DNA of 64,000 nucleotides from Bacteroidetes bacterium RIFCSPLOWO2_12_FULL_37_12 (GTDB lineage Bacteria; Bacteroidota; Bacteroidia; 2-12-FULL-37-12): NCBI GenBank assembly GCA_001769655.1, contig MEPC01000042.1, positions 164,277 to 228,276 of the forward strand, in the 5' to 3' direction. Each line of letters begins with the position of its first letter. Within the stretch, counting starts at the first letter, position 1. This document shows, piece by piece, positions 1 through 64,000 of the stretch. The notes beneath the pieces were generated by a model. That model was given only the letters and a program-made list of their open reading frames with translations, searched no databases and had not been told where the DNA came from. The translations under genes were made by a program, and so were the position numbers.

Positions 1-2
1 TG

Positions 3-2279
3 GCGGGTTCATGGACATTGACCGAATTAACAAGAACCCAAACAAAAACTTCCGGTTCAAAAATTTATGTGGAACACACTTCCACCGGCAATGCACAAAC
101 CAGCGCCGGAACCAACACCTGGTCTGCTGACTGGACCGCTCCGGTTTCAGGCAGTGGCACTGTGAAAATTTATGCCGCATTCAATGCCACCAACTCAAGC
201 GGTAGTACAAGCGGCGATAATATTTATACAACCAATTTCACTCTTACAGAAGAAATTCCTGTCACTCCACCCGTTGCCGCTTTCTCGGTTTCCGGTACTG
301 ATATTTGCTTGAACGGTTCCATTAGTTTTACAAATCTTTCTACCGATGCCACATCCTATCTCTGGGATTTCGGTGATGGCACTACAAGCACGGAGGTTAG
401 TCCTTCCCATACATATTCTACTTCGGGGTTGTTCACTGTGACATTAACAGCTACCGGAGATGGTGGCACTGATTCGGAGACAAAAAATAACTTGATTACC
501 GTACAACCGGCTATTTCTGCTACTGCTGGAAGTAACACCTCTATTTGTACCGGGTCATCAGTAACTTTGAATGTTTCCGTTTCCGGTGGGAATGGAGGTC
601 CTTATACGTATTCATGGACACCTTCAACCGGATTAAGTGCCACTAATACCGCTAATCCAAATGCATCCCCAAGCGCTACAACTACCTATATGGTATATGT
701 ATCTGATGGATGTTCTCCAATGGTTAGTGATGATGTTACTGTTACAGTGACACCGCCCATTACAGCATCAGCAACTGCTAATCCTACAATAATATGTCAA
801 GGTATGAGTGCCTCTCTCAGCGCAAACGCTACTGGAGGAAGTGGCGGAGCTTTTACTTATAGCTGGGTGGCTTCATCCGGTTCTGTTGATAATCCATTGC
901 TACCTCTTACTTCAACTTCCCCGCTGTTTACTACTACTTATATTGTTTATGTAAGCGATGGTGGGTGTTCACCAACTGCAACTGCTAATGTTGTAGTGAG
1001 CGTTAATCCGCCTTTAACTGTCATTGCAGGAACAAATGTTTCTTTATGTGAAGGAGAAATTACAAATTTATCTGCAAGTGTCACCGGTGGAAATGGTGGA
1101 CCCTATTCCTATTCGTGGGTTCCTTCTGTAGGATTAAATTCAAATACTATTCAAAATCCAATAGCCGCTCCCTCAGTCACTACGAATTATTCCTTGTTTG
1201 TTTCAGATGGATGTTCACAACCTGGGTCAGATGATGTCACAGTGACAGTAAATAATTTTCCGACAGCTCCCCTTGTAAATTGTGGCGCTACAACATTATC
1301 TTCCATTGAATATGTCTGGAATCCGTCTATTGGCGCTGATGGATATGAAATAAGTTTTGATGGAGGAACTGTATGGAAAAATGTAGGAAATACATTTGTC
1401 TATGACACTACCGGCTTATCACCGGGAGAAACTCTATCCTTAATGGTAAGAGGAATTTCTTTCGGTCTTTGTTCACCAGGAATTGCAAGCACAAAAACCT
1501 GTTCAGCCATAAATTGTGCTCCGTTGAGTGTCATCGTTTCAAGTGACACAACCGTTTGTAAAAATTCAACTGTAGAGATTGGTGTGCTAAGTGTCACCGG
1601 AGGTACTGGAAATTATTTTTTTAATTGGTCAGACAGTTTGGGCACAACACAAGGTCCCTATACGATTAATATTTTTCAACCCACTGCGTTTACAGTAAGC
1701 GTAGGGGATTCTGGAGCTATTACTTGCGGTACATTGGAAAATAAAATTTCAATCGGAGTTTATCCCAATCAGGCAGGTTTTACGTACAGCATGACGGGTG
1801 ACACTATACTTTTTAATCCCGATAATACTTTCGGAAGTTCTTTTGTCTGGAATTTCGGAGATGGAAATGTTGATTCATCTTTATCAACAATCGCACACGT
1901 TTATGATACTAACGGTGTTTATAATGTTTGCGTGCAATCGGTGACACCAGCGGGTTGCGTAGAGGAATTCTGTGATTCGGTGGAATTTGTAAAAGTAGGA
2001 ATTGCTAAAAGTTATACAAACAACGATGTACATTTCAAACTTATCCCCAATCCTGGAAAAGAACAATTTCAACTTCAACTCTCTTGTTGTGGGAATGTCA
2101 CTCCCAATGAAATTCAGGTGTTCAACCTTCAGGGACAGGAAGTGTTGCATATAAAACCTCAACGTGATGGAAAATTCACGCTTGGAAATTTGATGCAGGG
2201 CTTGTATTTTCTGAAAATTAAATACGATCATAATAATGTTAATTTGGAGGATTGGATGCCGGTGATGGTGCAGGAGTAA
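3..2279 (+). CDS. PKD-domain T9SS-secreted surface protein, 5'-partial; N-terminal segment is Reeler/choice-of-anchor-like
   Basis: Frame is open to the window edge. Contains PKD motifs (YLWDFGDG, FVWNFGDG), YSWxPSxGL repeats and a C-terminal T9SS CTD (IPNP...GLYFLKI). Confidence 0.8.
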   Translation, partial: AGSWTLTELTRTQTKTSGSKIYVEHTSTGNAQTSAGTNTWSADWTAPVSGSGTVKIYAAFNATNSSGSTSGDNIYTTNFTLTEEIPVTPPVAAFSVSGTDICLNGSISFTNLSTDATSYLWDFGDGTTSTEVSPSHTYSTSGLFTVTLTATGDGGTDSETKNNLITVQPAISATAGSNTSICTGSSVTLNVSVSGGNGGPYTYSWTPSTGLSATNTANPNASPSATTTYMVYVSDGCSPMVSDDVTVTVTPPITASATANPTIICQGMSASLSANATGGSGGAFTYSWVASSGSVDNPLLPLTSTSPLFTTTYIVYVSDGGCSPTATANVVVSVNPPLTVIAGTNVSLCEGEITNLSASVTGGNGGPYSYSWVPSVGLNSNTIQNPIAAPSVTTNYSLFVSDGCSQPGSDDVTVTVNNFPTAPLVNCGATTLSSIEYVWNPSIGADGYEISFDGGTVWKNVGNTFVYDTTGLSPGETLSLMVRGISFGLCSPGIASTKTCSAINCAPLSVIVSSDTTVCKNSTVEIGVLSVTGGTGNYFFNWSDSLGTTQGPYTINIFQPTAFTVSVGDSGAITCGTLENKISIGVYPNQAGFTYSMTGDTILFNPDNTFGSSFVWNFGDGNVDSSLSTIAHVYDTNGVYNVCVQSVTPAGCVEEFCDSVEFVKVGIAKSYTNNDVHFKLIPNPGKEQFQLQLSCCGNVTPNEIQVFNLQGQEVLHIKPQRDGKFTLGNLMQGLYFLKIKYDHNNVNLEDWMPVMVQE

Positions 2280-2297
2280 ACTTTATACCCCGCCCCC

Positions 2298-3080
2298 ATG
2301 CCCCTCATTGATACTCACGCCCACCTCTTCCTGAAAGAATTTTCTACTGATTTGAAGGATATAGTAAGCAGAGCGCAAAACGCCGGAGTTTTCAAAATCC
2401 TGATGCCCAATATTGACAGTGGCACTGTTGATGATTTATTAAAAACGGAAGCAATGTACCCGGAAATTTGTTTTCCTATGATAGGTCTCCATCCCTGTTC
2501 GGTAAATGCTCATTGGGAAAAGGAAATTCAAGTAGTGTCAGCATGGTTATCCAAAAAAAAATTTGTAGCCATTGGAGAAGTGGGACTTGATTTACATTGG
2601 GATAAAACAACTTTTGAGTGGCAAAAAGAAGCGCTGACTTTTCAAATACATTTTGCAAAAAAATACAATTTACCGTTGGTGCTCCATACAAGAAATGCTA
2701 TAAATGAAACATTAGATATCATTATTCAAAATCATTTTTCCGGAATGAAAGGCGTGTTCCATTGTTTTTCCGGAAGTGAAGAACAGGCAAAAAAAATAAT
2801 TGAATTGGGCTTTTTTCTTGGAATCGGCGGGGTACTTACCTTTAAAAACAGTGGGCTGAGCGAATCATTAAAAAACATTCCTCTTTCAGCCATGGTACTT
2901 GAAACGGATTCACCCTATCTGGCGCCGGTGCCATTCCGCGGAAAAAGGAATGAGCCGGCGTACTTAGTTTATGTGTTGAAAAAACTATCGGAAATTAAAG
3001 GGGGGAATGAAGAGGAGATGGCAAGAATTATTTTTGATAACACAATAAAATTATTTTCTAATAAATGTTTTAAGAAGTAG
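2298..3080 (+). CDS. tatD: TatD family metal-dependent hydrolase/DNase
   Basis: Motifs LIDTHAH, GLHP, IGEVGLD, VFHCFSG and LETDSPYLAP. Confidence 0.95.
   Translation: MPLIDTHAHLFLKEFSTDLKDIVSRAQNAGVFKILMPNIDSGTVDDLLKTEAMYPEICFPMIGLHPCSVNAHWEKEIQVVSAWLSKKKFVAIGEVGLDLHWDKTTFEWQKEALTFQIHFAKKYNLPLVLHTRNAINETLDIIIQNHFSGMKGVFHCFSGSEEQAKKIIELGFFLGIGGVLTFKNSGLSESLKNIPLSAMVLETDSPYLAPVPFRGKRNEPAYLVYVLKKLSEIKGGNEEEMARIIFDNTIKLFSNKCFKK
2896..2984 (+). repeat. 89-bp direct repeat, copy 1 (inside the tatD 3' region)
   Basis: Identical to 5327..5415 except for one base (ccg vs cct). Confidence 0.95.
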
Positions 3081-3155
3081 CACTTCCCTTAATTCTCATT
3101 CGCCAAATATTCGTATTTCTTTTAAAATGCAATATTCCAATAATACACATTAAAT

Positions 3156-5168
3156 CTATTGAAGCACTATTTTCTTTATATAAAATTTTTCTGTATCATA
3201 AATTTTTATAAAATATATTCCACTTGGAAATTTAGAAATGTCTATCTCAGTTAAAACTGGTTGTGTTAAATTGAATTTTGTGACTATTTTATTTGCAAGT
3301 AAACCGTAAATTTCTAAATTAACATTATTTTTTAATTTATTGTTATCAAATTCAATCTTTAATTTTCCGCTATTATGGATAGGATACGCCACAAAATACG
3401 AATTATAAGAATTTTCATCAAGCCCTGATGCAAAATCAGATAATGTCCGTTTATAAATACCCATAGAAGTCCCAGCATAAATATTTTGCCCGTTTATGGT
3501 AATTGAATTAAAATCTGTAAAACTGTATGTAATACCAGAATTCGCCTCAGCCCAACTGTTACCATTATTAGACGAAAAATAAATCCCATCTCCTGTACCA
3601 ACAAAAATATATGAATCGCTTATGGCTAATGAATATATATTATCAGGTATAGGTAACCCAGTATTCGCAGAAGCCCAACTGCTACCATTATTAGATGAAA
3701 AAATAACACCATCAAAATAATCTTTTGCAACAATCTTTGCTCCACTTACAGCAAGTAAACCAACACCAAAAAAATCACCGTTATTACTCAATGCTGTCCA
3801 ACTATCACCATTATTAGAAGATAAATATAACGCGTTATAAGCCCCTGCAAAAATGTTTGTCCCGCTAATAGCTAATGAACGGATGTTCCCAGACGGACCA
3901 TTATTACTGACTGTAGCCCAACTACTTCCATTATTAGACGATAAAAATACTCCAAAACCAGTCCCCGCAAAAATGTTTGAACCATTTGTTGCTAACGACC
4001 ATACAGTTTTATTTGTTAACCCATTATTAATTGAGGTCCAACTGTCACCATTATTAGCCGATAAAAACACTCCGTCACCTTGAGTCCCTGCAAAAATGTT
4101 AGTTCCAATTATGACAATACTACGAACATTAAAATTTGTTGGCAAATAAATAGGGTGCCAAATAATACCATCGTCGGATGTTAAAAAAACCTTCCCCCCA
4201 TCCCCCCCAGCAATAATGTTTTTTCCACTTATAGCTATTGAACGAATATAATTTGATGACATCCCTGAACATACAGCATCCCAACTATTCCCATTGTTAG
4301 ACGATAAAAAAATCGGGTCATTAGTAGCAGCAAAAACATTTGATTCGCTTATGATTAAAGAGTTGACAATAGTTGTAGTTAAACCGGTATTTACTTTAGT
4401 CCAATTACTGCCATCATTGGACGATAAAAATACTCCATCATCAGAAGTCCCCGCAAAAATGTTTGTACCACTAATAGCCAAGGTACGTACTTCGCCTAAA
4501 CCTTTAGAAGACCAGTTGTTGCCATTATCAGAGGATAAAAACACTCCGCCTGTACCCCCAAGGAAAATATTAGGCCCGTTCGTAACTGCTGAAAGGTATG
4601 AATTTGGATTTGTTAAGCCGATATTGATTTTTGTCCAACTGTCTCCATTATTGGACGATAAATATACATAGTTGGTATAATAAATAGCCGCAAAAATATT
4701 TGTCCCACTTGCAGCTAATGATTGAATAGTACGAAATATTAAATTGTTGTTTACGTCAGTCCAACTGTCTCCATTATTGGACGATAAAAATACCCCACCA
4801 CCAAAAGTCCCCGCAAAAATGTTTGATCCGATTACAGCTAATGATTTGACTTTTGTATTAGTTAATCCGTTGTTCACTGCTGTCCAACTGCTGCCATTAT
4901 TGGACGATAAATACACACCATCGTAATTAGCAGCGAAAATGTTGGTCCCTATTGAAGCTAAATCAGTAACCCCAGTATTTAATACCTTAGTCCAAGTAGC
5001 ACCATTATTAGTTGATAAAAGCACTGCGAACATAGAACCTGCAAAAATATTTGTTCCATTTACAGCAAAGCATCTAATATCACTACAATAACCATATTTA
5101 GGTTGCCATTGGGCATTTATTTTATTAATGCTCAGCGCAAAAACTGTAATAAGTAGGAAGTTTCTCAT
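3156..5168 (-). CDS. BNR/Asp-box beta-propeller repeat protein with T9SS CTD
   Basis: Signal peptide, about 14 repeats of IFAG...GVFLSSNNGxSW, and a C-terminal GIYFIKI...KKIV. Confidence 0.85.
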   Translation of the reverse strand: MRNFLLITVFALSINKINAQWQPKYGYCSDIRCFAVNGTNIFAGSMFAVLLSTNNGATWTKVLNTGVTDLASIGTNIFAANYDGVYLSSNNGSSWTAVNNGLTNTKVKSLAVIGSNIFAGTFGGGVFLSSNNGDSWTDVNNNLIFRTIQSLAASGTNIFAAIYYTNYVYLSSNNGDSWTKINIGLTNPNSYLSAVTNGPNIFLGGTGGVFLSSDNGNNWSSKGLGEVRTLAISGTNIFAGTSDDGVFLSSNDGSNWTKVNTGLTTTIVNSLIISESNVFAATNDPIFLSSNNGNSWDAVCSGMSSNYIRSIAISGKNIIAGGDGGKVFLTSDDGIIWHPIYLPTNFNVRSIVIIGTNIFAGTQGDGVFLSANNGDSWTSINNGLTNKTVWSLATNGSNIFAGTGFGVFLSSNNGSSWATVSNNGPSGNIRSLAISGTNIFAGAYNALYLSSNNGDSWTALSNNGDFFGVGLLAVSGAKIVAKDYFDGVIFSSNNGSSWASANTGLPIPDNIYSLAISDSYIFVGTGDGIYFSSNNGNSWAEANSGITYSFTDFNSITINGQNIYAGTSMGIYKRTLSDFASGLDENSYNSYFVAYPIHNSGKLKIEFDNNKLKNNVNLEIYGLLANKIVTKFNLTQPVLTEIDISKFPSGIYFIKIYDTEKFYIKKIVLQ

Positions 5169-5249
5169 TTAGTTAAAATAATTATTAATTAATTGTTTTT
5201 CGTCTTTCGTTTTATTATTGAGTGAATTCTATTTCCCATTTTTATATTA

Positions 5250-5257
5250 CAAAGATA
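5250..5257 (-). promoter_or_regulatory. Bacteroidota -7 promoter box (TATCTTTG) for the beta-propeller gene
   Basis: Matches TAnnTTTG about 80 bp upstream of the start codon. Confidence 0.6.
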
Positions 5258-5310
5258 ATTATTTTTTTATTATCAGAACAGTTTAGCAAAATATTTGTGG
5301 GCGTTTTAGT

Positions 5311-5496
5311 GATATTTCAAACATCATACTTGAAACGGATTCACCCTATCTGGCGCCTGTGCCATTCCGCGGAAAAAGGAATGAGCCGGCGTACTTAGTT
5401 TATGTGTTGAAAAAATTGGCAGAAGTAAAAGGAATAAGCGAAGGAGAAATGGCGGAAATTACTTATCAGAACGGAAAAAAATTATTTTTTAAAAAA
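5311..5496 (+). pseudogene. tatD: Orphan tatD 3' fragment containing direct-repeat copy 2 (5327..5415)
   Basis: Translates as DISNIILETDSPYLAPVPFRGKRNEPAYLVYVLKKLAEVKGISEGEMAEITYQNGKKLFFKK; no N-terminal part. Confidence 0.85.
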
Positions 5497-5507
5497 ATGG
5501 CTCCCCC

Positions 5508-7442
5508 TCACTCCATTCTCTTCAGCGGCATTGTCGTTACAGGAGAAATAATCAACGGAATTTTTTCAATGGTGACATCGCTGGTATCTAAACCGAATGT
5601 TTTAGTATCGGGCAAACCAATTCTTCTTAGCAGAAAATAAGAATTAAGGATAAAACCTTCCTTAAGAGAGAATTCATTTTCAATGGATAAAAAACGTTCC
5701 AGAATTACAAATTTAAAATCGGAGGGAAGTTTATATTTACTCAACGACTTATAAGGACTACTGATATCCAGCTCTTTTTTTGCCACCATTTCTTCAATTA
5801 CTTTTCTGAAAAGCAAATTCACCCGCGGCTGAATTCTGAATCCCAACCTGAAATTTATTCTGAATACTTTTTTGTCGAACATGGGGTCCACTGAATATTC
5901 CATAGTGTAAGGTTCATTGGTGCGGTCCACGTGAATAAACCAATAGATGTCTGCCCGCTTAGGATTTCGGTTTATAATCGAGTAAATGATCCGCCGTTCT
6001 ATCTGACGGGGATTGTTAGCACTGGTAAGATAAATGAGATTGGAAGCATATTTTGAAATGGTATTATCATGGCTGAGGTCCACGAGGGTGGGAAGATGTT
6101 CGTTGATGTTTAAAAACACTACGAGTTTATTGAGAATTTTCCTACCGCGGTACCATACATACATGGTGAAAATAATAGCAAACACAATCAATAAGAACGC
6201 CCACGCTTGTTTAATTTTCAAGAGATTGGCAACAAAAAAACAGGATTCTACCGAAACAAAAACTATGAGTATCACTACTACTATCCACGTTGGAAATTTT
6301 TTCACGTACAATAAGTAGTAGGTCATCAGAAAGGTGGTCATCATCATCGCTATGGAAATATTAAACCCATAAGCGGCTTCCATGCGGGCTGACTCCTGAA
6401 AAAATAAAACAGCTCCCACACATCCTGCAAATAAAAACCAATTGATACTCGGTATGTAAAGTTGCCCTTTGATATTTGTTGGGTATTTTATCAATACCCG
6501 TGGCCAGAAGTTGAGTGACACTGCTTCGCTGATGAGCGTGAAAGAACCGGTAATCAATGCCTGACTCGCAATGAATGTGGCCACTGTTGCAATACCAATT
6601 CCAATCCACAAAAACCAAAGAGGCATAATTTCATAGAAAGGGTTTGCTCCTAACAGATGTGTTTTTCCGGAACTTAGCATCCATGCACCCTGACCAAAAT
6701 AATTTGCTATTAATGCGGCTTTCACAAACATCCACGATATTCGGATATTTTTTCTTCCGCAATGGCCTAAGTCGGAGTACAATGCCTCAGCTCCTGTGGT
6801 TGCCAGAAATACGGAGCCCAATAACCAGAATCCGGCTGGATAATTTTTTAATAATTCATAAGCATAAACAGGATTAATTGCCTTCAAAATTTCAGGAACA
6901 AAAAAAACCTGGCGGATTCCCAAAACAAAAAGCATAGAAAACCATAGTAGCATGATTGGACCAAAAGCGGCACCGACTATTTTTGTTCCAAATTGCTGAA
7001 AAGCAAATAAAATAATAAGAATAAATATTACGATAGGTATAACGGGAATGTCGGGCGAAATAATTTTAAGTCCTTCGATAGCAGAAGTTACTGAGATAGG
7101 CGGAGTGATTATACCATCTGCAAGCATGGTTCCAGCGCCAACAAACGCAGGAAAGTACAACCATTTGTGATGTTTCTTAACAAGCGCATATAATGAGAAA
7201 ATGCCACCTTCCCCATGATTATCTGCCTGCAAGGTCAAGCTGATGTATTTAAAGGTAGTTTGTATGGTGAGCGTCCAGAATACACAAGATAATCCTCCGT
7301 AAACCAATAATTCAGAAATTTCCCTTTCACCCATAATGGCTTTCAACACGTAAAGCGGAGAGGTGCCTATGTCGCCGAAAATAATACCGAGAGTAATTAA
7401 TACACCCGCTCCTGTTATTTTTTTATGAATGTCGTTTTGCAT
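5508..7442 (-). CDS. kup: KUP/HAK/KT potassium transporter
   Basis: Motifs GIIFGDIGTSPLY, ADNHGEGG and GAEALYSDLGH; multiple TM helices. Confidence 0.96.
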   Translation of the reverse strand: MQNDIHKKITGAGVLITLGIIFGDIGTSPLYVLKAIMGEREISELLVYGGLSCVFWTLTIQTTFKYISLTLQADNHGEGGIFSLYALVKKHHKWLYFPAFVGAGTMLADGIITPPISVTSAIEGLKIISPDIPVIPIVIFILIILFAFQQFGTKIVGAAFGPIMLLWFSMLFVLGIRQVFFVPEILKAINPVYAYELLKNYPAGFWLLGSVFLATTGAEALYSDLGHCGRKNIRISWMFVKAALIANYFGQGAWMLSSGKTHLLGANPFYEIMPLWFLWIGIGIATVATFIASQALITGSFTLISEAVSLNFWPRVLIKYPTNIKGQLYIPSINWFLFAGCVGAVLFFQESARMEAAYGFNISIAMMMTTFLMTYYLLYVKKFPTWIVVVILIVFVSVESCFFVANLLKIKQAWAFLLIVFAIIFTMYVWYRGRKILNKLVVFLNINEHLPTLVDLSHDNTISKYASNLIYLTSANNPRQIERRIIYSIINRNPKRADIYWFIHVDRTNEPYTMEYSVDPMFDKKVFRINFRLGFRIQPRVNLLFRKVIEEMVAKKELDISSPYKSLSKYKLPSDFKFVILERFLSIENEFSLKEGFILNSYFLLRRIGLPDTKTFGLDTSDVTIEKIPLIISPVTTMPLKRME

Positions 7443-7456
7443 GGAAAGGAAGGGGG

Positions 7457-7464
7457 CAAATATA
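7457..7464 (-). promoter_or_regulatory. -7 promoter box (TATATTTG) for kup
   Basis: TAnnTTTG 14 nt upstream of the kup ATG. Confidence 0.55.
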
Positions 7465-7576
7465 GGATATTCAAGCGGAATGGGGAATTGAGGTAAAGAA
7501 AAGTAGAACTTTAATTTTTCCTTATACCCTATACCTTTATACCGTTAAATCTACTTGGTTATTAAAATAAGAATTG

Positions 7577-7584
7577 TAATTTTG
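7577..7584 (+). promoter_or_regulatory. -7 promoter box (TAATTTTG) for tRNA-Ser
   Basis: TAnnTTTG 12 nt upstream of the tRNA 5' end. Confidence 0.7.
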
Positions 7585-7596
7585 CCCTTCGTTTCA

Positions 7597-7683
7597 GGAG
7601 AGATGCCAGAGTGGCCGATTGGGCATGCCTGGAAAGCATGTGTACCTGCAAGGGTACCCAGGGTTCGAATCCCTGTCTCTCCG
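7597..7683 (+). tRNA. tRNA-Ser (GGA)
   Basis: Acceptor stem GGAGAGA/TCTCTCC, anticodon arm CATGC-CT-GGA-AA-GCATG, long variable arm GTACC/GGTAC, T-loop GGTTCGAATCC. CCA is not encoded. Confidence 0.97.
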
Positions 7684-7714
7684 CTGTATTATTGGCAAAC
7701 ACACAGGTTCGCCA

Positions 7715-8194
7715 CTACTTAGCGTTTTCTACTTTTTCTGTTTGTTTTGCTTCAGCTTTCTGTTCCGTTTTTCCTTTTGACCTTCTCGTTTTCTTACGTT
7801 TTGCCTTTGCCTTGCCGGTTTCTGCGGTAGGAAGTTGAGCAAAATCAACCAGTTCAATCAGGCAAAGATGTGCACTGTCACCCGGGCGGGTGCGTGTTTT
7901 TAAAATCCTGGTATATCCTCCCGGGCGGTTTATTACCTTCCCGGAAATACTTGCAAATAATTCTTTAACGGCATACTTGTCACCTAATTTTGAAAATACA
8001 ACCCTGCGCGAATGTGTGGTGTCGGTCTTAGAACAGGTGAGTATGGGTTCAATAAATCTCCTCAGCGACTTTGCCTTTGCTTCAGTGGTCTCTATGCGCT
8101 TGTATTTTATGAGCGAACAGGCAAGGTTAGATAATAAAGCCGAACGGTGCCCGGCTTTACGGCTGAGGTGTTTAAATTTATTTAGGTGTCTCAT
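7715..8194 (-). CDS. rplQ: 50S ribosomal protein L17
   Basis: MRH...TTEAKAK and RPGGYTRILK; basic C-terminal tail. Confidence 0.98.
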   Translation of the reverse strand: MRHLNKFKHLSRKAGHRSALLSNLACSLIKYKRIETTEAKAKSLRRFIEPILTCSKTDTTHSRRVVFSKLGDKYAVKELFASISGKVINRPGGYTRILKTRTRPGDSAHLCLIELVDFAQLPTAETGKAKAKRKKTRRSKGKTEQKAEAKQTEKVENAK

Positions 8195-8196
8195 GA

Positions 8197-9183
8197 TTAT
8201 TCTTCGTCCAGTTTATATTTTGTGATATCCATACCAAAGGAAAGCCCTTTGGTTTTAACCAATTCTTCCAACTCGGAGAGTGATTTTTTACCAAAATTTC
8301 TGAATTTTAACATATCACCGATATCAAATGTCACTAACTCAGCAAGCGTTTTGATATCAGCGGCTTTTAAACAATTGTACGCTCTTACGGAAAGGTCAAG
8401 ATCGCTCAGAGGTGTTTTCAGCACTTTCCGCATGTGAAGGAAGTTTTCATCCACTGGAGCAAGAATTTCATCTTTCTCAAATTCCATGGTAATATTTTTA
8501 TCTGAAATCAAAAGGAAGTGTTTTATCAAAATACTTGCGGCTCCTTTTAATGCCTCTTCGGGATGAATGGAACCATCGGTTAAAATCTCAATTATGAGTT
8601 TCTCGTAGTCAGTTTTTTGCTCAACCCTGAAATTTTCTACTTTATATTTTACATTTTTAATTGGAGTGAAAACAGAATCAATGGCTATAGTTCCCAGCGA
8701 TTGGTCGGGCTTTTTGTTTTCTTCTGCCGGTACATAGCCCCTTCCTTTTTCTATAGTTAATTCCAATTCAAAATTTACAAAGGGTTCCATGTGACAAATA
8801 ACCATATCGGGATTCAGAATCTGGTAAGCATTGGTATGCTTGGCTATATCTCCGGCCGTAAAAGCAGTCATGTTTTTTATAGAAACATAAATTTTATCGT
8901 TGGAGTCCAGAATTTTTTTAAACCGTACTTGTTTAAGGTTCAAAATTATTTCGGTCAAATCCTCTACAACCCCCTCGATGGTAGTAAACTCATGCAGAAT
9001 GTTGTTTACTTTAATGGAAGTGATTGCATATCCTTCAAGAGATGATAATAAAATCCTTCTAAGGGCATTGCCAACCGTAATACCATATCCTTTTTCCAAG
9101 GGTTTAAATTCGAATATGCCATGAAAGTCGTCTGCTTTCTCCATAACAACTTTTTCGGGCATCTGGAATGTGAAAAGAGCCAT
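8197..9183 (-). CDS. rpoA: RNA polymerase alpha subunit
   Basis: [39 protein letters not shown]. Confidence 0.99.
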
Positions 9184-9235
9184 AGTTTTTTTTGATTATT
9201 GATTTGTTGAATTATTAATATTTGTTTATTGATTA

Positions 9236-9277
9236 ATGAGCAATGAATAGTGCTTAATGATCAATGTCCAATGACCT
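9236..9277. repeat. Degenerate 7-bp array (aatgaNN) in the rpsD-rpoA spacer
   Basis: aatgagc aatgaat agtgctt aatgatc aatgtcc aatgacc. Confidence 0.55.
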
Positions 9278-9281
9278 ATTA

Positions 9282-9890
9282 CTATTTTGAATACAATTCG
9301 ACGATTAAATGTTCTTTAATGGTTTCGGGGATCATTTCTCTTTCGGGTGCCATGACGAATGTACCCTGATATTTTTCAGCATCCCAACTTAACCATGGAA
9401 ATTTATTTCCGGGTGCGTTTACATTTACAGAATTGTTGATACTTTCCAATGCTTTCGATCTTTCTCTGACCGAAATTAAATCGCCGGGTTTTAAAATATA
9501 CGATGGGACATTTACGATATCCCCGTTTACTAAAATATGCCTGTGAGAAACGAGCTGTCTCGAAGCGCGTCTTGTGGGGGCTACGCCCAATCTGAATATT
9601 GTGTTATCGAGCCGTGATTCTAATAATTTTAACAGGTTCGCGCCTGTCATTCCCTTCATGTGTGACGCTTTATTAAAAAAAATCCTGAATTGTCTTTCCA
9701 ACACCCCATACGTATATTTTGCTTTTTGCTTTTCCACCAACTGTACCGCATATTCGGATTGCTTGGATTTTTTCGTTTTTCCATGCATACCCGGTGGATA
9801 ATTCTTTTTTTCCAATGTCGGATGTTGCCCGAATATGGGTTCTTTTAATCTTCGAGATACTCGTAAACGGGGTCCTATGTATTTTGCCAT
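9282..9890 (-). CDS. rpsD: 30S ribosomal protein S4
   Basis: PPGMHG, LESRLDN, IVELYSK. Confidence 0.99.
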   Translation of the reverse strand: MAKYIGPRLRVSRRLKEPIFGQHPTLEKKNYPPGMHGKTKKSKQSEYAVQLVEKQKAKYTYGVLERQFRIFFNKASHMKGMTGANLLKLLESRLDNTIFRLGVAPTRRASRQLVSHRHILVNGDIVNVPSYILKPGDLISVRERSKALESINNSVNVNAPGNKFPWLSWDAEKYQGTFVMAPEREMIPETIKEHLIVELYSK

Positions 9891-9933
9891 GCTACTAAGG
9901 GAATAAGGTTAATTGTTTTATAAATATTAAATG

Positions 9934-10350
9934 CTAAACTCTTCTCCTTTTTGGAGGTCTGCAACCGTTATGCGGTAATGGGGTAATGTCCTTAATGGAT
10001 GTTATCTCAATACCGGAGGTTTGTAATGTACGAATTGCTGATTCTCTGCCTGCGCCGGGTCCTTTTACAAAAACCATTGCTTTCTTTAAGCCCAAATCAT
10101 GGGCTTTTTTTGCACAATCACTGGATGCCTGAAGCGCGGCGTAAGGCGTATTTTTTTTAGAACCCCTGAATCCCATTTTTCCTGCCGATGACCATGAAAT
10201 TACTTGTCCCGCATTATTGGTAATCGAAATGATAATATTATTAAATGTAGATTGAATGAAAACTTTTCCGGTTGGTTCCACTACCACTACTCTTTTTCTG
10301 GATTTGTCTTTTACTTTTTCTTTGGTTTGTTTTTCGGATTGCTCTGCCAT
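9934..10350 (-). CDS. rpsK: 30S ribosomal protein S11
   Basis: [13 protein letters not shown] and [13 protein letters not shown]. Confidence 0.99.
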
Positions 10351-10363
10351 GTTACGAATATGA

Positions 10364-10423
10364 AACCCCTACGGGGTTGGGTTTAATTGATTAATATTAT
10401 AATAATGGAACCCCTACGGGGTT
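10364..10423. repeat. Two copies of the REP-like palindrome AACCCCTACGGGGTT (10364..10378 and 10409..10423)
   Basis: Exact 15-bp hairpin duplicated in the rpsM-rpsK spacer. Confidence 0.8.
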
Positions 10424-10466
10424 CGAATATAATAAAAGGCATACACATAGGTTTGCCTTTACACTG

Positions 10467-10850
10467 TTATTTCTTGGCGGCTACCTTTTTCTTTCCTGCG
10501 ACTGTTTTCCTTTTCCCTTTTCTGGTTCTGGCGTTATTACGGGTTCTTTGACCACGTACCGGAAGACCCTTTCTATGCCGCTGTCCCCTGTAACATCCTA
10601 TATCCATTAACCTTTTAATATTTAATTGAACTTCCGATCTTAACGCACCTTCTACAGTGTATTCATCGCTAATAATTTTTCGGATGGCACTCCCTTCCTC
10701 GTCACTCCAGTCCTTCACTTTTTTGTCGCGGCTGACTCCGGCTTTGTCTAAGATTTTCTGAGCCAAGCTTTTTCCAACACCATACAGGTATGCTAAAGCT
10801 ATTTCTCCTCTTTTAGTATCTGGGATGTTTATTCCGGAAACGCGTGCCAT
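10467..10850 (-). CDS. rpsM: 30S ribosomal protein S13
   Basis: MARVSG and [22 protein letters not shown]. Confidence 0.99.
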
Positions 10851-10933
10851 GTTTTAATTTTTTAATTGTTTAATAATTTATAATTTTTTGAATAATTCGT
10901 CATTCCAATTCCTGAACTCTTATAACCAAACCC

Positions 10934-11050
10934 TTACCTTTGTCTTTGTTTGAACTTTGGATTTTTTTTATTAATAATATACAATCTGCCTTTCCTTCTG
11001 ACAACTATGCAGCCAACACTGCGTTTTTTAATGGATGATCTTACTTTCAT
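10934..11050 (-). CDS. rpmJ: 50S ribosomal protein L36 (not in the ORF track)
   Basis: Manual translation [38 protein letters not shown]; canonical position. Confidence 0.97.
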
Positions 11051-11067
11051 TGTTTAAAAAAATTTCG

Positions 11068-11075
11068 CAAAGATA
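11068..11075 (-). promoter_or_regulatory. Internal -7 promoter box (TATCTTTG) upstream of rpmJ and the alpha-operon genes
   Basis: TAnnTTTG in the infA-rpmJ spacer. Confidence 0.6.
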
Positions 11076-11093
11076 CAAAATTTAAATAAATTA

Positions 11094-11312
11094 TTAATTA
11101 TACCGGAATGTTATCCTACCCCTGTTTAAATCGTATGGTGACATTTCTACAGAAACCCTATCGCCTGGCAATATTTTTATGTAGTGCATCCTCATTTTTC
11201 CGGAAATATGGGCTATAACAATATGCCCGTTTTCAAGTTTTACACGGAACATGGCATTCGACAACGCTTCAACGATAGTACCGTCTTGTTTAACAGAGAG
11301 TTGTTTAGCCAT
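11094..11312 (-). CDS. infA: Translation initiation factor IF-1
   Basis: MAKQ...[20 protein letters not shown]...GRITFRY; start corrected to give 72 aa. Confidence 0.98.
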
Positions 11313-11334
11313 ATATTCCTGTTTTCCTTTAATC

Positions 11335-11386
11335 AAACCTTCAAGGTTAGCCGGCACTTCAATTCCATGCAATACCTTGAAGGTTT
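11335..11386. repeat. REP-like inverted repeat AAACCTTCAAGGT...ACCTTGAAGGTTT
   Basis: Perfect 13-bp arms with a 26-bp spacer in the map-infA spacer. Confidence 0.8.
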
Positions 11387-11463
11387 TTTTTATAACTTTT
11401 TCCTTTTTTTTCTTTTTTACATATTTTCCTGTCGTTCCTTTTTCCTTTTTATATACTTTCCTG

Positions 11464-12258
11464 TCAAACCATTTGTGCTACCTCAACCAGTGCCTCTGTT
11501 TTTTCAATATATGAAAAGGTGGTCAAAATTTCTGGTGTTCCTTTTCTAACTACTACCGTATGCTCAAAATGAGCAGATGGTTTACCGTCTTTTGTTTTAA
11601 TAGTCCAACCGTCCTTTTCTCTGAAAACATCCTTAGTCCCCATGTTAATCATGGGTTCAATCGCTATAACCAATCCGTCTCCCATCTTGTTTCCTTTACC
11701 CCTGTTGCCATAATTTGGAACCTCCGGGTCTTCATGCAGGTTTCTACCTACGCCATGTCCTACTAAATCTCTTACTATCCCATATCCGAAAGGTAAAATA
11801 TATGATTGAACAGCAAATCCTATATCCCCAACCCTATTTCCTGAAACAGCCATCTCAATTCCTTTTAATAACGATTCTTTAGTAACCGTAAGCAACTTAC
11901 TGATTTCGGGGTTAATTTCTCCTACCGTAAATGTATAAGCCGAGTCGCCAAAAAAATCATTCAATTTCACACCGCAATCAATAGAAACAATATCCCCTTC
12001 TTTTAAAAAATAGTCACCGGGAATTCCGTGAACTACCATATCGTTAACTGAAACACAAATAGAATTTGGAAATCCCCTGTAATTTTTGAACGCCGGAAAC
12101 GCATGATTATCCCGGATAAACTCATCGGCTCTGGCATCCAGTTCTATTGTCCTGACTCCTGGTAGCGCTATTTTTCCTATTTCTGCCAGGGCTTTTGAAA
12201 CCAGGTCACAACTTATTCTAATTCCCTCAATTTCTTCTTCTGTTTTAAAAAAAATCAT
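11464..12258 (-). CDS. map: Methionine aminopeptidase type I
   Basis: VVHGIPG, GHGVG, AIEPM, SAHFEHT. Confidence 0.98.
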
Positions 12259-12266
12259 GTTCTGTG

Positions 12267-13598
12267 CTATGCGGCTATACTTGTTCTTCCTTTAATTCTC
12301 CCTGATTTCATTAATCCATCGTAATGCCTCATTAATAAATGGCTTTCGACTTGTTGCAATGTATCCAATAATACTCCAACCAGAATCAATAACGAGGTTC
12401 CTCCAAAAAATTGTGCAAACTCTGTGGTAACTCCAAACATTCTGGCAAACGCAGGTAAAACAGCTACAAGGGCAAGAAATATAGAGCCAGGGAGCGTAAT
12501 TCTTGTTAAAATGGAATCAATAAACTCAGATGTTTTTTTACCGGGTTTAACTCCAGGAATAAATCCTCCGTTACGCTTCATATCATCTGCCATCTGGTTA
12601 GGATTAATCTGTATAGCTGTATAAAAATAAGTGAATAGAATAACGAGAATTGCAAATAAAATACTGTATTGCCAGGAAGTGTGGTCTGAGAAAGTAAGTC
12701 CAATCATTTCAACCATGGAAACTTCGGGGAAGAAGGAGGCAAAAATAGAAGGTATAAACATAATGGCTTGAGCAAAAATGATAGGCATGACCCCGGCGGC
12801 ATTAATTTTTAGTGGGATGTACTGACGCTGACCACCATACACTTTATTTCCAATAATTCTTTTAGCATACTGAACGGGAATTTTCCGTGTCCCCTGCGTC
12901 AATAAAACAACCCCCATCACTGTAAAAAATAAAACGGCTATTTCGATGAGAAAAACCAACGGTTTATTGGCGGTAAATTTTGAGCTTGATTCGGCTAATA
13001 TGGAAATAGGAAGGCGTGATACAATTCCAATCATTATAATCATGGACACTCCGTTACCAATTCCCTTGTCTGTTATTTTTTCACCCAGCCATAAAACAAA
13101 CATGGTTCCGGCGGTTAAGACCACGGCGCAAATAATTACAAAAAATACTGAACTCTCTACCGCAATAGCTCCAGGATAATTATATTTTAAATTTGCCACA
13201 AAGCCCGATGCCTGCCCTGCAGTGATCAATATGGTAAGATATCGTGTGTATTGATTGATTCGTTTTCTTCCATCTTCCCCTTCTTTCTGGAGTTTTGCAA
13301 AATAAGGAACTGCAATAGCCAGCAACTGCATGACGATGGAGGCAGAAATATAAGGCATTATTCCCAAGGCAAAAATGGAAGCATTACTAAAGGCACCACC
13401 TGCAAACATATCCAACAACCCTAAAATTCCTTTTTGTGACTGTGATGTAAATTCTTCGAGGTTTCCCGGATTTATGCCTGGTAATACAATAAAGGTTCCA
13501 AGGCGATAAACCAACAAAAAACCAAGTGTGTTCAGAATCCGGACCCGTAAATCCTCAATGCTGAATATATTTTTTATAGTTTCTATTAACTTTTTCAC
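12267..13598 (-). CDS. secY: Preprotein translocase subunit SecY
   Basis: SIFALGIMPYISASI, IPGVKPG, FGGTSLLI. Confidence 0.99.
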   Translation of the reverse strand: MKKLIETIKNIFSIEDLRVRILNTLGFLLVYRLGTFIVLPGINPGNLEEFTSQSQKGILGLLDMFAGGAFSNASIFALGIMPYISASIVMQLLAIAVPYFAKLQKEGEDGRKRINQYTRYLTILITAGQASGFVANLKYNYPGAIAVESSVFFVIICAVVLTAGTMFVLWLGEKITDKGIGNGVSMIIMIGIVSRLPISILAESSSKFTANKPLVFLIEIAVLFFTVMGVVLLTQGTRKIPVQYAKRIIGNKVYGGQRQYIPLKINAAGVMPIIFAQAIMFIPSIFASFFPEVSMVEMIGLTFSDHTSWQYSILFAILVILFTYFYTAIQINPNQMADDMKRNGGFIPGVKPGKKTSEFIDSILTRITLPGSIFLALVAVLPAFARMFGVTTEFAQFFGGTSLLILVGVLLDTLQQVESHLLMRHYDGLMKSGRIKGRTSIAA

Positions 13599-13601
13599 GC
13601 T

Positions 13602-14057
13602 TTATTTTTTGATATAATTTGCCGTACCCCCTGATTTGGAGATGGCTTCCAATGCACTTTTAGAATAGGCATGTGCATGTAACTCTATGGCGGTTTTTAG
13701 TTCACCTCTACCTAGAATTTTTACAGGCATTTTTTTATTTGAAATCAATCCGTGCTCAGCCATCACCGCCAAATCCACTTTATTTATGCTGAATTTTTTT
13801 ACCATTTCTTCCAAGGTGTCAATGTTCACACAATTAAAATCATTATTTACACGGGGAGTAAATCCAAATTTTGGTAGTCGTCTGTATAAGGGGTTTTGCC
13901 CGCCTTCGTATCCTAATTTCCGTTTATAACCCGACCGGGATTGGTTACCGTTTAGCCCTCGGGTGGATGTCCCGCCATGACCGGATCCCTGACCTCTACC
14001 GATTCTTTTCGGCTTTTTGATTGAGCCAGGAGCGGGGGTTAGTTTATTGAGTAACAT
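13602..14057 (-). CDS. rplO: 50S ribosomal protein L15
   Basis: RIGRGQGSG and GYEGGQNPLYRRLPKFGF. Confidence 0.98.
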   Translation of the reverse strand: MLLNKLTPAPGSIKKPKRIGRGQGSGHGGTSTRGLNGNQSRSGYKRKLGYEGGQNPLYRRLPKFGFTPRVNNDFNCVNIDTLEEMVKKFSINKVDLAVMAEHGLISNKKMPVKILGRGELKTAIELHAHAYSKSALEAISKSGGTANYIKK

Positions 14058-14081
14058 ATACGTAATGTGAATTGTTAAAAA

Positions 14082-14258
14082 TTAGTTAATGATTTCTACT
14101 AAATGCCCTACACTTTTTATCATACCTTGTACCTGAGGTGATTCTGCTATTTCGCTGGTGTAATTTGGTCGCCCTAATCCAAGGGCTTTGATGGTCCTTC
14201 TTTCTCTTTCACTTTTGTTGGCTATACTTCGCGTTTGCCTTAATTTGATTTTGTTCAT
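14082..14258 (-). CDS. rpmD: 50S ribosomal protein L30 (not in the ORF track)
   Basis: Manual translation MNKIKLRQTRSIANKSERERRTIKALGLGRPNYTSEIAESPQVQGMIKSVGHLVEIIN. Confidence 0.95.
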   Translation of the reverse strand: MNKIKLRQTRSIANKSERERRTIKALGLGRPNYTSEIAESPQVQGMIKSVGHLVEIIN

Positions 14259-14305
14259 TGTTTCAGCGTATTATTGTTTAATTTTTACACAAATAAGAAC
14301 CAGAA

Positions 14306-14824
14306 CTATCCTTGGAACACTTTACTGATACTAATTCCTCTTTGCTGAGCCACCGTTACAGGATCTCTCATATTCATCAATGCATCAAAAGTTGCCTTTA
14401 CCACATTATGCGGATTAGAAGAACCTTTTGATTTTGCAAGAACATCTTTAATACCTGCACTTTCGAGCACAGCACGCATGGCGCCACCTGCAATTACACC
14501 GGTTCCGGGAGCCGCAGGTTTTAAAAATACTTTTCCCCCGTCATGTTTTCCGTTAATGGCATGGGGGATAGTTCCTCTTATAACAGGAACTTTTACCAGA
14601 TTTTTTTTGGCATCATCAACCCCTTTCGAAATAGCATCTACCACTTCATTAGCTTTACCGAGTCCATACCCAACGACTCCGTTGGAATTTCCAACTACTA
14701 CAACCGCCGCGAAACTAAATCTCCTGCCGCCTTTTACAACTTTTGCTACCCGGTTAACACTCACTACCCTTTCTGTTAATTCCATTTCACTGGTCTTGAT
14801 TCTGCCTACGTTTTGTGATTTCAT
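14306..14824 (-). CDS. rpsE: 30S ribosomal protein S5
   Basis: [16 protein letters not shown] and [13 protein letters not shown]. Confidence 0.99.
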
Positions 14825-14928
14825 ATTGAAGTTAAAGTTGAGGGTTAATGGTTTTAAATTATGAGAAAATTCAGGAATTAATTTGTATTAGGAAAATTTC
14901 TTATGCAACTTGTTAAGTTTAATTATTT

Positions 14929-15282
14929 TTAGAAAACCAACCCACCTTCTCTGGCGCCATCCGCCACAGCTTTCACTCTTCCATGATATTGGTAACCACC
15001 GCGGTCAAATACCACCGATTTTACTCCTCCTGAAATGGCTTTTTCTGCCAAAAGTTTTCCCACTAATTTAGCTTTTTCCGCTTTTTTTGTTTTTTCAGGA
15101 AATTCCTGTTTAATGGAGGATTGGCTATATAAGGTAATCCCTTTTGAATCGTCAATCAATTGGGCATATATTTCCTTGTTACTTCTGAAAACGGATAACC
15201 GGGGTCTGGATTCGTTTCCCCTAACAATGCTTTTTATTTTTCTTCGTATCCGGTTTCTTCTGAGTATGGTCTTGGATTTCAT
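14929..15282 (-). CDS. rplR: 50S ribosomal protein L18
   Basis: RPRLSVFRSNK and FDRGGYQYHGRV. Confidence 0.99.
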   Translation of the reverse strand: MKSKTILRRNRIRRKIKSIVRGNESRPRLSVFRSNKEIYAQLIDDSKGITLYSQSSIKQEFPEKTKKAEKAKLVGKLLAEKAISGGVKSVVFDRGGYQYHGRVKAVADGAREGGLVF

Positions 15283-15376
15283 GACTAAATAGTGTGTATC
15301 AAATGATTACAAATATACTAAATGAAAATGCGTATAGGGTATAAGGTACGAATAAAGTTACATTTTCTCTATACCA

Positions 15377-15934
15377 TTACTTCTTAGCGGCGGCTGTTTT
15401 ACCTGCTTTCTTCCTGATTATCTCCGTTGAATATTTTATACCTTTTCCTTTATAGGGCTCCGGTTTTCTGAATCCACGGATTTTAGCGCCGATTTGTCCT
15501 AATAATTGTTTATCAATACATTCTAAATAAATAGTCGGATTTCCCCCTTTTGGAATTTCTGTTTTGATCTTCACTTCTTTGGGTAACTGAAACATAATAT
15601 TGTGAGAAAAACCAATACTTAAATCAAGCACATTTCCTTGCAAAATTGACTTAAATCCAACTCCGATTAATTCCAAATTCATTTTATAACCTTCCGAAAC
15701 CCCTTTTACCATGCTCGCTATCTGTGCGCGGGTGGTTCCATGCAATGATTTATGTCGCTTCTGATCCGAAGGTCTGGTGATTGAAATTTGATTGTCCTTA
15801 ATGTTTACTTTTATTTCAGGGTCTATGGATTGTGATAAAGAACCCAAGGGTCCTTTTACCATAACAGAATTATCTTTTAATTCCAATTGAACATTTTTTG
15901 GAATAAATATGGTTTTATTTCCTATCCTCGACAT
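15377..15934 (-). CDS. rplF: 50S ribosomal protein L6
   Basis: MSRIG and PEPYKGKGI. Confidence 0.99.
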   Translation of the reverse strand: MSRIGNKTIFIPKNVQLELKDNSVMVKGPLGSLSQSIDPEIKVNIKDNQISITRPSDQKRHKSLHGTTRAQIASMVKGVSEGYKMNLELIGVGFKSILQGNVLDLSIGFSHNIMFQLPKEVKIKTEIPKGGNPTIYLECIDKQLLGQIGAKIRGFRKPEPYKGKGIKYSTEIIRKKAGKTAAAKK

Positions 15935-15938
15935 AACA

Positions 15939-16018
15939 TTTAATCTTTTTAGGGTTTAATCTATTTAGGGTTTAATCTATTTAAGGTTTAATCTATTTAA
16001 GGTTTAATCAATTTAATT
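15939..16018. repeat. Five 16-bp tandem units (tttaatct-atttaRgg) in the rpsH-rplF spacer
   Basis: Read directly; alternating 8+8 structure with degenerate end units. Confidence 0.85.
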
Positions 16019-16033
16019 TTTACTATTAATTTA

Positions 16034-16429
16034 CTAGTAAACGTAACACAACACCTCTCCACCAATTTTTTTCTTTTTAGCTTCCTTATCACTCATAACT
16101 CCGTGGGAAGTTGACATAATGGCGATACCTAATCCATTAAGCACTCTTGGAATTTTTTTATTTCCGGCAAACAACCTTAGCCCGGGTTTGCTCGCTCTTT
16201 GTATTTTTAAGATAGCCGGAACCTTTCCGGATTGGCCGTATTTTAAAGCAATTTTAATGACCCCCGGCTTGGTGGTATCATCCACTTTATAATTATCAAT
16301 ATACCCTTTTTGATATAAAACTTTGGTCATCTCCTTTTTCAGGTTCGAAGCGGGTATTTCAACGACTCTGTGCCTGGCTTTCAAGGAGTTCCTGAGACGG
16401 GTAAGAAAATCTGCTACGGGGTCTGTCAT
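16034..16429 (-). CDS. rpsH: 30S ribosomal protein S8
   Basis: MTDPVADFLTRLRN, SKPGLR, GGEVLCYV. Confidence 0.99.
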   Translation of the reverse strand: MTDPVADFLTRLRNSLKARHRVVEIPASNLKKEMTKVLYQKGYIDNYKVDDTTKPGVIKIALKYGQSGKVPAILKIQRASKPGLRLFAGNKKIPRVLNGLGIAIMSTSHGVMSDKEAKKKKIGGEVLCYVY

Positions 16430-16515
16430 GGTTTTTTGTTAATTTAATACCCTTTCTGGGATTGTTTTACTACGTGTTTAATACACAAACAAGGTTCTCC
16501 AATTCAAAAGGGAGG

Positions 16516-16523
16516 CAAAGGTA
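16516..16523 (-). promoter_or_regulatory. -7 promoter box (TACCTTTG) upstream of rpsH
   Basis: TAnnTTTG about 87 bp upstream of rpsH; no rpsN upstream. Confidence 0.65.
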
Positions 16524-16602
16524 CAGTAAATAGTTATAAAAACAAAATAATTGTAATTATTTAAAAATAAACAGCTAACAATCGGGTTTGTCTATATGAT
16601 GT

Positions 16603-16826
16603 TTGTTCGATTGTTCAATTGTTCGATTGTTCAAATGTTCAATTGTTCAATTGTTCGATTGTTCAAATGTTCAATTGTTCAATTGTTCGATTGTTCAAAT
16701 GTTCAATTGTTCGATTGTTCAAATGTTCAATTGTTCAATTGTTCAAATGTGCAGTTGTTCAATTGTTCGATTGTTCAATTGTTCAGTTGTTCAATTGTTC
16801 GATTGTTCAATTGTTCGATTGTTCGT
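16603..16826. repeat. 28 x 8-bp tandem array (ttgttcaa / ttgttcga / atgttcaa variants)
   Basis: Uninterrupted period-8 array counted directly. Confidence 0.97.
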
Positions 16827-16839
16827 TACTTTGCGGATT

Positions 16840-18279
16840 ATGTTTAGAGGCAATATAATCTTTATACTTTTCCTGTTTTCTTTCCAGATAGCGCCGGCAC
16901 AGCAAGATCCCAAATGTTCGGCTTTTGAAAAAGTTAACCTAAGTTTTTACAATTTAGAGTCATCTAAAACCCGGAAATTTGATAACACAGACAGTTTAAT
17001 GGCTTATCGTATATATAAAAGAGCCAAAAAGTGTTATTACAGTCAGAAGTTTGACAGCGTTTTGTATTATTTGGCTACTTCAAAACCACTTTTTAAGCAA
17101 TTGGGTTACGCCTACGATTATGTATGGTGCTCATTGATGTCTGTAAATATTTGTAAATCAAAAGCTGATTATCCCAACGCTTTTAATTTTCTGAAAGAAG
17201 CAGAACAATCCATAAAAGAATTTCCGGGTATTGAAAAGAATACATTAGGCGCTGTTTACAGTTATTATGGAATAATATACTCCGAATTAGGATATTTTGA
17301 TGAAGGGATGAACTATTTTTTGAAGGACATGGACTTTGCCAAAAAAAATGAAACTGATGATTTATCTAATCTGAGTGGGAAGTATAATAATCTCGGTCAG
17401 ATTTATAAAATCAGGGGAGATTTTGATAAAGCACTTGAAAATTATCAGACAGCTCTTGAAATATCTATTCAAAATCCTGATATTCCAGAAACAGAATTTC
17501 ATAATACTTATCATAATTTGGGTAATTTTTATTTGGATTTGGGAGATCTTGAAAATGCATTTATTTATTTAGAAAAAGCACTTTCAATCAGGTTAAAAAA
17601 TTTAGGAGAATCCCATTCGGAAACTGCTAATACACTTAATGATATCGGGAATTTGTTTGAGGAAAAAGAGGATTATCTGATTGCAGAACAATATTACCAG
17701 AAATCACTCGCAATTTATATGAAAATTTTTGGGTTGGACCATCCTTTGGTAATTGGTTCTGTAATTAACTTGTCTACTAATTTTGCCAGCAGAGGGGAAT
17801 ATCAACGATGTCTTGATTCTTTAATAATAGCTACAGAAAGGGTAAGAAACAACTATAGTGACTTTCATCCTCTACTGGAGGGGTTATATTCAAATTTAGG
17901 TAATACATTGGTCTTAATAAAAAAATTCTCCCAAGCTAAAATATATTTTGAAAAATCGTTAGTTATTAGTTATTCAATGTATGGAAGAAAATCAAACGAG
18001 GCGGCTTTGGATTTAAAAAATCTTGGGATTTTATATGAACAATTATCGCTTCATTCCGATAGCATTCCTGTTAAAAACAGCATGGATTCATCTTTGTATT
18101 ATTTTCAATCGGCTTTAGAGGCATTGGTACAAAATTTTAATTCCATTGATGTTTATAAAAATCCACCGCTTGTAAAAATAAACTCACAGCCGGAACTACT
18201 GAATGTACTTATATGGAAAGCAGATATGCTGGTATCGAGATGCGAATATGCTAATGGAAATTTACGTTCTTTTAAATAA
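16840..18279 (+). CDS. Secreted TPR-repeat protein, probably the truncated N-terminal part of a TPR-CHAT protein
   Basis: Signal peptide MFRGNIIFILFLFSFQIAPAQQ, then kinesin-light-chain-like TPRs. Ends overlapping the convergent gene. Start moved downstream of the repeat array. Confidence 0.75.
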   Translation: MFRGNIIFILFLFSFQIAPAQQDPKCSAFEKVNLSFYNLESSKTRKFDNTDSLMAYRIYKRAKKCYYSQKFDSVLYYLATSKPLFKQLGYAYDYVWCSLMSVNICKSKADYPNAFNFLKEAEQSIKEFPGIEKNTLGAVYSYYGIIYSELGYFDEGMNYFLKDMDFAKKNETDDLSNLSGKYNNLGQIYKIRGDFDKALENYQTALEISIQNPDIPETEFHNTYHNLGNFYLDLGDLENAFIYLEKALSIRLKNLGESHSETANTLNDIGNLFEEKEDYLIAEQYYQKSLAIYMKIFGLDHPLVIGSVINLSTNFASRGEYQRCLDSLIIATERVRNNYSDFHPLLEGLYSNLGNTLVLIKKFSQAKIYFEKSLVISYSMYGRKSNEAALDLKNLGILYEQLSLHSDSIPVKNSMDSSLYYFQSALEALVQNFNSIDVYKNPPLVKINSQPELLNVLIWKADMLVSRCEYANGNLRSFK

Positions 18280-21200
18280 CCTCCTCTTAAACACCCCCTC
18301 CAAATACCGGTGCATCGGAAATATTACCATCGCCAATCCCGCATTAATCAGCAGTTTATAAAACGGTGCACCGCCTGTCCATACATCTATTTTGCTATCA
18401 AACAAGGTCAATATAAATTCAAAAAACAAAAGGAACGGAATGAACACGAGAAGCCCTACTAAGTTCGGAGGTAATTGAAATCTTCCCAACAAGAATACAA
18501 TTCCAAAAACAACAAATAATCCAATCATAATAACTGAATTCTGAAGTTTATCACGTCTGTCAACTACCACTGCCTCCTGCCGCTTTTTCTCCCTCTCCTC
18601 CTGTTCTTTCACAATCATTGCCTTTTCAAATTCATATTTCGTTTGTTGACGAATGGTAGCTTTTTGGGTTTCTTTATTTAAAACACTGTCGCGGTTTACA
18701 ATAAATACTTCATACATTTTTAACGCCGCCTTCCAGAGTGACACTTGTTTTTGTAGGGGAATACTATTCGTTTTTGCTTCCATGCGATATACATTACTCA
18801 GCCGATAGGAGGCATCCCTGATTTTTGCAGGAATTTCTAATTCATTTGCTATTTTTAAACCCATTTCACCAAATAACTTAGCGCTATCTAACTGCATAAC
18901 GAGTAATTTTAGATTCGTAAGTCCTAACAAAGCAAAACATTGCCAATACCTATCATCAATTTCTTTACTTAATATTAAACTTTTATGAAAATACTCATTC
19001 GATAGTAAAATATTCCTTTGACGAACAGAATCTATGGTAGAGATTTCACTTTGATTGGAATACATTTCTCCGAGATTATGGTAGCAAACAGCTATTCCCT
19101 GTTTGTTTCCTGTTGCTTCCTGAATCTTTAAACTTTCGTGATAATATTTCATAGCGGAAATAAAATCATTTTTATTGTCATAAATGATTCCCATATTGTT
19201 TAAACATGCGGCAATGCCTTTTTTATCGTTGATTTTTTCGTATGCCATTAAACTTCTTTGATAATATTCAATCGCATGGGCAGTGTCATTTTGATTTTTA
19301 TAAATGATACCAATATTGTTTAAGCTTTGTGCGATTCCATATACATCACCTATTGCTTCACGGATTTTTAAACTATTGTGATGGTATTTCAAGGCATTAA
19401 CAATGTCTCCAAGTTCATTGTAAATGAACCCTAAATTGTTATACCCGACAGCGATAGCTTTTTTATCGCCTATCTCTTCCTGAATCTTTAAACTCTTTAA
19501 ATGATATTCCAATGCCATAGCTATATTTCCTTGATCATGGTAGATAATCCCTGTATTATTTAAGGTTTCAGCAAGTCCTTTTTTTCCTTTCAACCTAATT
19601 TTTTCATTTCTGTTTTTTGAAATATGTTGCGCCAGCTTCATGGCTTGTTTGTTGTATTGATGCCATATTTTATCATCTTCAATGGTTTCGACCAATTCAA
19701 TTAATACATTCAATTTTGCGGTATCGTGTTGTGCAATTTTTAATTCGTTTAACAATGAGTCCGTTACCGATTGCTGGTAACTGGTTGCTGGTTGTCGGAA
19801 ACCGGTAACAAGAATCCAGAAACAAATAACCATCAGCAACGACATTCCGGTTTTGTTCCCGCCTTCGTTTGTGTCCTCACAAACGATGTCCCTCTCCCCC
19901 TTAAAAAGCCGTTTCTTAAATACGCTCTCCAAAAACCTGTGTAGAGGAAAAATCATCATCGCTAATAAAGCATTGATAAACAGTTTATAAAACGGAGCTC
20001 CGCCGGTCCACATATTTATTGTATTATCAAGCAGTGTCAATATAAATTCAAAAAGCAGAAGAAAAGGAATGAAAATGAGAAGTTCAACAACACGGTGGGA
20101 CAATCGAATTCTTCCCATCATAAAAACAATTCCAAAAACCACAAACAATCCGAGCATTATTACCGAATTTTGCAATTTATCACGCCTGCTTACTGCTGAC
20201 TGCTCCTGCCGCTTTTTCTCCTTTTCCTTCTGCTCTTTCACTAACATTTCCTTTTCAAATTCATATTTCGTTTGCTGGCGGATAGCGGCTTTTTGAGTTT
20301 CTTTATTCAGCACGCTATCGCGGTTTACTATATATAGCTCATACATTTTCAATGCTTCTTGCCAGAGTGACACTTGTTTTTGGAGAGGGATTCCGGAAAC
20401 GAGGGCTTGTTTGCGGGAGATGGTGCTGATCAGTTCAGCAGCATTTCGTGTAAATTCAGGATAACCAAATTCCTTAACTATATTCATACTTTGTTTAGCG
20501 TATAGTTCGGCGCTATCTAATTGATCTGCTTTCAATTTTATTTTACTCATCCAACGTAAAGCTTCAGATTGCCAAAGCCTGTCATTAGATTCATTGCTCA
20601 TGATCATACTTTTTCTAAAAAACTCTGTAGCGAGGGAAATGTTTGTTTTGTTTTGCAAATCAGTGTTTTGAGTTTCCACTTGTTTTTCATAAATAGACCC
20701 TATATTAATTAAGCTAACGCCTATTCCAGGTTTGTCTCCAATCTCTTCCTGAATCTTTAAACTTTTATGAAAAAATTTTAGAGCATCTGCCAACTCTCTT
20801 TGATTACTATAGATCAGTCCTATGTTGTTTGAGATTAGAGCTATTCCTTGTTTATCTCCAATTTCTTCGCAAATCTTTAAACTTTTATGATAGTAATTTA
20901 AACTTTGTATAAAATCTTTTTGTACTTGATAGATGTTTGCTATGCTGATCAAGCTATAAGCCATTCCTTGTTTATCTCCAATTTTTTCTTGAGTTTTTAA
21001 ACTTTTATAAAGAAAATCTAAAGAATGTACTATGTCTCCTTGATTATTGAAATTGTTACCAATGTTCCAACAGGTTTCTGATATTCCTTTTTTATCTCCG
21101 ATTTCTTCCATAATAGCCAAACCTTTATTATAATAATCCAAAGCCATTAGGATATTTCCTTTAGTTTGGTAGATAAATCCAATAATAATTAAACATTTTC

Positions 21201-21642
21201 CTAATCCTGATTTATCACCAATTTCTTCTTGAATTTTTAAACTACGATGATAGTACTCCAAAGCTTTGGCAATGTCGCCTTGATTATTATAGATATAACC
21301 GATATTATTAAAAGCACCTGCCAGAGCAGTTCTGAATGCTTTTTTTTCTTCCTTACTTAGAGAGGAATTTGTAAGATTTTTTAAAGCAAATTTTTTAGCT
21401 TTCTCACAAAGAGGAATCATTGTATCCGGGTTAGAAACATATAAAATTTCGGATAACCCCAGATAAGCATTGGCTAAGGAGGTATCATGAGACGCCGGAT
21501 TATTGACAATCGCATTCAGCGAATCCAATTGTTTCTGATCTTCGGTAGAAAATTGTTGAGCGGCGAGGGGGGTGCAAAACTGAACCCAGAAGCAGAGGGT
21601 ATATTTTAAAAAGAATAAAATTATTTTCATGCTACAGGTCAT
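18262..21642 (-). CDS. Membrane protein made of two tandem [TPR array + 3 TM] modules
   Basis: Two TPR blocks (IQEEIGDK repeats), each followed by RDSVLNKETQKAxIRQQTKYEFEK and near-identical hydrophobic tails (WTGGAPFYKL). Confidence 0.85.
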   Translation of the reverse strand: MTCSMKIILFFLKYTLCFWVQFCTPLAAQQFSTEDQKQLDSLNAIVNNPASHDTSLANAYLGLSEILYVSNPDTMIPLCEKAKKFALKNLTNSSLSKEEKKAFRTALAGAFNNIGYIYNNQGDIAKALEYYHRSLKIQEEIGDKSGLGKCLIIIGFIYQTKGNILMALDYYNKGLAIMEEIGDKKGISETCWNIGNNFNNQGDIVHSLDFLYKSLKTQEKIGDKQGMAYSLISIANIYQVQKDFIQSLNYYHKSLKICEEIGDKQGIALISNNIGLIYSNQRELADALKFFHKSLKIQEEIGDKPGIGVSLINIGSIYEKQVETQNTDLQNKTNISLATEFFRKSMIMSNESNDRLWQSEALRWMSKIKLKADQLDSAELYAKQSMNIVKEFGYPEFTRNAAELISTISRKQALVSGIPLQKQVSLWQEALKMYELYIVNRDSVLNKETQKAAIRQQTKYEFEKEMLVKEQKEKEKKRQEQSAVSRRDKLQNSVIMLGLFVVFGIVFMMGRIRLSHRVVELLIFIPFLLLFEFILTLLDNTINMWTGGAPFYKLFINALLAMMIFPLHRFLESVFKKRLFKGERDIVCEDTNEGGNKTGMSLLMVICFWILVTGFRQPATSYQQSVTDSLLNELKIAQHDTAKLNVLIELVETIEDDKIWHQYNKQAMKLAQHISKNRNEKIRLKGKKGLAETLNNTGIIYHDQGNIAMALEYHLKSLKIQEEIGDKKAIAVGYNNLGFIYNELGDIVNALKYHHNSLKIREAIGDVYGIAQSLNNIGIIYKNQNDTAHAIEYYQRSLMAYEKINDKKGIAACLNNMGIIYDNKNDFISAMKYYHESLKIQEATGNKQGIAVCYHNLGEMYSNQSEISTIDSVRQRNILLSNEYFHKSLILSKEIDDRYWQCFALLGLTNLKLLVMQLDSAKLFGEMGLKIANELEIPAKIRDASYRLSNVYRMEAKTNSIPLQKQVSLWKAALKMYEVFIVNRDSVLNKETQKATIRQQTKYEFEKAMIVKEQEEREKKRQEAVVVDRRDKLQNSVIMIGLFVVFGIVFLLGRFQLPPNLVGLLVFIPFLLFFEFILTLFDSKIDVWTGGAPFYKLLINAGLAMVIFPMHRYLEGVFKRRLFKRT

Positions 21643-21720
21643 TACTTTTAATTATCTTACGTGTTAAACTCTTTTAAACACAAAGACACGAAGACACAAG
21701 GTTATATTCGGCAACCATGA

Positions 21721-23025
21721 TTAATCCAATGATAAAACAAATGAAACCGCATAAAGCGGTATATTTATAAATTCTTTATCCCGGTAAAAATTTCTTGGGG
21801 ATACTCTGAATATTAATTTTGGTTTAAATTTTTCTTCATAACTTCTTAAACTCTTTATATTCCTGTTTGAACCACTTTTTACCTCGAGCGGATATATCTC
21901 ATTTCCCTGTTGAAGTATAAAATCAACTTCGGCTTCATTTTGAGAAGTCCAATAAAATAATTCCCGTCTCAATGATGAAGTCAACTCGGTGGCAATCAGG
22001 TTTTTTACAAAAGCACCATTATATTCTGAAAATAATTCGGTGGGCTTAATGATTAAATCCGATGAAATTTTTAACATGGCTCCTAACAATCCGGTATCGT
22101 GAAAATAGATTTTAAATTTAGTATTATCCGAGTATCCTTTTAGGGGAATTTTGGGTGTGCTTATATTATACGACAAGTATATTAACCCTGCATTTTTTAA
22201 CCATTCAATGGTTTGCTCATAACTTGAGGCACGGGCTTTTTTAACTACATCACTGTACTTAAACTTTTTGTTCTCTTTTGAGAGTTGGTATGGGATGGAG
22301 TGCCATAATTCAGAAATTTTAATTGCTAAAGATTTTTCTGAATACTTGGAAAAATCTCGCTGATATGCTTCCAAAATTTCATTCTGAATCTTTCTTGCCA
22401 ATGCTATATCTCTTTCATCCAAATAGGATTTTAAAACTTCAGGCATCCCGCCAAGATAGAGATACATTTTTAAGTGGCCAAGCAATTTTTCATGAATTAT
22501 TTCCGGTAAGGGTTGAAATGTTTTTCTGTTTTCTAATTCTTTGAGTAAAAGTTCTTCCCCAAACGCAAATAAATATTCAGCGAAACTCATGGGATACATG
22601 GTCATGAAATTAACTTTTCCCACAGGGAAATTGCTTTGTTTGCCTATACTTACTCCAAGTAAGGAACCGGCTGAAATTATATGATAGTGTGATGCCTGTT
22701 CATTAAAATATTTTAATGAAATCAATGCTTCAGGCGATACTTGGATTTCATCAAAAAATATCAATGTGTCATCAGAGAGGATTTTTTTGCCAATGTACAA
22801 TGAAAGGTCTGCAATTAATCTTTTAGGATCCAGATTGCCCTTGAATAATAACTTTAAATCAGGTACTTGTTCAAAGTTAAAATAGATATAGTTGGAATAT
22901 TCTTTTTTTGCAAATTCTTCTACGAGATACGTTTTGCCCACCTGCCTTGCTCCTTGCAATAATAATGGCTTGCGATGTTTGCTTTTTTTCCAGGAAATTA
23001 ATTCAGTATACAGTTGCCTTTTCAT
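21721..23025 (-). CDS. AAA_14 ATPase with DUF4143 and a C-terminal PD-(D/E)xK-like motif
   Basis: Walker A GARQVGKT, Walker B FFDEIQ, GGMP, EVDF...LEVKS. Confidence 0.92.
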   Translation of the reverse strand: MKRQLYTELISWKKSKHRKPLLLQGARQVGKTYLVEEFAKKEYSNYIYFNFEQVPDLKLLFKGNLDPKRLIADLSLYIGKKILSDDTLIFFDEIQVSPEALISLKYFNEQASHYHIISAGSLLGVSIGKQSNFPVGKVNFMTMYPMSFAEYLFAFGEELLLKELENRKTFQPLPEIIHEKLLGHLKMYLYLGGMPEVLKSYLDERDIALARKIQNEILEAYQRDFSKYSEKSLAIKISELWHSIPYQLSKENKKFKYSDVVKKARASSYEQTIEWLKNAGLIYLSYNISTPKIPLKGYSDNTKFKIYFHDTGLLGAMLKISSDLIIKPTELFSEYNGAFVKNLIATELTSSLRRELFYWTSQNEAEVDFILQQGNEIYPLEVKSGSNRNIKSLRSYEEKFKPKLIFRVSPRNFYRDKEFINIPLYAVSFVLSLD

Positions 23026-23036
23026 TTTATCTACTA

Positions 23037-23109
23037 AAAAGTGCTACAAATATACAAATTTATGTAAGAAAAAGTGCTGTTTTTCGTAATTTTATGTACG
23101 GAAAAGTGC
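23037..23109. promoter_or_regulatory. Three AAAAGTGC direct repeats around the -7 box (23047..23054) of the AAA_14 gene; putative operator
   Basis: Copies at 23037, 23070 and 23102 (33 and 32 bp apart); the last two share an upstream TTTATGTA. Confidence 0.5.
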
Positions 23110-23126
23110 GTTTTGCCCTTCCTTTC

Positions 23127-25613
23127 TTACCGTAACACCACCACCTTACCGTAATAATTTACCTCTCCCCCGCTCACTTTTAAGATATAAATACCCTCCG
23201 GTAGATTTTTGATGTAAATCCTACAACTGCTACTGCCACTGCTACTGCTACTGTTACTGCCACTGTTACTGCTACTGCCACTGCTACTGCTACTGCCACT
23301 GCCACTCCTACTGCCACTACCACTGCCGCTGTATCGATGCATCACTACCCTGCCGGTGTTGTCAAAAATTGTCGCCGAGAAATCGTGCCACTCACGAGGT
23401 AGTATCACTTGAATATAATCAATAACCGGATTAGGATAAAAGGAAAAATCCGGAATCATTCGATTTTCTTCCGGTTGGCTTGTAATAATGGATATGCAAT
23501 CGGGCTTCGACGACGTTGTAAAAGTGTCACTCCTTGAGGCATCATAAATTCCAAAAGCATAGTATCCTTTTAAGATATTATTGGTTACAATCTGCCCTAT
23601 CTTATTAGTGGCACTACTCTGAATGTTCAGTGTGTAATCGGGATGAATTTTCCAAATAGAATCCGTTGAAGTACGAAACATCAGCGCGATGCTGTCTTCG
23701 CTGTTGGTAATCCATGAATTATCAAGATATCCTCCGCTTGCATTAGCTCCGTTGTATTTAAAGGTAAGTTTTCCCTGAAGGGAATCCGGGAAAATTCCGT
23801 CTATTTTCCAGTACCGGGCATCGGAAAGATGAAAACCTTCCGGTAAATTTCCTTTGCGCGTTGGAGCAATCCAGTTATGCTCTACACGAAATAAGGCGGA
23901 GTCCTGTATTTTACTCACGTTAAGTGAAAGCTGGGCATAATTAAAAAAACTGTTACCGGTTACTTTAAGCGTCTTCTCCTCTGAAGTAATGGCATCGCTT
24001 ATTTTATCAGCGCGGTCAAGAATAATCATTGCTGGGTTAAATGGAATATGTGTTTTATAAACCAGACACTCTCCGGGAACAATAACTTTTTCAGTAATCT
24101 CATTCCGTTCTTTATCTAAAAAGGTAATTTCCATAGGAACATCCGTAAATATTTCCGGAGCTTCTTTTGTTCGTTGCTGGATTCGAAGTGACACTCTATA
24201 CCAAGTGGCATATTTTTCTACAACTACGGAATCATATTCAAAATGAGGAAACCCGGGATTAAATATCCATTGCTCAAAAAACGGAGAAAGATTTATTTCG
24301 GAACAGGAAGTAAGAAAATCCCGAACCTGTATGGTATTTACTGAATTAAAAGAGTAGGTATTTAATAATTGTTTCAGGCAATGAAAAAACAAAGAATCCC
24401 CCATATAGGCGCGTAACGTATGGGCTACTTGCGATCCCTTTTGATATACATGATCTCCATACGTGTATTCTTTGGGGATTCCATATATAGCACGGTAGCC
24501 GTTGTCGTTAATATGAGCCATGTGAAGAACGGTCTCCAGATTTTCCACCACTTTTTGACGGTATTTCTCCTTTCCATACACATTTTCCCAAAATATATAT
24601 TCCGAATAAGATGCCATTCCCTCGTTAATCCACATGTCTTCCTGCGTCTCACACGTTATTAAGTCACCCCACCAATGATGAGAAAGTTCATGAGCATATA
24701 AATCCTCCTGCGAAAGAGTACCATCCGCCGCATATTGCGGATAACTGATATTGGTGGCATGCTCCATGGCGCCTGAATTAAAGGGTACCAAATTAAATCC
24801 GATCCTATCGAAACGATGGGGACCATACGAATTTTCAAAACCATCTATACATCCAAATAAATTTTTAAACGAGGTTTTCATTTTGGAAGTATCAGACGTA
24901 GCCGCACCGAACTGAACAGGAATGGGTCCATTCAATCCCTGATAAGTCATATTAACCGTCTTGTAATAAGAAACTGCCACCGATGCGAGATAAGTAGGAA
25001 TGGTTTGATTCATTTTCCAATGCCATGTATTAGTTAAATCGCCGTTATCAACCACCTCCTGCAATAAGCCATTGCAGAATGCTTTCATGCTTCCCTTGGT
25101 AGTGATAAAAAACTCGTAAGTAGAACGTTCTACAAAATTATCAACGCAAGGGAACCATGCTCTCCCAAAAACATGAGGATAGGATTCAAATCCAACCCCA
25201 AGATTAAAGGCGTAATTACCGCTAAAGTAAAAACCGCCCCATCCCGAAGGATCCATTGGAGGAATTCCCTGATAAAATACAGTAATTGAAATAGTGTCAC
25301 TTTTCATTAATGGAGAAAGAGTGGTAATGCTCAACAATGTGTCGTTATAAGAATAATTAAGTCCGGTCTGGTAATTTTTTACCGAATCAACGGTAAACCT
25401 GAGCAAATCTAAATCTATTCGAGTCAGGTTATTAATTTTGGAGGCAATAAGAATTTTACAATTTCCCGATATTTTTTTCCCTGTAAAATCAGTGATTTTC
25501 AGGGTGATAGTATAATGAAGGATATCTAAGGTGTCACTCCTGGAATTTTCGGCGGCAAGTGCAGGTAGATTAAGGGAAAGTACTAAAACTATATAAGGGA
25601 GGATTTTTTTCAT
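23127..25613 (-). CDS. M1 family aminopeptidase with T9SS CTD
   Basis: GAMEH motif, HELSH...NEG zinc motif, signal peptide, and CTD (YPNP...GIYILKV). Confidence 0.93.
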   Translation of the reverse strand: MKKILPYIVLVLSLNLPALAAENSRSDTLDILHYTITLKITDFTGKKISGNCKILIASKINNLTRIDLDLLRFTVDSVKNYQTGLNYSYNDTLLSITTLSPLMKSDTISITVFYQGIPPMDPSGWGGFYFSGNYAFNLGVGFESYPHVFGRAWFPCVDNFVERSTYEFFITTKGSMKAFCNGLLQEVVDNGDLTNTWHWKMNQTIPTYLASVAVSYYKTVNMTYQGLNGPIPVQFGAATSDTSKMKTSFKNLFGCIDGFENSYGPHRFDRIGFNLVPFNSGAMEHATNISYPQYAADGTLSQEDLYAHELSHHWWGDLITCETQEDMWINEGMASYSEYIFWENVYGKEKYRQKVVENLETVLHMAHINDNGYRAIYGIPKEYTYGDHVYQKGSQVAHTLRAYMGDSLFFHCLKQLLNTYSFNSVNTIQVRDFLTSCSEINLSPFFEQWIFNPGFPHFEYDSVVVEKYATWYRVSLRIQQRTKEAPEIFTDVPMEITFLDKERNEITEKVIVPGECLVYKTHIPFNPAMIILDRADKISDAITSEEKTLKVTGNSFFNYAQLSLNVSKIQDSALFRVEHNWIAPTRKGNLPEGFHLSDARYWKIDGIFPDSLQGKLTFKYNGANASGGYLDNSWITNSEDSIALMFRTSTDSIWKIHPDYTLNIQSSATNKIGQIVTNNILKGYYAFGIYDASRSDTFTTSSKPDCISIITSQPEENRMIPDFSFYPNPVIDYIQVILPREWHDFSATIFDNTGRVVMHRYSGSGSGSRSGSGSSSSSGSSSNSGSNSSSSSGSSSCRIYIKNLPEGIYILKVSGGEVNYYGKVVVLR
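23226..23330. repeat. In-frame 6-bp microsatellite encoding a Ser/Gly run inside the CTD
   Basis: actgcc/actgct units; the protein reads SGSGSGSRSGSGSSSS... Confidence 0.9.
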
Positions 25614-25623
25614 ACTTTTTGCC

Positions 25624-25660
25624 CAAAGTTAATTTAAAATTTACAATTTCTTTACATTTG
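25624..25660. promoter_or_regulatory. Divergent -7 boxes: TAACTTTG on minus (25624..25631) and TACATTTG on plus (25653..25660)
   Basis: Both match TAnnTTTG and lie between the divergent M1 peptidase and DUF47 genes. Confidence 0.55.
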
Positions 25661-25693
25661 TACCCTTCCTTTGCACCCATAATTCAAAAAACC

Positions 25694-26341
25694 ATGAGCA
25701 TGAACAGCTTTTTTCAGCAACTTCTACCCAAAGAAAAAAAATTCTTTACTTATTTTGAAAAATCTTCTGAGATTTTGGTTGAAATTTCAAAATTACTGAA
25801 TGAATTAGTTACAACATCCTCCAAGGAACGTCGGGCGGAATTAATAAGACAAATTGAAAAAACCGAACATGATGGAGACGAGGTAGCCCATCAAATTTTT
25901 AACGAACTAAGTTCTACATTTATAACTCCATTTGACCGGGAAGATATTCATGCACTGACTTCGGCTATTGACGATATAATCGACTTTATCCACGGAGCAT
26001 CAAAACGGATTGAATTATATAAAGTGGAAGAGTGTACTCCCGCGATAGTTAAATTATCTGAATTAATTGTTAAATCATCGGAACAATTGCAAAGAGCCAT
26101 CAAAGAACTTCGGAACATGAAAAAAGTTCATCAAATGCGTGAGGCACTTGTATTAATAAATAGTTATGAAAATCATGCGGATGATGTTTTTGATTCGGCG
26201 CTTGCCGCATTATTTGAAGAAGAAAAAGATGCCATCAAACTGATAAAAATGAAAGAAGTTCTCGCGGCATTAGAAACAGCCACCGATAAATGTGAAGATG
26301 CCGCCAATGTAATTGAGTCCATTCTGGTGAAATCGGCTTGA
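25694..26341 (+). CDS. DUF47 / PhoU-like phosphate transport regulator
   Basis: FITPFDREDI and ETATDKCEDAA; adjacent to PiT. Start corrected to MSMNSFF. Confidence 0.93.
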   Translation: MSMNSFFQQLLPKEKKFFTYFEKSSEILVEISKLLNELVTTSSKERRAELIRQIEKTEHDGDEVAHQIFNELSSTFITPFDREDIHALTSAIDDIIDFIHGASKRIELYKVEECTPAIVKLSELIVKSSEQLQRAIKELRNMKKVHQMREALVLINSYENHADDVFDSALAALFEEEKDAIKLIKMKEVLAALETATDKCEDAANVIESILVKSA

Positions 26342-26363
26342 AAGTATGTTAGTGTAAAGCACT

Positions 26364-26410
26364 CTCTGGTTTAGGTCTGTAGCCCAGCCAGTGTGACGGC
26401 GACTTAAACC
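26364..26410 (+). repeat. REP-like element (CTCTGGTTTARGTCTGTAGC...GCGACTTAAACC), copy 1
   Basis: Imperfect hairpin; homologous to the reverse complement of 29341..29387. Confidence 0.75.
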
Positions 26411-26419
26411 TTGTATTAG

Positions 26420-26463
26420 ATGATTAAGTAAAGACACGGTGTACCGTGTCTTTACTTAATCAT
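26420..26463. repeat. Perfect palindrome with 21-bp arms (core GTAAAGACACGGT-GT-ACCGTGTCTTTAC)
   Basis: Read directly; ends 6 nt before the pit ATG. Confidence 0.9.
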
Positions 26464-26469
26464 TACCCC

Positions 26470-27459
26470 ATGCTAACCATAGTCATTATAACCATCATTC
26501 TTGCACTTGCCTTCGACTTCCTGAACGGAATGAATGATGCCGCCAATTCAATCGCTACCGTTGTTTCAACCCGGGTTTTACGTCCAAATTTTGCTGTGGC
26601 TTGGGCGGCTTTTTTCAATTTTGCCGCTGTTTTTATTTTCGGGCTTCATGTTGCCAATACTATCGGTAAAGGCATAGTTGAGCCACATATCGTTAATGAA
26701 TATATGATTCTTTCTGCGTTGGTCGGTGGAATTATTTGGGTATATTTCTGTACAATTTATGGATTGCCAATTAGCGTATCCCATTCGTTAATCGGTGGTT
26801 TAATCGGAGCAGGAATTGCAAAAGGTGGAGTGCAGGTGCTAATACTTTCCGGCATCTCAAAAGTCATTCTTTTTATTTTTCTCTCCCCGGTATTTGGGGT
26901 TATTCTTGGTGGAATATTTATGATTGTTACCCAATGGATTTTCAGAAAGTGGAGACCACAAGCAGTAGATGGTTTATTTAAAGTAGGACAATTAGTTTCA
27001 TCCGCCGCATACAGTTTGGGTCATGGTTCAAACGATGCACAGAAAACCATGGGTGTTATTGCCATTCTTCTTTACAGTACGGGTTATCTGGGTAAAGATT
27101 TTTATATTCCTACTTGGGTTATTTTTTCATGTTATACTGTAATTGGCTTGGGAACTTTAGTCGGCGGTAAAAAGGTTATCAAAACCTTAGGAGTGAATCT
27201 AACCCATTTGAAACCTGTAGGTGGATTTTGTGCTGAAATTTCTTCTGCATTTACCCTATTCGGAACTGCATTGGCCGGAATACCCGTGAGCACTACTCAT
27301 TCCATTACGGGTTCTATTATGGGAGTTGGAATGGTAAACAGATTTTCTGCAGTACGTTGGGGAGTGGCTTCCAATATTATGATGGCTTGGGTTCTTACTA
27401 TTCCTGCTTCTGGCTTGATGAGTTGGCTGGTCTATACAATTATTTCGTGGTGGGTGTAA
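26470..27459 (+). CDS. pit: Inorganic phosphate transporter, PiT family
   Basis: NGMNDAANSIAT, GHGSNDAQKTMG, PVSTTH. Confidence 0.96.
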   Translation: MLTIVIITIILALAFDFLNGMNDAANSIATVVSTRVLRPNFAVAWAAFFNFAAVFIFGLHVANTIGKGIVEPHIVNEYMILSALVGGIIWVYFCTIYGLPISVSHSLIGGLIGAGIAKGGVQVLILSGISKVILFIFLSPVFGVILGGIFMIVTQWIFRKWRPQAVDGLFKVGQLVSSAAYSLGHGSNDAQKTMGVIAILLYSTGYLGKDFYIPTWVIFSCYTVIGLGTLVGGKKVIKTLGVNLTHLKPVGGFCAEISSAFTLFGTALAGIPVSTTHSITGSIMGVGMVNRFSAVRWGVASNIMMAWVLTIPASGLMSWLVYTIISWWV

Positions 27460-28036
27460 TGGTAAAAACAGGAAACTCCGGTAGATTTTTATAATTCTCT
27501 CCAAGTTGGGATAGTAATTTTTTATTTTCTTCTTTTAATTTCCTGAATCCAAAAACATTTTCGTCATACCTGATTCTTAGATGTAATATTTCATCGTCTG
27601 CTTTTTTGATTTCATTTACCAACTGTTCATATAAAGGATACATTTTCAGGTTCGGGCTGTTTCGGGCGGCTTCAAATGTCTTTTCTATTATCTCTGTCAT
27701 TTTGTTATCAAAATAATCAATACTATCGGAAGCGCTTATCATTTTCATTGTATATTTTATCTTGCTGAAATCCTGAAAAAGTAAAAGTGCCTTTTTTTGA
27801 TTTACAGAATCACATCCTTCCACAACCGCAATCAGATCAATCAGATGTTTGATGTTTTTCAATTCCTCATCCATGGACTTTGCCATCACATTCCAGTAAA
27901 AATTAATGCTGTCCATTTCATTCTTAATCCGGAACTCAAGTTCTTGTTTTTCAGAATCAGAAAGTTTTTTGGTTGTAAAGTCCTTGCAGGAAAAAAATAA
28001 AAAAATGATAAAAAACAGATACGATTTACTACGCAT
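27440..28036 (-). CDS. Hypothetical lipoprotein with a LemA-like helical C-terminus
   Basis: Lipobox FFSC; C-terminal QLVNEIKKADDEILHLRIRYDENV recalls LemA. Confidence 0.55.
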   Translation of the reverse strand: MRSKSYLFFIIFLFFSCKDFTTKKLSDSEKQELEFRIKNEMDSINFYWNVMAKSMDEELKNIKHLIDLIAVVEGCDSVNQKKALLLFQDFSKIKYTMKMISASDSIDYFDNKMTEIIEKTFEAARNSPNLKMYPLYEQLVNEIKKADDEILHLRIRYDENVFGFRKLKEENKKLLSQLGENYKNLPEFPVFTITPTTK

Positions 28037-28054
28037 GGGAAGTTTTCATTTTTT

Positions 28055-28534
28055 TTACAACGGTTTGAAGTGTTCAAATGCCTGGTGACACGAATAGCAA
28101 TAATGAATGCTCCGGCATAATGTAGAACCAAAGGTAGAGCGAAGAATGGTGTTTCTGCTTCCGCATTGCGGGCAAGCCACTTTTTCCAATTCACTACCTT
28201 CAAAAGTTTTTTCGTATCGCGTGGGAGGAGTAAGACCAAACTCCTGTAAAATTTTCCGCCCTTTATCGGAGATAAGGTTGCTGTTCCATGTACGGTTTTT
28301 GTCCATAACAACTTCCTTTACATTGATTCCATTTTGATTAAGCGCTTCTTTAATTTGCTTTACAATTAAATCAAAGGCGGGGCATCCTAAAAAAGTAGGG
28401 GTCACCTGAACCGATACGCTCAAGTCGGATTCAATTTTTATTTCGCTGACAATCCCCATGTCGGTGATAGACAAAACCGGAATTTCAGGGTCTTTCACTT
28501 CGTTCAGGATGGTTAATATATCTTCGCGGGTCAT
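28055..28534 (-). CDS. paaD: Phenylacetyl-CoA epoxidase subunit PaaD
   Basis: VKDPEIPVLSI, TPTFLGCPA, CPQCGS...FGSTLC...C..C..FEHFK. Start corrected. Confidence 0.95.
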   Translation of the reverse strand: MTREDILTILNEVKDPEIPVLSITDMGIVSEIKIESDLSVSVQVTPTFLGCPAFDLIVKQIKEALNQNGINVKEVVMDKNRTWNSNLISDKGRKILQEFGLTPPTRYEKTFEGSELEKVACPQCGSRNTILRSTFGSTLCRSIHYCYSCHQAFEHFKPL

Positions 28535-28550
28535 GGGTGAGTGGTTTGAG

Positions 28551-29303
28551 TTACCATTCCGTCTCCGGATCAGAACTATAAACTTCATTCATTTCTTCCA
28601 ACAATGGTTTTAAAAATCCGGTATGATTTCCGGTTCTGCCTCCAAAAACGGGTTTAATTTTTTCAGGATCCGGTAAATTAAAATTTGCTTCTTTTAAAAT
28701 CATGGATATTTTTTCCAACCAACTTATTTTTATTTCCTGTTCCCCCTGATAAATGCCAAGTTCAATAAGTTCTTTCTCGAATGGAAATGTTTCAAACATT
28801 CCTAAAGAATAAGGAAAAGCAACCTCAATCGCTTTTTGCATGCGTACATGACTTATTTCGTTGTTGTTTCCAAGTTGTTTAATCCAGATATCGGCATGTA
28901 GAATGTGATATTTCATTTCCCCTGCTGTTTTTCTGCTCAGAAATGACAAGGGTTGATAGTTTGATTTCCCAAACATTCTAAAACGTAAATCCATGGCATG
29001 ATCAAATAAAAAATGCCTGATGAGCGAAAAATCATATTCTCCGTTAGGTAACTCTACAAACTGACAACAACGGTACTGTGACTCGTTTCGCAAAAATGCA
29101 ATTCTGTCAGGCAAGTCCTCTTTTTCCGTCTCATTCAGTATTTTATAAATCTGATAAGCCAAACCAATTTTATCCTGCGCAAGGGAAGAAAATGAGATAT
29201 CCTCCTCGAGTATCGGACCCAGTCCTGTCCATTCCGAATGACGATGCCCCATGATTAAAAGGTCGTCGGCGATGTTGTAAAGGAGATTTTTTATGGAATG
29301 CAT
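28551..29303 (-). CDS. paaC: Phenylacetyl-CoA epoxidase subunit PaaC
   Basis: ADD.LIMGHR.SEW.G.GP.LEED, ELPNG, GGRTGNHT. Confidence 0.95.
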   Translation of the reverse strand: MHSIKNLLYNIADDLLIMGHRHSEWTGLGPILEEDISFSSLAQDKIGLAYQIYKILNETEKEDLPDRIAFLRNESQYRCCQFVELPNGEYDFSLIRHFLFDHAMDLRFRMFGKSNYQPLSFLSRKTAGEMKYHILHADIWIKQLGNNNEISHVRMQKAIEVAFPYSLGMFETFPFEKELIELGIYQGEQEIKISWLEKISMILKEANFNLPDPEKIKPVFGGRTGNHTGFLKPLLEEMNEVYSSDPETEW

Positions 29304-29340
29304 GTTCTACTTTGTTACATATATAGAAAATTACAAATCG

Positions 29341-29387
29341 GGTTTAAGTCGCTACCGCACTTACCTGGCTACAGACTTAAACCAGAG
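29341..29387 (-). repeat. REP-like element copy 2, overlapping the paaB stop codon
   Basis: GGTTTAAGTC...GACTTAAACC hairpin; homologous to 26364..26410. Confidence 0.75.
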
Positions 29388-29760
29388 CGTCTGAATTTCC
29401 TTTTTTAAATTTATTTATCTTATCACGCACCTTAAATCCGCTAGCGTCCCTGTATTTTTTTTCGTCTGATACAGCCGAATAAAACATATCTTCATCCTCC
29501 ATGCTGAAAGCGTGAATGTCTGAACTTTTGCAAACCCAAAGTGACACACACGCCAAACGTCTGCCATATTGTTCTTTGGCAAAAACAAGCGCCAGATCAG
29601 GATGAGGTGCATGTACACAGCCAACATGAACCGGATGATCGCCGCGTTTTTTAATATGAAAAACTTCATACGTAATCCAATGCTCCTGATTTTTTAATAT
29701 TTCCCCACCCGGTATTTGCGGAAGTTCAAGGCGATTGATGCGTGGGTCAAGAGAGGACAT
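29377..29760 (-). CDS. paaB: Phenylacetyl-CoA epoxidase subunit PaaB
   Basis: YEVF...HVGCVHAP...ALVFAKEQYGRR...SLWV; position between paaA and paaC. Confidence 0.93.
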   Translation of the reverse strand: MSSLDPRINRLELPQIPGGEILKNQEHWITYEVFHIKKRGDHPVHVGCVHAPHPDLALVFAKEQYGRRLACVSLWVCKSSDIHAFSMEDEDMFYSAVSDEKKYRDASGFKVRDKINKFKKGNSDALV

Positions 29761-29776
29761 TTGGGCGTTGGATTTA

Positions 29777-30760
29777 TCAAGCCAGTGGCACTGATTGTGT
29801 AAGCTGATTTGTTTTCAGGGCATCTCTCACCCATCTTCCGTGCTCTTCCGCCCACATTCTCACTTTTAACCGTTCTTTATTACAGGGACCATTTCCATTG
29901 ATAACCTGCCAGAAAGTTTCCCAGTTTGGTTCGGTATATTCCCATTTGTTGGTTTCTGTATTTTTTTTCAATTTAGGGTCAGGTAACGTAAGACCTAATT
30001 CCCAGATTTTTGGTACGTATGTATTCAAAAATTCCTGGCGCATATCATCATTGCTTGCCATTTTTACTTTCCATTTCATAAGTTTTTCTGAATGTACCGA
30101 TGCTTTATCCGGAGGACCGAAGAAGTGCATGATGGGTTCCCACCAACGGTTCAATGCATCCTGCAACATCTCTCGTTGTACAAAAGTTCCGGTAGCAAGA
30201 AAAACTAACCCTTCGTGCCCTTGTTTCAAATGAAACGATTCTTCATAACAAATCCGTTCGAGGGCTCTGCAATAAGGCGCATAAGAACCTTTTGAGTTTG
30301 TTATCTGATTAATAATAGCACCTGCATCAATAAGAAATCCAATGACAGTGACATCAGCCCAGGTTTCGGCAGGATAGTTAAAAACGTTGGAGTATTTTGA
30401 CTTTCCATTCAATAAATCATTAATCATGTTTTCACGGGATTTCCCAAGCGTTTCTGCCGCACTGTATAATAATTGCCCGTGACCAATTTCATCCTGAACT
30501 TTTGCTATAAGCGCTAATTTTCGTTTGAATCCAGGAGCTCGTGTAATCCAGGTTCCTTCGGGTAATGCTCCAATAATTTCAGAATGTGCATGTTGTTCTA
30601 TTAATCGAATCAATTGCCGCCTGTAATCAAAAGGCATCCAATCGCGGGGCTCTATCTTTTCACCCCGCGCGATTCTTTCTTCGAACAACAAAAGCTTTTC
30701 AGGATCATCATTTACCTGATTGTCCTGTAGTTTATCAAAAATATATCCTCCTCCGTACAT
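29777..30760 (-). CDS. paaA: Phenylacetyl-CoA epoxidase catalytic subunit PaaA
   Basis: [27 protein letters not shown], and the EESFH di-iron motif. Confidence 0.97.
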
Positions 30761-30770
30761 TGTGATTGAA

Positions 30771-30847
30771 TTTTCTATTTTCTATTTTCTATCTTCTATT
30801 TTCTATTTTCTATCTTCTATCTTCTATTTTCTATCTTCTATCTTCTA
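30771..30847. repeat. 11 x 7-bp array (ttttcta/tcttcta)
   Basis: Counted directly; fills the spacer upstream of paaA. Confidence 0.95.
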
Positions 30848-30848
30848 A

Positions 30849-31538
30849 TTAATACTGTGAAATATCTATCGTAATGGTCTTCTTCTCATCATCCGAAGGC
30901 ATTATAAAACAAACTCTTACGAATAATTCACCGGTAGTTTTTTTCTCAAAGTATGTTTCTATGCGGTATTCGCTGGGTTTGTATAATTCAAAGTTATGAT
31001 AATTCTCTGGAGAATATTTGTAGCTGTCCCAACTTACTACTTTACCCCGTATGTATTTATATGGAAGTAAATAATCAAGATTTAATTGTTCTTCGATGTG
31101 TTTACGGATGCTATTTAACGAACGATGTGGCCATCCTTCTATGTCAAGATAGGGATGAATGGCTTTTTCATTGTTAAAAAAAACTTCGGGATTCGATTTA
31201 TTCCGTTTAAAATATCTTTCTTCCATACGATGTTCGGAAGACATAGTACTGAATTCTTCTATGATAAATACTGCCTGTGTGCTGTCTGAACTTAGTAATG
31301 AATCAAGTCGTAAGCGACACTGATTTCTAACCCTGTTTGAGCGAATATCATAAAATACGTTTTTGTCTCTTTGCGTTAGAATTTCCGATGCGCCTGATTC
31401 AAGAATAGTATTATACACCAATTCGGTTTCTGATGTCCACCTCGACCAGGGCGTTTGTGAGAATATCCTACCGGTGCAACTAACTAATAAAAAAAATATT
31501 GAAAGAGTTGTAAAAAAAAATCTCTGATGCTTATACAT
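30849..31538 (-). CDS. Hypothetical exported protein or lipoprotein
   Basis: 229-aa ORF with a hydrophobic N-terminus (LVSC); -7 box at 31573..31580. Confidence 0.6.
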   Translation of the reverse strand: MYKHQRFFFTTLSIFFLLVSCTGRIFSQTPWSRWTSETELVYNTILESGASEILTQRDKNVFYDIRSNRVRNQCRLRLDSLLSSDSTQAVFIIEEFSTMSSEHRMEERYFKRNKSNPEVFFNNEKAIHPYLDIEGWPHRSLNSIRKHIEEQLNLDYLLPYKYIRGKVVSWDSYKYSPENYHNFELYKPSEYRIETYFEKKTTGELFVRVCFIMPSDDEKKTITIDISQY

Positions 31539-31635
31539 AATAAAGATACTGAAAAACGTTACTAAATTACTGCAAATATATTATAAATACTCATGCTAAG
31601 GTTATAAAGGTATTGCCCCTATACCCCTATACCCT

Positions 31636-32457
31636 CTAAAGCATGAAAGTAGGGCACTTGGGCCAATAGAAAATATATGAAAGACCTACGCTGAGAAAAT
31701 AATACCAATCATCTTTTTTCGGATTACCACGCTGGGAGCCATCCGGGTTTGTAAAATTTTCATACTCCGGTAATTCATTACTTCTGTCAGCAAGGTATCG
31801 TGCCGGATCACCTAATCCGCTGTTATTGTAATAAAATCCACTCACATCGTCGAGGTAATCGGTAAATGTTTTACGTGCACCCATTTCAATATTCAAATTG
31901 ATACGGGTGGATACGCTGTATTTAAAACCGATACCAAACGGTATGCAAGTTCCGGAAAGCGAGTAAGGACGTTTCAAGTTTCCCGGCTGTTCCTGACCTT
32001 CTGTTTTTAATTCCTGTAATTCCACCCATTTTCCATTATATTCTGCTGTGGGATTATGGTGAAAATAAGCAAGTCCCACAAATAAAAAAGGGCTGAAACT
32101 CCATGTATTTTTTCCGTTCTTAAATTCTAAAAAATTATATTGGTATTGTACACCTGATTCAATTATCAATGACCGGAAGTGTAAATTTCTTCTTACCCTG
32201 AACGGCTCATTAAACTGGTCATCAAAAGCTGTGATATAACCAGATAGGACGTTTGCCTTCACCGAATGTATATTGTTAAAATTATAAAGAACCATGATTT
32301 CACCTCCGGGTCTGAAAAACAAAGGATGTGGATAGGGCGAAAGGTCACCTGTATAATTTAACACACCGAGAGCGCCTCCCAGTTCTATTTCCTGTGAAAA
32401 TAATCTGAAAGAAATTAATAGGAGATAAAAAGAAAATGAGAAACGGATGTTGGACAT
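31636..32457 (-). CDS. DUF6089 / PorG-like outer-membrane beta-barrel
   Basis: NYTGDL, RNLHF, RKTFTDYLDDVS, RGNP..DDWY. Start at MSNIRF gives a TAATG overlap with the upstream paralog. Confidence 0.85.
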   Translation of the reverse strand: MSNIRFSFSFYLLLISFRLFSQEIELGGALGVLNYTGDLSPYPHPLFFRPGGEIMVLYNFNNIHSVKANVLSGYITAFDDQFNEPFRVRRNLHFRSLIIESGVQYQYNFLEFKNGKNTWSFSPFLFVGLAYFHHNPTAEYNGKWVELQELKTEGQEQPGNLKRPYSLSGTCIPFGIGFKYSVSTRINLNIEMGARKTFTDYLDDVSGFYYNNSGLGDPARYLADRSNELPEYENFTNPDGSQRGNPKKDDWYYFLSVGLSYIFYWPKCPTFML

Positions 32458-33359
32458 TATCTGAATTTCGGACATTTCACACCACCTGCCCTGTAAATAT
32501 AGGTAAAATGTAAACCTGTAAGAATATACCAATCATCATCAGTAGGATCTCCTCTTTGGTTATCAGGTAAATAACCGTTGGAAATATTGGGATCATTCCA
32601 TTCATTAGAACGGTCTGCTAATTTTGCGGCAACTGGACCGCTTTGTTTAACGATATCATCGGGCTGAGCATAAACAGTACTTACATCATCCAGGTAATCG
32701 GTAAAGGTTTTTCTCCATCCAATTTCGAAAGCAAGGTCCATGTGACTGTTGAGCTTGTACCTGTATCCTATCCCAAAAGGGAGACATATCTGAATCAACG
32801 CATATTTATCTGCGGCATAATTATCATAACCCAATGCGCCTAACCCTTGCCCTTCGGTGCCAAGGGGCTGTAAGTCGTACCAGGTACCATTGAGTTGCGC
32901 TTGTGGATTAAATTTGAATACGCCAATTCCTCCAAACATATAAGGAGTATAAATTTGCCTTTTGGTCCATACTCCTGAATTCTCAAAAAAATCAATAATA
33001 ATATGACCACTCAATTCCACCACGTACGACTTAAATGAAAGATTCCTGTAAAAACGGGCTTCATCACGGGAATTCGCGTCTTTTCCGTGAACATTTGTGT
33101 AGGATATCTGCCCTCTGAGAGTAACCTGAGGACCATAGCGGTAGTTATAAGTTCCCCCAACATAATAATCCGTTTCCTGAACAGTTCTGAAATTAGCATC
33201 CAGGTCGCCAACATAATTGCTGGCTCCGGCTGTAAACCCGTAAGATGTATAGCGCTTCTTTTTAAAACTCTGAGCAGAAACCGGTGAGGAAAACACCCAA
33301 TAAATAATAAGGATAACCAGTAGGTAACCAGATACTTTATATAAAACACTTTTTCTCAT
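32457..33359 (-). CDS. DUF6089 / PorG-like outer-membrane beta-barrel
   Basis: NYVGDL, RNLSF, LGTEGQG, RKTFTDYLDDVS; -7 box at 33398..33405. Confidence 0.85.
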   Translation of the reverse strand: MRKSVLYKVSGYLLVILIIYWVFSSPVSAQSFKKKRYTSYGFTAGASNYVGDLDANFRTVQETDYYVGGTYNYRYGPQVTLRGQISYTNVHGKDANSRDEARFYRNLSFKSYVVELSGHIIIDFFENSGVWTKRQIYTPYMFGGIGVFKFNPQAQLNGTWYDLQPLGTEGQGLGALGYDNYAADKYALIQICLPFGIGYRYKLNSHMDLAFEIGWRKTFTDYLDDVSTVYAQPDDIVKQSGPVAAKLADRSNEWNDPNISNGYLPDNQRGDPTDDDWYILTGLHFTYIYRAGGVKCPKFR

Positions 33360-33436
33360 AAAACAAAATTTCACTTAAAAAATCACTATAGGTTAAGCAA
33401 AGATAATAAATATTTTGAAAAAAACAAGTGATTCAA

Positions 33437-33488
33437 CCCTTATACCTCTATACCCTTATACCCCTATACCTCTATACCCTTATCCCCC
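33437..33488. repeat. About 6 x 8-bp array (tatacc[ct][ct]) overlapping the PNP stop codon
   Basis: Read directly; shorter relatives near 7523 and 31617. Confidence 0.85.
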
Positions 33489-34292
33489 AATACCTTCAAT
33501 CAACTCCCTGAAAATTATTGTCATCTTGGGTGCCGCACTGTTTGCCGCCTCCAGCACCTCTTCATGCGTAACTTTTACAGACACATCGGGTGATGAAACA
33601 TCTGTAATAATGGATAACCCAAAACATGCAATACCTCTATGCCTTGCCGCTATTACTTCCGGAATCGTTGACATTCCGATGACATCTGCTCCGATTACTT
33701 TTAAAAATCTAATTTCAGCCCTCGTTTCAAAGCAAGGACCGGATACCGCGGCATATACTCCTGTTTTTATAGGAATGTTATTTTTTTGTGCTATTTCTTT
33801 TGCTTTTTTAATCAAGATTGGATCATAAGGAGCACTCATATCCGGAAATCGGGGTCCCCACTCATCGTGATTGGGACCAATCAATGGATTGCTCCAGATT
33901 AAATTAATATGGTCTTCAATTATCATCAGGTCACCAATACGATAATCCGGGTTTACCCCGCCACAGGCATTCGATAATAAAAGTGTATGGATTCCTAATT
34001 CTTTCATTACCTGCACCGGATACGTAATCACTTTCATAGAATATCCTTCATAATAATGAAATCTTCCCTGCATGGCGACCACTTTTTTGCCTCCCAGAAA
34101 TCCAAAAATTAATTTCCCGGAATGTCCTTTCACTGTTGAAACGGGAAAATCAGGTATGGAAGTATAATCTATTTGCTGAGTTTTTTTCAATTCTTCACCT
34201 AAACTGCCCAAACCGGAGCCGAGAATTATTCCGATTTCAGGCACAAAATCAGTGACTGATCTTATATAAGAAATTGTCTTTTTGATATCCAT
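33480..34292 (-). CDS. punA: Purine-nucleoside phosphorylase (trimeric PunA/XapA type)
   Basis: IILGSGLG, MQGRFHYYEG, GPCFETRAE, GMSTIPE. Confidence 0.95.
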   Translation of the reverse strand: MDIKKTISYIRSVTDFVPEIGIILGSGLGSLGEELKKTQQIDYTSIPDFPVSTVKGHSGKLIFGFLGGKKVVAMQGRFHYYEGYSMKVITYPVQVMKELGIHTLLLSNACGGVNPDYRIGDLMIIEDHINLIWSNPLIGPNHDEWGPRFPDMSAPYDPILIKKAKEIAQKNNIPIKTGVYAAVSGPCFETRAEIRFLKVIGADVIGMSTIPEVIAARHRGIACFGLSIITDVSSPDVSVKVTHEEVLEAANSAAPKMTIIFRELIEGIGG

Positions 34293-34333
34293 TTTCTGTT
34301 ACTGTTCAGTCCAAAATGAAAAAATAAAATTTT

Positions 34334-34401
34334 GCCACTGATTACACGGATTAATGTTATAAAAAATCTTAAAATCGTATTTAATCAGTGTAATCAGTGG
34401 C
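34334..34401. repeat. Inverted repeat GCCACTGATTACACGGATTAA...TTAATCAGTGTAATCAGTGGC
   Basis: 21-bp arms with one mismatch, in the punA leader region. Confidence 0.85.
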
Positions 34402-34521
34402 TAAATTTTTTTTCTTGTTCAATTAGTGGTTTAATTAATTTGGATACTGAACAGTACCCATTTTCTTTAAAAAACGCAAAGTTAATAGTTTTATTGTTAA
34501 TATTGTTTTTTTTGATTATCA

Positions 34522-35733
34522 ATGCCACGCGTTCTTCGCATTATTAATCGCTTAAACCTGGGGGGACCCACGTACAATGCGGTTTACCTGACCAAATATT
34601 TAGCGCCGGAATATGAAACAATGTTGCTGGCGGGTATGAAAGATGAGTCAGAAGCATCTTCCGCTTTCATTGCAGAACAGGAAGGAGTGCCATTTCAATA
34701 TATATCTACCATGCACAGACATGTCAATCTTTGGAACGATTGGCAGGCATATAAACACATAAAAAAAATTATTCTCCAATTTAAACCACATATAGTTCAT
34801 ACCCATGCCGCCAAAGCCGGAATTCTGGGAAGATGGGCGGCATTGTCGTGCAAGGTGCCGGTTATAATTCATACTTTCCACGGACATGTTTTTCACTCGT
34901 ATTTTAATTCGTTGACCTCCCGTTTTATCATTGAAGTTGAAAAATATTTTGCCCGAAAATGTTCATCCATTATTGCCTTATCCGATAATCAGAAAGTCGA
35001 ATTGCTTAGTGTATTAAAAATACCGGATAAAAAGATTTGCACAATACCGTTGGGATTTAACATGGAACGATTCAACATAAAGCAGGAGGAGAAAAGAATA
35101 AAATTCAGAAAACGTTTTATGCTCGGTGAAAATGACATTGCTATTGGAGTGGTTGGGCGAATGGTTCCTGTAAAAAATCTGGAATTCTTTGTGGATGTTA
35201 TTGCAAAATTATTACAGGAAACCAAGAGAAATTTCAACGTGTTTATGGTTGGAGATGGGGAGTCGAAAAACAACATTTTATATAAGATAAAACAATACGG
35301 ACTTTCTTATTCAGAGATGATGGAGGGTGATTGCAAAAATGTAAATTTTATTTTTACTTCCTGGGATAAAAAAATTGACGAAGTAATGGCAGGATTAGAC
35401 CTGGTTTCATTATGTTCTTTAAATGAAGGCACACCGGTTAGCATCATAGAAGCACAAACTGCCGGCAAACCGGTGATTAGCACAAATGTCGGTGGTGTTG
35501 AAGATATTATAGCTGATGGTAAAACAGGATTATTATCAGAAGTCAACAATAGAAAAATGTTTGTTCAACAATTAAAAACACTGATTGAAAATGATGAACT
35601 TAGAAAAAATATGGGGATTCAAGCTAAAGAAAATATTGGTCAGCGATTTAATTATTTACGTTTGGTAAAAGACACTAAATTGTTATATGACAACCTTTTA
35701 TCACAAAAAACGTTTGACGGGGGTTACGAGTAA
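34522..35733 (+). CDS. Glycosyltransferase family 4 (GT-B fold)
   Basis: RLNLGGP, HTHAAKAG, SLNEGTPVSIIEA...TNVGG. Confidence 0.93.
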   Translation: MPRVLRIINRLNLGGPTYNAVYLTKYLAPEYETMLLAGMKDESEASSAFIAEQEGVPFQYISTMHRHVNLWNDWQAYKHIKKIILQFKPHIVHTHAAKAGILGRWAALSCKVPVIIHTFHGHVFHSYFNSLTSRFIIEVEKYFARKCSSIIALSDNQKVELLSVLKIPDKKICTIPLGFNMERFNIKQEEKRIKFRKRFMLGENDIAIGVVGRMVPVKNLEFFVDVIAKLLQETKRNFNVFMVGDGESKNNILYKIKQYGLSYSEMMEGDCKNVNFIFTSWDKKIDEVMAGLDLVSLCSLNEGTPVSIIEAQTAGKPVISTNVGGVEDIIADGKTGLLSEVNNRKMFVQQLKTLIENDELRKNMGIQAKENIGQRFNYLRLVKDTKLLYDNLLSQKTFDGGYE

Positions 35734-35771
35734 TTTCTTATATTTTCTATTTTATATTTGCTATTTTCTAT

Positions 35772-36620
35772 TTGATATCCATCGTGAGCTCACTAAAAAA
35801 AATCCTATTTCTAATCTTCATTTCTATACAGCTCTTCTCTTGCCGTATCGGAAAACAAAACGTACTTTTCAGAATCACCCCCGAACAAGCCACCTATCTG
35901 GAAAAAGAACGGAAAGAAAAACCGGTACCAGATAGTAATCCTGACTATATTGTCAGAACCGGAGATATGATAACCATTTATCTGATGAATAACGACTATA
36001 ACTATATGGGCGGTGGTCCTGGTTTAAAAGGAGGACAGGGTTTGGGGGTGGGGGTGGGCGGTGGCATGCAAAATCAAACAGGCGCATCCGGAGGAAATTC
36101 TAAAAGTGCAATAGACATTTATGAGTATCTTGTCGAATCAGACGGAATGGTAAGAATTCCCTTGGCTGGATTGGTTAAATTAGATGGATTGACACTCAGG
36201 CAGGCATCAGGATTGCTCGAAGAAAAATATGCTGACTATTATAAAAACATTTATGTAATCTTAAAAGTGTTAAACCGCAGGGTATTTATTTTAGGCGAAA
36301 CAGGACAAACCGTTTTTTATCTTAAAAATGAGAAAACCACACTGATTGAACTTCTTACCGAAACAAAAGGAATTTCTCAGGAAGGTAAAGCCTATAATAT
36401 CCGTATTATCAGAGGTGACTTGAAAAATCCACAAGTTTTTCTGGTTGACCTGACAACCATTGATGGTCTTAAAAAACAAGACCTTGTTCTTAAAGAAAAT
36501 GATATCGTTTATATTGAACCCGTTAAGAAAATTACTATAGAAGCGGTTAAAGAAATTGAACCAATCATTAGTTTGCTTACCTCATTTCTTTTGGTTTGGG
36601 GAATATTTTTTAGAAATTAG
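35772..36620 (+). CDS. wza: Polysaccharide export outer-membrane lipoprotein (Wza-like)
   Basis: Lipobox LFSC, Poly_export motif Y.V..DG.V.IPL.G.V...GLTL, SLBB motif L..NDIVYIEP. Confidence 0.88.
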   Translation: MISIVSSLKKILFLIFISIQLFSCRIGKQNVLFRITPEQATYLEKERKEKPVPDSNPDYIVRTGDMITIYLMNNDYNYMGGGPGLKGGQGLGVGVGGGMQNQTGASGGNSKSAIDIYEYLVESDGMVRIPLAGLVKLDGLTLRQASGLLEEKYADYYKNIYVILKVLNRRVFILGETGQTVFYLKNEKTTLIELLTETKGISQEGKAYNIRIIRGDLKNPQVFLVDLTTIDGLKKQDLVLKENDIVYIEPVKKITIEAVKEIEPIISLLTSFLLVWGIFFRN

Positions 36621-36645
36621 GTAGTTTTCATTTGACGGATTTCTT

Positions 36646-36680
36646 GCCCCTCTCCATTTTGGAGAGGGGTTGGGGTGAGG
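36646..36680 (+). repeat. REP-like element CCCCTCTCC-N5-GGAGAGGGG-TTGGGGTGAGG, copy 1
   Basis: GC-rich hairpin plus tail; an inverted copy is at 39243..39279. Confidence 0.85.
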
Positions 36681-36771
36681 TCTTTAAGAAAGTGTTAAAT
36701 TTATCCTTAAGTTGACGGCTTTAGGGGTATAAATGCATTTGTCATTCCATTAATTCATTTATAAATCAATC

Positions 36772-39222
36772 ATGGCAGAAGAAAACAGCAACGGAGTATC
36801 TCAGGTGCAAAAGCCAAATCCGGCTCAGGAAATAGATTTTATTCTTCTGCTTAACATCGCCATACGCACCATTCCTGTCATTTTTTTTCTAATCATCGCA
36901 GGATTTATTTTTTCCTGGATTTACCTTCGTTATACGCAAGTGGTTTATCGCTCATCCTGTCTTTTACAAATAGAAACCATTACCACCACCAGTTTTGTGG
37001 GATTAAAAGGAACGGAAAATAATTTATCCAGGGAATTAGAACTCATAAAATCAAAATACATTATTGAGGAAGCAGTTAGACGAAGTAACTGGGATGTTAG
37101 CTATTTTTCGGTGGGTAAAATTCAAAACACTGAACTTTATCTTAGCTCTCCATTTAAAGTAAAATACCTACTTTATGATAATTCAATTTATGAACGCGAA
37201 TTTCATGTCGAATTTCTTGATAGCGAACATTTCAGATTATATTTTCAAGAAGAGGATGCCCGCTGGGAAATCAGCGCTAAATTTGGTGAGCCGGTTAAAG
37301 ATAAACGGTTTGAGTTTACCTTCGAAAAAACGCATATCCCAGCAATACCCGGTAACGAATATTTTTTCTTATTAAAGCCGGTGGATGAAGTCGTTGAAGA
37401 TGTGACAAGCCGCATTGGAGCCGGTGTCGTAAATGCCGATGCCAAAACCGTTAAAATTAATTATGATGACCATGTTTTTGAACGAACCGTTGATTTTGTC
37501 AATACGGTAGCCCATGTTTATATTGACAAGGAAATGGAGCAAAAAACAAAAGCCACTGAACAATCTCTGAAATTTATTACCGACCAGTTAAAAATTGTAG
37601 AAAAAGAAGTTCAGGATGCAGAGGCATCCCTGCAAATATTTAAACGACAAAATAAAATTATAGACCCCGACTTGCGTTTATCGGTTATACCAAAAACACA
37701 AGTACAAAACCAGGATGCCCAAAAAGCTCAATTAGAATTAAAATTAAAAAGCATAGGTACGCTGATAGAATACCTTAAATCCGGTAAAGATATTGGGATG
37801 ATTATACCCGCTTTGTCCGATTATTCCGGTGAAAACATGCCGGTTCAGCTTTTGCAGGAATTAAGCAATCTTCAAAAAAGAAAACAGGAACTTTCTTCCT
37901 ATCTCACCGAAAACCATCATACCATCCTGGAATTAAATAAAGATATTACTTCTCTGAATGCTTCCCTTATGCGCTCTGTAGAAGAACTTCAGAAAAATAT
38001 TATAATTAAGCGATCTGAAATTGATAAAGTTGATGCCACTGAAACATTTCAACAAGAAGAAAACAATTTATCTGCTAGCGAAACGGAGTTTATGCGCCTG
38101 AAACGGAAATTTTCAGTAGCACAAAGCATCTACGAATTACTACTTGAAAAAGAAGCGCAACTGGCTATCAATAAATCAGGGATTACTTCCAACACCATGA
38201 TGCTGGAAATCGCCAAATCAGGGTGGCAACTTTATCCCGATAATTTATTGGTTTACTCCATGGGACCTGCCATCGGTATTCTTCTGGGCTTTCTGATAGT
38301 AGTTATCCGTTACTTAATGAATGACACCGTAAACAGCCGGAACGATGTGGAACGTTTAACTAAACTTCCTATTGTGGGTTTGGTAACCAAAGCCAGAAAA
38401 GAAAGTCAGTCGGCATTCCTGTATGTGATCGATCATCCAAAATCATTGCTTGCCGAATCATTGAGAGCCATCCGTTCAAACCTTGATTTTATAGCCGGCG
38501 ACGAAACCTGCAAAGTGGTTTCAATTAGTTCTACTGTAAGTAAGGAAGGAAAAACGTTTATCGCCGCCAATCTGAGTGCCGTTATTGCTATGGCAGAGAA
38601 AAAAGTGGTCTGCCTTGATCTGGATTTACGAAGACCTAAGTTAAACCTTGCTTTCGGGTTAAATAATAACATAGGGATGAGTACATTATTGAGTCATCGC
38701 TGTTCGTTGGACGAAGCCATCATTCAAACTCAACTTGGGAACCTGAATGTAATCCCCTCCGGTCCTATCCCACCGAACCCCTCCGAGCTGATACTTTCTC
38801 AAAGATTTCAGGATGTACTTATTGAATTAAAAAAAAGGTATTCTGTCATCATCATTGACACACCACCGTTGGGTATGGTCACCGATGGAATGCATATATT
38901 CAGACATAGTCATATAGGAATGTATGTAGTAAGATTAGGGTTTACCAAACGCCAATTTCTAAACACGCTGAATATTCTGAAAAATGAGAATTTAAAAATT
39001 AATTTTGCATTGGTATTAAATGCGGTAGGATACGGTGGTTCTTCTTATGGGTACGGATATGGATATGGTTCCAGGTATGGATACGGTGGATATGGATATG
39101 GTTACGGATATGGATATGGTTACGGATATGGTTACGGAAACGGGGAGTCGAGTGGTTATTATACGGAAGAAGAAACTACCAAAACGGAAAAGAAAAACTG
39201 GCTTATAAAAATTTTTAAATAA
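36772..39222 (+). CDS. wzc: Polysaccharide co-polymerase / BY-kinase (Wzc-like)
   Basis: Two TM segments around a periplasmic coiled coil, ESLRAIRSNL, Walker A EGKT, DLDLRRP, IIIDTPP, Tyr-rich tail. Confidence 0.95.
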   Translation: MAEENSNGVSQVQKPNPAQEIDFILLLNIAIRTIPVIFFLIIAGFIFSWIYLRYTQVVYRSSCLLQIETITTTSFVGLKGTENNLSRELELIKSKYIIEEAVRRSNWDVSYFSVGKIQNTELYLSSPFKVKYLLYDNSIYEREFHVEFLDSEHFRLYFQEEDARWEISAKFGEPVKDKRFEFTFEKTHIPAIPGNEYFFLLKPVDEVVEDVTSRIGAGVVNADAKTVKINYDDHVFERTVDFVNTVAHVYIDKEMEQKTKATEQSLKFITDQLKIVEKEVQDAEASLQIFKRQNKIIDPDLRLSVIPKTQVQNQDAQKAQLELKLKSIGTLIEYLKSGKDIGMIIPALSDYSGENMPVQLLQELSNLQKRKQELSSYLTENHHTILELNKDITSLNASLMRSVEELQKNIIIKRSEIDKVDATETFQQEENNLSASETEFMRLKRKFSVAQSIYELLLEKEAQLAINKSGITSNTMMLEIAKSGWQLYPDNLLVYSMGPAIGILLGFLIVVIRYLMNDTVNSRNDVERLTKLPIVGLVTKARKESQSAFLYVIDHPKSLLAESLRAIRSNLDFIAGDETCKVVSISSTVSKEGKTFIAANLSAVIAMAEKKVVCLDLDLRRPKLNLAFGLNNNIGMSTLLSHRCSLDEAIIQTQLGNLNVIPSGPIPPNPSELILSQRFQDVLIELKKRYSVIIIDTPPLGMVTDGMHIFRHSHIGMYVVRLGFTKRQFLNTLNILKNENLKINFALVLNAVGYGGSSYGYGYGYGSRYGYGGYGYGYGYGYGYGYGYGNGESSGYYTEEETTKTEKKNWLIKIFK

Positions 39223-39242
39223 TGGTTCTTCTTTAAATCCAA

Positions 39243-39279
39243 CCTCACCCCAGCCCCTCTCCAAAAAAATGGAGAGGGG
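39243..39279 (-). repeat. REP-like element copy 2, inverted relative to 36646..36680
   Basis: CCTCACCCCAGCCCCTCTCC-AAAAAAAT-GGAGAGGGG. Confidence 0.85.
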
Positions 39280-39301
39280 TGAGAAATAAACAAAATTTTT
39301 T

Positions 39302-40066
39302 ATGATGTTTGAATTCCTGAAAAAATTTTTAGGTGGTGGCGCTGAAGACATGGAGGATACAGAATTTTTTCCGGTGACTACAGACATGCACTCGCATTTG
39401 ATTCCCGGTATTGATGATGGAGCAAAAACAACAGAGGATAGCATCCGGCTTATTCAGGGACTTCAAACCTTGGGATATGCACGCTTAATTACTACCCCAC
39501 ACATAACCGGTGACCATTATAAAAATACTCCCGAAATAATTTTGACGGGTCTTAATGCACTCCAACAGGTGTTAGCAGAAAGAAAAATTGAAGTGTCATT
39601 GCATGCCGCCGCGGAGTATTTTTTAGACGAGTGGTTCTTGAAAAAACTCCAACAGGGAAAATTATTATCTTTCGGCAGTGAAAATTATGTGTTGGTAGAA
39701 ACCGGTTTTTTAAACAAACCGGCAAATTTCACGCAGATTATTTCTGAAATCAAATCAGCCGGATATAAGCCCATATTGGCACATCCGGAAAGATACTTAT
39801 ATTTGTATGATGATTTTAATCATTATTTCCGGTTGCGAGAGAGCGGAATATTATTTCAATTAAATTTATTATCGCTTACCGGTCATTATGGTCCTAAAGC
39901 AAAAAAAATTGCCGAAGAATTAATTGATGCCCGTCTTATTGACTTAGCCGGAACTGATTTACACTCAGAATCGCATTTGGATAAATTAATGATGCTTAAA
40001 AAATTACCCTATTACAGGAAGTTAATGCGTCTTCCTTTGCTAAATGATTCAATAGATATACAATAG
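39302..40066 (+). CDS. cpsB: CpsB/CapC PHP-family tyrosine phosphatase
   Basis: DMHSHLIPGIDDG, TTPH, LAHPERY, GTDLH. Confidence 0.93.
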   Translation: MMFEFLKKFLGGGAEDMEDTEFFPVTTDMHSHLIPGIDDGAKTTEDSIRLIQGLQTLGYARLITTPHITGDHYKNTPEIILTGLNALQQVLAERKIEVSLHAAAEYFLDEWFLKKLQQGKLLSFGSENYVLVETGFLNKPANFTQIISEIKSAGYKPILAHPERYLYLYDDFNHYFRLRESGILFQLNLLSLTGHYGPKAKKIAEELIDARLIDLAGTDLHSESHLDKLMMLKKLPYYRKLMRLPLLNDSIDIQ

Positions 40067-40176
40067 TAATACAATGGTAACTCAATAGTAATACGATAGT
40101 AATAAAATAGTAATACAATGGTAATTCAATGGTATTACAACCGTATTACAACTGTATTACTATTGAATTACCCTTG
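40050..40176. repeat. 11-bp array (caatagtaata-like) that switches orientation; a short 7-bp array follows at about 40178..40207
   Basis: About 7 forward units followed by units matching the reverse complement (tattactattg). Confidence 0.8.
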
Positions 40177-40219
40177 ATTGACCAATGACTAATGACCAAC
40201 GACCAATTTCCAACGCCCC

Positions 40220-40933
40220 ATGACCACACACATTCAACCCGGCTCCTGCAATTTTCCTGATACAGATTTTTCTTCTTATCTTACCGCTGAAGATATTCAG
40301 ATTCTCAACCGCCATAAAACCTGCTCTACTTATAAAAAAGGGCAAATCGTTTTTAATGAAGGAAACTCGCCATTTGGATTATATTTTCTTTCCCATGGCA
40401 GTATTAAATTATGGAGAGAAACAATTAAAGATAAAGAAGTAATTATACGCTTGATTAAATGCGGTGAAATATTTGGCTATCGTTCCCTTTTAAGCAATGA
40501 GCCCTATAAAGCGAGCGCCACTACCCTGGAAGATTCAATAGTTTGCTTTTATTATAAAGAGGATTTTGTAGAAGTAATGAACCGTAATTCAACGTTTACT
40601 AAGCAACTTCTTCACCTTGTTGCGAGTGATATGGGAGAAATGGAAGAAAGTATCGGAAGCATGGCACATAAATCCATACGCGAGCGCATCGCCGAAAAGT
40701 TAATTATGCTCAACAATGAATTCGGAATAAATCAAGAAGGGAAAATCATAATCAATGTTTTGTTATCACGAAAGGACATGGCAGATATAACCGGAACCAC
40801 TACGGAACAAATTTCCCTGTTTCTGTCAGAATTTAAAAAAGAAGGGGTTATTTTATTTACCGAAGATAAAAAAATTCAAATACTTAAATTAGAAAAGCTG
40901 ATTCAGATGAGTAAGTTTAATAATACAGATTGA
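40220..40933 (+). CDS. Crp/Fnr family transcriptional regulator
   Basis: YKKGQIVFNEG, GEIFGYRSL, HTH LSRKDMADITGTTTE. Confidence 0.93.
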   Translation: MTTHIQPGSCNFPDTDFSSYLTAEDIQILNRHKTCSTYKKGQIVFNEGNSPFGLYFLSHGSIKLWRETIKDKEVIIRLIKCGEIFGYRSLLSNEPYKASATTLEDSIVCFYYKEDFVEVMNRNSTFTKQLLHLVASDMGEMEESIGSMAHKSIRERIAEKLIMLNNEFGINQEGKIIINVLLSRKDMADITGTTTEQISLFLSEFKKEGVILFTEDKKIQILKLEKLIQMSKFNNTD

Positions 40934-40982
40934 TTTTTTTCTACTTTTTTTACAACTACCTGTGGATTATAACAAATTCAAC

Positions 40983-41091
40983 TGACATAAATCATGTTTT
41001 CTTTTATTAAAAAAAGAGCATTTTGTGATGAAAAAAGGTAGTCGTATATGATAACGGTTATAAACCTATCTCTTTTTCCCATCTAATTTTG
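40983..41091 (+). promoter_or_regulatory. Promoter of the porin-oxidoreductase operon: two Crp/Fnr-like boxes (TGAcataaaTCA 40983..40994; TGAtaacggTTA 41049..41060) and a -7 box TAATTTTG (41084..41091)
   Basis: TGA-N6-TCA-type cores upstream of a TAnnTTTG box, between a Crp/Fnr gene and the operon. Confidence 0.55.
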
Positions 41092-41132
41092 TCCGTGTAA
41101 ATAATATCATTTACTCAAAATAAAACTTAACG

Positions 41133-42362
41133 ATGAAAACCTTAAAAAATACTCTGAAAAAAGCGCTCTTTCTGGCAACGATAGCCGGATTGACAACTTT
41201 TTCTATTGCCTTTTCACAAGAAAAGCCAAAAGAAGAATTTAAACCATCCGGAAAAGTTTGGGGGCTAACCTTCGGTGATTTTTATTGGAAAATGGGTGGA
41301 GATACTCTTGCGGATAAGACACCATGGGGTGGTTCAGAATTTGGAAAAAAATATAAAGGACAATCCGGAATAACTTTCCGAAGGATTTATCTTGGCTATG
41401 ATTATCAACTCGCTCCAAATTTTAATGCAAAATTTCTTTTGGAAGGAGGAGACGGAGTTACTACCGGCGGCGGAGATAGAACGGTTTATATCAAAGCCGC
41501 TAACTTAGAATGGAAAAACATTATTAAGAGGCACTCATTATATATAGGTCAAGTGGGAACAACCAGTTTTTCAACCGCTGAGGGAACCTGGGGACTACGC
41601 GCTGTTGAAAAAGTAGTAGGCGATGCACGCGGATGGCTCCCTTCTAACGATTTAGGGTTCAGATGGTCCGGACAGTTGGACTCATCCGGAAACTTTGGTT
41701 ATCATTTATTATATGGTACAGGAAAAGGTTCCAAACCCGAAGACAACAACTTCAGGAAATATTTTATGGGCGTAGATGCAAAATTGATGGACAAAAAAAT
41801 AATTTTCGCTTTCAATTATGATTTTGAAACACAAGCCGCTTACGACAAAGATTATTTGCCATCAAAAACAGATTCATTACCGCAAAGCAAATCTACCATA
41901 GAAGCTTTCCTTGGTCTTCAATTAGAAAATTTTACAGTAGGATTTGAATTAGTTAATCAAACCCAAGTCAATAATAAAAGTCAAAAAGATACTGTAGTAA
42001 CAAAAGATACCTTATTAGATGTGAAACCGTTTGGCATATCCTTTTTTGTAAAGGCAAGTGTAATTAAAGACAAACTACTACTATTTGGCAGATACGATAT
42101 GGTAAATCAGGATACTGAATACAAAAGTGACAGAAAATACAAAGCACTTGCTTATAAACCCTATAACGAAACGTTTATGACCTTCGGTTTGGATTGGACA
42201 CCAAACAAGAATGTTCATATTATTCCCAATATCTGGATAAACAGTTATACAGATAACAGAAAGAAACCCGATGGATACGACAAAACGAAGGACTTTGGTA
42301 AATATTGGGAAAGAAGTGCTGATTTTGTTCCAAGATTGACTTTCTTTTATGTATTTAAATAA
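41133..42362 (+). CDS. Outer-membrane porin-like beta-barrel, possibly anion-selective
   Basis: Signal peptide, FRRIYLGYDY motif, amphipathic beta strands, C-terminal aromatic strand RLTFFYVFK. Confidence 0.7.
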   Translation: MKTLKNTLKKALFLATIAGLTTFSIAFSQEKPKEEFKPSGKVWGLTFGDFYWKMGGDTLADKTPWGGSEFGKKYKGQSGITFRRIYLGYDYQLAPNFNAKFLLEGGDGVTTGGGDRTVYIKAANLEWKNIIKRHSLYIGQVGTTSFSTAEGTWGLRAVEKVVGDARGWLPSNDLGFRWSGQLDSSGNFGYHLLYGTGKGSKPEDNNFRKYFMGVDAKLMDKKIIFAFNYDFETQAAYDKDYLPSKTDSLPQSKSTIEAFLGLQLENFTVGFELVNQTQVNNKSQKDTVVTKDTLLDVKPFGISFFVKASVIKDKLLLFGRYDMVNQDTEYKSDRKYKALAYKPYNETFMTFGLDWTPNKNVHIIPNIWINSYTDNRKKPDGYDKTKDFGKYWERSADFVPRLTFFYVFK

Positions 42363-42393
42363 TTGAAAATTGAGCATTTAACTACAATTAAAT

Positions 42394-43623
42394 ATGAAAT
42401 CATCAGAAACCACAACACCAAAAAAATTAGCGGCACAAACGCTAATAGAAGCTGGAAATCAACTTATGTTTTCCAATCACTTCACCGGTGCAATCAAAGA
42501 ATACAACAGAGCGATTGAAACAGACAACGCCAATGCCACAGCATATTATCAGCGTGGATGGGCAAAGTTACAAAATGGTGACAGGGAAGGAGGCATCTGT
42601 GATTGGAACACAGCTATTAAATTAAATCCGGATTATGCAGATGCTTACGCTGACAGAGCGGCTACCCGTGTAGCCGTCAATGATTTATCCGCGGCATTGT
42701 CTGATTATAAAACTGCATTGCAAATAGATCCTGCAAAAAAAAATACTCTTCTGCCAATCATCACTAAAATAGAGAATGAACTTAAAACAACTTCGAAAGA
42801 AAAAGAACCTGTGGATACATACCTTGAAAAAGAAACCGGGATGAATTCAGTGAGTCGTAGTGAATTTTTGAAAACGATTGGTGGAATGGCGCTTGTCACT
42901 TCTGCACTATCAATGTCCGGATGCAATAAGATAGAAGGATTTAACGGAAAAAAAGGAGCCGGCTGGGGATTCATTATTGATTTACAACGATGCGTTGCGT
43001 GCAAGGCATGCGTGATTGCCTGCAAAAATGAGAACAAAACACCTCCAGGCGTTGCATATAATATGTTTATTGAAGAAGAACATGGAGAATTTCCAAATAC
43101 ATTCTCCAATTATTTCACTCGTCCATGCATGCATTGTGAAAAAAGTTCCTGCTCAATGGTTTGCCCTGTTTCTGCTACCTATCATCGGGAAGATGGTATT
43201 GTAGTAGTGGATTACAATAAGTGTATCGGGTGCCGTTATTGCATTGCTTCATGTCCCTACGGTGCGCGTTCGTTTGATTACGGACATAATTATATTGCCG
43301 ATCCCAATAATCCTTACAATCTCATTCCATCAGGCGAATACAACGGTAAATTTGGTTTGAGAAAAGATGGAGGTTCTCCTATAGGAAATGTAAGAAAATG
43401 TATGTTGTGCCTGCACTTACAAGACGAAAAAGGAGAATACACGGAGCCACCCGCTTGCTCCAGAACCTGTATGGGCAAAGCCATTCATTTCGGCGATTTG
43501 AAAGATCCAAACGGAAAATGCCTCGTTCACGGTGAAAATTTACATGAGTTGATTGCAAGAAGAAATCATCATCGTTTAAAAGAAGAATTGGGTAACGAGC
43601 CAAATGTTTATTATTTGACATAA
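42394..43623 (+). CDS. 4Fe-4S electron-transfer subunit (NrfC/TtrB/SrdB type) with fused N-terminal TPRs and an internal Tat-like signal
   Basis: About 3 TPRs, then SRSEFLK plus an h-region, then CVACKACVIAC, CMHCEKSSCSMVCP, CIGCRYCIASCP, KCMLC...PACSRTC. Confidence 0.92.
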   Translation: MKSSETTTPKKLAAQTLIEAGNQLMFSNHFTGAIKEYNRAIETDNANATAYYQRGWAKLQNGDREGGICDWNTAIKLNPDYADAYADRAATRVAVNDLSAALSDYKTALQIDPAKKNTLLPIITKIENELKTTSKEKEPVDTYLEKETGMNSVSRSEFLKTIGGMALVTSALSMSGCNKIEGFNGKKGAGWGFIIDLQRCVACKACVIACKNENKTPPGVAYNMFIEEEHGEFPNTFSNYFTRPCMHCEKSSCSMVCPVSATYHREDGIVVVDYNKCIGCRYCIASCPYGARSFDYGHNYIADPNNPYNLIPSGEYNGKFGLRKDGGSPIGNVRKCMLCLHLQDEKGEYTEPPACSRTCMGKAIHFGDLKDPNGKCLVHGENLHELIARRNHHRLKEELGNEPNVYYLT

Positions 43624-43631
43624 TATAATTG

Positions 43632-43660
43632 GTATAGACGGGTTTAAAACCCGTCTATAC
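43632..43660. repeat. Perfect palindrome GTATAGACGGGTTT-A-AAACCCGTCTATAC (REP-like)
   Basis: 14-bp arms, between the FeS subunit and NrfD genes. Confidence 0.85.
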
Positions 43661-43694
43661 TATCATTAATCATTTGTTATAAAATCTAATCAAT

Positions 43695-44915
43695 ATGAAT
43701 GCAACATCAATACAAGACACCTCTGCAAACAAAGGTTTGCGGAACTTTGGATATGCAATCCTGACAATAATAACCCTTATCGGTTTATATGCCATTTTTG
43801 TAAGGTTTAAGGAAGGGCTTATGGTGACTAATATGACGCAAAATGTTCCCTGGGGGTTCTGGGTGGCATTCTATATTTATTTTATCGGTTTATCCGCCGG
43901 TTCATTTCTGCTTTCCACTTTAATTTATGTTTTCAAAATGGAACAATATGAAAAAGCCGGAAAATTGGCACTCATTCAGGCATTGTTATGTATGTTGATG
44001 GCAGTTTGGCTCATATTCATAGACCTTGGGCATCCGAGCAGGGCTTACAGAGTGCTTACCAACTGGCACAGTACTTCTGTTCTTGCTTGGGAAGCGATGT
44101 TTTATGGTCTGTATATAGTCGTAATTATTGCAGAACTCTATTATGTAATGCGGGCTGATTTTCACTTTATGAAAACCGGTTCACCATTATCCACTGATTT
44201 AGTAGCAGAAGGAAAAAAATGGTTGATGATTCTTGGAATCATCGGAATTCCTGTAGCTATTGGAGTACACGGAGGAACTGGAGCATTATTTGCAGTCGCA
44301 AAAGCAAGACCGGGCTGGTTTAGTGGTTTATTCCCCATTATCTTCTTAGTATCTGCTTTAGCTTCGGGTGGTGGCTTACTGGCTTTCATTACCTCTCTCA
44401 CTTCAAAATTGCCTCAACCGGAAAAATTAAAATTAGTAAAATCTCTTATGTCGCTGACTGTCGGTGTAATCGCATTTGACATGTTGCTATTTACTTCAGA
44501 AATTTTCATTACTTTCTATGGAGGAATTTCACATGAAGTTAAATCTTGGACGTTGACTATTTTTGGTCCAAACTGGCCGGTTTTCTGGTTTGTTCAGGTA
44601 GGTCTTGGTATGTTAGCACCCATCCTGATTGTCGCCAATAAAAATACTTCCTCCTCTATCAAATGGCTTGGGTTTGCAGGACTTTGCGTGGTGGTCGGTA
44701 TCATAGGAACCCGTCTTAACATTGTGATTCCGCCACAGATTACACCAACGTTTGATACATTGCCGGAAGCAAATCATCATTTCCGTTTTTCTTACGGATA
44801 TTTTCCAAGTATCAATGAATGGTTGGTAGCAATAGGAAGCATTTCATTAATAATCTGGGCATTCATTTATTCACTAAAAAAATTTCCCGTAAATACGCTA
44901 CACAACACAAAATAA
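43695..44915 (+). CDS. NrfD/PsrC-family membrane anchor (quinol-interacting; SrdC-like)
   Basis: PWGFWVAFYIYFIGLSAG, DLGHP, VHGGTG, P..FLVSA..SG; about 10 TM helices. Confidence 0.93.
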   Translation: MNATSIQDTSANKGLRNFGYAILTIITLIGLYAIFVRFKEGLMVTNMTQNVPWGFWVAFYIYFIGLSAGSFLLSTLIYVFKMEQYEKAGKLALIQALLCMLMAVWLIFIDLGHPSRAYRVLTNWHSTSVLAWEAMFYGLYIVVIIAELYYVMRADFHFMKTGSPLSTDLVAEGKKWLMILGIIGIPVAIGVHGGTGALFAVAKARPGWFSGLFPIIFLVSALASGGGLLAFITSLTSKLPQPEKLKLVKSLMSLTVGVIAFDMLLFTSEIFITFYGGISHEVKSWTLTIFGPNWPVFWFVQVGLGMLAPILIVANKNTSSSIKWLGFAGLCVVVGIIGTRLNIVIPPQITPTFDTLPEANHHFRFSYGYFPSINEWLVAIGSISLIIWAFIYSLKKFPVNTLHNTK

Positions 44916-44946
44916 ATTGCAACCAGAAAAAATTAATAAAAAAATT

Positions 44947-47496
44947 ATGAATACACCAACAACAGAATCGCGCAAAAGTTTCCTGGCAAAATCCGTTCTT
45001 GGCGCTGGCGGTTTGCTTGCCGGAATGACGTGGCTTTCAAAAGTCCACGGAGCCGAAGATTTTAATGCCGAAGTGGATAAACGTTTTAGCTTTAACTCAG
45101 GCGAATGGATTCCTTCGTGTTGTAATATGTGTGGTGGACAAACCGGCATATTATGTCAGGTTGTAGATGGTAAATTAATCCGCATTAAACCTAATTCACA
45201 TAATCCAATCGGCTTCAGTAACATCTCTGATGACTTTTTCAATAACTGCCCCGCAGAAGGCGCATCCATGTGTCCTAAAGGAAATGCAGGAATAATGACA
45301 CTTTATGACCCAGACCGTTTAGCTAAACCGGTAAAAAGAACCAACCCGAAAAAAGGACTCAACGAAGACCCCGGCTGGCAGGAAATTTCATGGGACGAAG
45401 CATATAAAACCATTGTTGCAAAAATGAAACAACTGAAGGATGCAGGGACGCCGGAAGCATTACTTTGGTTTTCAGAAGATCATAGTTTCACTCATATTCA
45501 AAAGGATTTTTGCGATTTATACGGAAGCCCTAATTACAGCAATCACTCCAACTTGTGCGATACAGCGCGAAAAGCATCTTTCAAAGCAGTAATGGGTGAT
45601 GAAAGACCGTTGATGGATTCTATTCAATCAAAATATATTTTACTTTTCGGATGGAATCCTTTGGGGGCAACCAAATGGTCGTGTTTGCCGAGAATCATTA
45701 CTCGTGCATTAGAAAATGGAGCGAAGTTAGTAGTGGTTGACCCGTATCTTTCTTATACTGCACGTAAAGCGAACGAATGGATTCCCATTCGTCCTTCCAC
45801 CGATGGGGCAATGGCTCTTGCCATGTGTCATGTCATTATCAGAGATAAACTTTATGATGAAAAATTCATTAACGAATGGACTTATGGCTTTGAGCAATTT
45901 TCAGAACATGTGAAAGATAAGACACCCGAATGGGCTGAAAAAATTACGACAGTGCCTGCGGCAACCATTGAAAGAATTGCTAAAGAATTTGCTAACGCTA
46001 AGCCCGCCGTTGTAGATGTGTGGTCTGGTCCAGGGCAACATTCCAATGCTGTGAATGGAGGCGCCGCTATTGCGGCTCTTGCCGCACTCACCGGTGGTAT
46101 TGATCGTAAAGGAACTTTGGTTTCTCCCAATAAAAAAGGGAATAGCCATCAGCATCTACATGTGGAAAAACCAAAAGCTCCAAGATATGCCGGTGACAAT
46201 AAAAAATATCCTATGTTTCATGGTTCAGGTTGTTATACCGAAATTTTTCAACAGCTTGCAGATAAGAAAGGTAATTATCCGGCTAAAATGGCTATGATAG
46301 TTTTTCAAAATCCTGTTATGGCGGTACCGGGAACTGAAACCGTTATCAAAGCGTTGAGTAATCTTGAATTTGTAGTAGTGAATGATATTTTTCTCTCTGA
46401 AACAGCATTGATGGCAGACATTGTGGTGCCTGGGGCAACGTATCTTGAGCGATATGACTGGACAGGCAATTGGGTAACCTGGCCCTCACTTAGTTTACGA
46501 CAGCCCGTTGTAAAACCGATTTTTGGTCAACCCACTGAGGCAGAATTTGTTGTTGAAATAGGAAGACGTCTTGGTTTGACTGACTCAGAGGGTCATGAAT
46601 TTTTCTGGAATAATCCAATCACCGGGGAACGTGAGGAAAATCTTACAAAATGGTATGAAGCATTTTTCTCTAAAGAAATAATTAACGGCGCTCCTAAAAT
46701 AACGTTGGAAGAATTTAAAAAATTACCGGGAGCGGTATGGACTACCGGAAAAACTGAATATGAAAAATACAAAAAAGAGATTGCTGAAGATGTGTTGAAA
46801 ACAACCGTAGTTGAAAAAGTAAAAATTAAAATGCTTAAAAACGGTGAAGAAAAAGAAGTGGAGATAGAACATATCTACGACAAACCAAAAGCCGATGGAG
46901 GAAAACGATTGGGAACATATTTTATGGTAGAAGATGAAAACAAGAACAATGATCCGAAGTTCAAACCAAAAGTAACAAAGAAAGCGGTAAAAGGGTTTAT
47001 GACTCCTACCGGAAAAGTGGAGTTAGTACTAAACTATCTGAAAGGAAAAACCGATGCAAATGGTAATCCCTGCAGTGAATTTCCCGATTACAAACAGCGT
47101 GACTGGTACCCGAACAATGAATTTCCTTTCTTTTTAATCAACTGGAAAGAGGCAACGCACACGCATACACGAACACAAAACAATCGCTGGTTACTGGAGT
47201 TGAAACCCGAGAATCCTTTACAAGTAAATACTAAAACCGGTGAAAAGCTGGGTTTATCAACCGGCGATATTGTTTGGGTAGAATCAAAATATGGAAAAAT
47301 GAAAGCGAAAGTTCAACTCACAGAAGCCATACATCCGGAAGTGGTCGGCTCGCAACATGGGTTTGGTCACTGGGCGATGGGGAAAGAAGCAAAGGGTAGA
47401 GGTTCTACAGATTCTAACTTACGCCCGTGTAAGTCAGATCCCATAGGAGGACAATCGTTACATAAGGAGTGTTGTGTGAAAATTTATAAAGTGTAA
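44947..47496 (+). CDS. Mo-bisPGD oxidoreductase catalytic subunit (DMSO reductase superfamily; Psr/Arr/Ttr-related lineage)
   Basis: Tat-like SRKSFL, CCNMCGGQT...CPKG, YDPDRL, HSNLC, VVVDP, SETALMADIVVPGATYLER, and a C-terminal molydop-binding domain (HGFGH). Confidence 0.93.
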   Translation: MNTPTTESRKSFLAKSVLGAGGLLAGMTWLSKVHGAEDFNAEVDKRFSFNSGEWIPSCCNMCGGQTGILCQVVDGKLIRIKPNSHNPIGFSNISDDFFNNCPAEGASMCPKGNAGIMTLYDPDRLAKPVKRTNPKKGLNEDPGWQEISWDEAYKTIVAKMKQLKDAGTPEALLWFSEDHSFTHIQKDFCDLYGSPNYSNHSNLCDTARKASFKAVMGDERPLMDSIQSKYILLFGWNPLGATKWSCLPRIITRALENGAKLVVVDPYLSYTARKANEWIPIRPSTDGAMALAMCHVIIRDKLYDEKFINEWTYGFEQFSEHVKDKTPEWAEKITTVPAATIERIAKEFANAKPAVVDVWSGPGQHSNAVNGGAAIAALAALTGGIDRKGTLVSPNKKGNSHQHLHVEKPKAPRYAGDNKKYPMFHGSGCYTEIFQQLADKKGNYPAKMAMIVFQNPVMAVPGTETVIKALSNLEFVVVNDIFLSETALMADIVVPGATYLERYDWTGNWVTWPSLSLRQPVVKPIFGQPTEAEFVVEIGRRLGLTDSEGHEFFWNNPITGEREENLTKWYEAFFSKEIINGAPKITLEEFKKLPGAVWTTGKTEYEKYKKEIAEDVLKTTVVEKVKIKMLKNGEEKEVEIEHIYDKPKADGGKRLGTYFMVEDENKNNDPKFKPKVTKKAVKGFMTPTGKVELVLNYLKGKTDANGNPCSEFPDYKQRDWYPNNEFPFFLINWKEATHTHTRTQNNRWLLELKPENPLQVNTKTGEKLGLSTGDIVWVESKYGKMKAKVQLTEAIHPEVVGSQHGFGHWAMGKEAKGRGSTDSNLRPCKSDPIGGQSLHKECCVKIYKV

Positions 47497-47556
47497 CTTA
47501 AATAAACATTAAAATTATGGTACTGGTTACTAGTAGCTGACGAAAATTACCTTGAA

Positions 47557-48318
47557 ATGAATAGTGAGTACCCATCTTGTATTTCCTGCCCTAATAGCAA
47601 TTGCTTTATCAATAAGTATTGTTCTCAACATTGGAGAACGTTGATTGATAAAAAAAAAGAAGTCGGACGATATCAGCGTAAGCAGGTCATCTTTCATGAA
47701 GATAATATCGTCCGGGGGGCATACTTTATTTTTACAGGTAAAGTAAAAATATACAATACCGGTAAAGGAGGAAAAGAGCAAATTGTTCGTCTGGTATCTT
47801 CCGGTGAATTGTTCGGGTTACGTTCAGATACTGAAACAAACTATCTCGTCAGTAGCATTGCCTTGGATGACTGTGTACTTTGTTTCATAGAAAAGTCACT
47901 TCTGGACAATATGCTTAAAGAAAATAACGACTTTGCAGTACAGTTGTTAAATTTTTATATCCGTGAAATGTCATTTTTAGAATTACGCCTGAAACATCTT
48001 GTTCAATTAAGTTCTGCTGAGAAAGTAGCCGAGGCGTTATTAATGATGAAAAAGAAATACGGGGTTCTGTCGCCTAAAGGAATTTTGCTTGATGTGAGGA
48101 TTTCAAGGCAGGATATTGCTGATATAGCCGGGACAACGGGTACAGAGGCAATTCGTGTGCTGGCAAAATTCAGACAAGAGAAAATCATTGAAGATAAAGG
48201 AGATAAAATTGTTCTACTTAAACATGAAAAATTACTGGAGCTTCTGCTGATGCATTGTTGTGAAAAAGACAATCAATATGTCAATCTATCAAAATGCTAT
48301 ACGCATGTGTTGGGGTGA
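47557..48318 (+). CDS. Crp/Fnr family regulator with Cys-rich termini
   Basis: N-terminal CISCPNSNC....C, HTH ISRQDIADIAGTT, C-terminal HCC...C. Confidence 0.9.
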   Translation: MNSEYPSCISCPNSNCFINKYCSQHWRTLIDKKKEVGRYQRKQVIFHEDNIVRGAYFIFTGKVKIYNTGKGGKEQIVRLVSSGELFGLRSDTETNYLVSSIALDDCVLCFIEKSLLDNMLKENNDFAVQLLNFYIREMSFLELRLKHLVQLSSAEKVAEALLMMKKKYGVLSPKGILLDVRISRQDIADIAGTTGTEAIRVLAKFRQEKIIEDKGDKIVLLKHEKLLELLLMHCCEKDNQYVNLSKCYTHVLG

Positions 48319-48339
48319 GAATTTATAAGGGGTAGATAG

Positions 48340-48597
48340 CTAATAATGATATTTACAGGAAATAACAATTATAGCATCATCGGTTACCCTGTAAACCAAA
48401 CGATGTACTTTGTCAATTCTCCGTGACCAGCATCCTTTATATTGATATTTAAGTGGCTCGGGTTTACCGGTACCATGAAATGGATCAATTATAATTTCAT
48501 CCATCAACTTGGAGATTTTCTCAAATATTTTTTTATCTTCTTTAGCCCACTCCCGATATTGGTCGTGTGCCGGATGATCCAAAATAATGCGCTTCAT
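48340..48597 (-). CDS. yoeB: Txe/YoeB family type II toxin
   Basis: PF.GTGKPEPLK...WSRRI...HRLVY...CKYHY. Confidence 0.95.
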   Translation of the reverse strand: MKRIILDHPAHDQYREWAKEDKKIFEKISKLMDEIIIDPFHGTGKPEPLKYQYKGCWSRRIDKVHRLVYRVTDDAIIVISCKYHY

Positions 48598-48881
48598 TTC
48601 GGAATTTTTACTTTTCTCAGTTTTGAAACATCCGGATTTTTCCCACGCATCAAATCTCTGCTGTATTTCCTAAACTCATCAATCGTAAATTCATACCCTT
48701 CTTCACTTTTTAACGAACTCTCAAGCATTTTCCGGTTTGCGGGACTTGCAAGAAGATATTCCGTTTCATCCATATCCTCCTCAACTATGATAGAAATAGG
48801 TTTGTTTTTAAAAATCGTTCTTAGCCCTTTCAGAAAACTATCGTCAAGTGCACTGGCTTTAGTATGAAATTCTGAGTACAT
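48594..48881 (-). CDS. Cognate antitoxin with a YefM-like C-terminal neutralising segment
   Basis: ETEYLLASPANRKML motif; 4-bp overlap with the toxin; -7 box at 48896..48903. Confidence 0.8.
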   Translation of the reverse strand: MYSEFHTKASALDDSFLKGLRTIFKNKPISIIVEEDMDETEYLLASPANRKMLESSLKSEEGYEFTIDEFRKYSRDLMRGKNPDVSKLRKVKIPK

Positions 48882-48976
48882 AAAATATTTTCTTACAAAG
48901 GTACAAAAAATTCAGTTACTGTCAATTTTGTTTACAAATACATTAAACTTGTAAGCGTTTTTAAAACCTCAAAATC

Positions 48977-49087
48977 GTGGACAATACAAAAATTAAAGAA
49001 ATTGTAAAGGAAAAGTACAGTGAAATTGCTAACCAAACGAAGGAACACAATCAATCTTCCTGCTGTGGTGCAGGAAGTTGCTCATAG
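48977..49087 (+). pseudogene. arsM: N-terminal fragment of arsenite methyltransferase ArsM (36 aa; not in the ORF track)
   Basis: GTG start; translates as MDNTKIKEIVKEKYSEIANQTKEHNQSSCCGAGSCS*, matching the recalled ArsM N-terminus (VKEKYSEIA...SSCCG). Lies 9 bp upstream of arsC. Confidence 0.75.
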
Positions 49088-49096
49088 AATAATGCG

Positions 49097-49531
49097 ATGA
49101 AAAATATTTTAATCCTCTGTACAGGAAATTCCTGCCGAAGTCAGATGGCGGAAGGATATTTTCGTTTCTTCGCAAAAAGTAAAGCAATCATTTACAGTGC
49201 GGGTATTGAAACTCACGGAGTAAATCCAAAAGCCATACAGGTTATGAAAGAAGATGGTATTGATATTTCTTCCCACACTTCCAACCATGTAAATGAATAC
49301 GCTCACATTGATTTTGATTATATCATAACTGTTTGCGATAATGCTAAAGAGAACTGTCCTTACTTTCCATCAAAAGCAAAAAAGTTTCATCAAAACTTTC
49401 CAGACCCTGCCAAAGTAAGAGGAAGCGAAGAAGAAATAGTACAGTCATTCAGAAAAGTAAGGGATATGATCAAAGAATATTCACAAAATTTTATTGAACA
49501 GAATTTAGAAGATATATCAAAAGCAATTTAA
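49097..49531 (+). CDS. arsC: Arsenate reductase ArsC (LMW-PTP fold, thioredoxin-coupled)
   Basis: CTGNSCRSQMAEG, TVCDNAKENCP, F.DP. Confidence 0.93.
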   Translation: MKNILILCTGNSCRSQMAEGYFRFFAKSKAIIYSAGIETHGVNPKAIQVMKEDGIDISSHTSNHVNEYAHIDFDYIITVCDNAKENCPYFPSKAKKFHQNFPDPAKVRGSEEEIVQSFRKVRDMIKEYSQNFIEQNLEDISKAI

Positions 49532-49585
49532 TTTACGAATATTTTATAATATACTGATAGATGGTTAAATGGTTTTGTATAAACA

Positions 49586-51859
49586 CTAAAATTTTAACCT
49601 GAAACCTAAATACCACTCACGTCCTTTGGTGGGTCCCCATGCTGAGGAAGTGTCGAAGTAGGGGCCATATGGATTTTCCCAACTGATAATTGGTTTTTCC
49701 TGTCTGAAATTAAAAATATTCTCACATCCCAAATACCCTTCAAAATAATTCCAACTTCTTGTAAATTGTAAATTACTAACATAGTACGGTTCAGAGTGGT
49801 CCGGTCTTCGGAAGATTTCCGGATTCTGAGAAGTATTGGGTAATTTCTGTTCACCGTACCAGTGAATGTTTCCATCCAGGTGCCACTTCTCGTTGGTTGG
49901 TTTATAGGAAATTGTAAGTAGAATTCTTCCGGAAGGATTAAAAGTTAATGGCACTTTTTTAGTATACTTGATACGGTAAACATCCAGAAAAATATAAGCC
50001 ATCTTAAATGATAATACGTTGTGAAATTTTGTCCCGGCTTCCGCCTGAAACCCATTTGAATTTGAAATACCTTCGAAATTAGTGACGTAAATTTTTCCAG
50101 GAACAGAATCGTAATCGGGAAAAATCTGATTTTGGAATTCAGTTCTGTAAAAATCCAATGATACATTACCGGTGATGTTTCCTTTTTCGTAGTTGTGAGT
50201 AAAATTTACCCCGTAATTGACGGCTGATTCGGCTCGCAACGGTTCCGGAATCACAATATCACGCTGACTCGCAAGCAGGGTTACATTTTCCGAAAAAAGA
50301 TTGACCGTTCTCCAACCGGTACCAGCCGATACCCGTACATTGGTTTTCTCATTGATTTCATACTTCAACAATCCCCGGGGGGTAGTCACGTTTCCGAATT
50401 GCTTGTGATTATCCATTCTAATTCCTGAAATAAATTGAAGGATGTCGCCTTTCCATCGAAAAATATTTTCTGCAAATAAACCGGTGACACTTTCGTCATA
50501 ATCATATATTCCTGCGTACGATTTTCCATAAAAAAATTTTTGAAAAATAATTTCTTCCTTCTGATTTCGTTTTCTTACGCTTATACCTGTTTTTAACTCA
50601 TGTTTTTCACGCCATTTTAATTCATACTGCACCGCAACATAAAAATTTTCCTGATTTCCGGTATAATGAGTTTCTCCGAACCAGGAATTCTGCCGATGAC
50701 TAAACACATTTGAATTAAACGTTATGGCATGCCTGGCATTAAAACGGTAACCGGTTTTCAAATAGATTTCCGGTTGTATAAAATCAACAAATTGACCATA
50801 CACAACTGTATCCCCTTTGTTGTTTTCCGGTTTATAATTTTTTTCTCCGCCTATCCGTTGTTCTTTTAAAAATCTTAATCCAACTAAACCATGAAATCCC
50901 AAACTATCCTTATCATTCAGCATAAATTTATCAAAAACCATATAACGGGTAAGTAATGGAACATCCAGAAAATTATCGTTGTCAGCATCGTATTTTAAAG
51001 CGGGTTGAGATGTATGAAATGCGATGAGATTTCTGATATTTTTATTTTTCTCAGGAATAAATGAATAATTCATATTCAGTTGCTTTTCAAAAAAACTATT
51101 CAAGTAGCCATTCAATAGCAATTTCTCATTCTGAACCGGTTTTTTGGTTTCCACATTGATTTGCCCGGAAATATTTTCATATCCCTGCAACACAGAATTA
51201 GCGCCTTTTGAAACATAAATATTATCAACTAAAGATCCCGGAATACTGCTTACTCCGTAGGTATAGGTTAATCCCTGAATCAAAGGCATTCCATCTATTA
51301 AAATCTGATTATATACTCCTGAAAGTCCAAGAATTCTTAGTTCATGCGCATTGGTAATGATGTTAGTGGTGGTTGGTTCTACGGATGCATTTGTATTAAA
51401 GCAACCTGCTAAGTCGCAACATGCTCCTTTGGCTAATTCCCTTTGTGTAATGATTTCGGTTTTGACCGGTTCTTTTTCCGAAATAAATACATCGGGTCTT
51501 TCAGTAGATATAATCACCTCCTTTAATTGCTTCAACCCTTTTAAATTAAACTCAATAAACTTTTGATTTGTAACAGTGACAGTGTCAGGATAATACCCCA
51601 CAAAACTTGCCACTAATTTTTTTTGCATACTATTACCGGTAGAAATTTCAAAAGCACCTTTTCCATTTGTAGTGGTTCCGGTGTTTGTACCGGACCAGTA
51701 AACCGAAGCGCCTGGTAATATTTCTTTAACAGTTTTCCCTGATTTTTCTACAAGACCATACACTTTTCCTTCCAAGGTCTGCGAGTGGGAAATAGTGAAT
51801 GACATTAATAAAATTAATATTGGCGAGATAAAAAAATGTACTAAGTGGTTTATGCTCAT
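49586..51859 (-). CDS. TonB-dependent receptor with a Cys-rich plug
   Basis: N-terminal CarbopepD_reg-like domain, plug GACCDLAGCF...SKGANSV..GYE..SG.INV, C-terminal GREWYLGFRLKF. Confidence 0.93.
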   Translation of the reverse strand: MSINHLVHFFISPILILLMSFTISHSQTLEGKVYGLVEKSGKTVKEILPGASVYWSGTNTGTTTNGKGAFEISTGNSMQKKLVASFVGYYPDTVTVTNQKFIEFNLKGLKQLKEVIISTERPDVFISEKEPVKTEIITQRELAKGACCDLAGCFNTNASVEPTTTNIITNAHELRILGLSGVYNQILIDGMPLIQGLTYTYGVSSIPGSLVDNIYVSKGANSVLQGYENISGQINVETKKPVQNEKLLLNGYLNSFFEKQLNMNYSFIPEKNKNIRNLIAFHTSQPALKYDADNDNFLDVPLLTRYMVFDKFMLNDKDSLGFHGLVGLRFLKEQRIGGEKNYKPENNKGDTVVYGQFVDFIQPEIYLKTGYRFNARHAITFNSNVFSHRQNSWFGETHYTGNQENFYVAVQYELKWREKHELKTGISVRKRNQKEEIIFQKFFYGKSYAGIYDYDESVTGLFAENIFRWKGDILQFISGIRMDNHKQFGNVTTPRGLLKYEINEKTNVRVSAGTGWRTVNLFSENVTLLASQRDIVIPEPLRAESAVNYGVNFTHNYEKGNITGNVSLDFYRTEFQNQIFPDYDSVPGKIYVTNFEGISNSNGFQAEAGTKFHNVLSFKMAYIFLDVYRIKYTKKVPLTFNPSGRILLTISYKPTNEKWHLDGNIHWYGEQKLPNTSQNPEIFRRPDHSEPYYVSNLQFTRSWNYFEGYLGCENIFNFRQEKPIISWENPYGPYFDTSSAWGPTKGREWYLGFRLKF

Positions 51860-51873
51860 CCTATTACGTCCTT

Positions 51874-54800
51874 TCAGGGCTTAAAAATTTTCTGACTTCT
51901 ACTTATCTGTTTGTTTTTTATCCGTAATTCATAAATACCAGGTTTAAGTTCTGGGAAATCATCCATGGTTATTTTGTTGCTACCGGAAACAAGTGACACT
52001 TGATTTTTTTCATATATCTTTTGTCCCAGCACGTTCAGTAATTCCATATCTATTTTCCCCGGCTCTTTTACTTCGAGCATAATTACCGGTTTATCATTTA
52101 CCGGATTTGGAATAACTGAAATTTTTTGAATCATACCAGAATTTTCATTAATAGAAGTTGGAAAAACAGTTATAAAATCAGGGAATTTTCTGGATATTGA
52201 ACACCCTGACTGGCTGGTGGCATTAAGCGTAATGGTATAGGTTCCGGGTTTTTGATAGGTGTAAACAGGTTCAGTTTTCGAACTAAAAGCGCTATCCCCG
52301 AAATCCCATAAGTACGATTTAATTTGTCCGTTAGAAAAATTTCTGAATTGAATGGGTGTATTCACAGTTGTTTGCCTGGGTTCGGCATTTATATCAAGAA
52401 AAGGTGAAACCAACACCGTAATGTAATCTGATCGTGAATAGGAGGATTCGCCGGATTGCCCATACGCAATTAGTGACACTGAATATTTTCCAGGCGAATT
52501 GTAACTATGGACGGGGGAATGTTCCGTTGAGGATTTGCCGTTACCAAAATCCCAGAAGTATGTTCCTGCATATTCAGTGTAATTATTAAATTTTACTTCA
52601 AAAGGGGAACAGCCCAACGTTGCAGGAGTTGAGAATCGCACGATGGGTTTTGGTGGAATGACTTCAATAAAAAAGGATTTGATTTCTTTAGAAGAACATC
52701 CCAGCCAGTTATAAGCAACCAGTGTGACATCATATAATCCAAGATTGGAATACTTATGAGAGGGGTCTTTCAATGGACTTGAATAACCATCTCCAAAATC
52801 CCAGAGAAAGGAAACTCCTTCGGGTGTTTGATTTAAAAAACGAACAGTGTCACCCACAACCGGTTTCAGATTATCCACTGAAAAGTCAGTGGTTGGTCCC
52901 CCACTTACAACAATATATCCGGTTTTTGTTTCGGTATGCGACATGGAATCATTGGCTGAAATCAGAGTGACGGTATAATTACCAGGCAAATAATACGTAT
53001 GTTCCGGTTCAAAATCACCCGAACTGTTCTGGTCTCCGAAATCCCATACATACTTGTCAGAATTCAAACTGTTATTTAGAAATTTCACGTTAAATGGAGC
53101 ACACCCTATTACAGAATTAGTGTGAAAAATAGCAACCGGGTCAATGGGTGGCACCGGCACCACTTCAATTCGGTTCTGAAAAATTTTATTGACCACACAC
53201 CCGAATTCACTGTTTACAGTCAGTATGATAGTTTTAAATCCCAACTGATTATAGGTATGGGTAGGATGTAACATTGTACTTGTGTCACCATCTCCAAAAT
53301 TCCACTCATAAGATCTTCCATCAGTAGTTAGATTAGTAAAGGTTGCCGGCACACCTATAATTGGTTTCAATGGGCTGACATTAAAATTGATAGCTGGACG
53401 GGGATGTGCTATGATATAGGTTTTACGTATTTTATAAACGGTACCTGCTGAATTAGTGGCACCCAGTGTCACTGTGAAAACACCTCCCTGGTTATAAATA
53501 TGAACCGGATTCGTGTTTTCGCTTTTATTTCCATCTCCGAAATCCCATGAAAATTTATCTCCAAACTCCGTCAGGTTTGTAAAATGAATTTCAAGTGGAA
53601 TACAGCCCTCTGTAGTATCAGCTATGAATTCAGGTACCGGATAAGAACCAAAATCAAATTTGAAAATATCATTTAATTTTCCGGAACGCAAGGTAAACGA
53701 TGAATCATATCCCATTCCGAATCCTCCATAAAACCACAGCCCACCAGAGGTATCCACCCATCCAGCCATCTCAGTTCTACAAGATAAACTTGTAGATATT
53801 CGCATGCTATCTTTCACATTATATTTTCCACCTTCGTTGGCGTACAAATTTCCATTTATGAAAGACCATTGCTTTCGTTCAGGATCAAATTTCCACAAGT
53901 CGTTCAGGTAACCGGAATTATATTTACTGTATCCGTATCCACCGAAAAGCCAGATATTATTTCCTTTATCGGTAAGTGTCACTGCGTCTCTTCTTGCGCC
54001 TGGAGATAATGTTGAACTGAATTCACCGGAAGGACCAAAATTTCCAAATTCATTCACTAATTTTTCACCGCGTATCCATGTCCATTGACGAGTCAACGGA
54101 TTAAATTTCCAGAGGTCGTTGAGGTATCCGAAATTTATTTCAGAAAAACCATACCCGCCTAAAAGCCACAAATTATTATCAACATCAAACCAGGTAACAT
54201 GGTCGGCACGGGCACCCGGAATATTTCTGGCATCGGGAGTGTTCAATTGATTATAAATTCCGAATAGATTATTTATATTGATTCCGCTGAACCAAGTCCA
54301 CTTATTATTGTTGAGATTGTAATTCCAAAGATCATTCATAACGGTAGGTATCACTGTTGTCTCCATTCCATAACCACCGAAAGAAATTATCATAGTGTCA
54401 CCAACTATCCATCCTCCAGAATGGTATCTGCCACCGGGCTGATTGGCTGTAGTTGAAATTCCCAGCTTACCATAAGACCCCATTTGATTGGCTTGATTCG
54501 TACCTGCTACCCACATCCATTTGTTTGTAACTACATTGTAACTCCACAAATCATTTAAAAAGTTAGCACTGCTGTAAGGGCTTCCTCCAATGAGAAATAA
54601 ATTCCCGTTATCTGATGTAATTGCTGTTGCACCATAACGTGAACCGGGAGAATTAGTGAGAGACGCAACTCCTTTAGTGCCATAATTTGCTCCTGGATTT
54701 GTTTTTTCGGAACCCCCGATCCATTTCCAACCTTTTGCTAAAATATCATATTCCCAAAGGTCACCTAATCCGCCAGAATTATCTGCTGAAAAACCATAGC

Positions 54801-57621
54801 CACCATATAATAATAATTTATGATGAATAGAATCGTACCAACCGCTGGCATCGCACCTGCCACCCGGATGATTAAGAGGATCTGAAATATTTTTTTTTCC
54901 ATAAATTCCCAAGCCATTATTTTTATGTTTTCCATTGGTGTTAATCCAACTCCAGTTTAAGGAAGTCAAATTATATTTCCATAAATCTTTAAAGTAATTT
55001 GCGAGATAAGGGGTTTCATACCCGTATCCCCCAAAAATCATAAGGTTATTTTGATCTTTCCAGCCACCCATTCCTATTCTACCTGAAGGATTGTTTGTAA
55101 CCGTATCCTGATTTAATGTCCCATAAATGTTTTGTTGATTGCATGCATCGGAACCCTTTAACCAGTACCATCGGTCAGTATTTATTTCAAATTTCCAAAT
55201 ATCATTGAGATAACCTGAACCAAAACGACCATATCCATAGCCACCAAAAATAATCAGATTGCCACTACTATCTGAAATGCCCACTGTATTAGTGCGGCAT
55301 CCAGGCATCATTGGATCACCCACTCCTGAATAAGAGCCAAACTGATTAAGTTTCGTAAATCCTTTTTCGAAAGACCATTGGTTTGTAGATTTATTGTACT
55401 TCCAGAGAATATTCAAATAACCAAGACGTAACGAATCATCGTAGCCGTATCCACCAAATAAATATAGATTTCCATTATTATTTTCAATCAGAACCCCATT
55501 TTTTACACCACCTGGTTTTGCGTTGTCAGAGGGAATTTTGATAGTTCCATAGATTGCCGAAAGATTGATAAGTGGGAGTCCTTTTACTAATGACCATTTA
55601 TTATTGATTGCATCGTACTTCCATAAATCAGATAAAAATCCTGTTTTTGAATCTAAATCGTAACCATATCCTCCATAAAGCCATAAATTTTTATCTGAGT
55701 CGGAATAAATAGTCATTGCATCACTTCTTGCCGAAGGATTTGTGAGAGAATCCAGAATATCTTTTCCTGTAGAATTAATAAATTTATCTCCATTAATCCA
55801 AGTCCAATTACCCGAGACCGGATTATATTTCCAAAGGTCGTTCAGGTAACCTTGATTAATAGAATCATATCCATATCCACCGAAGAGCCAGAAATTTCCA
55901 TTAACATCAGTCCATGCATTGGCATATTTTCTGGCACCTGGAAAATTGGTAGAACTTTCCACTCCTTTTTTACCATATTGGGCTGTAATCTTTGCATAGC
56001 CGTTATTTATCCAAGTCCATTTATCCGTTGAGGGATTATATTTCCAAAAATCATTCAAATAACCAGTCACAGACGAATCATATCCGAATCCTCCAAACAT
56101 GTAGATAAACTGCTGGTTATCTTTCCAGAAAGCACTACCCTGTCTTGCTCCCGGGATGTTAAGGTCGGATTCAATATTTTTTTTGTAATAATGCGAAATG
56201 TTGTAATTATTATTGTCACCGGCTTCCCATATCCATTGATTGGTTGACGGAATATAAGACCAAAGGTCTTTGAGATTATCAACGGGTCCTGAATATTCAT
56301 AGCCGTAACCACCAAACAACCATATTTTATTGTTGACATCTTTCCAAACAGTGGCACTCATACGCGAACCAGGACAATTAGAAGTGTCAGGCAATCCCAT
56401 GGTACCGTATTTTCCATATTTATTTGAAATATCATTCCCATGTAGCCAAGTCCAAAATCCGGTGACAGGATCATATTTCCATAAATCATTCAGATATCCG
56501 GTGCCACTCTTACTATAACCGGTGCCACCAAAAAGAAAAAAACAACCTGAATTATCTTTCCAGAAAGAAGTGTAAATCCTTGACCCAGGATTATTTTCTA
56601 AGGCACCAGTACCTTTTATCCCATAGTTGCCAGCAGAATTAGGAGTACTGTCACCACTCATCCACGTCCATGCTTTGTTATTCAAATCAAATTTCCAAAG
56701 ATCATTCAAACTGCCCAAAGAGGAAGCCGCTCTGCCGGTGCCACCAAAAATATAGAGATTGTTATTATCATCCTGCCAGGTAGCAAACCCATACCGGGAG
56801 CCGGGAAGATTTTCGGGACTTGGTATTCCTTTAATGCCATATTTTCCGGAATGGTCCCCTTCGATGGCTCCACTCTCCCACGACCATAGTCCGCTGGAGA
56901 CATCAAACCTCCATAAATCGCTCAGATAATTTTTTTCACCTTTAAAATCATATCCATTTCCTCCATGAAGCCAAAAGTCACCATTTTTATCAACTGAACC
57001 TGATGCCTGGTCTCTTGCACCCGGGTAAGATGCAGAATCGGGAATGCTCACTTTTCCTTTTTTTCCTGGCATGTTTGGATTTTTCTCTCCATTAATCCAA
57101 ACCCATTGATTAAGCTTAGGTGAATATTTCCATAAATCATTCAATAATCCTGAAGAATTTTCCGAATAACCGGAACCGCCAAATAACCAGAGACAGGAGT
57201 CATTTCCTACCCAGGTAACCGCTTCTTTTCTTGCGCCTGGGTTTGATGAAAATGAAAAACTTCCCTTGTTTCCGTAAATACCTTTTTGATTAGGAATGTT
57301 ATCGCCATTCATCCATGTCCATTGCTTTGTTTGAGGATTAAATGTCCATAGGTCATTCAAGTATCCTGCGCCCGTTGGGTAATTATTGTCTTCACCACCG
57401 AATAGCCATAATAATCCATCGTTCGTAGTCCATGTCATCATATCTTTTCTCGCGCCGGGAGTATTTTCAGGCGCTGGAATATTTTTAGCGCCATAAAAAG
57501 CAGGCTGGTTTAAAAGAGAGTCACCACCCTCCCACATCCATGCGGCAGATTGCGAAAATGCTTCATTATACAGAAGGGGAAAAAGCAAAGAAATCAATGA
57601 AATGCGAATGAAGTTTTTCAT
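51874..57621 (-). CDS. Large Kelch-repeat / PKD / T9SS-CTD surface protein
   Basis: 18 Kelch-like repeats (PGAR...LWLFGG...LNDLWKY), 6 PKD domains (WDFGDG) and a CTD; -7 box at 57662..57669. Confidence 0.9.
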   Translation of the reverse strand: MKNFIRISLISLLFPLLYNEAFSQSAAWMWEGGDSLLNQPAFYGAKNIPAPENTPGARKDMMTWTTNDGLLWLFGGEDNNYPTGAGYLNDLWTFNPQTKQWTWMNGDNIPNQKGIYGNKGSFSFSSNPGARKEAVTWVGNDSCLWLFGGSGYSENSSGLLNDLWKYSPKLNQWVWINGEKNPNMPGKKGKVSIPDSASYPGARDQASGSVDKNGDFWLHGGNGYDFKGEKNYLSDLWRFDVSSGLWSWESGAIEGDHSGKYGIKGIPSPENLPGSRYGFATWQDDNNNLYIFGGTGRAASSLGSLNDLWKFDLNNKAWTWMSGDSTPNSAGNYGIKGTGALENNPGSRIYTSFWKDNSGCFFLFGGTGYSKSGTGYLNDLWKYDPVTGFWTWLHGNDISNKYGKYGTMGLPDTSNCPGSRMSATVWKDVNNKIWLFGGYGYEYSGPVDNLKDLWSYIPSTNQWIWEAGDNNNYNISHYYKKNIESDLNIPGARQGSAFWKDNQQFIYMFGGFGYDSSVTGYLNDFWKYNPSTDKWTWINNGYAKITAQYGKKGVESSTNFPGARKYANAWTDVNGNFWLFGGYGYDSINQGYLNDLWKYNPVSGNWTWINGDKFINSTGKDILDSLTNPSARSDAMTIYSDSDKNLWLYGGYGYDLDSKTGFLSDLWKYDAINNKWSLVKGLPLINLSAIYGTIKIPSDNAKPGGVKNGVLIENNNGNLYLFGGYGYDDSLRLGYLNILWKYNKSTNQWSFEKGFTKLNQFGSYSGVGDPMMPGCRTNTVGISDSSGNLIIFGGYGYGRFGSGYLNDIWKFEINTDRWYWLKGSDACNQQNIYGTLNQDTVTNNPSGRIGMGGWKDQNNLMIFGGYGYETPYLANYFKDLWKYNLTSLNWSWINTNGKHKNNGLGIYGKKNISDPLNHPGGRCDASGWYDSIHHKLLLYGGYGFSADNSGGLGDLWEYDILAKGWKWIGGSEKTNPGANYGTKGVASLTNSPGSRYGATAITSDNGNLFLIGGSPYSSANFLNDLWSYNVVTNKWMWVAGTNQANQMGSYGKLGISTTANQPGGRYHSGGWIVGDTMIISFGGYGMETTVIPTVMNDLWNYNLNNNKWTWFSGININNLFGIYNQLNTPDARNIPGARADHVTWFDVDNNLWLLGGYGFSEINFGYLNDLWKFNPLTRQWTWIRGEKLVNEFGNFGPSGEFSSTLSPGARRDAVTLTDKGNNIWLFGGYGYSKYNSGYLNDLWKFDPERKQWSFINGNLYANEGGKYNVKDSMRISTSLSCRTEMAGWVDTSGGLWFYGGFGMGYDSSFTLRSGKLNDIFKFDFGSYPVPEFIADTTEGCIPLEIHFTNLTEFGDKFSWDFGDGNKSENTNPVHIYNQGGVFTVTLGATNSAGTVYKIRKTYIIAHPRPAINFNVSPLKPIIGVPATFTNLTTDGRSYEWNFGDGDTSTMLHPTHTYNQLGFKTIILTVNSEFGCVVNKIFQNRIEVVPVPPIDPVAIFHTNSVIGCAPFNVKFLNNSLNSDKYVWDFGDQNSSGDFEPEHTYYLPGNYTVTLISANDSMSHTETKTGYIVVSGGPTTDFSVDNLKPVVGDTVRFLNQTPEGVSFLWDFGDGYSSPLKDPSHKYSNLGLYDVTLVAYNWLGCSSKEIKSFFIEVIPPKPIVRFSTPATLGCSPFEVKFNNYTEYAGTYFWDFGNGKSSTEHSPVHSYNSPGKYSVSLIAYGQSGESSYSRSDYITVLVSPFLDINAEPRQTTVNTPIQFRNFSNGQIKSYLWDFGDSAFSSKTEPVYTYQKPGTYTITLNATSQSGCSISRKFPDFITVFPTSINENSGMIQKISVIPNPVNDKPVIMLEVKEPGKIDMELLNVLGQKIYEKNQVSLVSGSNKITMDDFPELKPGIYELRIKNKQISRSQKIFKP

Positions 57622-57775
57622 TGATGCGGGATAACGATGATTAGTATAGGGTAAGGAAAATCAAATATAATACATTAAAATGAAAAATCAAAGTAAAAAG
57701 TTTTTTTTCTTTTGAGCACTTTTAAAATATTTGTAGTTATACTGCAATCGGTATAAATTATGTGTACTTTGGATG

Positions 57776-57863
57776 ATGGTTATATGGTTAAATGGTTAAA
57801 TGGTTATATGGTTATATGGTTATATAGTTATATGGTTATATGGTTATATGGTTATATGGTTAT
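57776..57863. repeat. 11 x 8-bp array (atggttat/atggttaa)
   Basis: Counted directly; a 7-bp NNNggaa run follows at about 57905..57932. Confidence 0.95.
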
Positions 57864-58075
57864 TTAGATATTTACTGAAATATGATCCGTTTACAGCATA
57901 GTTAGTCGGAAGTTGGAAACTGGAAGCTGGAAGTAAAAAGTTATTCACTTTTATTGAATAAACTCCTTTTACTAATTAAGAATCAAAAAGTTACATTGAT
58001 AGATTAATGTATTAGTTGAATGAGAACTCTGAGTTCTGATTGTAAGGCACAAATCTGAGCTTTCCATTTTACTTT

Positions 58076-58360
58076 TCAATCCCAACCCAAGCCCAACATT
58101 CGTTCCATGAATGCCTGGTAGCCCTTATTTCCGGTTTTAAGCCATTTTGAAATACGGGCAATGGTTGCTGAACTAAGTCCTGTGGTGAACTCAATTTCAG
58201 TGTATGGGTTTCTTTTAGAAAGCATTTTGGCGGCTTTCCAGCGATTACTCATTTCGAGTAATTCTTTAGGAGTGAGTAAATCGAAAAGAAATTTTCGCAT
58301 GGTTTCCGGATTATCTTCCAATGAGAGCAACCGGATAAGCTGATCAGTTTCTTTGTTCAT
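58076..58360 (-). CDS. TrpR-like YerC/YecD protein
   Basis: FLFDLLTPKE...RW.AA.ML...Y.EI...TGLSSATIARIS..L..G..GY. Confidence 0.9.
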   Translation of the reverse strand: MNKETDQLIRLLSLEDNPETMRKFLFDLLTPKELLEMSNRWKAAKMLSKRNPYTEIEFTTGLSSATIARISKWLKTGNKGYQAFMERMLGLGWD

Positions 58361-58455
58361 AGAAAAGAATCATAAGAATTGTTAAATAATTAATAATTTA
58401 GGCGATTAAATCCCCGCACAAAGGTAATACTTTAAATCGTTAAATTCAAATTCAG

Positions 58456-58830
58456 ATGAAAAAAATTTCAGATATAGCAAAAATTTCGCTTGAAGGAATG
58501 GAATTTTTTGCAAATCATGGATATTATGATGAGGAACAGAAAATAGGGAATAAGTTTGGTGTGGATGTTTCCATCATGGTTGATGTTTACAAAGCAGAAG
58601 AAAGCGATTCACTTTCTCAAACCGTAAACTATGAAAAACTTTACACCATAGTAAAAGAGGAGATGATTAAGCCATCCCGGTTGCTGGAAAATATCGGAAA
58701 CCGGATAATTCAGCGGGTGTTTGATGCTTTTTCAAAAGTGAATACGGTGGAGGTTACGGTTTCGAAGTTTAATCCGCCGGTAGGAGGGATTTGCAAACGG
58801 GCGAAAATACATTTGAAAAGGGAGAGGTAA
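58456..58830 (+). CDS. folB: Dihydroneopterin aldolase
   Basis: GMEFFANHG..DEE..IG..F.VD, TVNY, LLE, KFNPP.GG. Confidence 0.95.
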   Translation: MKKISDIAKISLEGMEFFANHGYYDEEQKIGNKFGVDVSIMVDVYKAEESDSLSQTVNYEKLYTIVKEEMIKPSRLLENIGNRIIQRVFDAFSKVNTVEVTVSKFNPPVGGICKRAKIHLKRER

Positions 58831-59017
58831 GGGTATTATTTTATACCGATGGTATATACCAAACCAACTCATTTTTTAGAAAAAAAACATGTAACACTAA
58901 ACAAAAAATGAATAATTTCTAAGTACTCAACTCCTTTAACATTAATTATTTTTTGTTATATGTTATTCATTTTTTTCAGAAACCTGTTTACCTTTGGTAT
59001 AGTTTGGAATATAAAAC

Positions 59018-59053
59018 AAAAACCCTCTCGCTAAGAGCAAGAGGGTTTTTTTT
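59018..59053. terminator. Bidirectional rho-independent terminator
   Basis: AAAAACCCTCTCGCT-AAG-AGCAAGAGGGTTTTTTTT between convergent genes. Confidence 0.75.
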
Positions 59054-59078
59054 AAAAAATTATTATATAGCTGAACAG

Positions 59079-60008
59079 TTAATTGCTACATCCCATAGAT
59101 CCAAAACCCGCAACCTTCTTAAATTTGACATCTTCATCTATATCATCTAACCCTTGTCCGGATTCAAATGAAAATTGCAAGTATTCTCCGTTAAAGCCAA
59201 TGTTTCCACCTGAAACGTTTAGTTTTCCTTTACTGGATAATGAGAAAGCGGGCGCACGAAAATCTACAACAACAGATAATCCTTTGTCAGCAAGTTTATC
59301 CGTGTTATTTTCCATGTCTTGTGCACTCTCAGCCCAATTAAGAACATCATAAGAACCAGATGCACGTTCGGCATAAACTATGTAAACAGCCATCCCATTG
59401 AAAAACTCAAATGGGTTTTCCTTAGCAGATGAATCTCCTGAAGATGTATCACCTGCAGATGTATTTCCTTCCAATAACTTTTTAAAATCACCACTTATTC
59501 CTAACACTACGGAAACCCCTGAAAACATGGAGTCGCTTCCAAACATGTTTAGCCCCATGGCTTCATCAGAAGCAGAAAAACAAAACGTGTAATTAATGTT
59601 TAAGCTAGTTTTTCCGGCTATAACAGTTCCACCGCCTGAAACAGAACCAAACGCATTGGCTGACACATATAAAATGCCACCGCCATTTGGACTTTCGACA
59701 AATTCAACACCTTCCGAAGATGAAAAATTAAAACCTTCGTTTGGTTCAGCAAAAGAAAAACCGCCGTCTCTGAGATTTGCAGTACCTAATACCTTTTTGT
59801 TTCCGGTATCAACAATTTTGATTTTGTTAATTCGGTTTAACGCCCTCTGGGCTTTATCCATAACAGTTTTATCGTCTGTAACAGTTGTTGATGTGCCACC
59901 ATTGCCGGGTACTGGACATTCATTAGTACAGGACGAAATAATAAAAAGTGACATAAAAATTAATGCACCACAGAGGGACATTAATTTAAAATTTTTAATC
60001 GTTTTCAT
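59079..60008 (-). CDS. Hypothetical lipoprotein
   Basis: Lipobox ISSC; Gly/Ser-rich, beta-rich body. Confidence 0.7.
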   Translation of the reverse strand: MKTIKNFKLMSLCGALIFMSLFIISSCTNECPVPGNGGTSTTVTDDKTVMDKAQRALNRINKIKIVDTGNKKVLGTANLRDGGFSFAEPNEGFNFSSSEGVEFVESPNGGGILYVSANAFGSVSGGGTVIAGKTSLNINYTFCFSASDEAMGLNMFGSDSMFSGVSVVLGISGDFKKLLEGNTSAGDTSSGDSSAKENPFEFFNGMAVYIVYAERASGSYDVLNWAESAQDMENNTDKLADKGLSVVVDFRAPAFSLSSKGKLNVSGGNIGFNGEYLQFSFESGQGLDDIDEDVKFKKVAGFGSMGCSN

Positions 60009-60057
60009 AACAATATATTTTTGGAATAATTAAATTGAATTAATATCCAATCAGAAA

Positions 60058-60726
60058 TTAGAATATCCAGCCCAATCTGAGTTGACCATTAACATTTGGA
60101 CCGAAGTTAAGGGTTGAACCTTGCTCTTCGTCTCTTGGAGCTACTGCGCCTTCGGCATCAGTACTTCTTTTTATTGTTGATTTCGATGTCATGGCAAAAC
60201 CAAAACCTAATTCAGCTCCCAAATACGCGTGTTTTGTAAAATACCAGTCAAATCCGCAAGGAGCGTTTAATCCAATTCGGAGCCATCCATCTTTTCCAGT
60301 TTCAGTCATGGTATCTATTTTTTTGGATTTTGTCTGTGTTTTGCTTGTGCTGGTTTTCATACCAAAATCAACCACTACTCCGCAATATGGCGATAGACGG
60401 TCAGTGCCTGCCATGTGAAACTCAATACCGGGTGTCAAACCAAATGTAAAACTTGATTCGGTATCCTCCAGTTTGAGTGAATCTGTAGAATTATCATCAT
60501 AATGAACTTTGCCTTCACTTGTCATCCCGATAAAAAGATTTGCTCTGTAAGCGCTCGTTCCTGAGAACATCCTAAATTGTAAGCCATTGATTCCAACCGG
60601 GCTTCCACTTAAGGGAGCAAATTGAAGTTCTATGGATTTATCTCCTGAACCAGGTTTCATGTCTTGTGCTTGGTTAGAAAGTGCAATAGTTAAAATAACT
60701 ATCAATAAGAAGAATGACTTTTTCAT
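60058..60726 (-). CDS. Small outer-membrane beta-barrel protein
   Basis: Signal peptide, PGIEFH...RLSPY, YLGAELG, C-terminal LRLGWIF. Confidence 0.8.
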   Translation of the reverse strand: MKKSFFLLIVILTIALSNQAQDMKPGSGDKSIELQFAPLSGSPVGINGLQFRMFSGTSAYRANLFIGMTSEGKVHYDDNSTDSLKLEDTESSFTFGLTPGIEFHMAGTDRLSPYCGVVVDFGMKTSTSKTQTKSKKIDTMTETGKDGWLRIGLNAPCGFDWYFTKHAYLGAELGFGFAMTSKSTIKRSTDAEGAVAPRDEEQGSTLNFGPNVNGQLRLGWIF

Positions 60727-61089
60727 TTTTTTTTTAGTTTTTTCAGAGAGTTTTTTCTCCGATTAGTTTATAGGAAGTTTTATATTTTTTAAAAGCTTAC
60801 TATTCTCACGAATGATTATCACTTTCAAAAAACTAAGAAAATCAGACCTCCATTAACAGATTTTCCCATAAAAACTTTGCAAAAATATGTTATTTTCATT
60901 AAAACACAAGTTTTTTATTAAAAAAATTGCCTTTATGAAATAATTGATGGCTTTCTGCGTTAATTAAATACAGGGGGGTTAATAATTTTATCTTACTAAA
61001 GTGACCTATTCAATGGTACTTTTATATTTCTAAATTAAAAAATATTAAATTTCTTTTGAAAATTTAACCTGTATTAACATCTAATTTGC

Positions 61090-63237
61090 ATGAATAAATT
61101 TATACAAACCAATTTGATTTCACACAAAAAGGTGGCTCTCCTTTTTCTGGTTTTTTCGTTTGTTAAAGTAAATGCACAAACCATCTACTATTCCGTAACT
61201 AATGGAAAAATTGTGCAATGGGAAAACAACTCAAGTTGGACAACGGGCTCGTATGGTAGCGGATTTAATACAGGGAATTATCCAAAAGCAGGAGATATTG
61301 CTTATATTAAGGGCTGTGAAATGGAAATCCGAAATCAAAATGCGGGCTGTGCTCAGGTATTTTTAGAAGCGACCAATTCTCAAGAGACCAAATTTGAGTT
61401 GCAAGCCGGTAAGACCATGTCCATTTCCGGTAACTTATCGGCAGTAGCTAATGCCACTTCTAAAAAAATCCATATTCATGTTCAGGATGCAAATTGCACA
61501 TTAAACATTGGTGGGAATGTAATAGCCCGTAAAACAGGAGGTACATCCCAAAAAATAGAATTTTTATTTGAGAAAAATTCAACGACAACTGTTGCAGGAG
61601 ATTTTAATTCCTACTATGAAAGCGGAAAAAACAATATCTCCGTGGAAATAAAAAATACTGCCAAGGTAACTATCTCAGGAAATCTCCTGATGGATTATTC
61701 CGGCGGTGTGGAAAGAATTGATGTGTCAGTAAGCAATCAGGGTTTGTTACAGGTAGTCGGAAATATTCAATACATAGCCACTAATCAGGGAAAAACAAAA
61801 ATAACGCTTCGTGACGATGGTTCTGTATTAAAGATTGGAGGTAATTTTATCCGTGGAGATGCAGGAAAAGGACAGAATTACGGAGTACTAAATTGTCTGA
61901 ATAAATCAACAGTCCGGTTTAATGGAAATACTCAACAATTAGTAGGGGAAAATGCAGGTGCAGGGACTGATTTCTTTTATTATAAAAATGTAGTTATTGA
62001 AAGCACCAGTCCGGTTTCGCCACAGCTTTTGCTTGAAAAAAATGAAGGAGGCGGCGCTACCATAAATGGCACTATCACCTTTAATTCCGGAGTATTAAAG
62101 TTAGGAAGCCAACCGTTGATAATTACAGCAAATGGTTCCATCGCAGGCGGAAATTCCAACAGCTACATTAATGCCACTACTTTTAACGGTGGAGTGGTAC
62201 GCAAAAATTATACTGGGAACTTTTCACAATTATTTCCTGTCGGTGATAATAATGATTATACTCCGTTGACATTTGCGAGAAACAGTGGCAACAGCAATGG
62301 CACTTACATTACAATAAGTGTCACTGACGACCTTCATCCAAACTTTTTAAATACGGATAATGTGATTTCCAGGTATTGGAGAATAAATTCAGGGGGTGTC
62401 ACTACTATAAATTATTCCCTTACTTACAATTATACAGACGCCGATGTCACTGGTTCTGAAGCCAGCATGTATGCTGTAAGATGGGATGGCACCTCCTGGG
62501 GCGAATTTGGTCTGGCGGATGCAAACAACAACCGGTTAAACATCAATTCTCTTACATCAATCCCCATGAATCATGATTTCACGGGAGCGGCATCATCAGC
62601 GCTACCACTTGATTTGCTTAGTTTTTCAGGAAAACAAGATGGAGCAGGTACGTTACTTGAATGGGAAACAAGTTCCTCTATTAACGGTAAAAGTTTCCAT
62701 GTTGAATATTCCAAAGATTTAAAAAAATTTATTGAGTTGGGCTTTGTAAATGAAGGAGAAATAGCAGGAGAAAAACAAAAATATTCCTACGCTGATTTTT
62801 CCAAAAAAACTCCCGGTGTATATTATTACCGTCTTAACCAGGTTGATATAAATGGAGAAACAAAATTATCAAACGTAATAGCCATACCTGTAAGAAATGA
62901 ATCCGATGAATTTACTGTTTCTGCCAACTATCCCAATCCGGTAAATAAAAGTGATCGATACACGCGAATTAATGTTACGCTTCCTGCTGAAGGAGAGGTC
63001 AGGATTTTAATTTATGACAGGAAGGGGCAATTATGGAGGAGCGCCACAAGGGTACTACCGGCAGGAGAAACTATACTGGAACTTGAAACATCAAATCTCC
63101 CGGAGGGAACATATCTCTATACATTAAATTATGAGTTCAAAACACTAACAAGAAAATTTTACCGGTTAAGCAAGCCCATAAAAGAGGAGTGGGAGAAAAA
63201 GGGGGACGGATATTTATCGGGGACAACGGGGAAATAA
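61090..63237 (+). CDS. T9SS-secreted surface protein (beta-solenoid-like N-terminus, Ig-like domain, CTD)
   Basis: Signal peptide, FPVGD...Y.P, LPLDLLSF, YYYRLNQVD.NG, YPNP...LPEGTYLY. Confidence 0.82.
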   Translation: MNKFIQTNLISHKKVALLFLVFSFVKVNAQTIYYSVTNGKIVQWENNSSWTTGSYGSGFNTGNYPKAGDIAYIKGCEMEIRNQNAGCAQVFLEATNSQETKFELQAGKTMSISGNLSAVANATSKKIHIHVQDANCTLNIGGNVIARKTGGTSQKIEFLFEKNSTTTVAGDFNSYYESGKNNISVEIKNTAKVTISGNLLMDYSGGVERIDVSVSNQGLLQVVGNIQYIATNQGKTKITLRDDGSVLKIGGNFIRGDAGKGQNYGVLNCLNKSTVRFNGNTQQLVGENAGAGTDFFYYKNVVIESTSPVSPQLLLEKNEGGGATINGTITFNSGVLKLGSQPLIITANGSIAGGNSNSYINATTFNGGVVRKNYTGNFSQLFPVGDNNDYTPLTFARNSGNSNGTYITISVTDDLHPNFLNTDNVISRYWRINSGGVTTINYSLTYNYTDADVTGSEASMYAVRWDGTSWGEFGLADANNNRLNINSLTSIPMNHDFTGAASSALPLDLLSFSGKQDGAGTLLEWETSSSINGKSFHVEYSKDLKKFIELGFVNEGEIAGEKQKYSYADFSKKTPGVYYYRLNQVDINGETKLSNVIAIPVRNESDEFTVSANYPNPVNKSDRYTRINVTLPAEGEVRILIYDRKGQLWRSATRVLPAGETILELETSNLPEGTYLYTLNYEFKTLTRKFYRLSKPIKEEWEKKGDGYLSGTTGK

Positions 63238-63250
63238 ATGGAAAAGCATA

Positions 63251-64000
63251 TCAATCCAAAATCTCCCGTATATCCCCTTCTGTCAAACTTCTGAAGATGC
63301 TGTCATCTGTGCGGATTAAATCTTCCGCTAATTTTAATTTACTTGCCTGGAGATTCAGAATTTTTTCTTCCACACTGTTTTTGGTTATAAATTTATAAAT
63401 AAAAACCGTTTTATCCTGCCCAATCCGGTGAGCACGGTTAATGGCTTGCATTTCTACTGCTGGGTTCCACCAGGGGTCGAGAATAAAAACATAATCTGCC
63501 GCGGTCAGATTTAGTCCTAAGCCGCCGGCTTTAAGAGAAATAAGAAATAATTTCACTGCGTCATCGTGCTGAAATTTTTCAACCGGTGATTTACGGTTTT
63601 GTGTATTTCCGTCAAGATAGGCGTAAATTATATTGCTTTTATCGAGGTGTTCCCTCAGAATAGTCAACAGTTTTACAAACTGGGAAAAAATCAAAACCTT
63701 ATGCCCTTCTTTCATGGCATTTTCAATCATCTCACACACTTCATTGAATTTTCCGGAGTCACCGGAGTAGTCCTCATTCAACATTCGTGGATGATTTACA
63801 ATTTGACGCAACATGGTCAATCCCTGAAGTAAAATAAACTGGGATTGTGCTAGCCCTTTTTCTCCTATGGATTTCAAAATCTGGTTCCGGAATCCCGATT
63901 TAATTTCGTCATAGAAAATCTGTTGTTCCTCCGACATTTCATTGAAAAGGACTTGTTCAAATTTCTCGGGGAGTTCTTTTTCAACCTGTTGTTTGGTTCT
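63251..64000 (-). CDS. SNF2/DEAD-like helicase, C-terminal part (5'-partial)
   Basis: Frame is open to the window edge (RTKQQVEKELPEK...). Motifs LRQIVNHP, SGK, KVLIFSQF, SLKAGGLGLNLT, DPWWNPAVE.QA.NRAHRIGQ. Confidence 0.95.
   Translation of the reverse strand, partial: RTKQQVEKELPEKFEQVLFNEMSEEQQIFYDEIKSGFRNQILKSIGEKGLAQSQFILLQGLTMLRQIVNHPRMLNEDYSGDSGKFNEVCEMIENAMKEGHKVLIFSQFVKLLTILREHLDKSNIIYAYLDGNTQNRKSPVEKFQHDDAVKLFLISLKAGGLGLNLTAADYVFILDPWWNPAVEMQAINRAHRIGQDKTVFIYKFITKNSVEEKILNLQASKLKLAEDLIRTDDSIFRSLTEGDIREILD

Follow-up and report, generated by a model that had tools for sequence, protein, structure and literature searches.

A candidate periplasmic oxyanion reductase operon in Bacteroidetes bacterium RIFCSPLOWO2_12_FULL_37_12 and the arsenic context of its relatives

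Known systems of similar architecture

PsrABC of Thermus thermophilus (PDB 2VPW) and PhsABC of Salmonella and of the E. coli plasmid pSE11-3 are three-part complex iron-sulfur molybdoenzymes. In both, a four-cluster ferredoxin and a subunit C (PsrC has 8 helices; PhsC is annotated as cytochrome b) accompany a Mo-bisPGD subunit that has a Cys ligand and an FeS domain at its N-terminus, and the gene order is A-B-C. The order B-C-A is observed in ttrBCA of Proteus and Salmonella, where B carries a Tat-type leader of its own, and in srdBCA, which encodes the selenate reductase of Bacillus selenatarsenatis. ArrAB(C) enzymes (Shewanella ANA-3, PDB 6CZ7) are associated with the ArrXSR sensory system (Chrysiogenes arsenatis ArrX, PDB 6X6B); Shewanella ArrAB has no membrane anchor. 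Finally, a ferredoxin and a ten-helix NrfD protein form the DsrOP, HmcBC and HybAB modules, coupled to cytochromes or hydrogenase.

Some candidate arsenate-respiring systems are not of the Arr type. In Melioribacter roseus, arsenate induces CISM enzymes that are not Arr; the genes for one of them, Mros1074-1076, with B-C-A-like numbering, lie behind an ArrTSR-like system and arsRPCB (PMC5492636, PMC3534657). Arsenate respiration in a strain that lacks arrA is described for Limisphaera 4302-co (PMC13608581).

Here we describe a locus that shares features with each of these systems. The window is a 64,000-nucleotide stretch of contig MEPC01000042.1. Every element that the initial annotation had listed at 40220-49531 was found, all on the + strand except the toxin-antitoxin pair (Table 1).

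Table 1. Genes and gene remnants of the locus, in window coordinates
Feature	Position	Strand	Evidence
Crp/Fnr regulator 1, 237 aa	40220-40933	+	Pfam cNMP_binding 7.5e-21, HTH_Crp_2 4.5e-13
Porin X, 409 aa	41133-42362	+	Signal peptide; beta-barrel AlphaFold model
Subunit B, 409 aa	42394-43623	+	TPR domain fused to four-[4Fe-4S] ferredoxin
Subunit C, 406 aa	43695-44915	+	Pfam NrfD 1e-46
Subunit A, 849 aa (ATG)	44947-47496	+	Mo-bisPGD catalytic subunit
Crp/Fnr regulator 2	47557-48318	+	Pfam cNMP_binding 3.1e-17, HTH_Crp_2 3.5e-13
YoeB toxin	48340-48597	-	YoeB_toxin 3.1e-32
Putative YefM-like antitoxin	48594-48881	-	Weak match, YefM E 0.0081
36-codon ORF, ArsM N-terminus remnant	48977-49087	+	NF008823 positions 3-35 of 272, E 3e-6
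Thioredoxin-coupled ArsC, LMW-PTPase type, 144 aa	49097-49531	+	LMWPc 4.7e-23

Subunits, porin and regulators of the operon

None of the six reading frames of the operon is disrupted, and every residue that is invariant in the family is present. The flanks are unrelated to the operon: capsule export genes lie upstream, and the downstream side has genes for a TonB-dependent receptor and a T9SS Kelch/PKD protein. The toxin-antitoxin pair has no counterpart in any of the 80 related loci and, though adjacent, is probably not a functional part of the system. ArsC scores 159.3 bits with TIGR02691, just below the cut-off of 174.3, and has cysteines at positions 8, 13, 80 and 87.

Subunit A matches the Pfam domains Molybdopterin (5.1e-41), Molydop_binding (1.4e-18) and Molybdop_Fe4S4 (2.4e-05); an alternative TTG start at 44917 would extend it to 859 aa. 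It contains a Tat-like motif S-R-K-S-F-L, the FS0 cysteines C-C-x2-C...C and the Mo ligand Cys214 (859-aa numbering), aligned to Cys173 of PsrA and Cys193 of ArrA. The best PDB match is PsrA (2e-72) and the second is ArrA (5.8e-61); in profile scoring the family obtains 337 and 295 bits, respectively. Unlike in Psr/Phs, FS0 reads CCxxC, mostly with T or S at the position of the usual third Cys; compared with PsrA, there are about 140 additional residues at positions ~556 to 694. The ArrA residues H189, C193 and K198 are kept as H210, C214 and K219. However, S-E-D-H, two residues of which are acidic, stands in place of the arsenate-binding R-G-R-Y of ArrA, and Pro in place of its Y210; therefore, an ArrA-like binding mode is excluded.

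As had been claimed, A is shorter than TtrA (849 vs 1032 aa) and lacks the ArrA motif as well as GRGWG of ArxA. Three identities were considered for A and rejected: TtrA/SrdA-like (105 bits with the TtrA model, cut-off 1750; 22-24% identity to Proteus TtrA, 74+71 bits), ArrA (239 bits, cut-off 1600; RGRY replaced) and PhsA equivalog (408 bits, cut-off 694; 32% identity, 245+75 bits). The Ttr-like gene order stated in the initial annotation holds, since B-C-A is the order of ttrBCA in the Proteus mirabilis record, but A is far nearer to PhsA than to TtrA, and C barely matches Proteus TtrC (24.6 bits). Judging by sequence, A belongs to a distinct and well-supported lineage of the Cys-ligand Psr/Arr/Ttr supergroup.

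Subunit B starts with a TPR domain at residues ~1-130 (Pfam TPR_11 2.1e-15), followed by a Tat-like S-R-S-E-F-L-K motif, an h-region, a lipobox-like G-C and the ferredoxin (Fer4_11 3.5e-14). A Tat signal and lipobox on B are a family feature not shared by Psr/Phs, and the TPR fusion is seen in 33 of the best 120 database matches (44-70% identity). The motifs of B quoted in the initial annotation are also clade-wide. By BLAST, B is nearer to TtrB (31% identity, 126 bits) than to PhsB (84 bits), and it matches PsrB in PDB (2vpw_B, 5.9e-34). Its NCBIfam scores are all below cut-offs: DsrO 157 bits, NrfC 134, ArrB 129, TtrB 128.

The hydropathy profile of subunit C has 11 peaks, two of them overlapping, corresponding to about 10 hydrophobic helices. 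The best NCBIfam models are DsrP (104 bits), HmcC (98) and HybB (97), with TtrC at 45. Thus B and C resemble the DsrOP, HmcBC and HybAB modules, although at sub-cut-off scores and coupled to a Mo-bisPGD subunit.

Porin X has no match of its own in Pfam and NCBIfam searches. AF2 predicts a barrel (pLDDT 78.6, pTM 0.76), which among PDB folds is closest to the phosphate porin OprP (2o4v, E 9.9e-13, TM 0.57), with Omp32 and OprO also among the matches; the porin is probably anion-selective. Among 13 members of the X family, three weakly match Porin_O_P and one matches BBP2. In 13-16 of the 80 related loci a homologue of X precedes B, and OprO/P-family porins occur in nine. The initial suggestion that the system has its own porin is supported. 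A paralogue of X (44% identity) is located upstream of a SulP anion permease elsewhere in the host genome.

Regulator 1 scores best with the NCBIfam models FnrL, Fnr and FixK, in each case far under the cut-off. Regulator 2 contains nine cysteines (C8, C11, C16, C22, C106, C109, C234, C235, C247), of which the N-terminal ones form an Fnr-like cluster C8-x2-C11-x4-C16-x5-C22. In the Bacteroidia locus L001, A is likewise followed by a homologue of regulator 2 (41% identity). The operon appears to be under Fnr-type control in the host genome.

The host genome carries MoaA, MoeA, MobA, MoaC/B and TatC and thus is able to build and export the enzyme, as the initial annotation had required. The analysis supports the initial view that the complex faces the periplasm, is linked to quinol and belongs to an uncharacterised lineage of Mo-bisPGD enzymes.

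The family and its arsenic context

The maximum likelihood tree of A contains 41 rows, including 21 of B-C-A order (the window among them), nine of A-B order, two PhsA, one TtrA, two ArrA-like and other MopB paralogues of the host genome. The B-C-A rows have SH-aLRT support 100 and are joined with the A-B rows at support 97, in a clade that excludes all references and the host paralogues. In this tree the family is separate from the PhsA, TtrA and RGRY-bearing ArrA-like references. Its signature in A is CCxxC, EDH, HxxxCDxxRK. In an alignment of the window and 48 loci, E187, D188, H210, C214, D215, R218, K219 and P231 are present in all 49 rows and C68-C69-x2-C72 in 48; E-D at 187-188 and C68 are both absent from all five PhsA, TtrA and ArrA-like references.

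Relatives with 52-77% identity occur in metagenome-assembled genomes labelled with more than 20 phyla, so the system is not confined to Bacteroidota. None of the 240 matches listed comes from a cultured host; this is a large uncharacterised family, known almost exclusively from uncultured bacteria. A mosaic origin had also been proposed. As a recent event this is contradicted by common nearest relatives: the same five loci (L001, L002, L003, L004, L066) are nearest for both A and B, four of them are nearest for C (L001 has no C), and B-C-A synteny is kept across the clade. As with Shewanella ArrAB, anchor-less forms exist: NrfD is not adjacent in 14 of 71 core loci, two of which are truncated contigs.

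Genes for a periplasmic binding protein, a histidine kinase and a response regulator precede the operon in 15 of the 80 related loci, among them the nearest, L001 (77% identity). The profile of 11 such binding proteins scores highest with ArrX (6x6b, 290 bits) and AioX (211), then PtxB (122), PhnD (92) and the sensor domain of Proteus TtrS (25). The AioX pocket consists of Y88, C106, Y131, S161, S163, H192 and D210, as listed in PMC5908839. Six of these residues, including the subfamily-specific Cys, are invariant in all 11 proteins at near-identical spacing, and the seventh, S163, is Ser in the majority. In each of five genomes tested, a single protein matches strongly (at least 360 bits), namely the sensor sited at the operon. 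Canonical ArrA above the cut-off was found in none of eight genomes, and AioA in none of five. The best match to the ArrA model in each of the eight is an ORF of ~800-900 aa with 132-152 bits, 6-8 kb from the sensor gene in the three genomes with sensor coordinates.

Genes resembling ars occur within 10 kb of the operon in 14 of the 80 loci, with ArsC in the flank of nine. Five of these genomes have only 1-2 arsC-like genes each in 2.4-9.8 Mb, giving a chance linkage of ~1% per locus. On the other hand, only 17 of 71 core loci have an ArrX-like or ars gene; most, many of them on short contigs, have neither. Thus the linkage with arsenic genes claimed initially recurs in the family but is thin at the host locus, where the toxin-antitoxin pair separates arsC from the operon, only a stump of arsM is left, and no Acr3 or ArsB match exists in the genome (97.9% complete). 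The ArrX-like sensor is also absent from both the window and the host genome, and the window has no ArrXSR; in gene order, too, the operon is unlike the Arr systems.

This context, together with the catalytic gene being last, is similar to that of the 'Ttr-like' CISM candidates of Melioribacter. However, the Melioribacter and Limisphaera enzymes were set on the Ttr branch by their authors, whereas the family considered here is much nearer to PhsA. No Melioribacter protein was found among the best 120 matches (67% identity or more) to a family member from Ignavibacteriaceae, and orthology is unproven.

Possible functions

We tentatively suggest that the six genes at 40220-48318 form an anaerobic respiration module, a menaquinol-dependent periplasmic reductase whose most likely reaction is arsenate to arsenite. 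The oxyanion would enter the periplasm through porin X; porins of the OprO/P and X types at these loci suggest phosphate-type entry, which we count for arsenate. The ten-helix protein C would take electrons from menaquinol and pass them via the four [4Fe-4S] clusters of B to A, and A, Cys-ligated and Tat-exported, would reduce the substrate, by our proposal arsenate to arsenite. The two Crp/Fnr regulators would activate the operon, probably under anoxic conditions.

Several observations count against arsenate: RGRY is lost, most core loci lack arsenic genes, and the nearest characterised relative by sequence is the thiosulfate reductase PhsA, followed by Thermus PsrA. One possibility, rather unlikely in our view, is that this is a divergent Psr/Phs-type reductase of polysulfide, thiosulfate or tetrathionate, its arsenic context reflecting co-regulation or co-location on an island. 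PhsA is both the best NCBIfam model and the best characterised BLAST partner, PsrA is the top PDB match, the relatives are annotated as 'thiosulfate/polysulfide reductase chain A', and TauE/SafE sulfite-exporter-like genes, which would fit thiosulfate, occur at 7 of the 80 loci. However, the PhsA score is far under the equivalog cut-off, the clade stands apart from PhsA with support 97, and His145 of PsrA aligns with Glu187. Moreover, the recurrent neighbour clusters include no sulfurtransferase or other sulfur gene, and the sensors are of the ArrX/AioX type, not the TtrS type. Slightly less probable is that the substrate is a different oxyanion of a metalloid or chalcogen (antimonate, selenite, selenate, tellurite), Sb and Se having been among the initial suggestions, with the sensors and ars genes serving antimony or a related element; Ars systems also handle Sb(III). 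PhnD-type proteins match a putative selenate-binding model, although weakly (72-95 bits, cut-off 250). The supergroup does hold reductases of selenite (SrrA), selenate (SrdA) and antimonate (AnrA/ArrA) (PMC7331816, PMC10100899, PMC12183865). Against this reading, those relatives of the sensor that have solved structures all bind oxyanions of arsenic.

The enzyme might also work in reverse, as an arsenite (or antimonite):quinone oxidoreductase functionally analogous to Arx or Aio, but this seems improbable. Many host labels are Nitrospira, Methylomirabilota, Acidimicrobiia, Gemmatimonadota and Tepidiforma, which are aerobic or nitrate-respiring lineages; 9 of the 80 loci have response regulators of the sigma-54 type, to which AioR belongs; and the acidic E-D pair would suit neutral As(OH)3. 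On the other hand, most host phyla of the family use menaquinone, the potential of which would be too low to take electrons from arsenite, and the window has Fnr-like regulators but no ArxA-type GRGWG. Two members of the sensor subfamily, AioX and ArxX, bind arsenite, and an ArrX-type pocket does not tell arsenate from arsenite (PMC5908839); still, the sensor profile is nearer to arsenate-binding ArrX than to AioX. Finally, it is very improbable that the host operon is a decaying acquired island from which exported active enzyme is no longer made. Its twin-arginine motifs are degenerate (R-K in A, R-S in B, against the clade consensus RR), a toxin-antitoxin pair and shortened arsM lie alongside, and the operon has no gene for a NarJ/TorD-type chaperone, present in 13 of the 80 related loci. 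However, the frames and invariant residues are preserved, and R-K and single-R motifs also occur in L001 and other intact homologues, which suggests a tolerated lineage variant.

The new point is the context: in a part of the related loci, the operon adjoins sensors of the arsenic-oxyanion type or arsenic-resistance genes.

Gene layout, control and cofactor supply

The gene set that the initial annotation had described at 40220-49531 is borne out, every element being present and in the order given there. The intergenic gaps are 31 nt between the porin gene X and the ferredoxin gene B, 71 nt between B and the NrfD gene C, 1-31 nt between C and the catalytic subunit gene A, and 60 nt between A and the second regulator gene. 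Both flanks are unrelated to the operon: upstream lie genes for capsule export, downstream those for a TonB-dependent receptor and a Kelch/PKD protein. The array of short repeats in front of the first regulator gene turns to an inverted form (GTATTAC) near 40130, and its two halves are 70-76% complementary.

Features of the locus and its surroundings (positions in the window; A residues in 859-aa numbering, counted from the TTG codon at 44917)
Feature	Position	Strand	Length	Description
Repeat array	40040-40171			about a dozen 11-bp units (AATAGTAATAC-like), directly 5' of the first Crp/Fnr gene
Second short repeat	40182-40226		14 bp	CCAAYGAC-like
Regulator 1	40220-40933	+		Crp/Fnr regulator
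X	41133-42362	+	409 aa	porin; signal peptide; no Pfam or NCBIfam match
B	42394-43623	+	409 aa	N-terminal TPR domain and four-cluster ferredoxin
Tat region of B	42840-42870			degenerate Tat motif
C	43695-44915	+	406 aa	NrfD protein
A	44947-47496	+	849 aa	Mo-bisPGD subunit; ATG at 44947, alternative TTG 30 nt upstream
Tat region of A	44947-45010			degenerate Tat motif
FS0 motif of A	45120-45160			A residues 68-81
Regulator 2	47557-48318	+		Crp/Fnr regulator
YoeB/YefM-like pair	48340-48881	-		3' of regulator 2
arsM remnant			36 codons	after the YoeB/YefM-like pair; matches the arsenite methyltransferase model in its first 35 positions only
arsC	49097-49531			thioredoxin-type; last gene of the locus
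Kelch/PKD protein	51874-57621	-	1915 aa	many Kelch repeats, six PKD domains, T9SS C-terminal sorting domain

Judging by the sequence, the operon appears to be under the control of the two Crp/Fnr proteins. Regulator 2 has an Fnr-like N-terminal cluster of cysteines (C8, C11, C16 and C22) and central cysteines at C106/C109, by comparison with the spacing in E. coli FNR; the Fnr subfamily model gives it 57 bits, below the cut-off of 228. A counterpart that is 41% identical occupies the same position in L001, a related locus of a Bacteroidia MAG, and this locus carries an ArrX-type three-component system as well. The Fnr/Crp box TTGAT-N4-ATCAA was uninformative: it matched 93 times where 86 were expected, and the promoter gaps contain no match with at most one mismatch.

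The genome (3.94 Mb, 97.9% complete) encodes MoaA, MoeA, MobA, MoaC/B and TatC, and thus the molybdenum cofactor and tat genes for which a check had been proposed were found. It contains at least six MopB paralogues besides A. Among these, two proteins of 989 and 998 aa have no Mo-ligand cysteine and fall beside the ArrA-like rows of the tree described below, in which they resemble ActB of alternative complex III. Elsewhere in the genome, at G000:C42:~274400-282800 (2387-10794 of locus L090), lies a cluster of the type II DMSO-reductase family. Its genes encode an EB_dh/cytochrome c protein, a molybdopterin subunit of 1179 aa, a ferredoxin of the NarH type, a protein with a CarboxypepD_reg domain and a chaperone resembling NarJ.

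The linked arsenic-detoxification genes noticed at the outset are there in part. ArsC scores 159.3 bits with TIGR02691 against a cut-off of 174.3, and its Cys8, Cys80 and Cys87 have the spacing expected for the catalytic triad by pI258 numbering. Of arsM only the first 36 codons remain. Acr3, ArsB and ArsP have no match in the 97.9% complete genome, nor does ArsR with the one seed used. Since Acr3 and ArsB are not matched, arsC and the arsM stump look more like what is left of an arsenic island than like a functioning set of detoxification genes. An ArrX-like sensor is absent from the window and from the genome (tblastn, 1e-4, seeds from the related loci).

The predicted structure of X is a beta-barrel (pLDDT 78.6). 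Its best fold match is the phosphate-specific OprP with a TM score of only 0.57, followed by the anion-selective Omp32, general porins and OprO, the general porins scoring nearly as high. Members of the X family weakly match Porin_O_P or BBP2 (Porin_O_P in three of 13, best E 0.00097), and their C-termini have the usual aromatic signature of outer-membrane proteins. X is a porin on this evidence, with likely anion selectivity. A paralogue 44% identical to X is found elsewhere on the same contig (G000:C42:293136-294308, minus strand; 7134-8309 of locus L091). Immediately downstream of it are genes for a sulfate permease of the SulP family (Sulfate_transp and STAS domains) and a PPK2 polyphosphate kinase.

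Affiliation and signature of the redox subunits

Subunit A scores 408.4 bits with the NCBIfam PhsA model, 239.2 with ArrA and 105.2 with TtrA, all below the respective cut-offs of 694, 1600 (both equivalog) and 1750. By BLAST it is 32% identical to PhsA of an E. coli plasmid and 22-24% to Proteus TtrA. The scores with the PDB sequences are 248 bits for Thermus PsrA and 210 bits for Shewanella ArrA; for scale, PhsA matches Thermus PsrA at 343 bits (phmmer), and ArrA is outside the PhsA matches at 1e-40. In the protein atlas only generic molybdopterin clusters are matched. The order B-C-A is that of Proteus ttrB-ttrC-ttrA, as had been noted, and A is indeed shorter than TtrA (849 against 1032 aa). 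By TtrA model score, by length and by identity to TtrA, A does not belong to the TtrA/SrdA type. As proxies for SrdB and SrdC, to which the initial annotation had likened B and C, Proteus TtrB matches B at 126 bits and TtrC matches C at 24.6 bits (BLAST).

A maximum likelihood tree of 41 rows (LG+G4, quick search, SH-aLRT support only, which is weaker for long branches) included as references PhsA (two enterobacterial rows), TtrA, two ArrA-like proteins and the other MopB paralogues of this genome. Sampling of 401 Gammaproteobacteria genomes for ArrA references gave no match at E 1e-150 or better. ArrA-like genes turned up in 3/401 genomes when the class of a MAG labelled Dehalococcoidia was sampled, and two of them were used. 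The window protein pairs with that of L001 (support 100), and this pair then joins loci of Myxococcales and Planctomycetota. They belong to a clade of 21 rows (support 100) with the gene order B-(C)-A in all its loci. A sister clade of nine rows with the order A-B is united with it at SH-aLRT 97, and this group leaves out PhsA, TtrA, the ArrA-like proteins and the MopB paralogues. The deep order of Psr/Phs, Arr, Ttr and the new group is unsettled in this tree. The family is, on this tree, separate from the references compared. This is narrower than separation from all known enzymes, since SrdA, SrrA, SreA, AnrA, Wolinella and Thermus PsrA, ArxA and the archaeal enzymes were outside the tree.

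In an alignment of the window protein with 48 related loci (49 rows), Glu187-Asp188, His210, Cys214, Asp215, Arg218, Lys219 and Pro231 are each conserved in all 49 rows and His189 in 46. Cys68-Cys69-x2-Cys72 is present in 48 rows, the exception being a mis-called start, and the usual third FS0 cysteine is T or S in 36. The C68-C69-x2-C72 doublet is unique to the family relative to the references aligned, Cys68 being absent from PhsA, TtrA and the ArrA-like proteins. Cys214 aligns with PsrA Cys173, the Cys ligand to Mo, and Glu187 with PsrA His145. Alignment to the sequence of the ArrA structure shows that ArrA His189, Cys193 and Lys198 are retained as H210, C214 and K219, that Tyr210 is replaced by Pro231, and that RGRY corresponds to S-E-D-H. 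Columns 186-189 read R-G-R-Y in both ArrA-like proteins, S-K-A/S-G in PhsA and A-G-D-D in TtrA. The ArxA motif XGRGWG is absent from A, its columns being the same S-E-D-H; the lack of ArrA and ArxA signatures remarked on in the initial annotation thus holds. The arsenate-binding active-site motif of ArrA is (R/K)GRY, residues 163-166 of the ANA-3 enzyme (PMC13685797).

B keeps all four Cys clusters. Its fusion to a TPR domain is no assembly artefact, because TPR and ferredoxin are combined in 33 of the best 120 database matches (44-70% identity, from Bacteroidota- and Planctomycetota-labelled MAGs). The gene call that the source gives for this contig (P0123, 236 aa) misses the fusion. In the fused proteins a Tat-type motif comes after the TPR domain, and then an h-region and a G-C that hardly varies; non-fused B subunits of the family have this Tat motif and G-C at their N-terminus. 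B is probably a Tat-exported lipoprotein, and the TPR domain of the fused form would stay on the cytoplasmic side of the Tat signal. It may be a cytoplasmic pro-domain or a built-in chaperone preceding the Tat-lipoprotein signal, and in the sub-lineage with the fusion it may serve as an export-proofreading chaperone.

A tatC gene is present in the genome. The Tat consensus of the clade is RRxFLK; the corresponding stretches of the window proteins read S-R-K-S-F-L (A) and S-R-S-E-F-L-K (B). In A, R-K occurs in the window, L001, L005, L007 and L014, and RR in the rest; in B, a single Arg occurs in the window, L001 and the database proteins P0121 and P0122, and RR in most fusions.

C has about ten hydrophobic helices, and its best NCBIfam models are DsrP, HmcC and HybB, not TtrC. 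An adjacent NrfD gene is missing in 14 of the 71 core (B-C-A) loci, two of them on truncated contigs; a porin gene is present at ten of these 14 loci. The order porin-B-A or B-A without adjacent NrfD is seen in L001, L006, L009, L010, L012, L013, L026, L027, L031, L035, L046 and L049. Such loci may draw electrons from another donor, B being a probable Tat lipoprotein. Shewanella ArrAB likewise receives electrons from a donor other than an adjacent NrfD.

Distribution of the family and the sensors of its relatives

Relatives of A number 432 among candidate stretches of 185,579 species genomes. The best 80 of them, 34-77% identical, were kept for comparison; all are MAGs except L031, a record without a MAG label, and groundwater is a frequent source. 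More than 20 phyla are represented among their labels, and thus the Bacteroidota setting, initially considered special, is one of many. The protein search gave more than 900 family proteins at E 1e-100 or better. No named cultured host occurs among the 240 matches listed in two protein searches, where all names are generic; one of the two, started from a family member of Ignavibacteriaceae to seek a link to a cultured arsenate respirer, contributed its best 120 matches. The DNA of the window occurs in sequencing runs labelled groundwater, soil and sediment metagenomes, environments in which the family is abundant; the 20 runs listed include no RNA data set, which bears neither way on expression. 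For A, B and C alike, the closest relatives lie in loci L001, L066, L004, L002 and L003. The three subunits have therefore travelled together, and the operon is no recent mosaic, mosaicism having been suggested earlier.

Neighbouring genes of the family in 80 related loci (tblastn, coverage 50% or more)
Neighbour	Loci
PhnD-family binding protein	15/80
LuxR-type response regulator	14/80
Sigma-54 response regulator	9/80
X-family/BBP2 porin	16/80
OprO/P porin	9/80
Third porin-like family	5/80
NarJ-like chaperone	13/80
MoaA	15/80
MoeA	9/80
MobA	9/80
TauE/SafE	7/80
CMD (AhpD-like)	10/80
ArsC	9/80
Acr3-like	7/80
ArsR-like	5/80
ArsP	4/80
Any ars-like gene	14/80

Arsenic genes near the operon, noticed first in the window, are seen in some of the relatives as well. 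Any ars gene is found in 11/71 core and 3/9 sister (A-B) loci, and a binding protein or an ars gene in 17/71 and 6/9, respectively. Five genomes with arsC near the operon have only one or two arsC-like genes in 2.4-9.8 Mb, and hence chance co-location within 10 kb is expected in about 1% of loci against the 9/80 observed; the loci are not phylogenetically independent, and their labels span at least five phyla. In L001, L011, L026, L055 and other loci, a TauE/SafE permease gene lies amid cofactor genes (moaA, moaC/B, MOSC, moeA, mobA) downstream of the operon; its candidate roles are sulfite export and anion supply for cofactor synthesis.

The binding protein occurs in 10/71 core and 5/9 sister loci, and in nine of the 41 core loci with at least 5 kb upstream; sensor kinases of one sCache-domain cluster were found in 23 loci. 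A profile of 11 binding proteins scores 290 bits with ArrX, 211 with AioX, 122 with PtxB and 92 with PhnD. The AioX pocket is formed by Y88, C106, Y131, S161, S163, H192 and D210, including a subfamily-specific Cys (PMC5908839). In the 11 proteins the pocket aligns to ArrX and AioX with near-identical spacing: Y90, C108, Y135, S165, H196 and D214 are the same in all 11, S167 is present in the majority, and the subfamily-specific Cys is lacking in PhnD. By every test applied, the binding proteins of the relatives are predicted arsenic-oxyanion sensors. A sensor of the TtrS type was ruled out, the same profile scoring 25 bits with the periplasmic domain of Proteus TtrS and the pocket residues being absent there.

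In all five genomes tested the binding protein at the operon is the sole strong match. ArrA did not exceed the cut-off in any of eight genomes tested, nor AioA in any of five. The best match to the ArrA model in each of the eight is an ORF of about 800-900 aa with 132-152 bits, apparently the family's own A subunit. In many lineages an ArrX-type arsenic sensor has no plausible target other than the family enzyme.

Candidate substrates and significance of the family

The architecture speaks for a terminal reductase that faces the periplasm and oxidises quinol. The genomic context of the family points to arsenic as the substrate element, and the reductive direction is suggested by sensors closer to arsenate-binding ArrX, by porins of the phosphate type, by the Fnr-like control in the window and by menaquinone, which is prevalent in the host phyla. 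Arsenate reduction is thus the reading that we favour, as a serious possibility somewhat short of probable. It is weakened by the acidic E-D pair where ArrA has RGRY, by the greater similarity of A to PhsA and PsrA, and by the lack of an arsenic gene in most related loci. The similarity to PhsA and PsrA would suit a reductase of sulfur compounds, an unlikely reading beside the arsenic-type sensors of the relatives. Another metalloid or chalcogen oxyanion as the substrate is slightly less likely still.

Oxidation of arsenite or antimonite agrees with the AioX-like pocket of the sensors, and is improbable in view of the signs of a reductive direction. The Sb(III) oxidase NaoABC was considered as a relative and dropped, as it is NapA-like with a Rieske subunit according to its paper. 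Decay of the operon in its own genome is highly improbable.

Returning to arsenate reduction, we tentatively propose, with somewhat less confidence than for the reaction itself, that the CCxxC/EDH family (the B-C-A clade and its A-B sister) is an unrecognised third type of arsenic-respiring molybdoenzyme, an arsenate reductase or, in some hosts, an arsenite oxidase. Its mechanism would be unlike that of ArrA, as acidic E-D replaces RGRY. It would have its own phosphate-type porin and often an ArrX-type sensor, and would be carried by uncultured bacteria labelled with more than 20 phyla, many of them from groundwater. Arsenate reductases of the CISM type outside Arr have been proposed in Pyrobaculum (cited in PMC5492636), Melioribacter roseus (PMC5492636, PMC3534657) and Limisphaera (PMC13608581), and Wells and co-workers mention unnamed Cys-ligand lineages near the Psr, Arr and Ttr groups (PMC10100899). 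In the main texts of the open-access papers searched, neither this family nor its signature is described, nor is a link between the family and ArrX-type sensors; the papers on Melioribacter and Limisphaera and the remark in PMC10100899 come nearest.

Family members are annotated merely as 'thiosulfate/polysulfide reductase' or 'molybdopterin oxidoreductase'. Arsenic release in groundwater is usually traced by arrA, aioA and arxA. If the proposal is true, the family has been missed by arrA-based surveys and could explain how arsenic is mobilised in aquifers that are poor in arrA. Whatever the substrate, the signature CCxxC, EDH and HxxxCDxxRK, the dedicated porin and the recurrent TPR-ferredoxin fusion are testable. 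If the family does turn over arsenic, gene-based estimates of arsenic cycling in aquifers and of 'thiosulfate reduction' would need revising, and its active site would be a new solution for arsenic redox chemistry to study.
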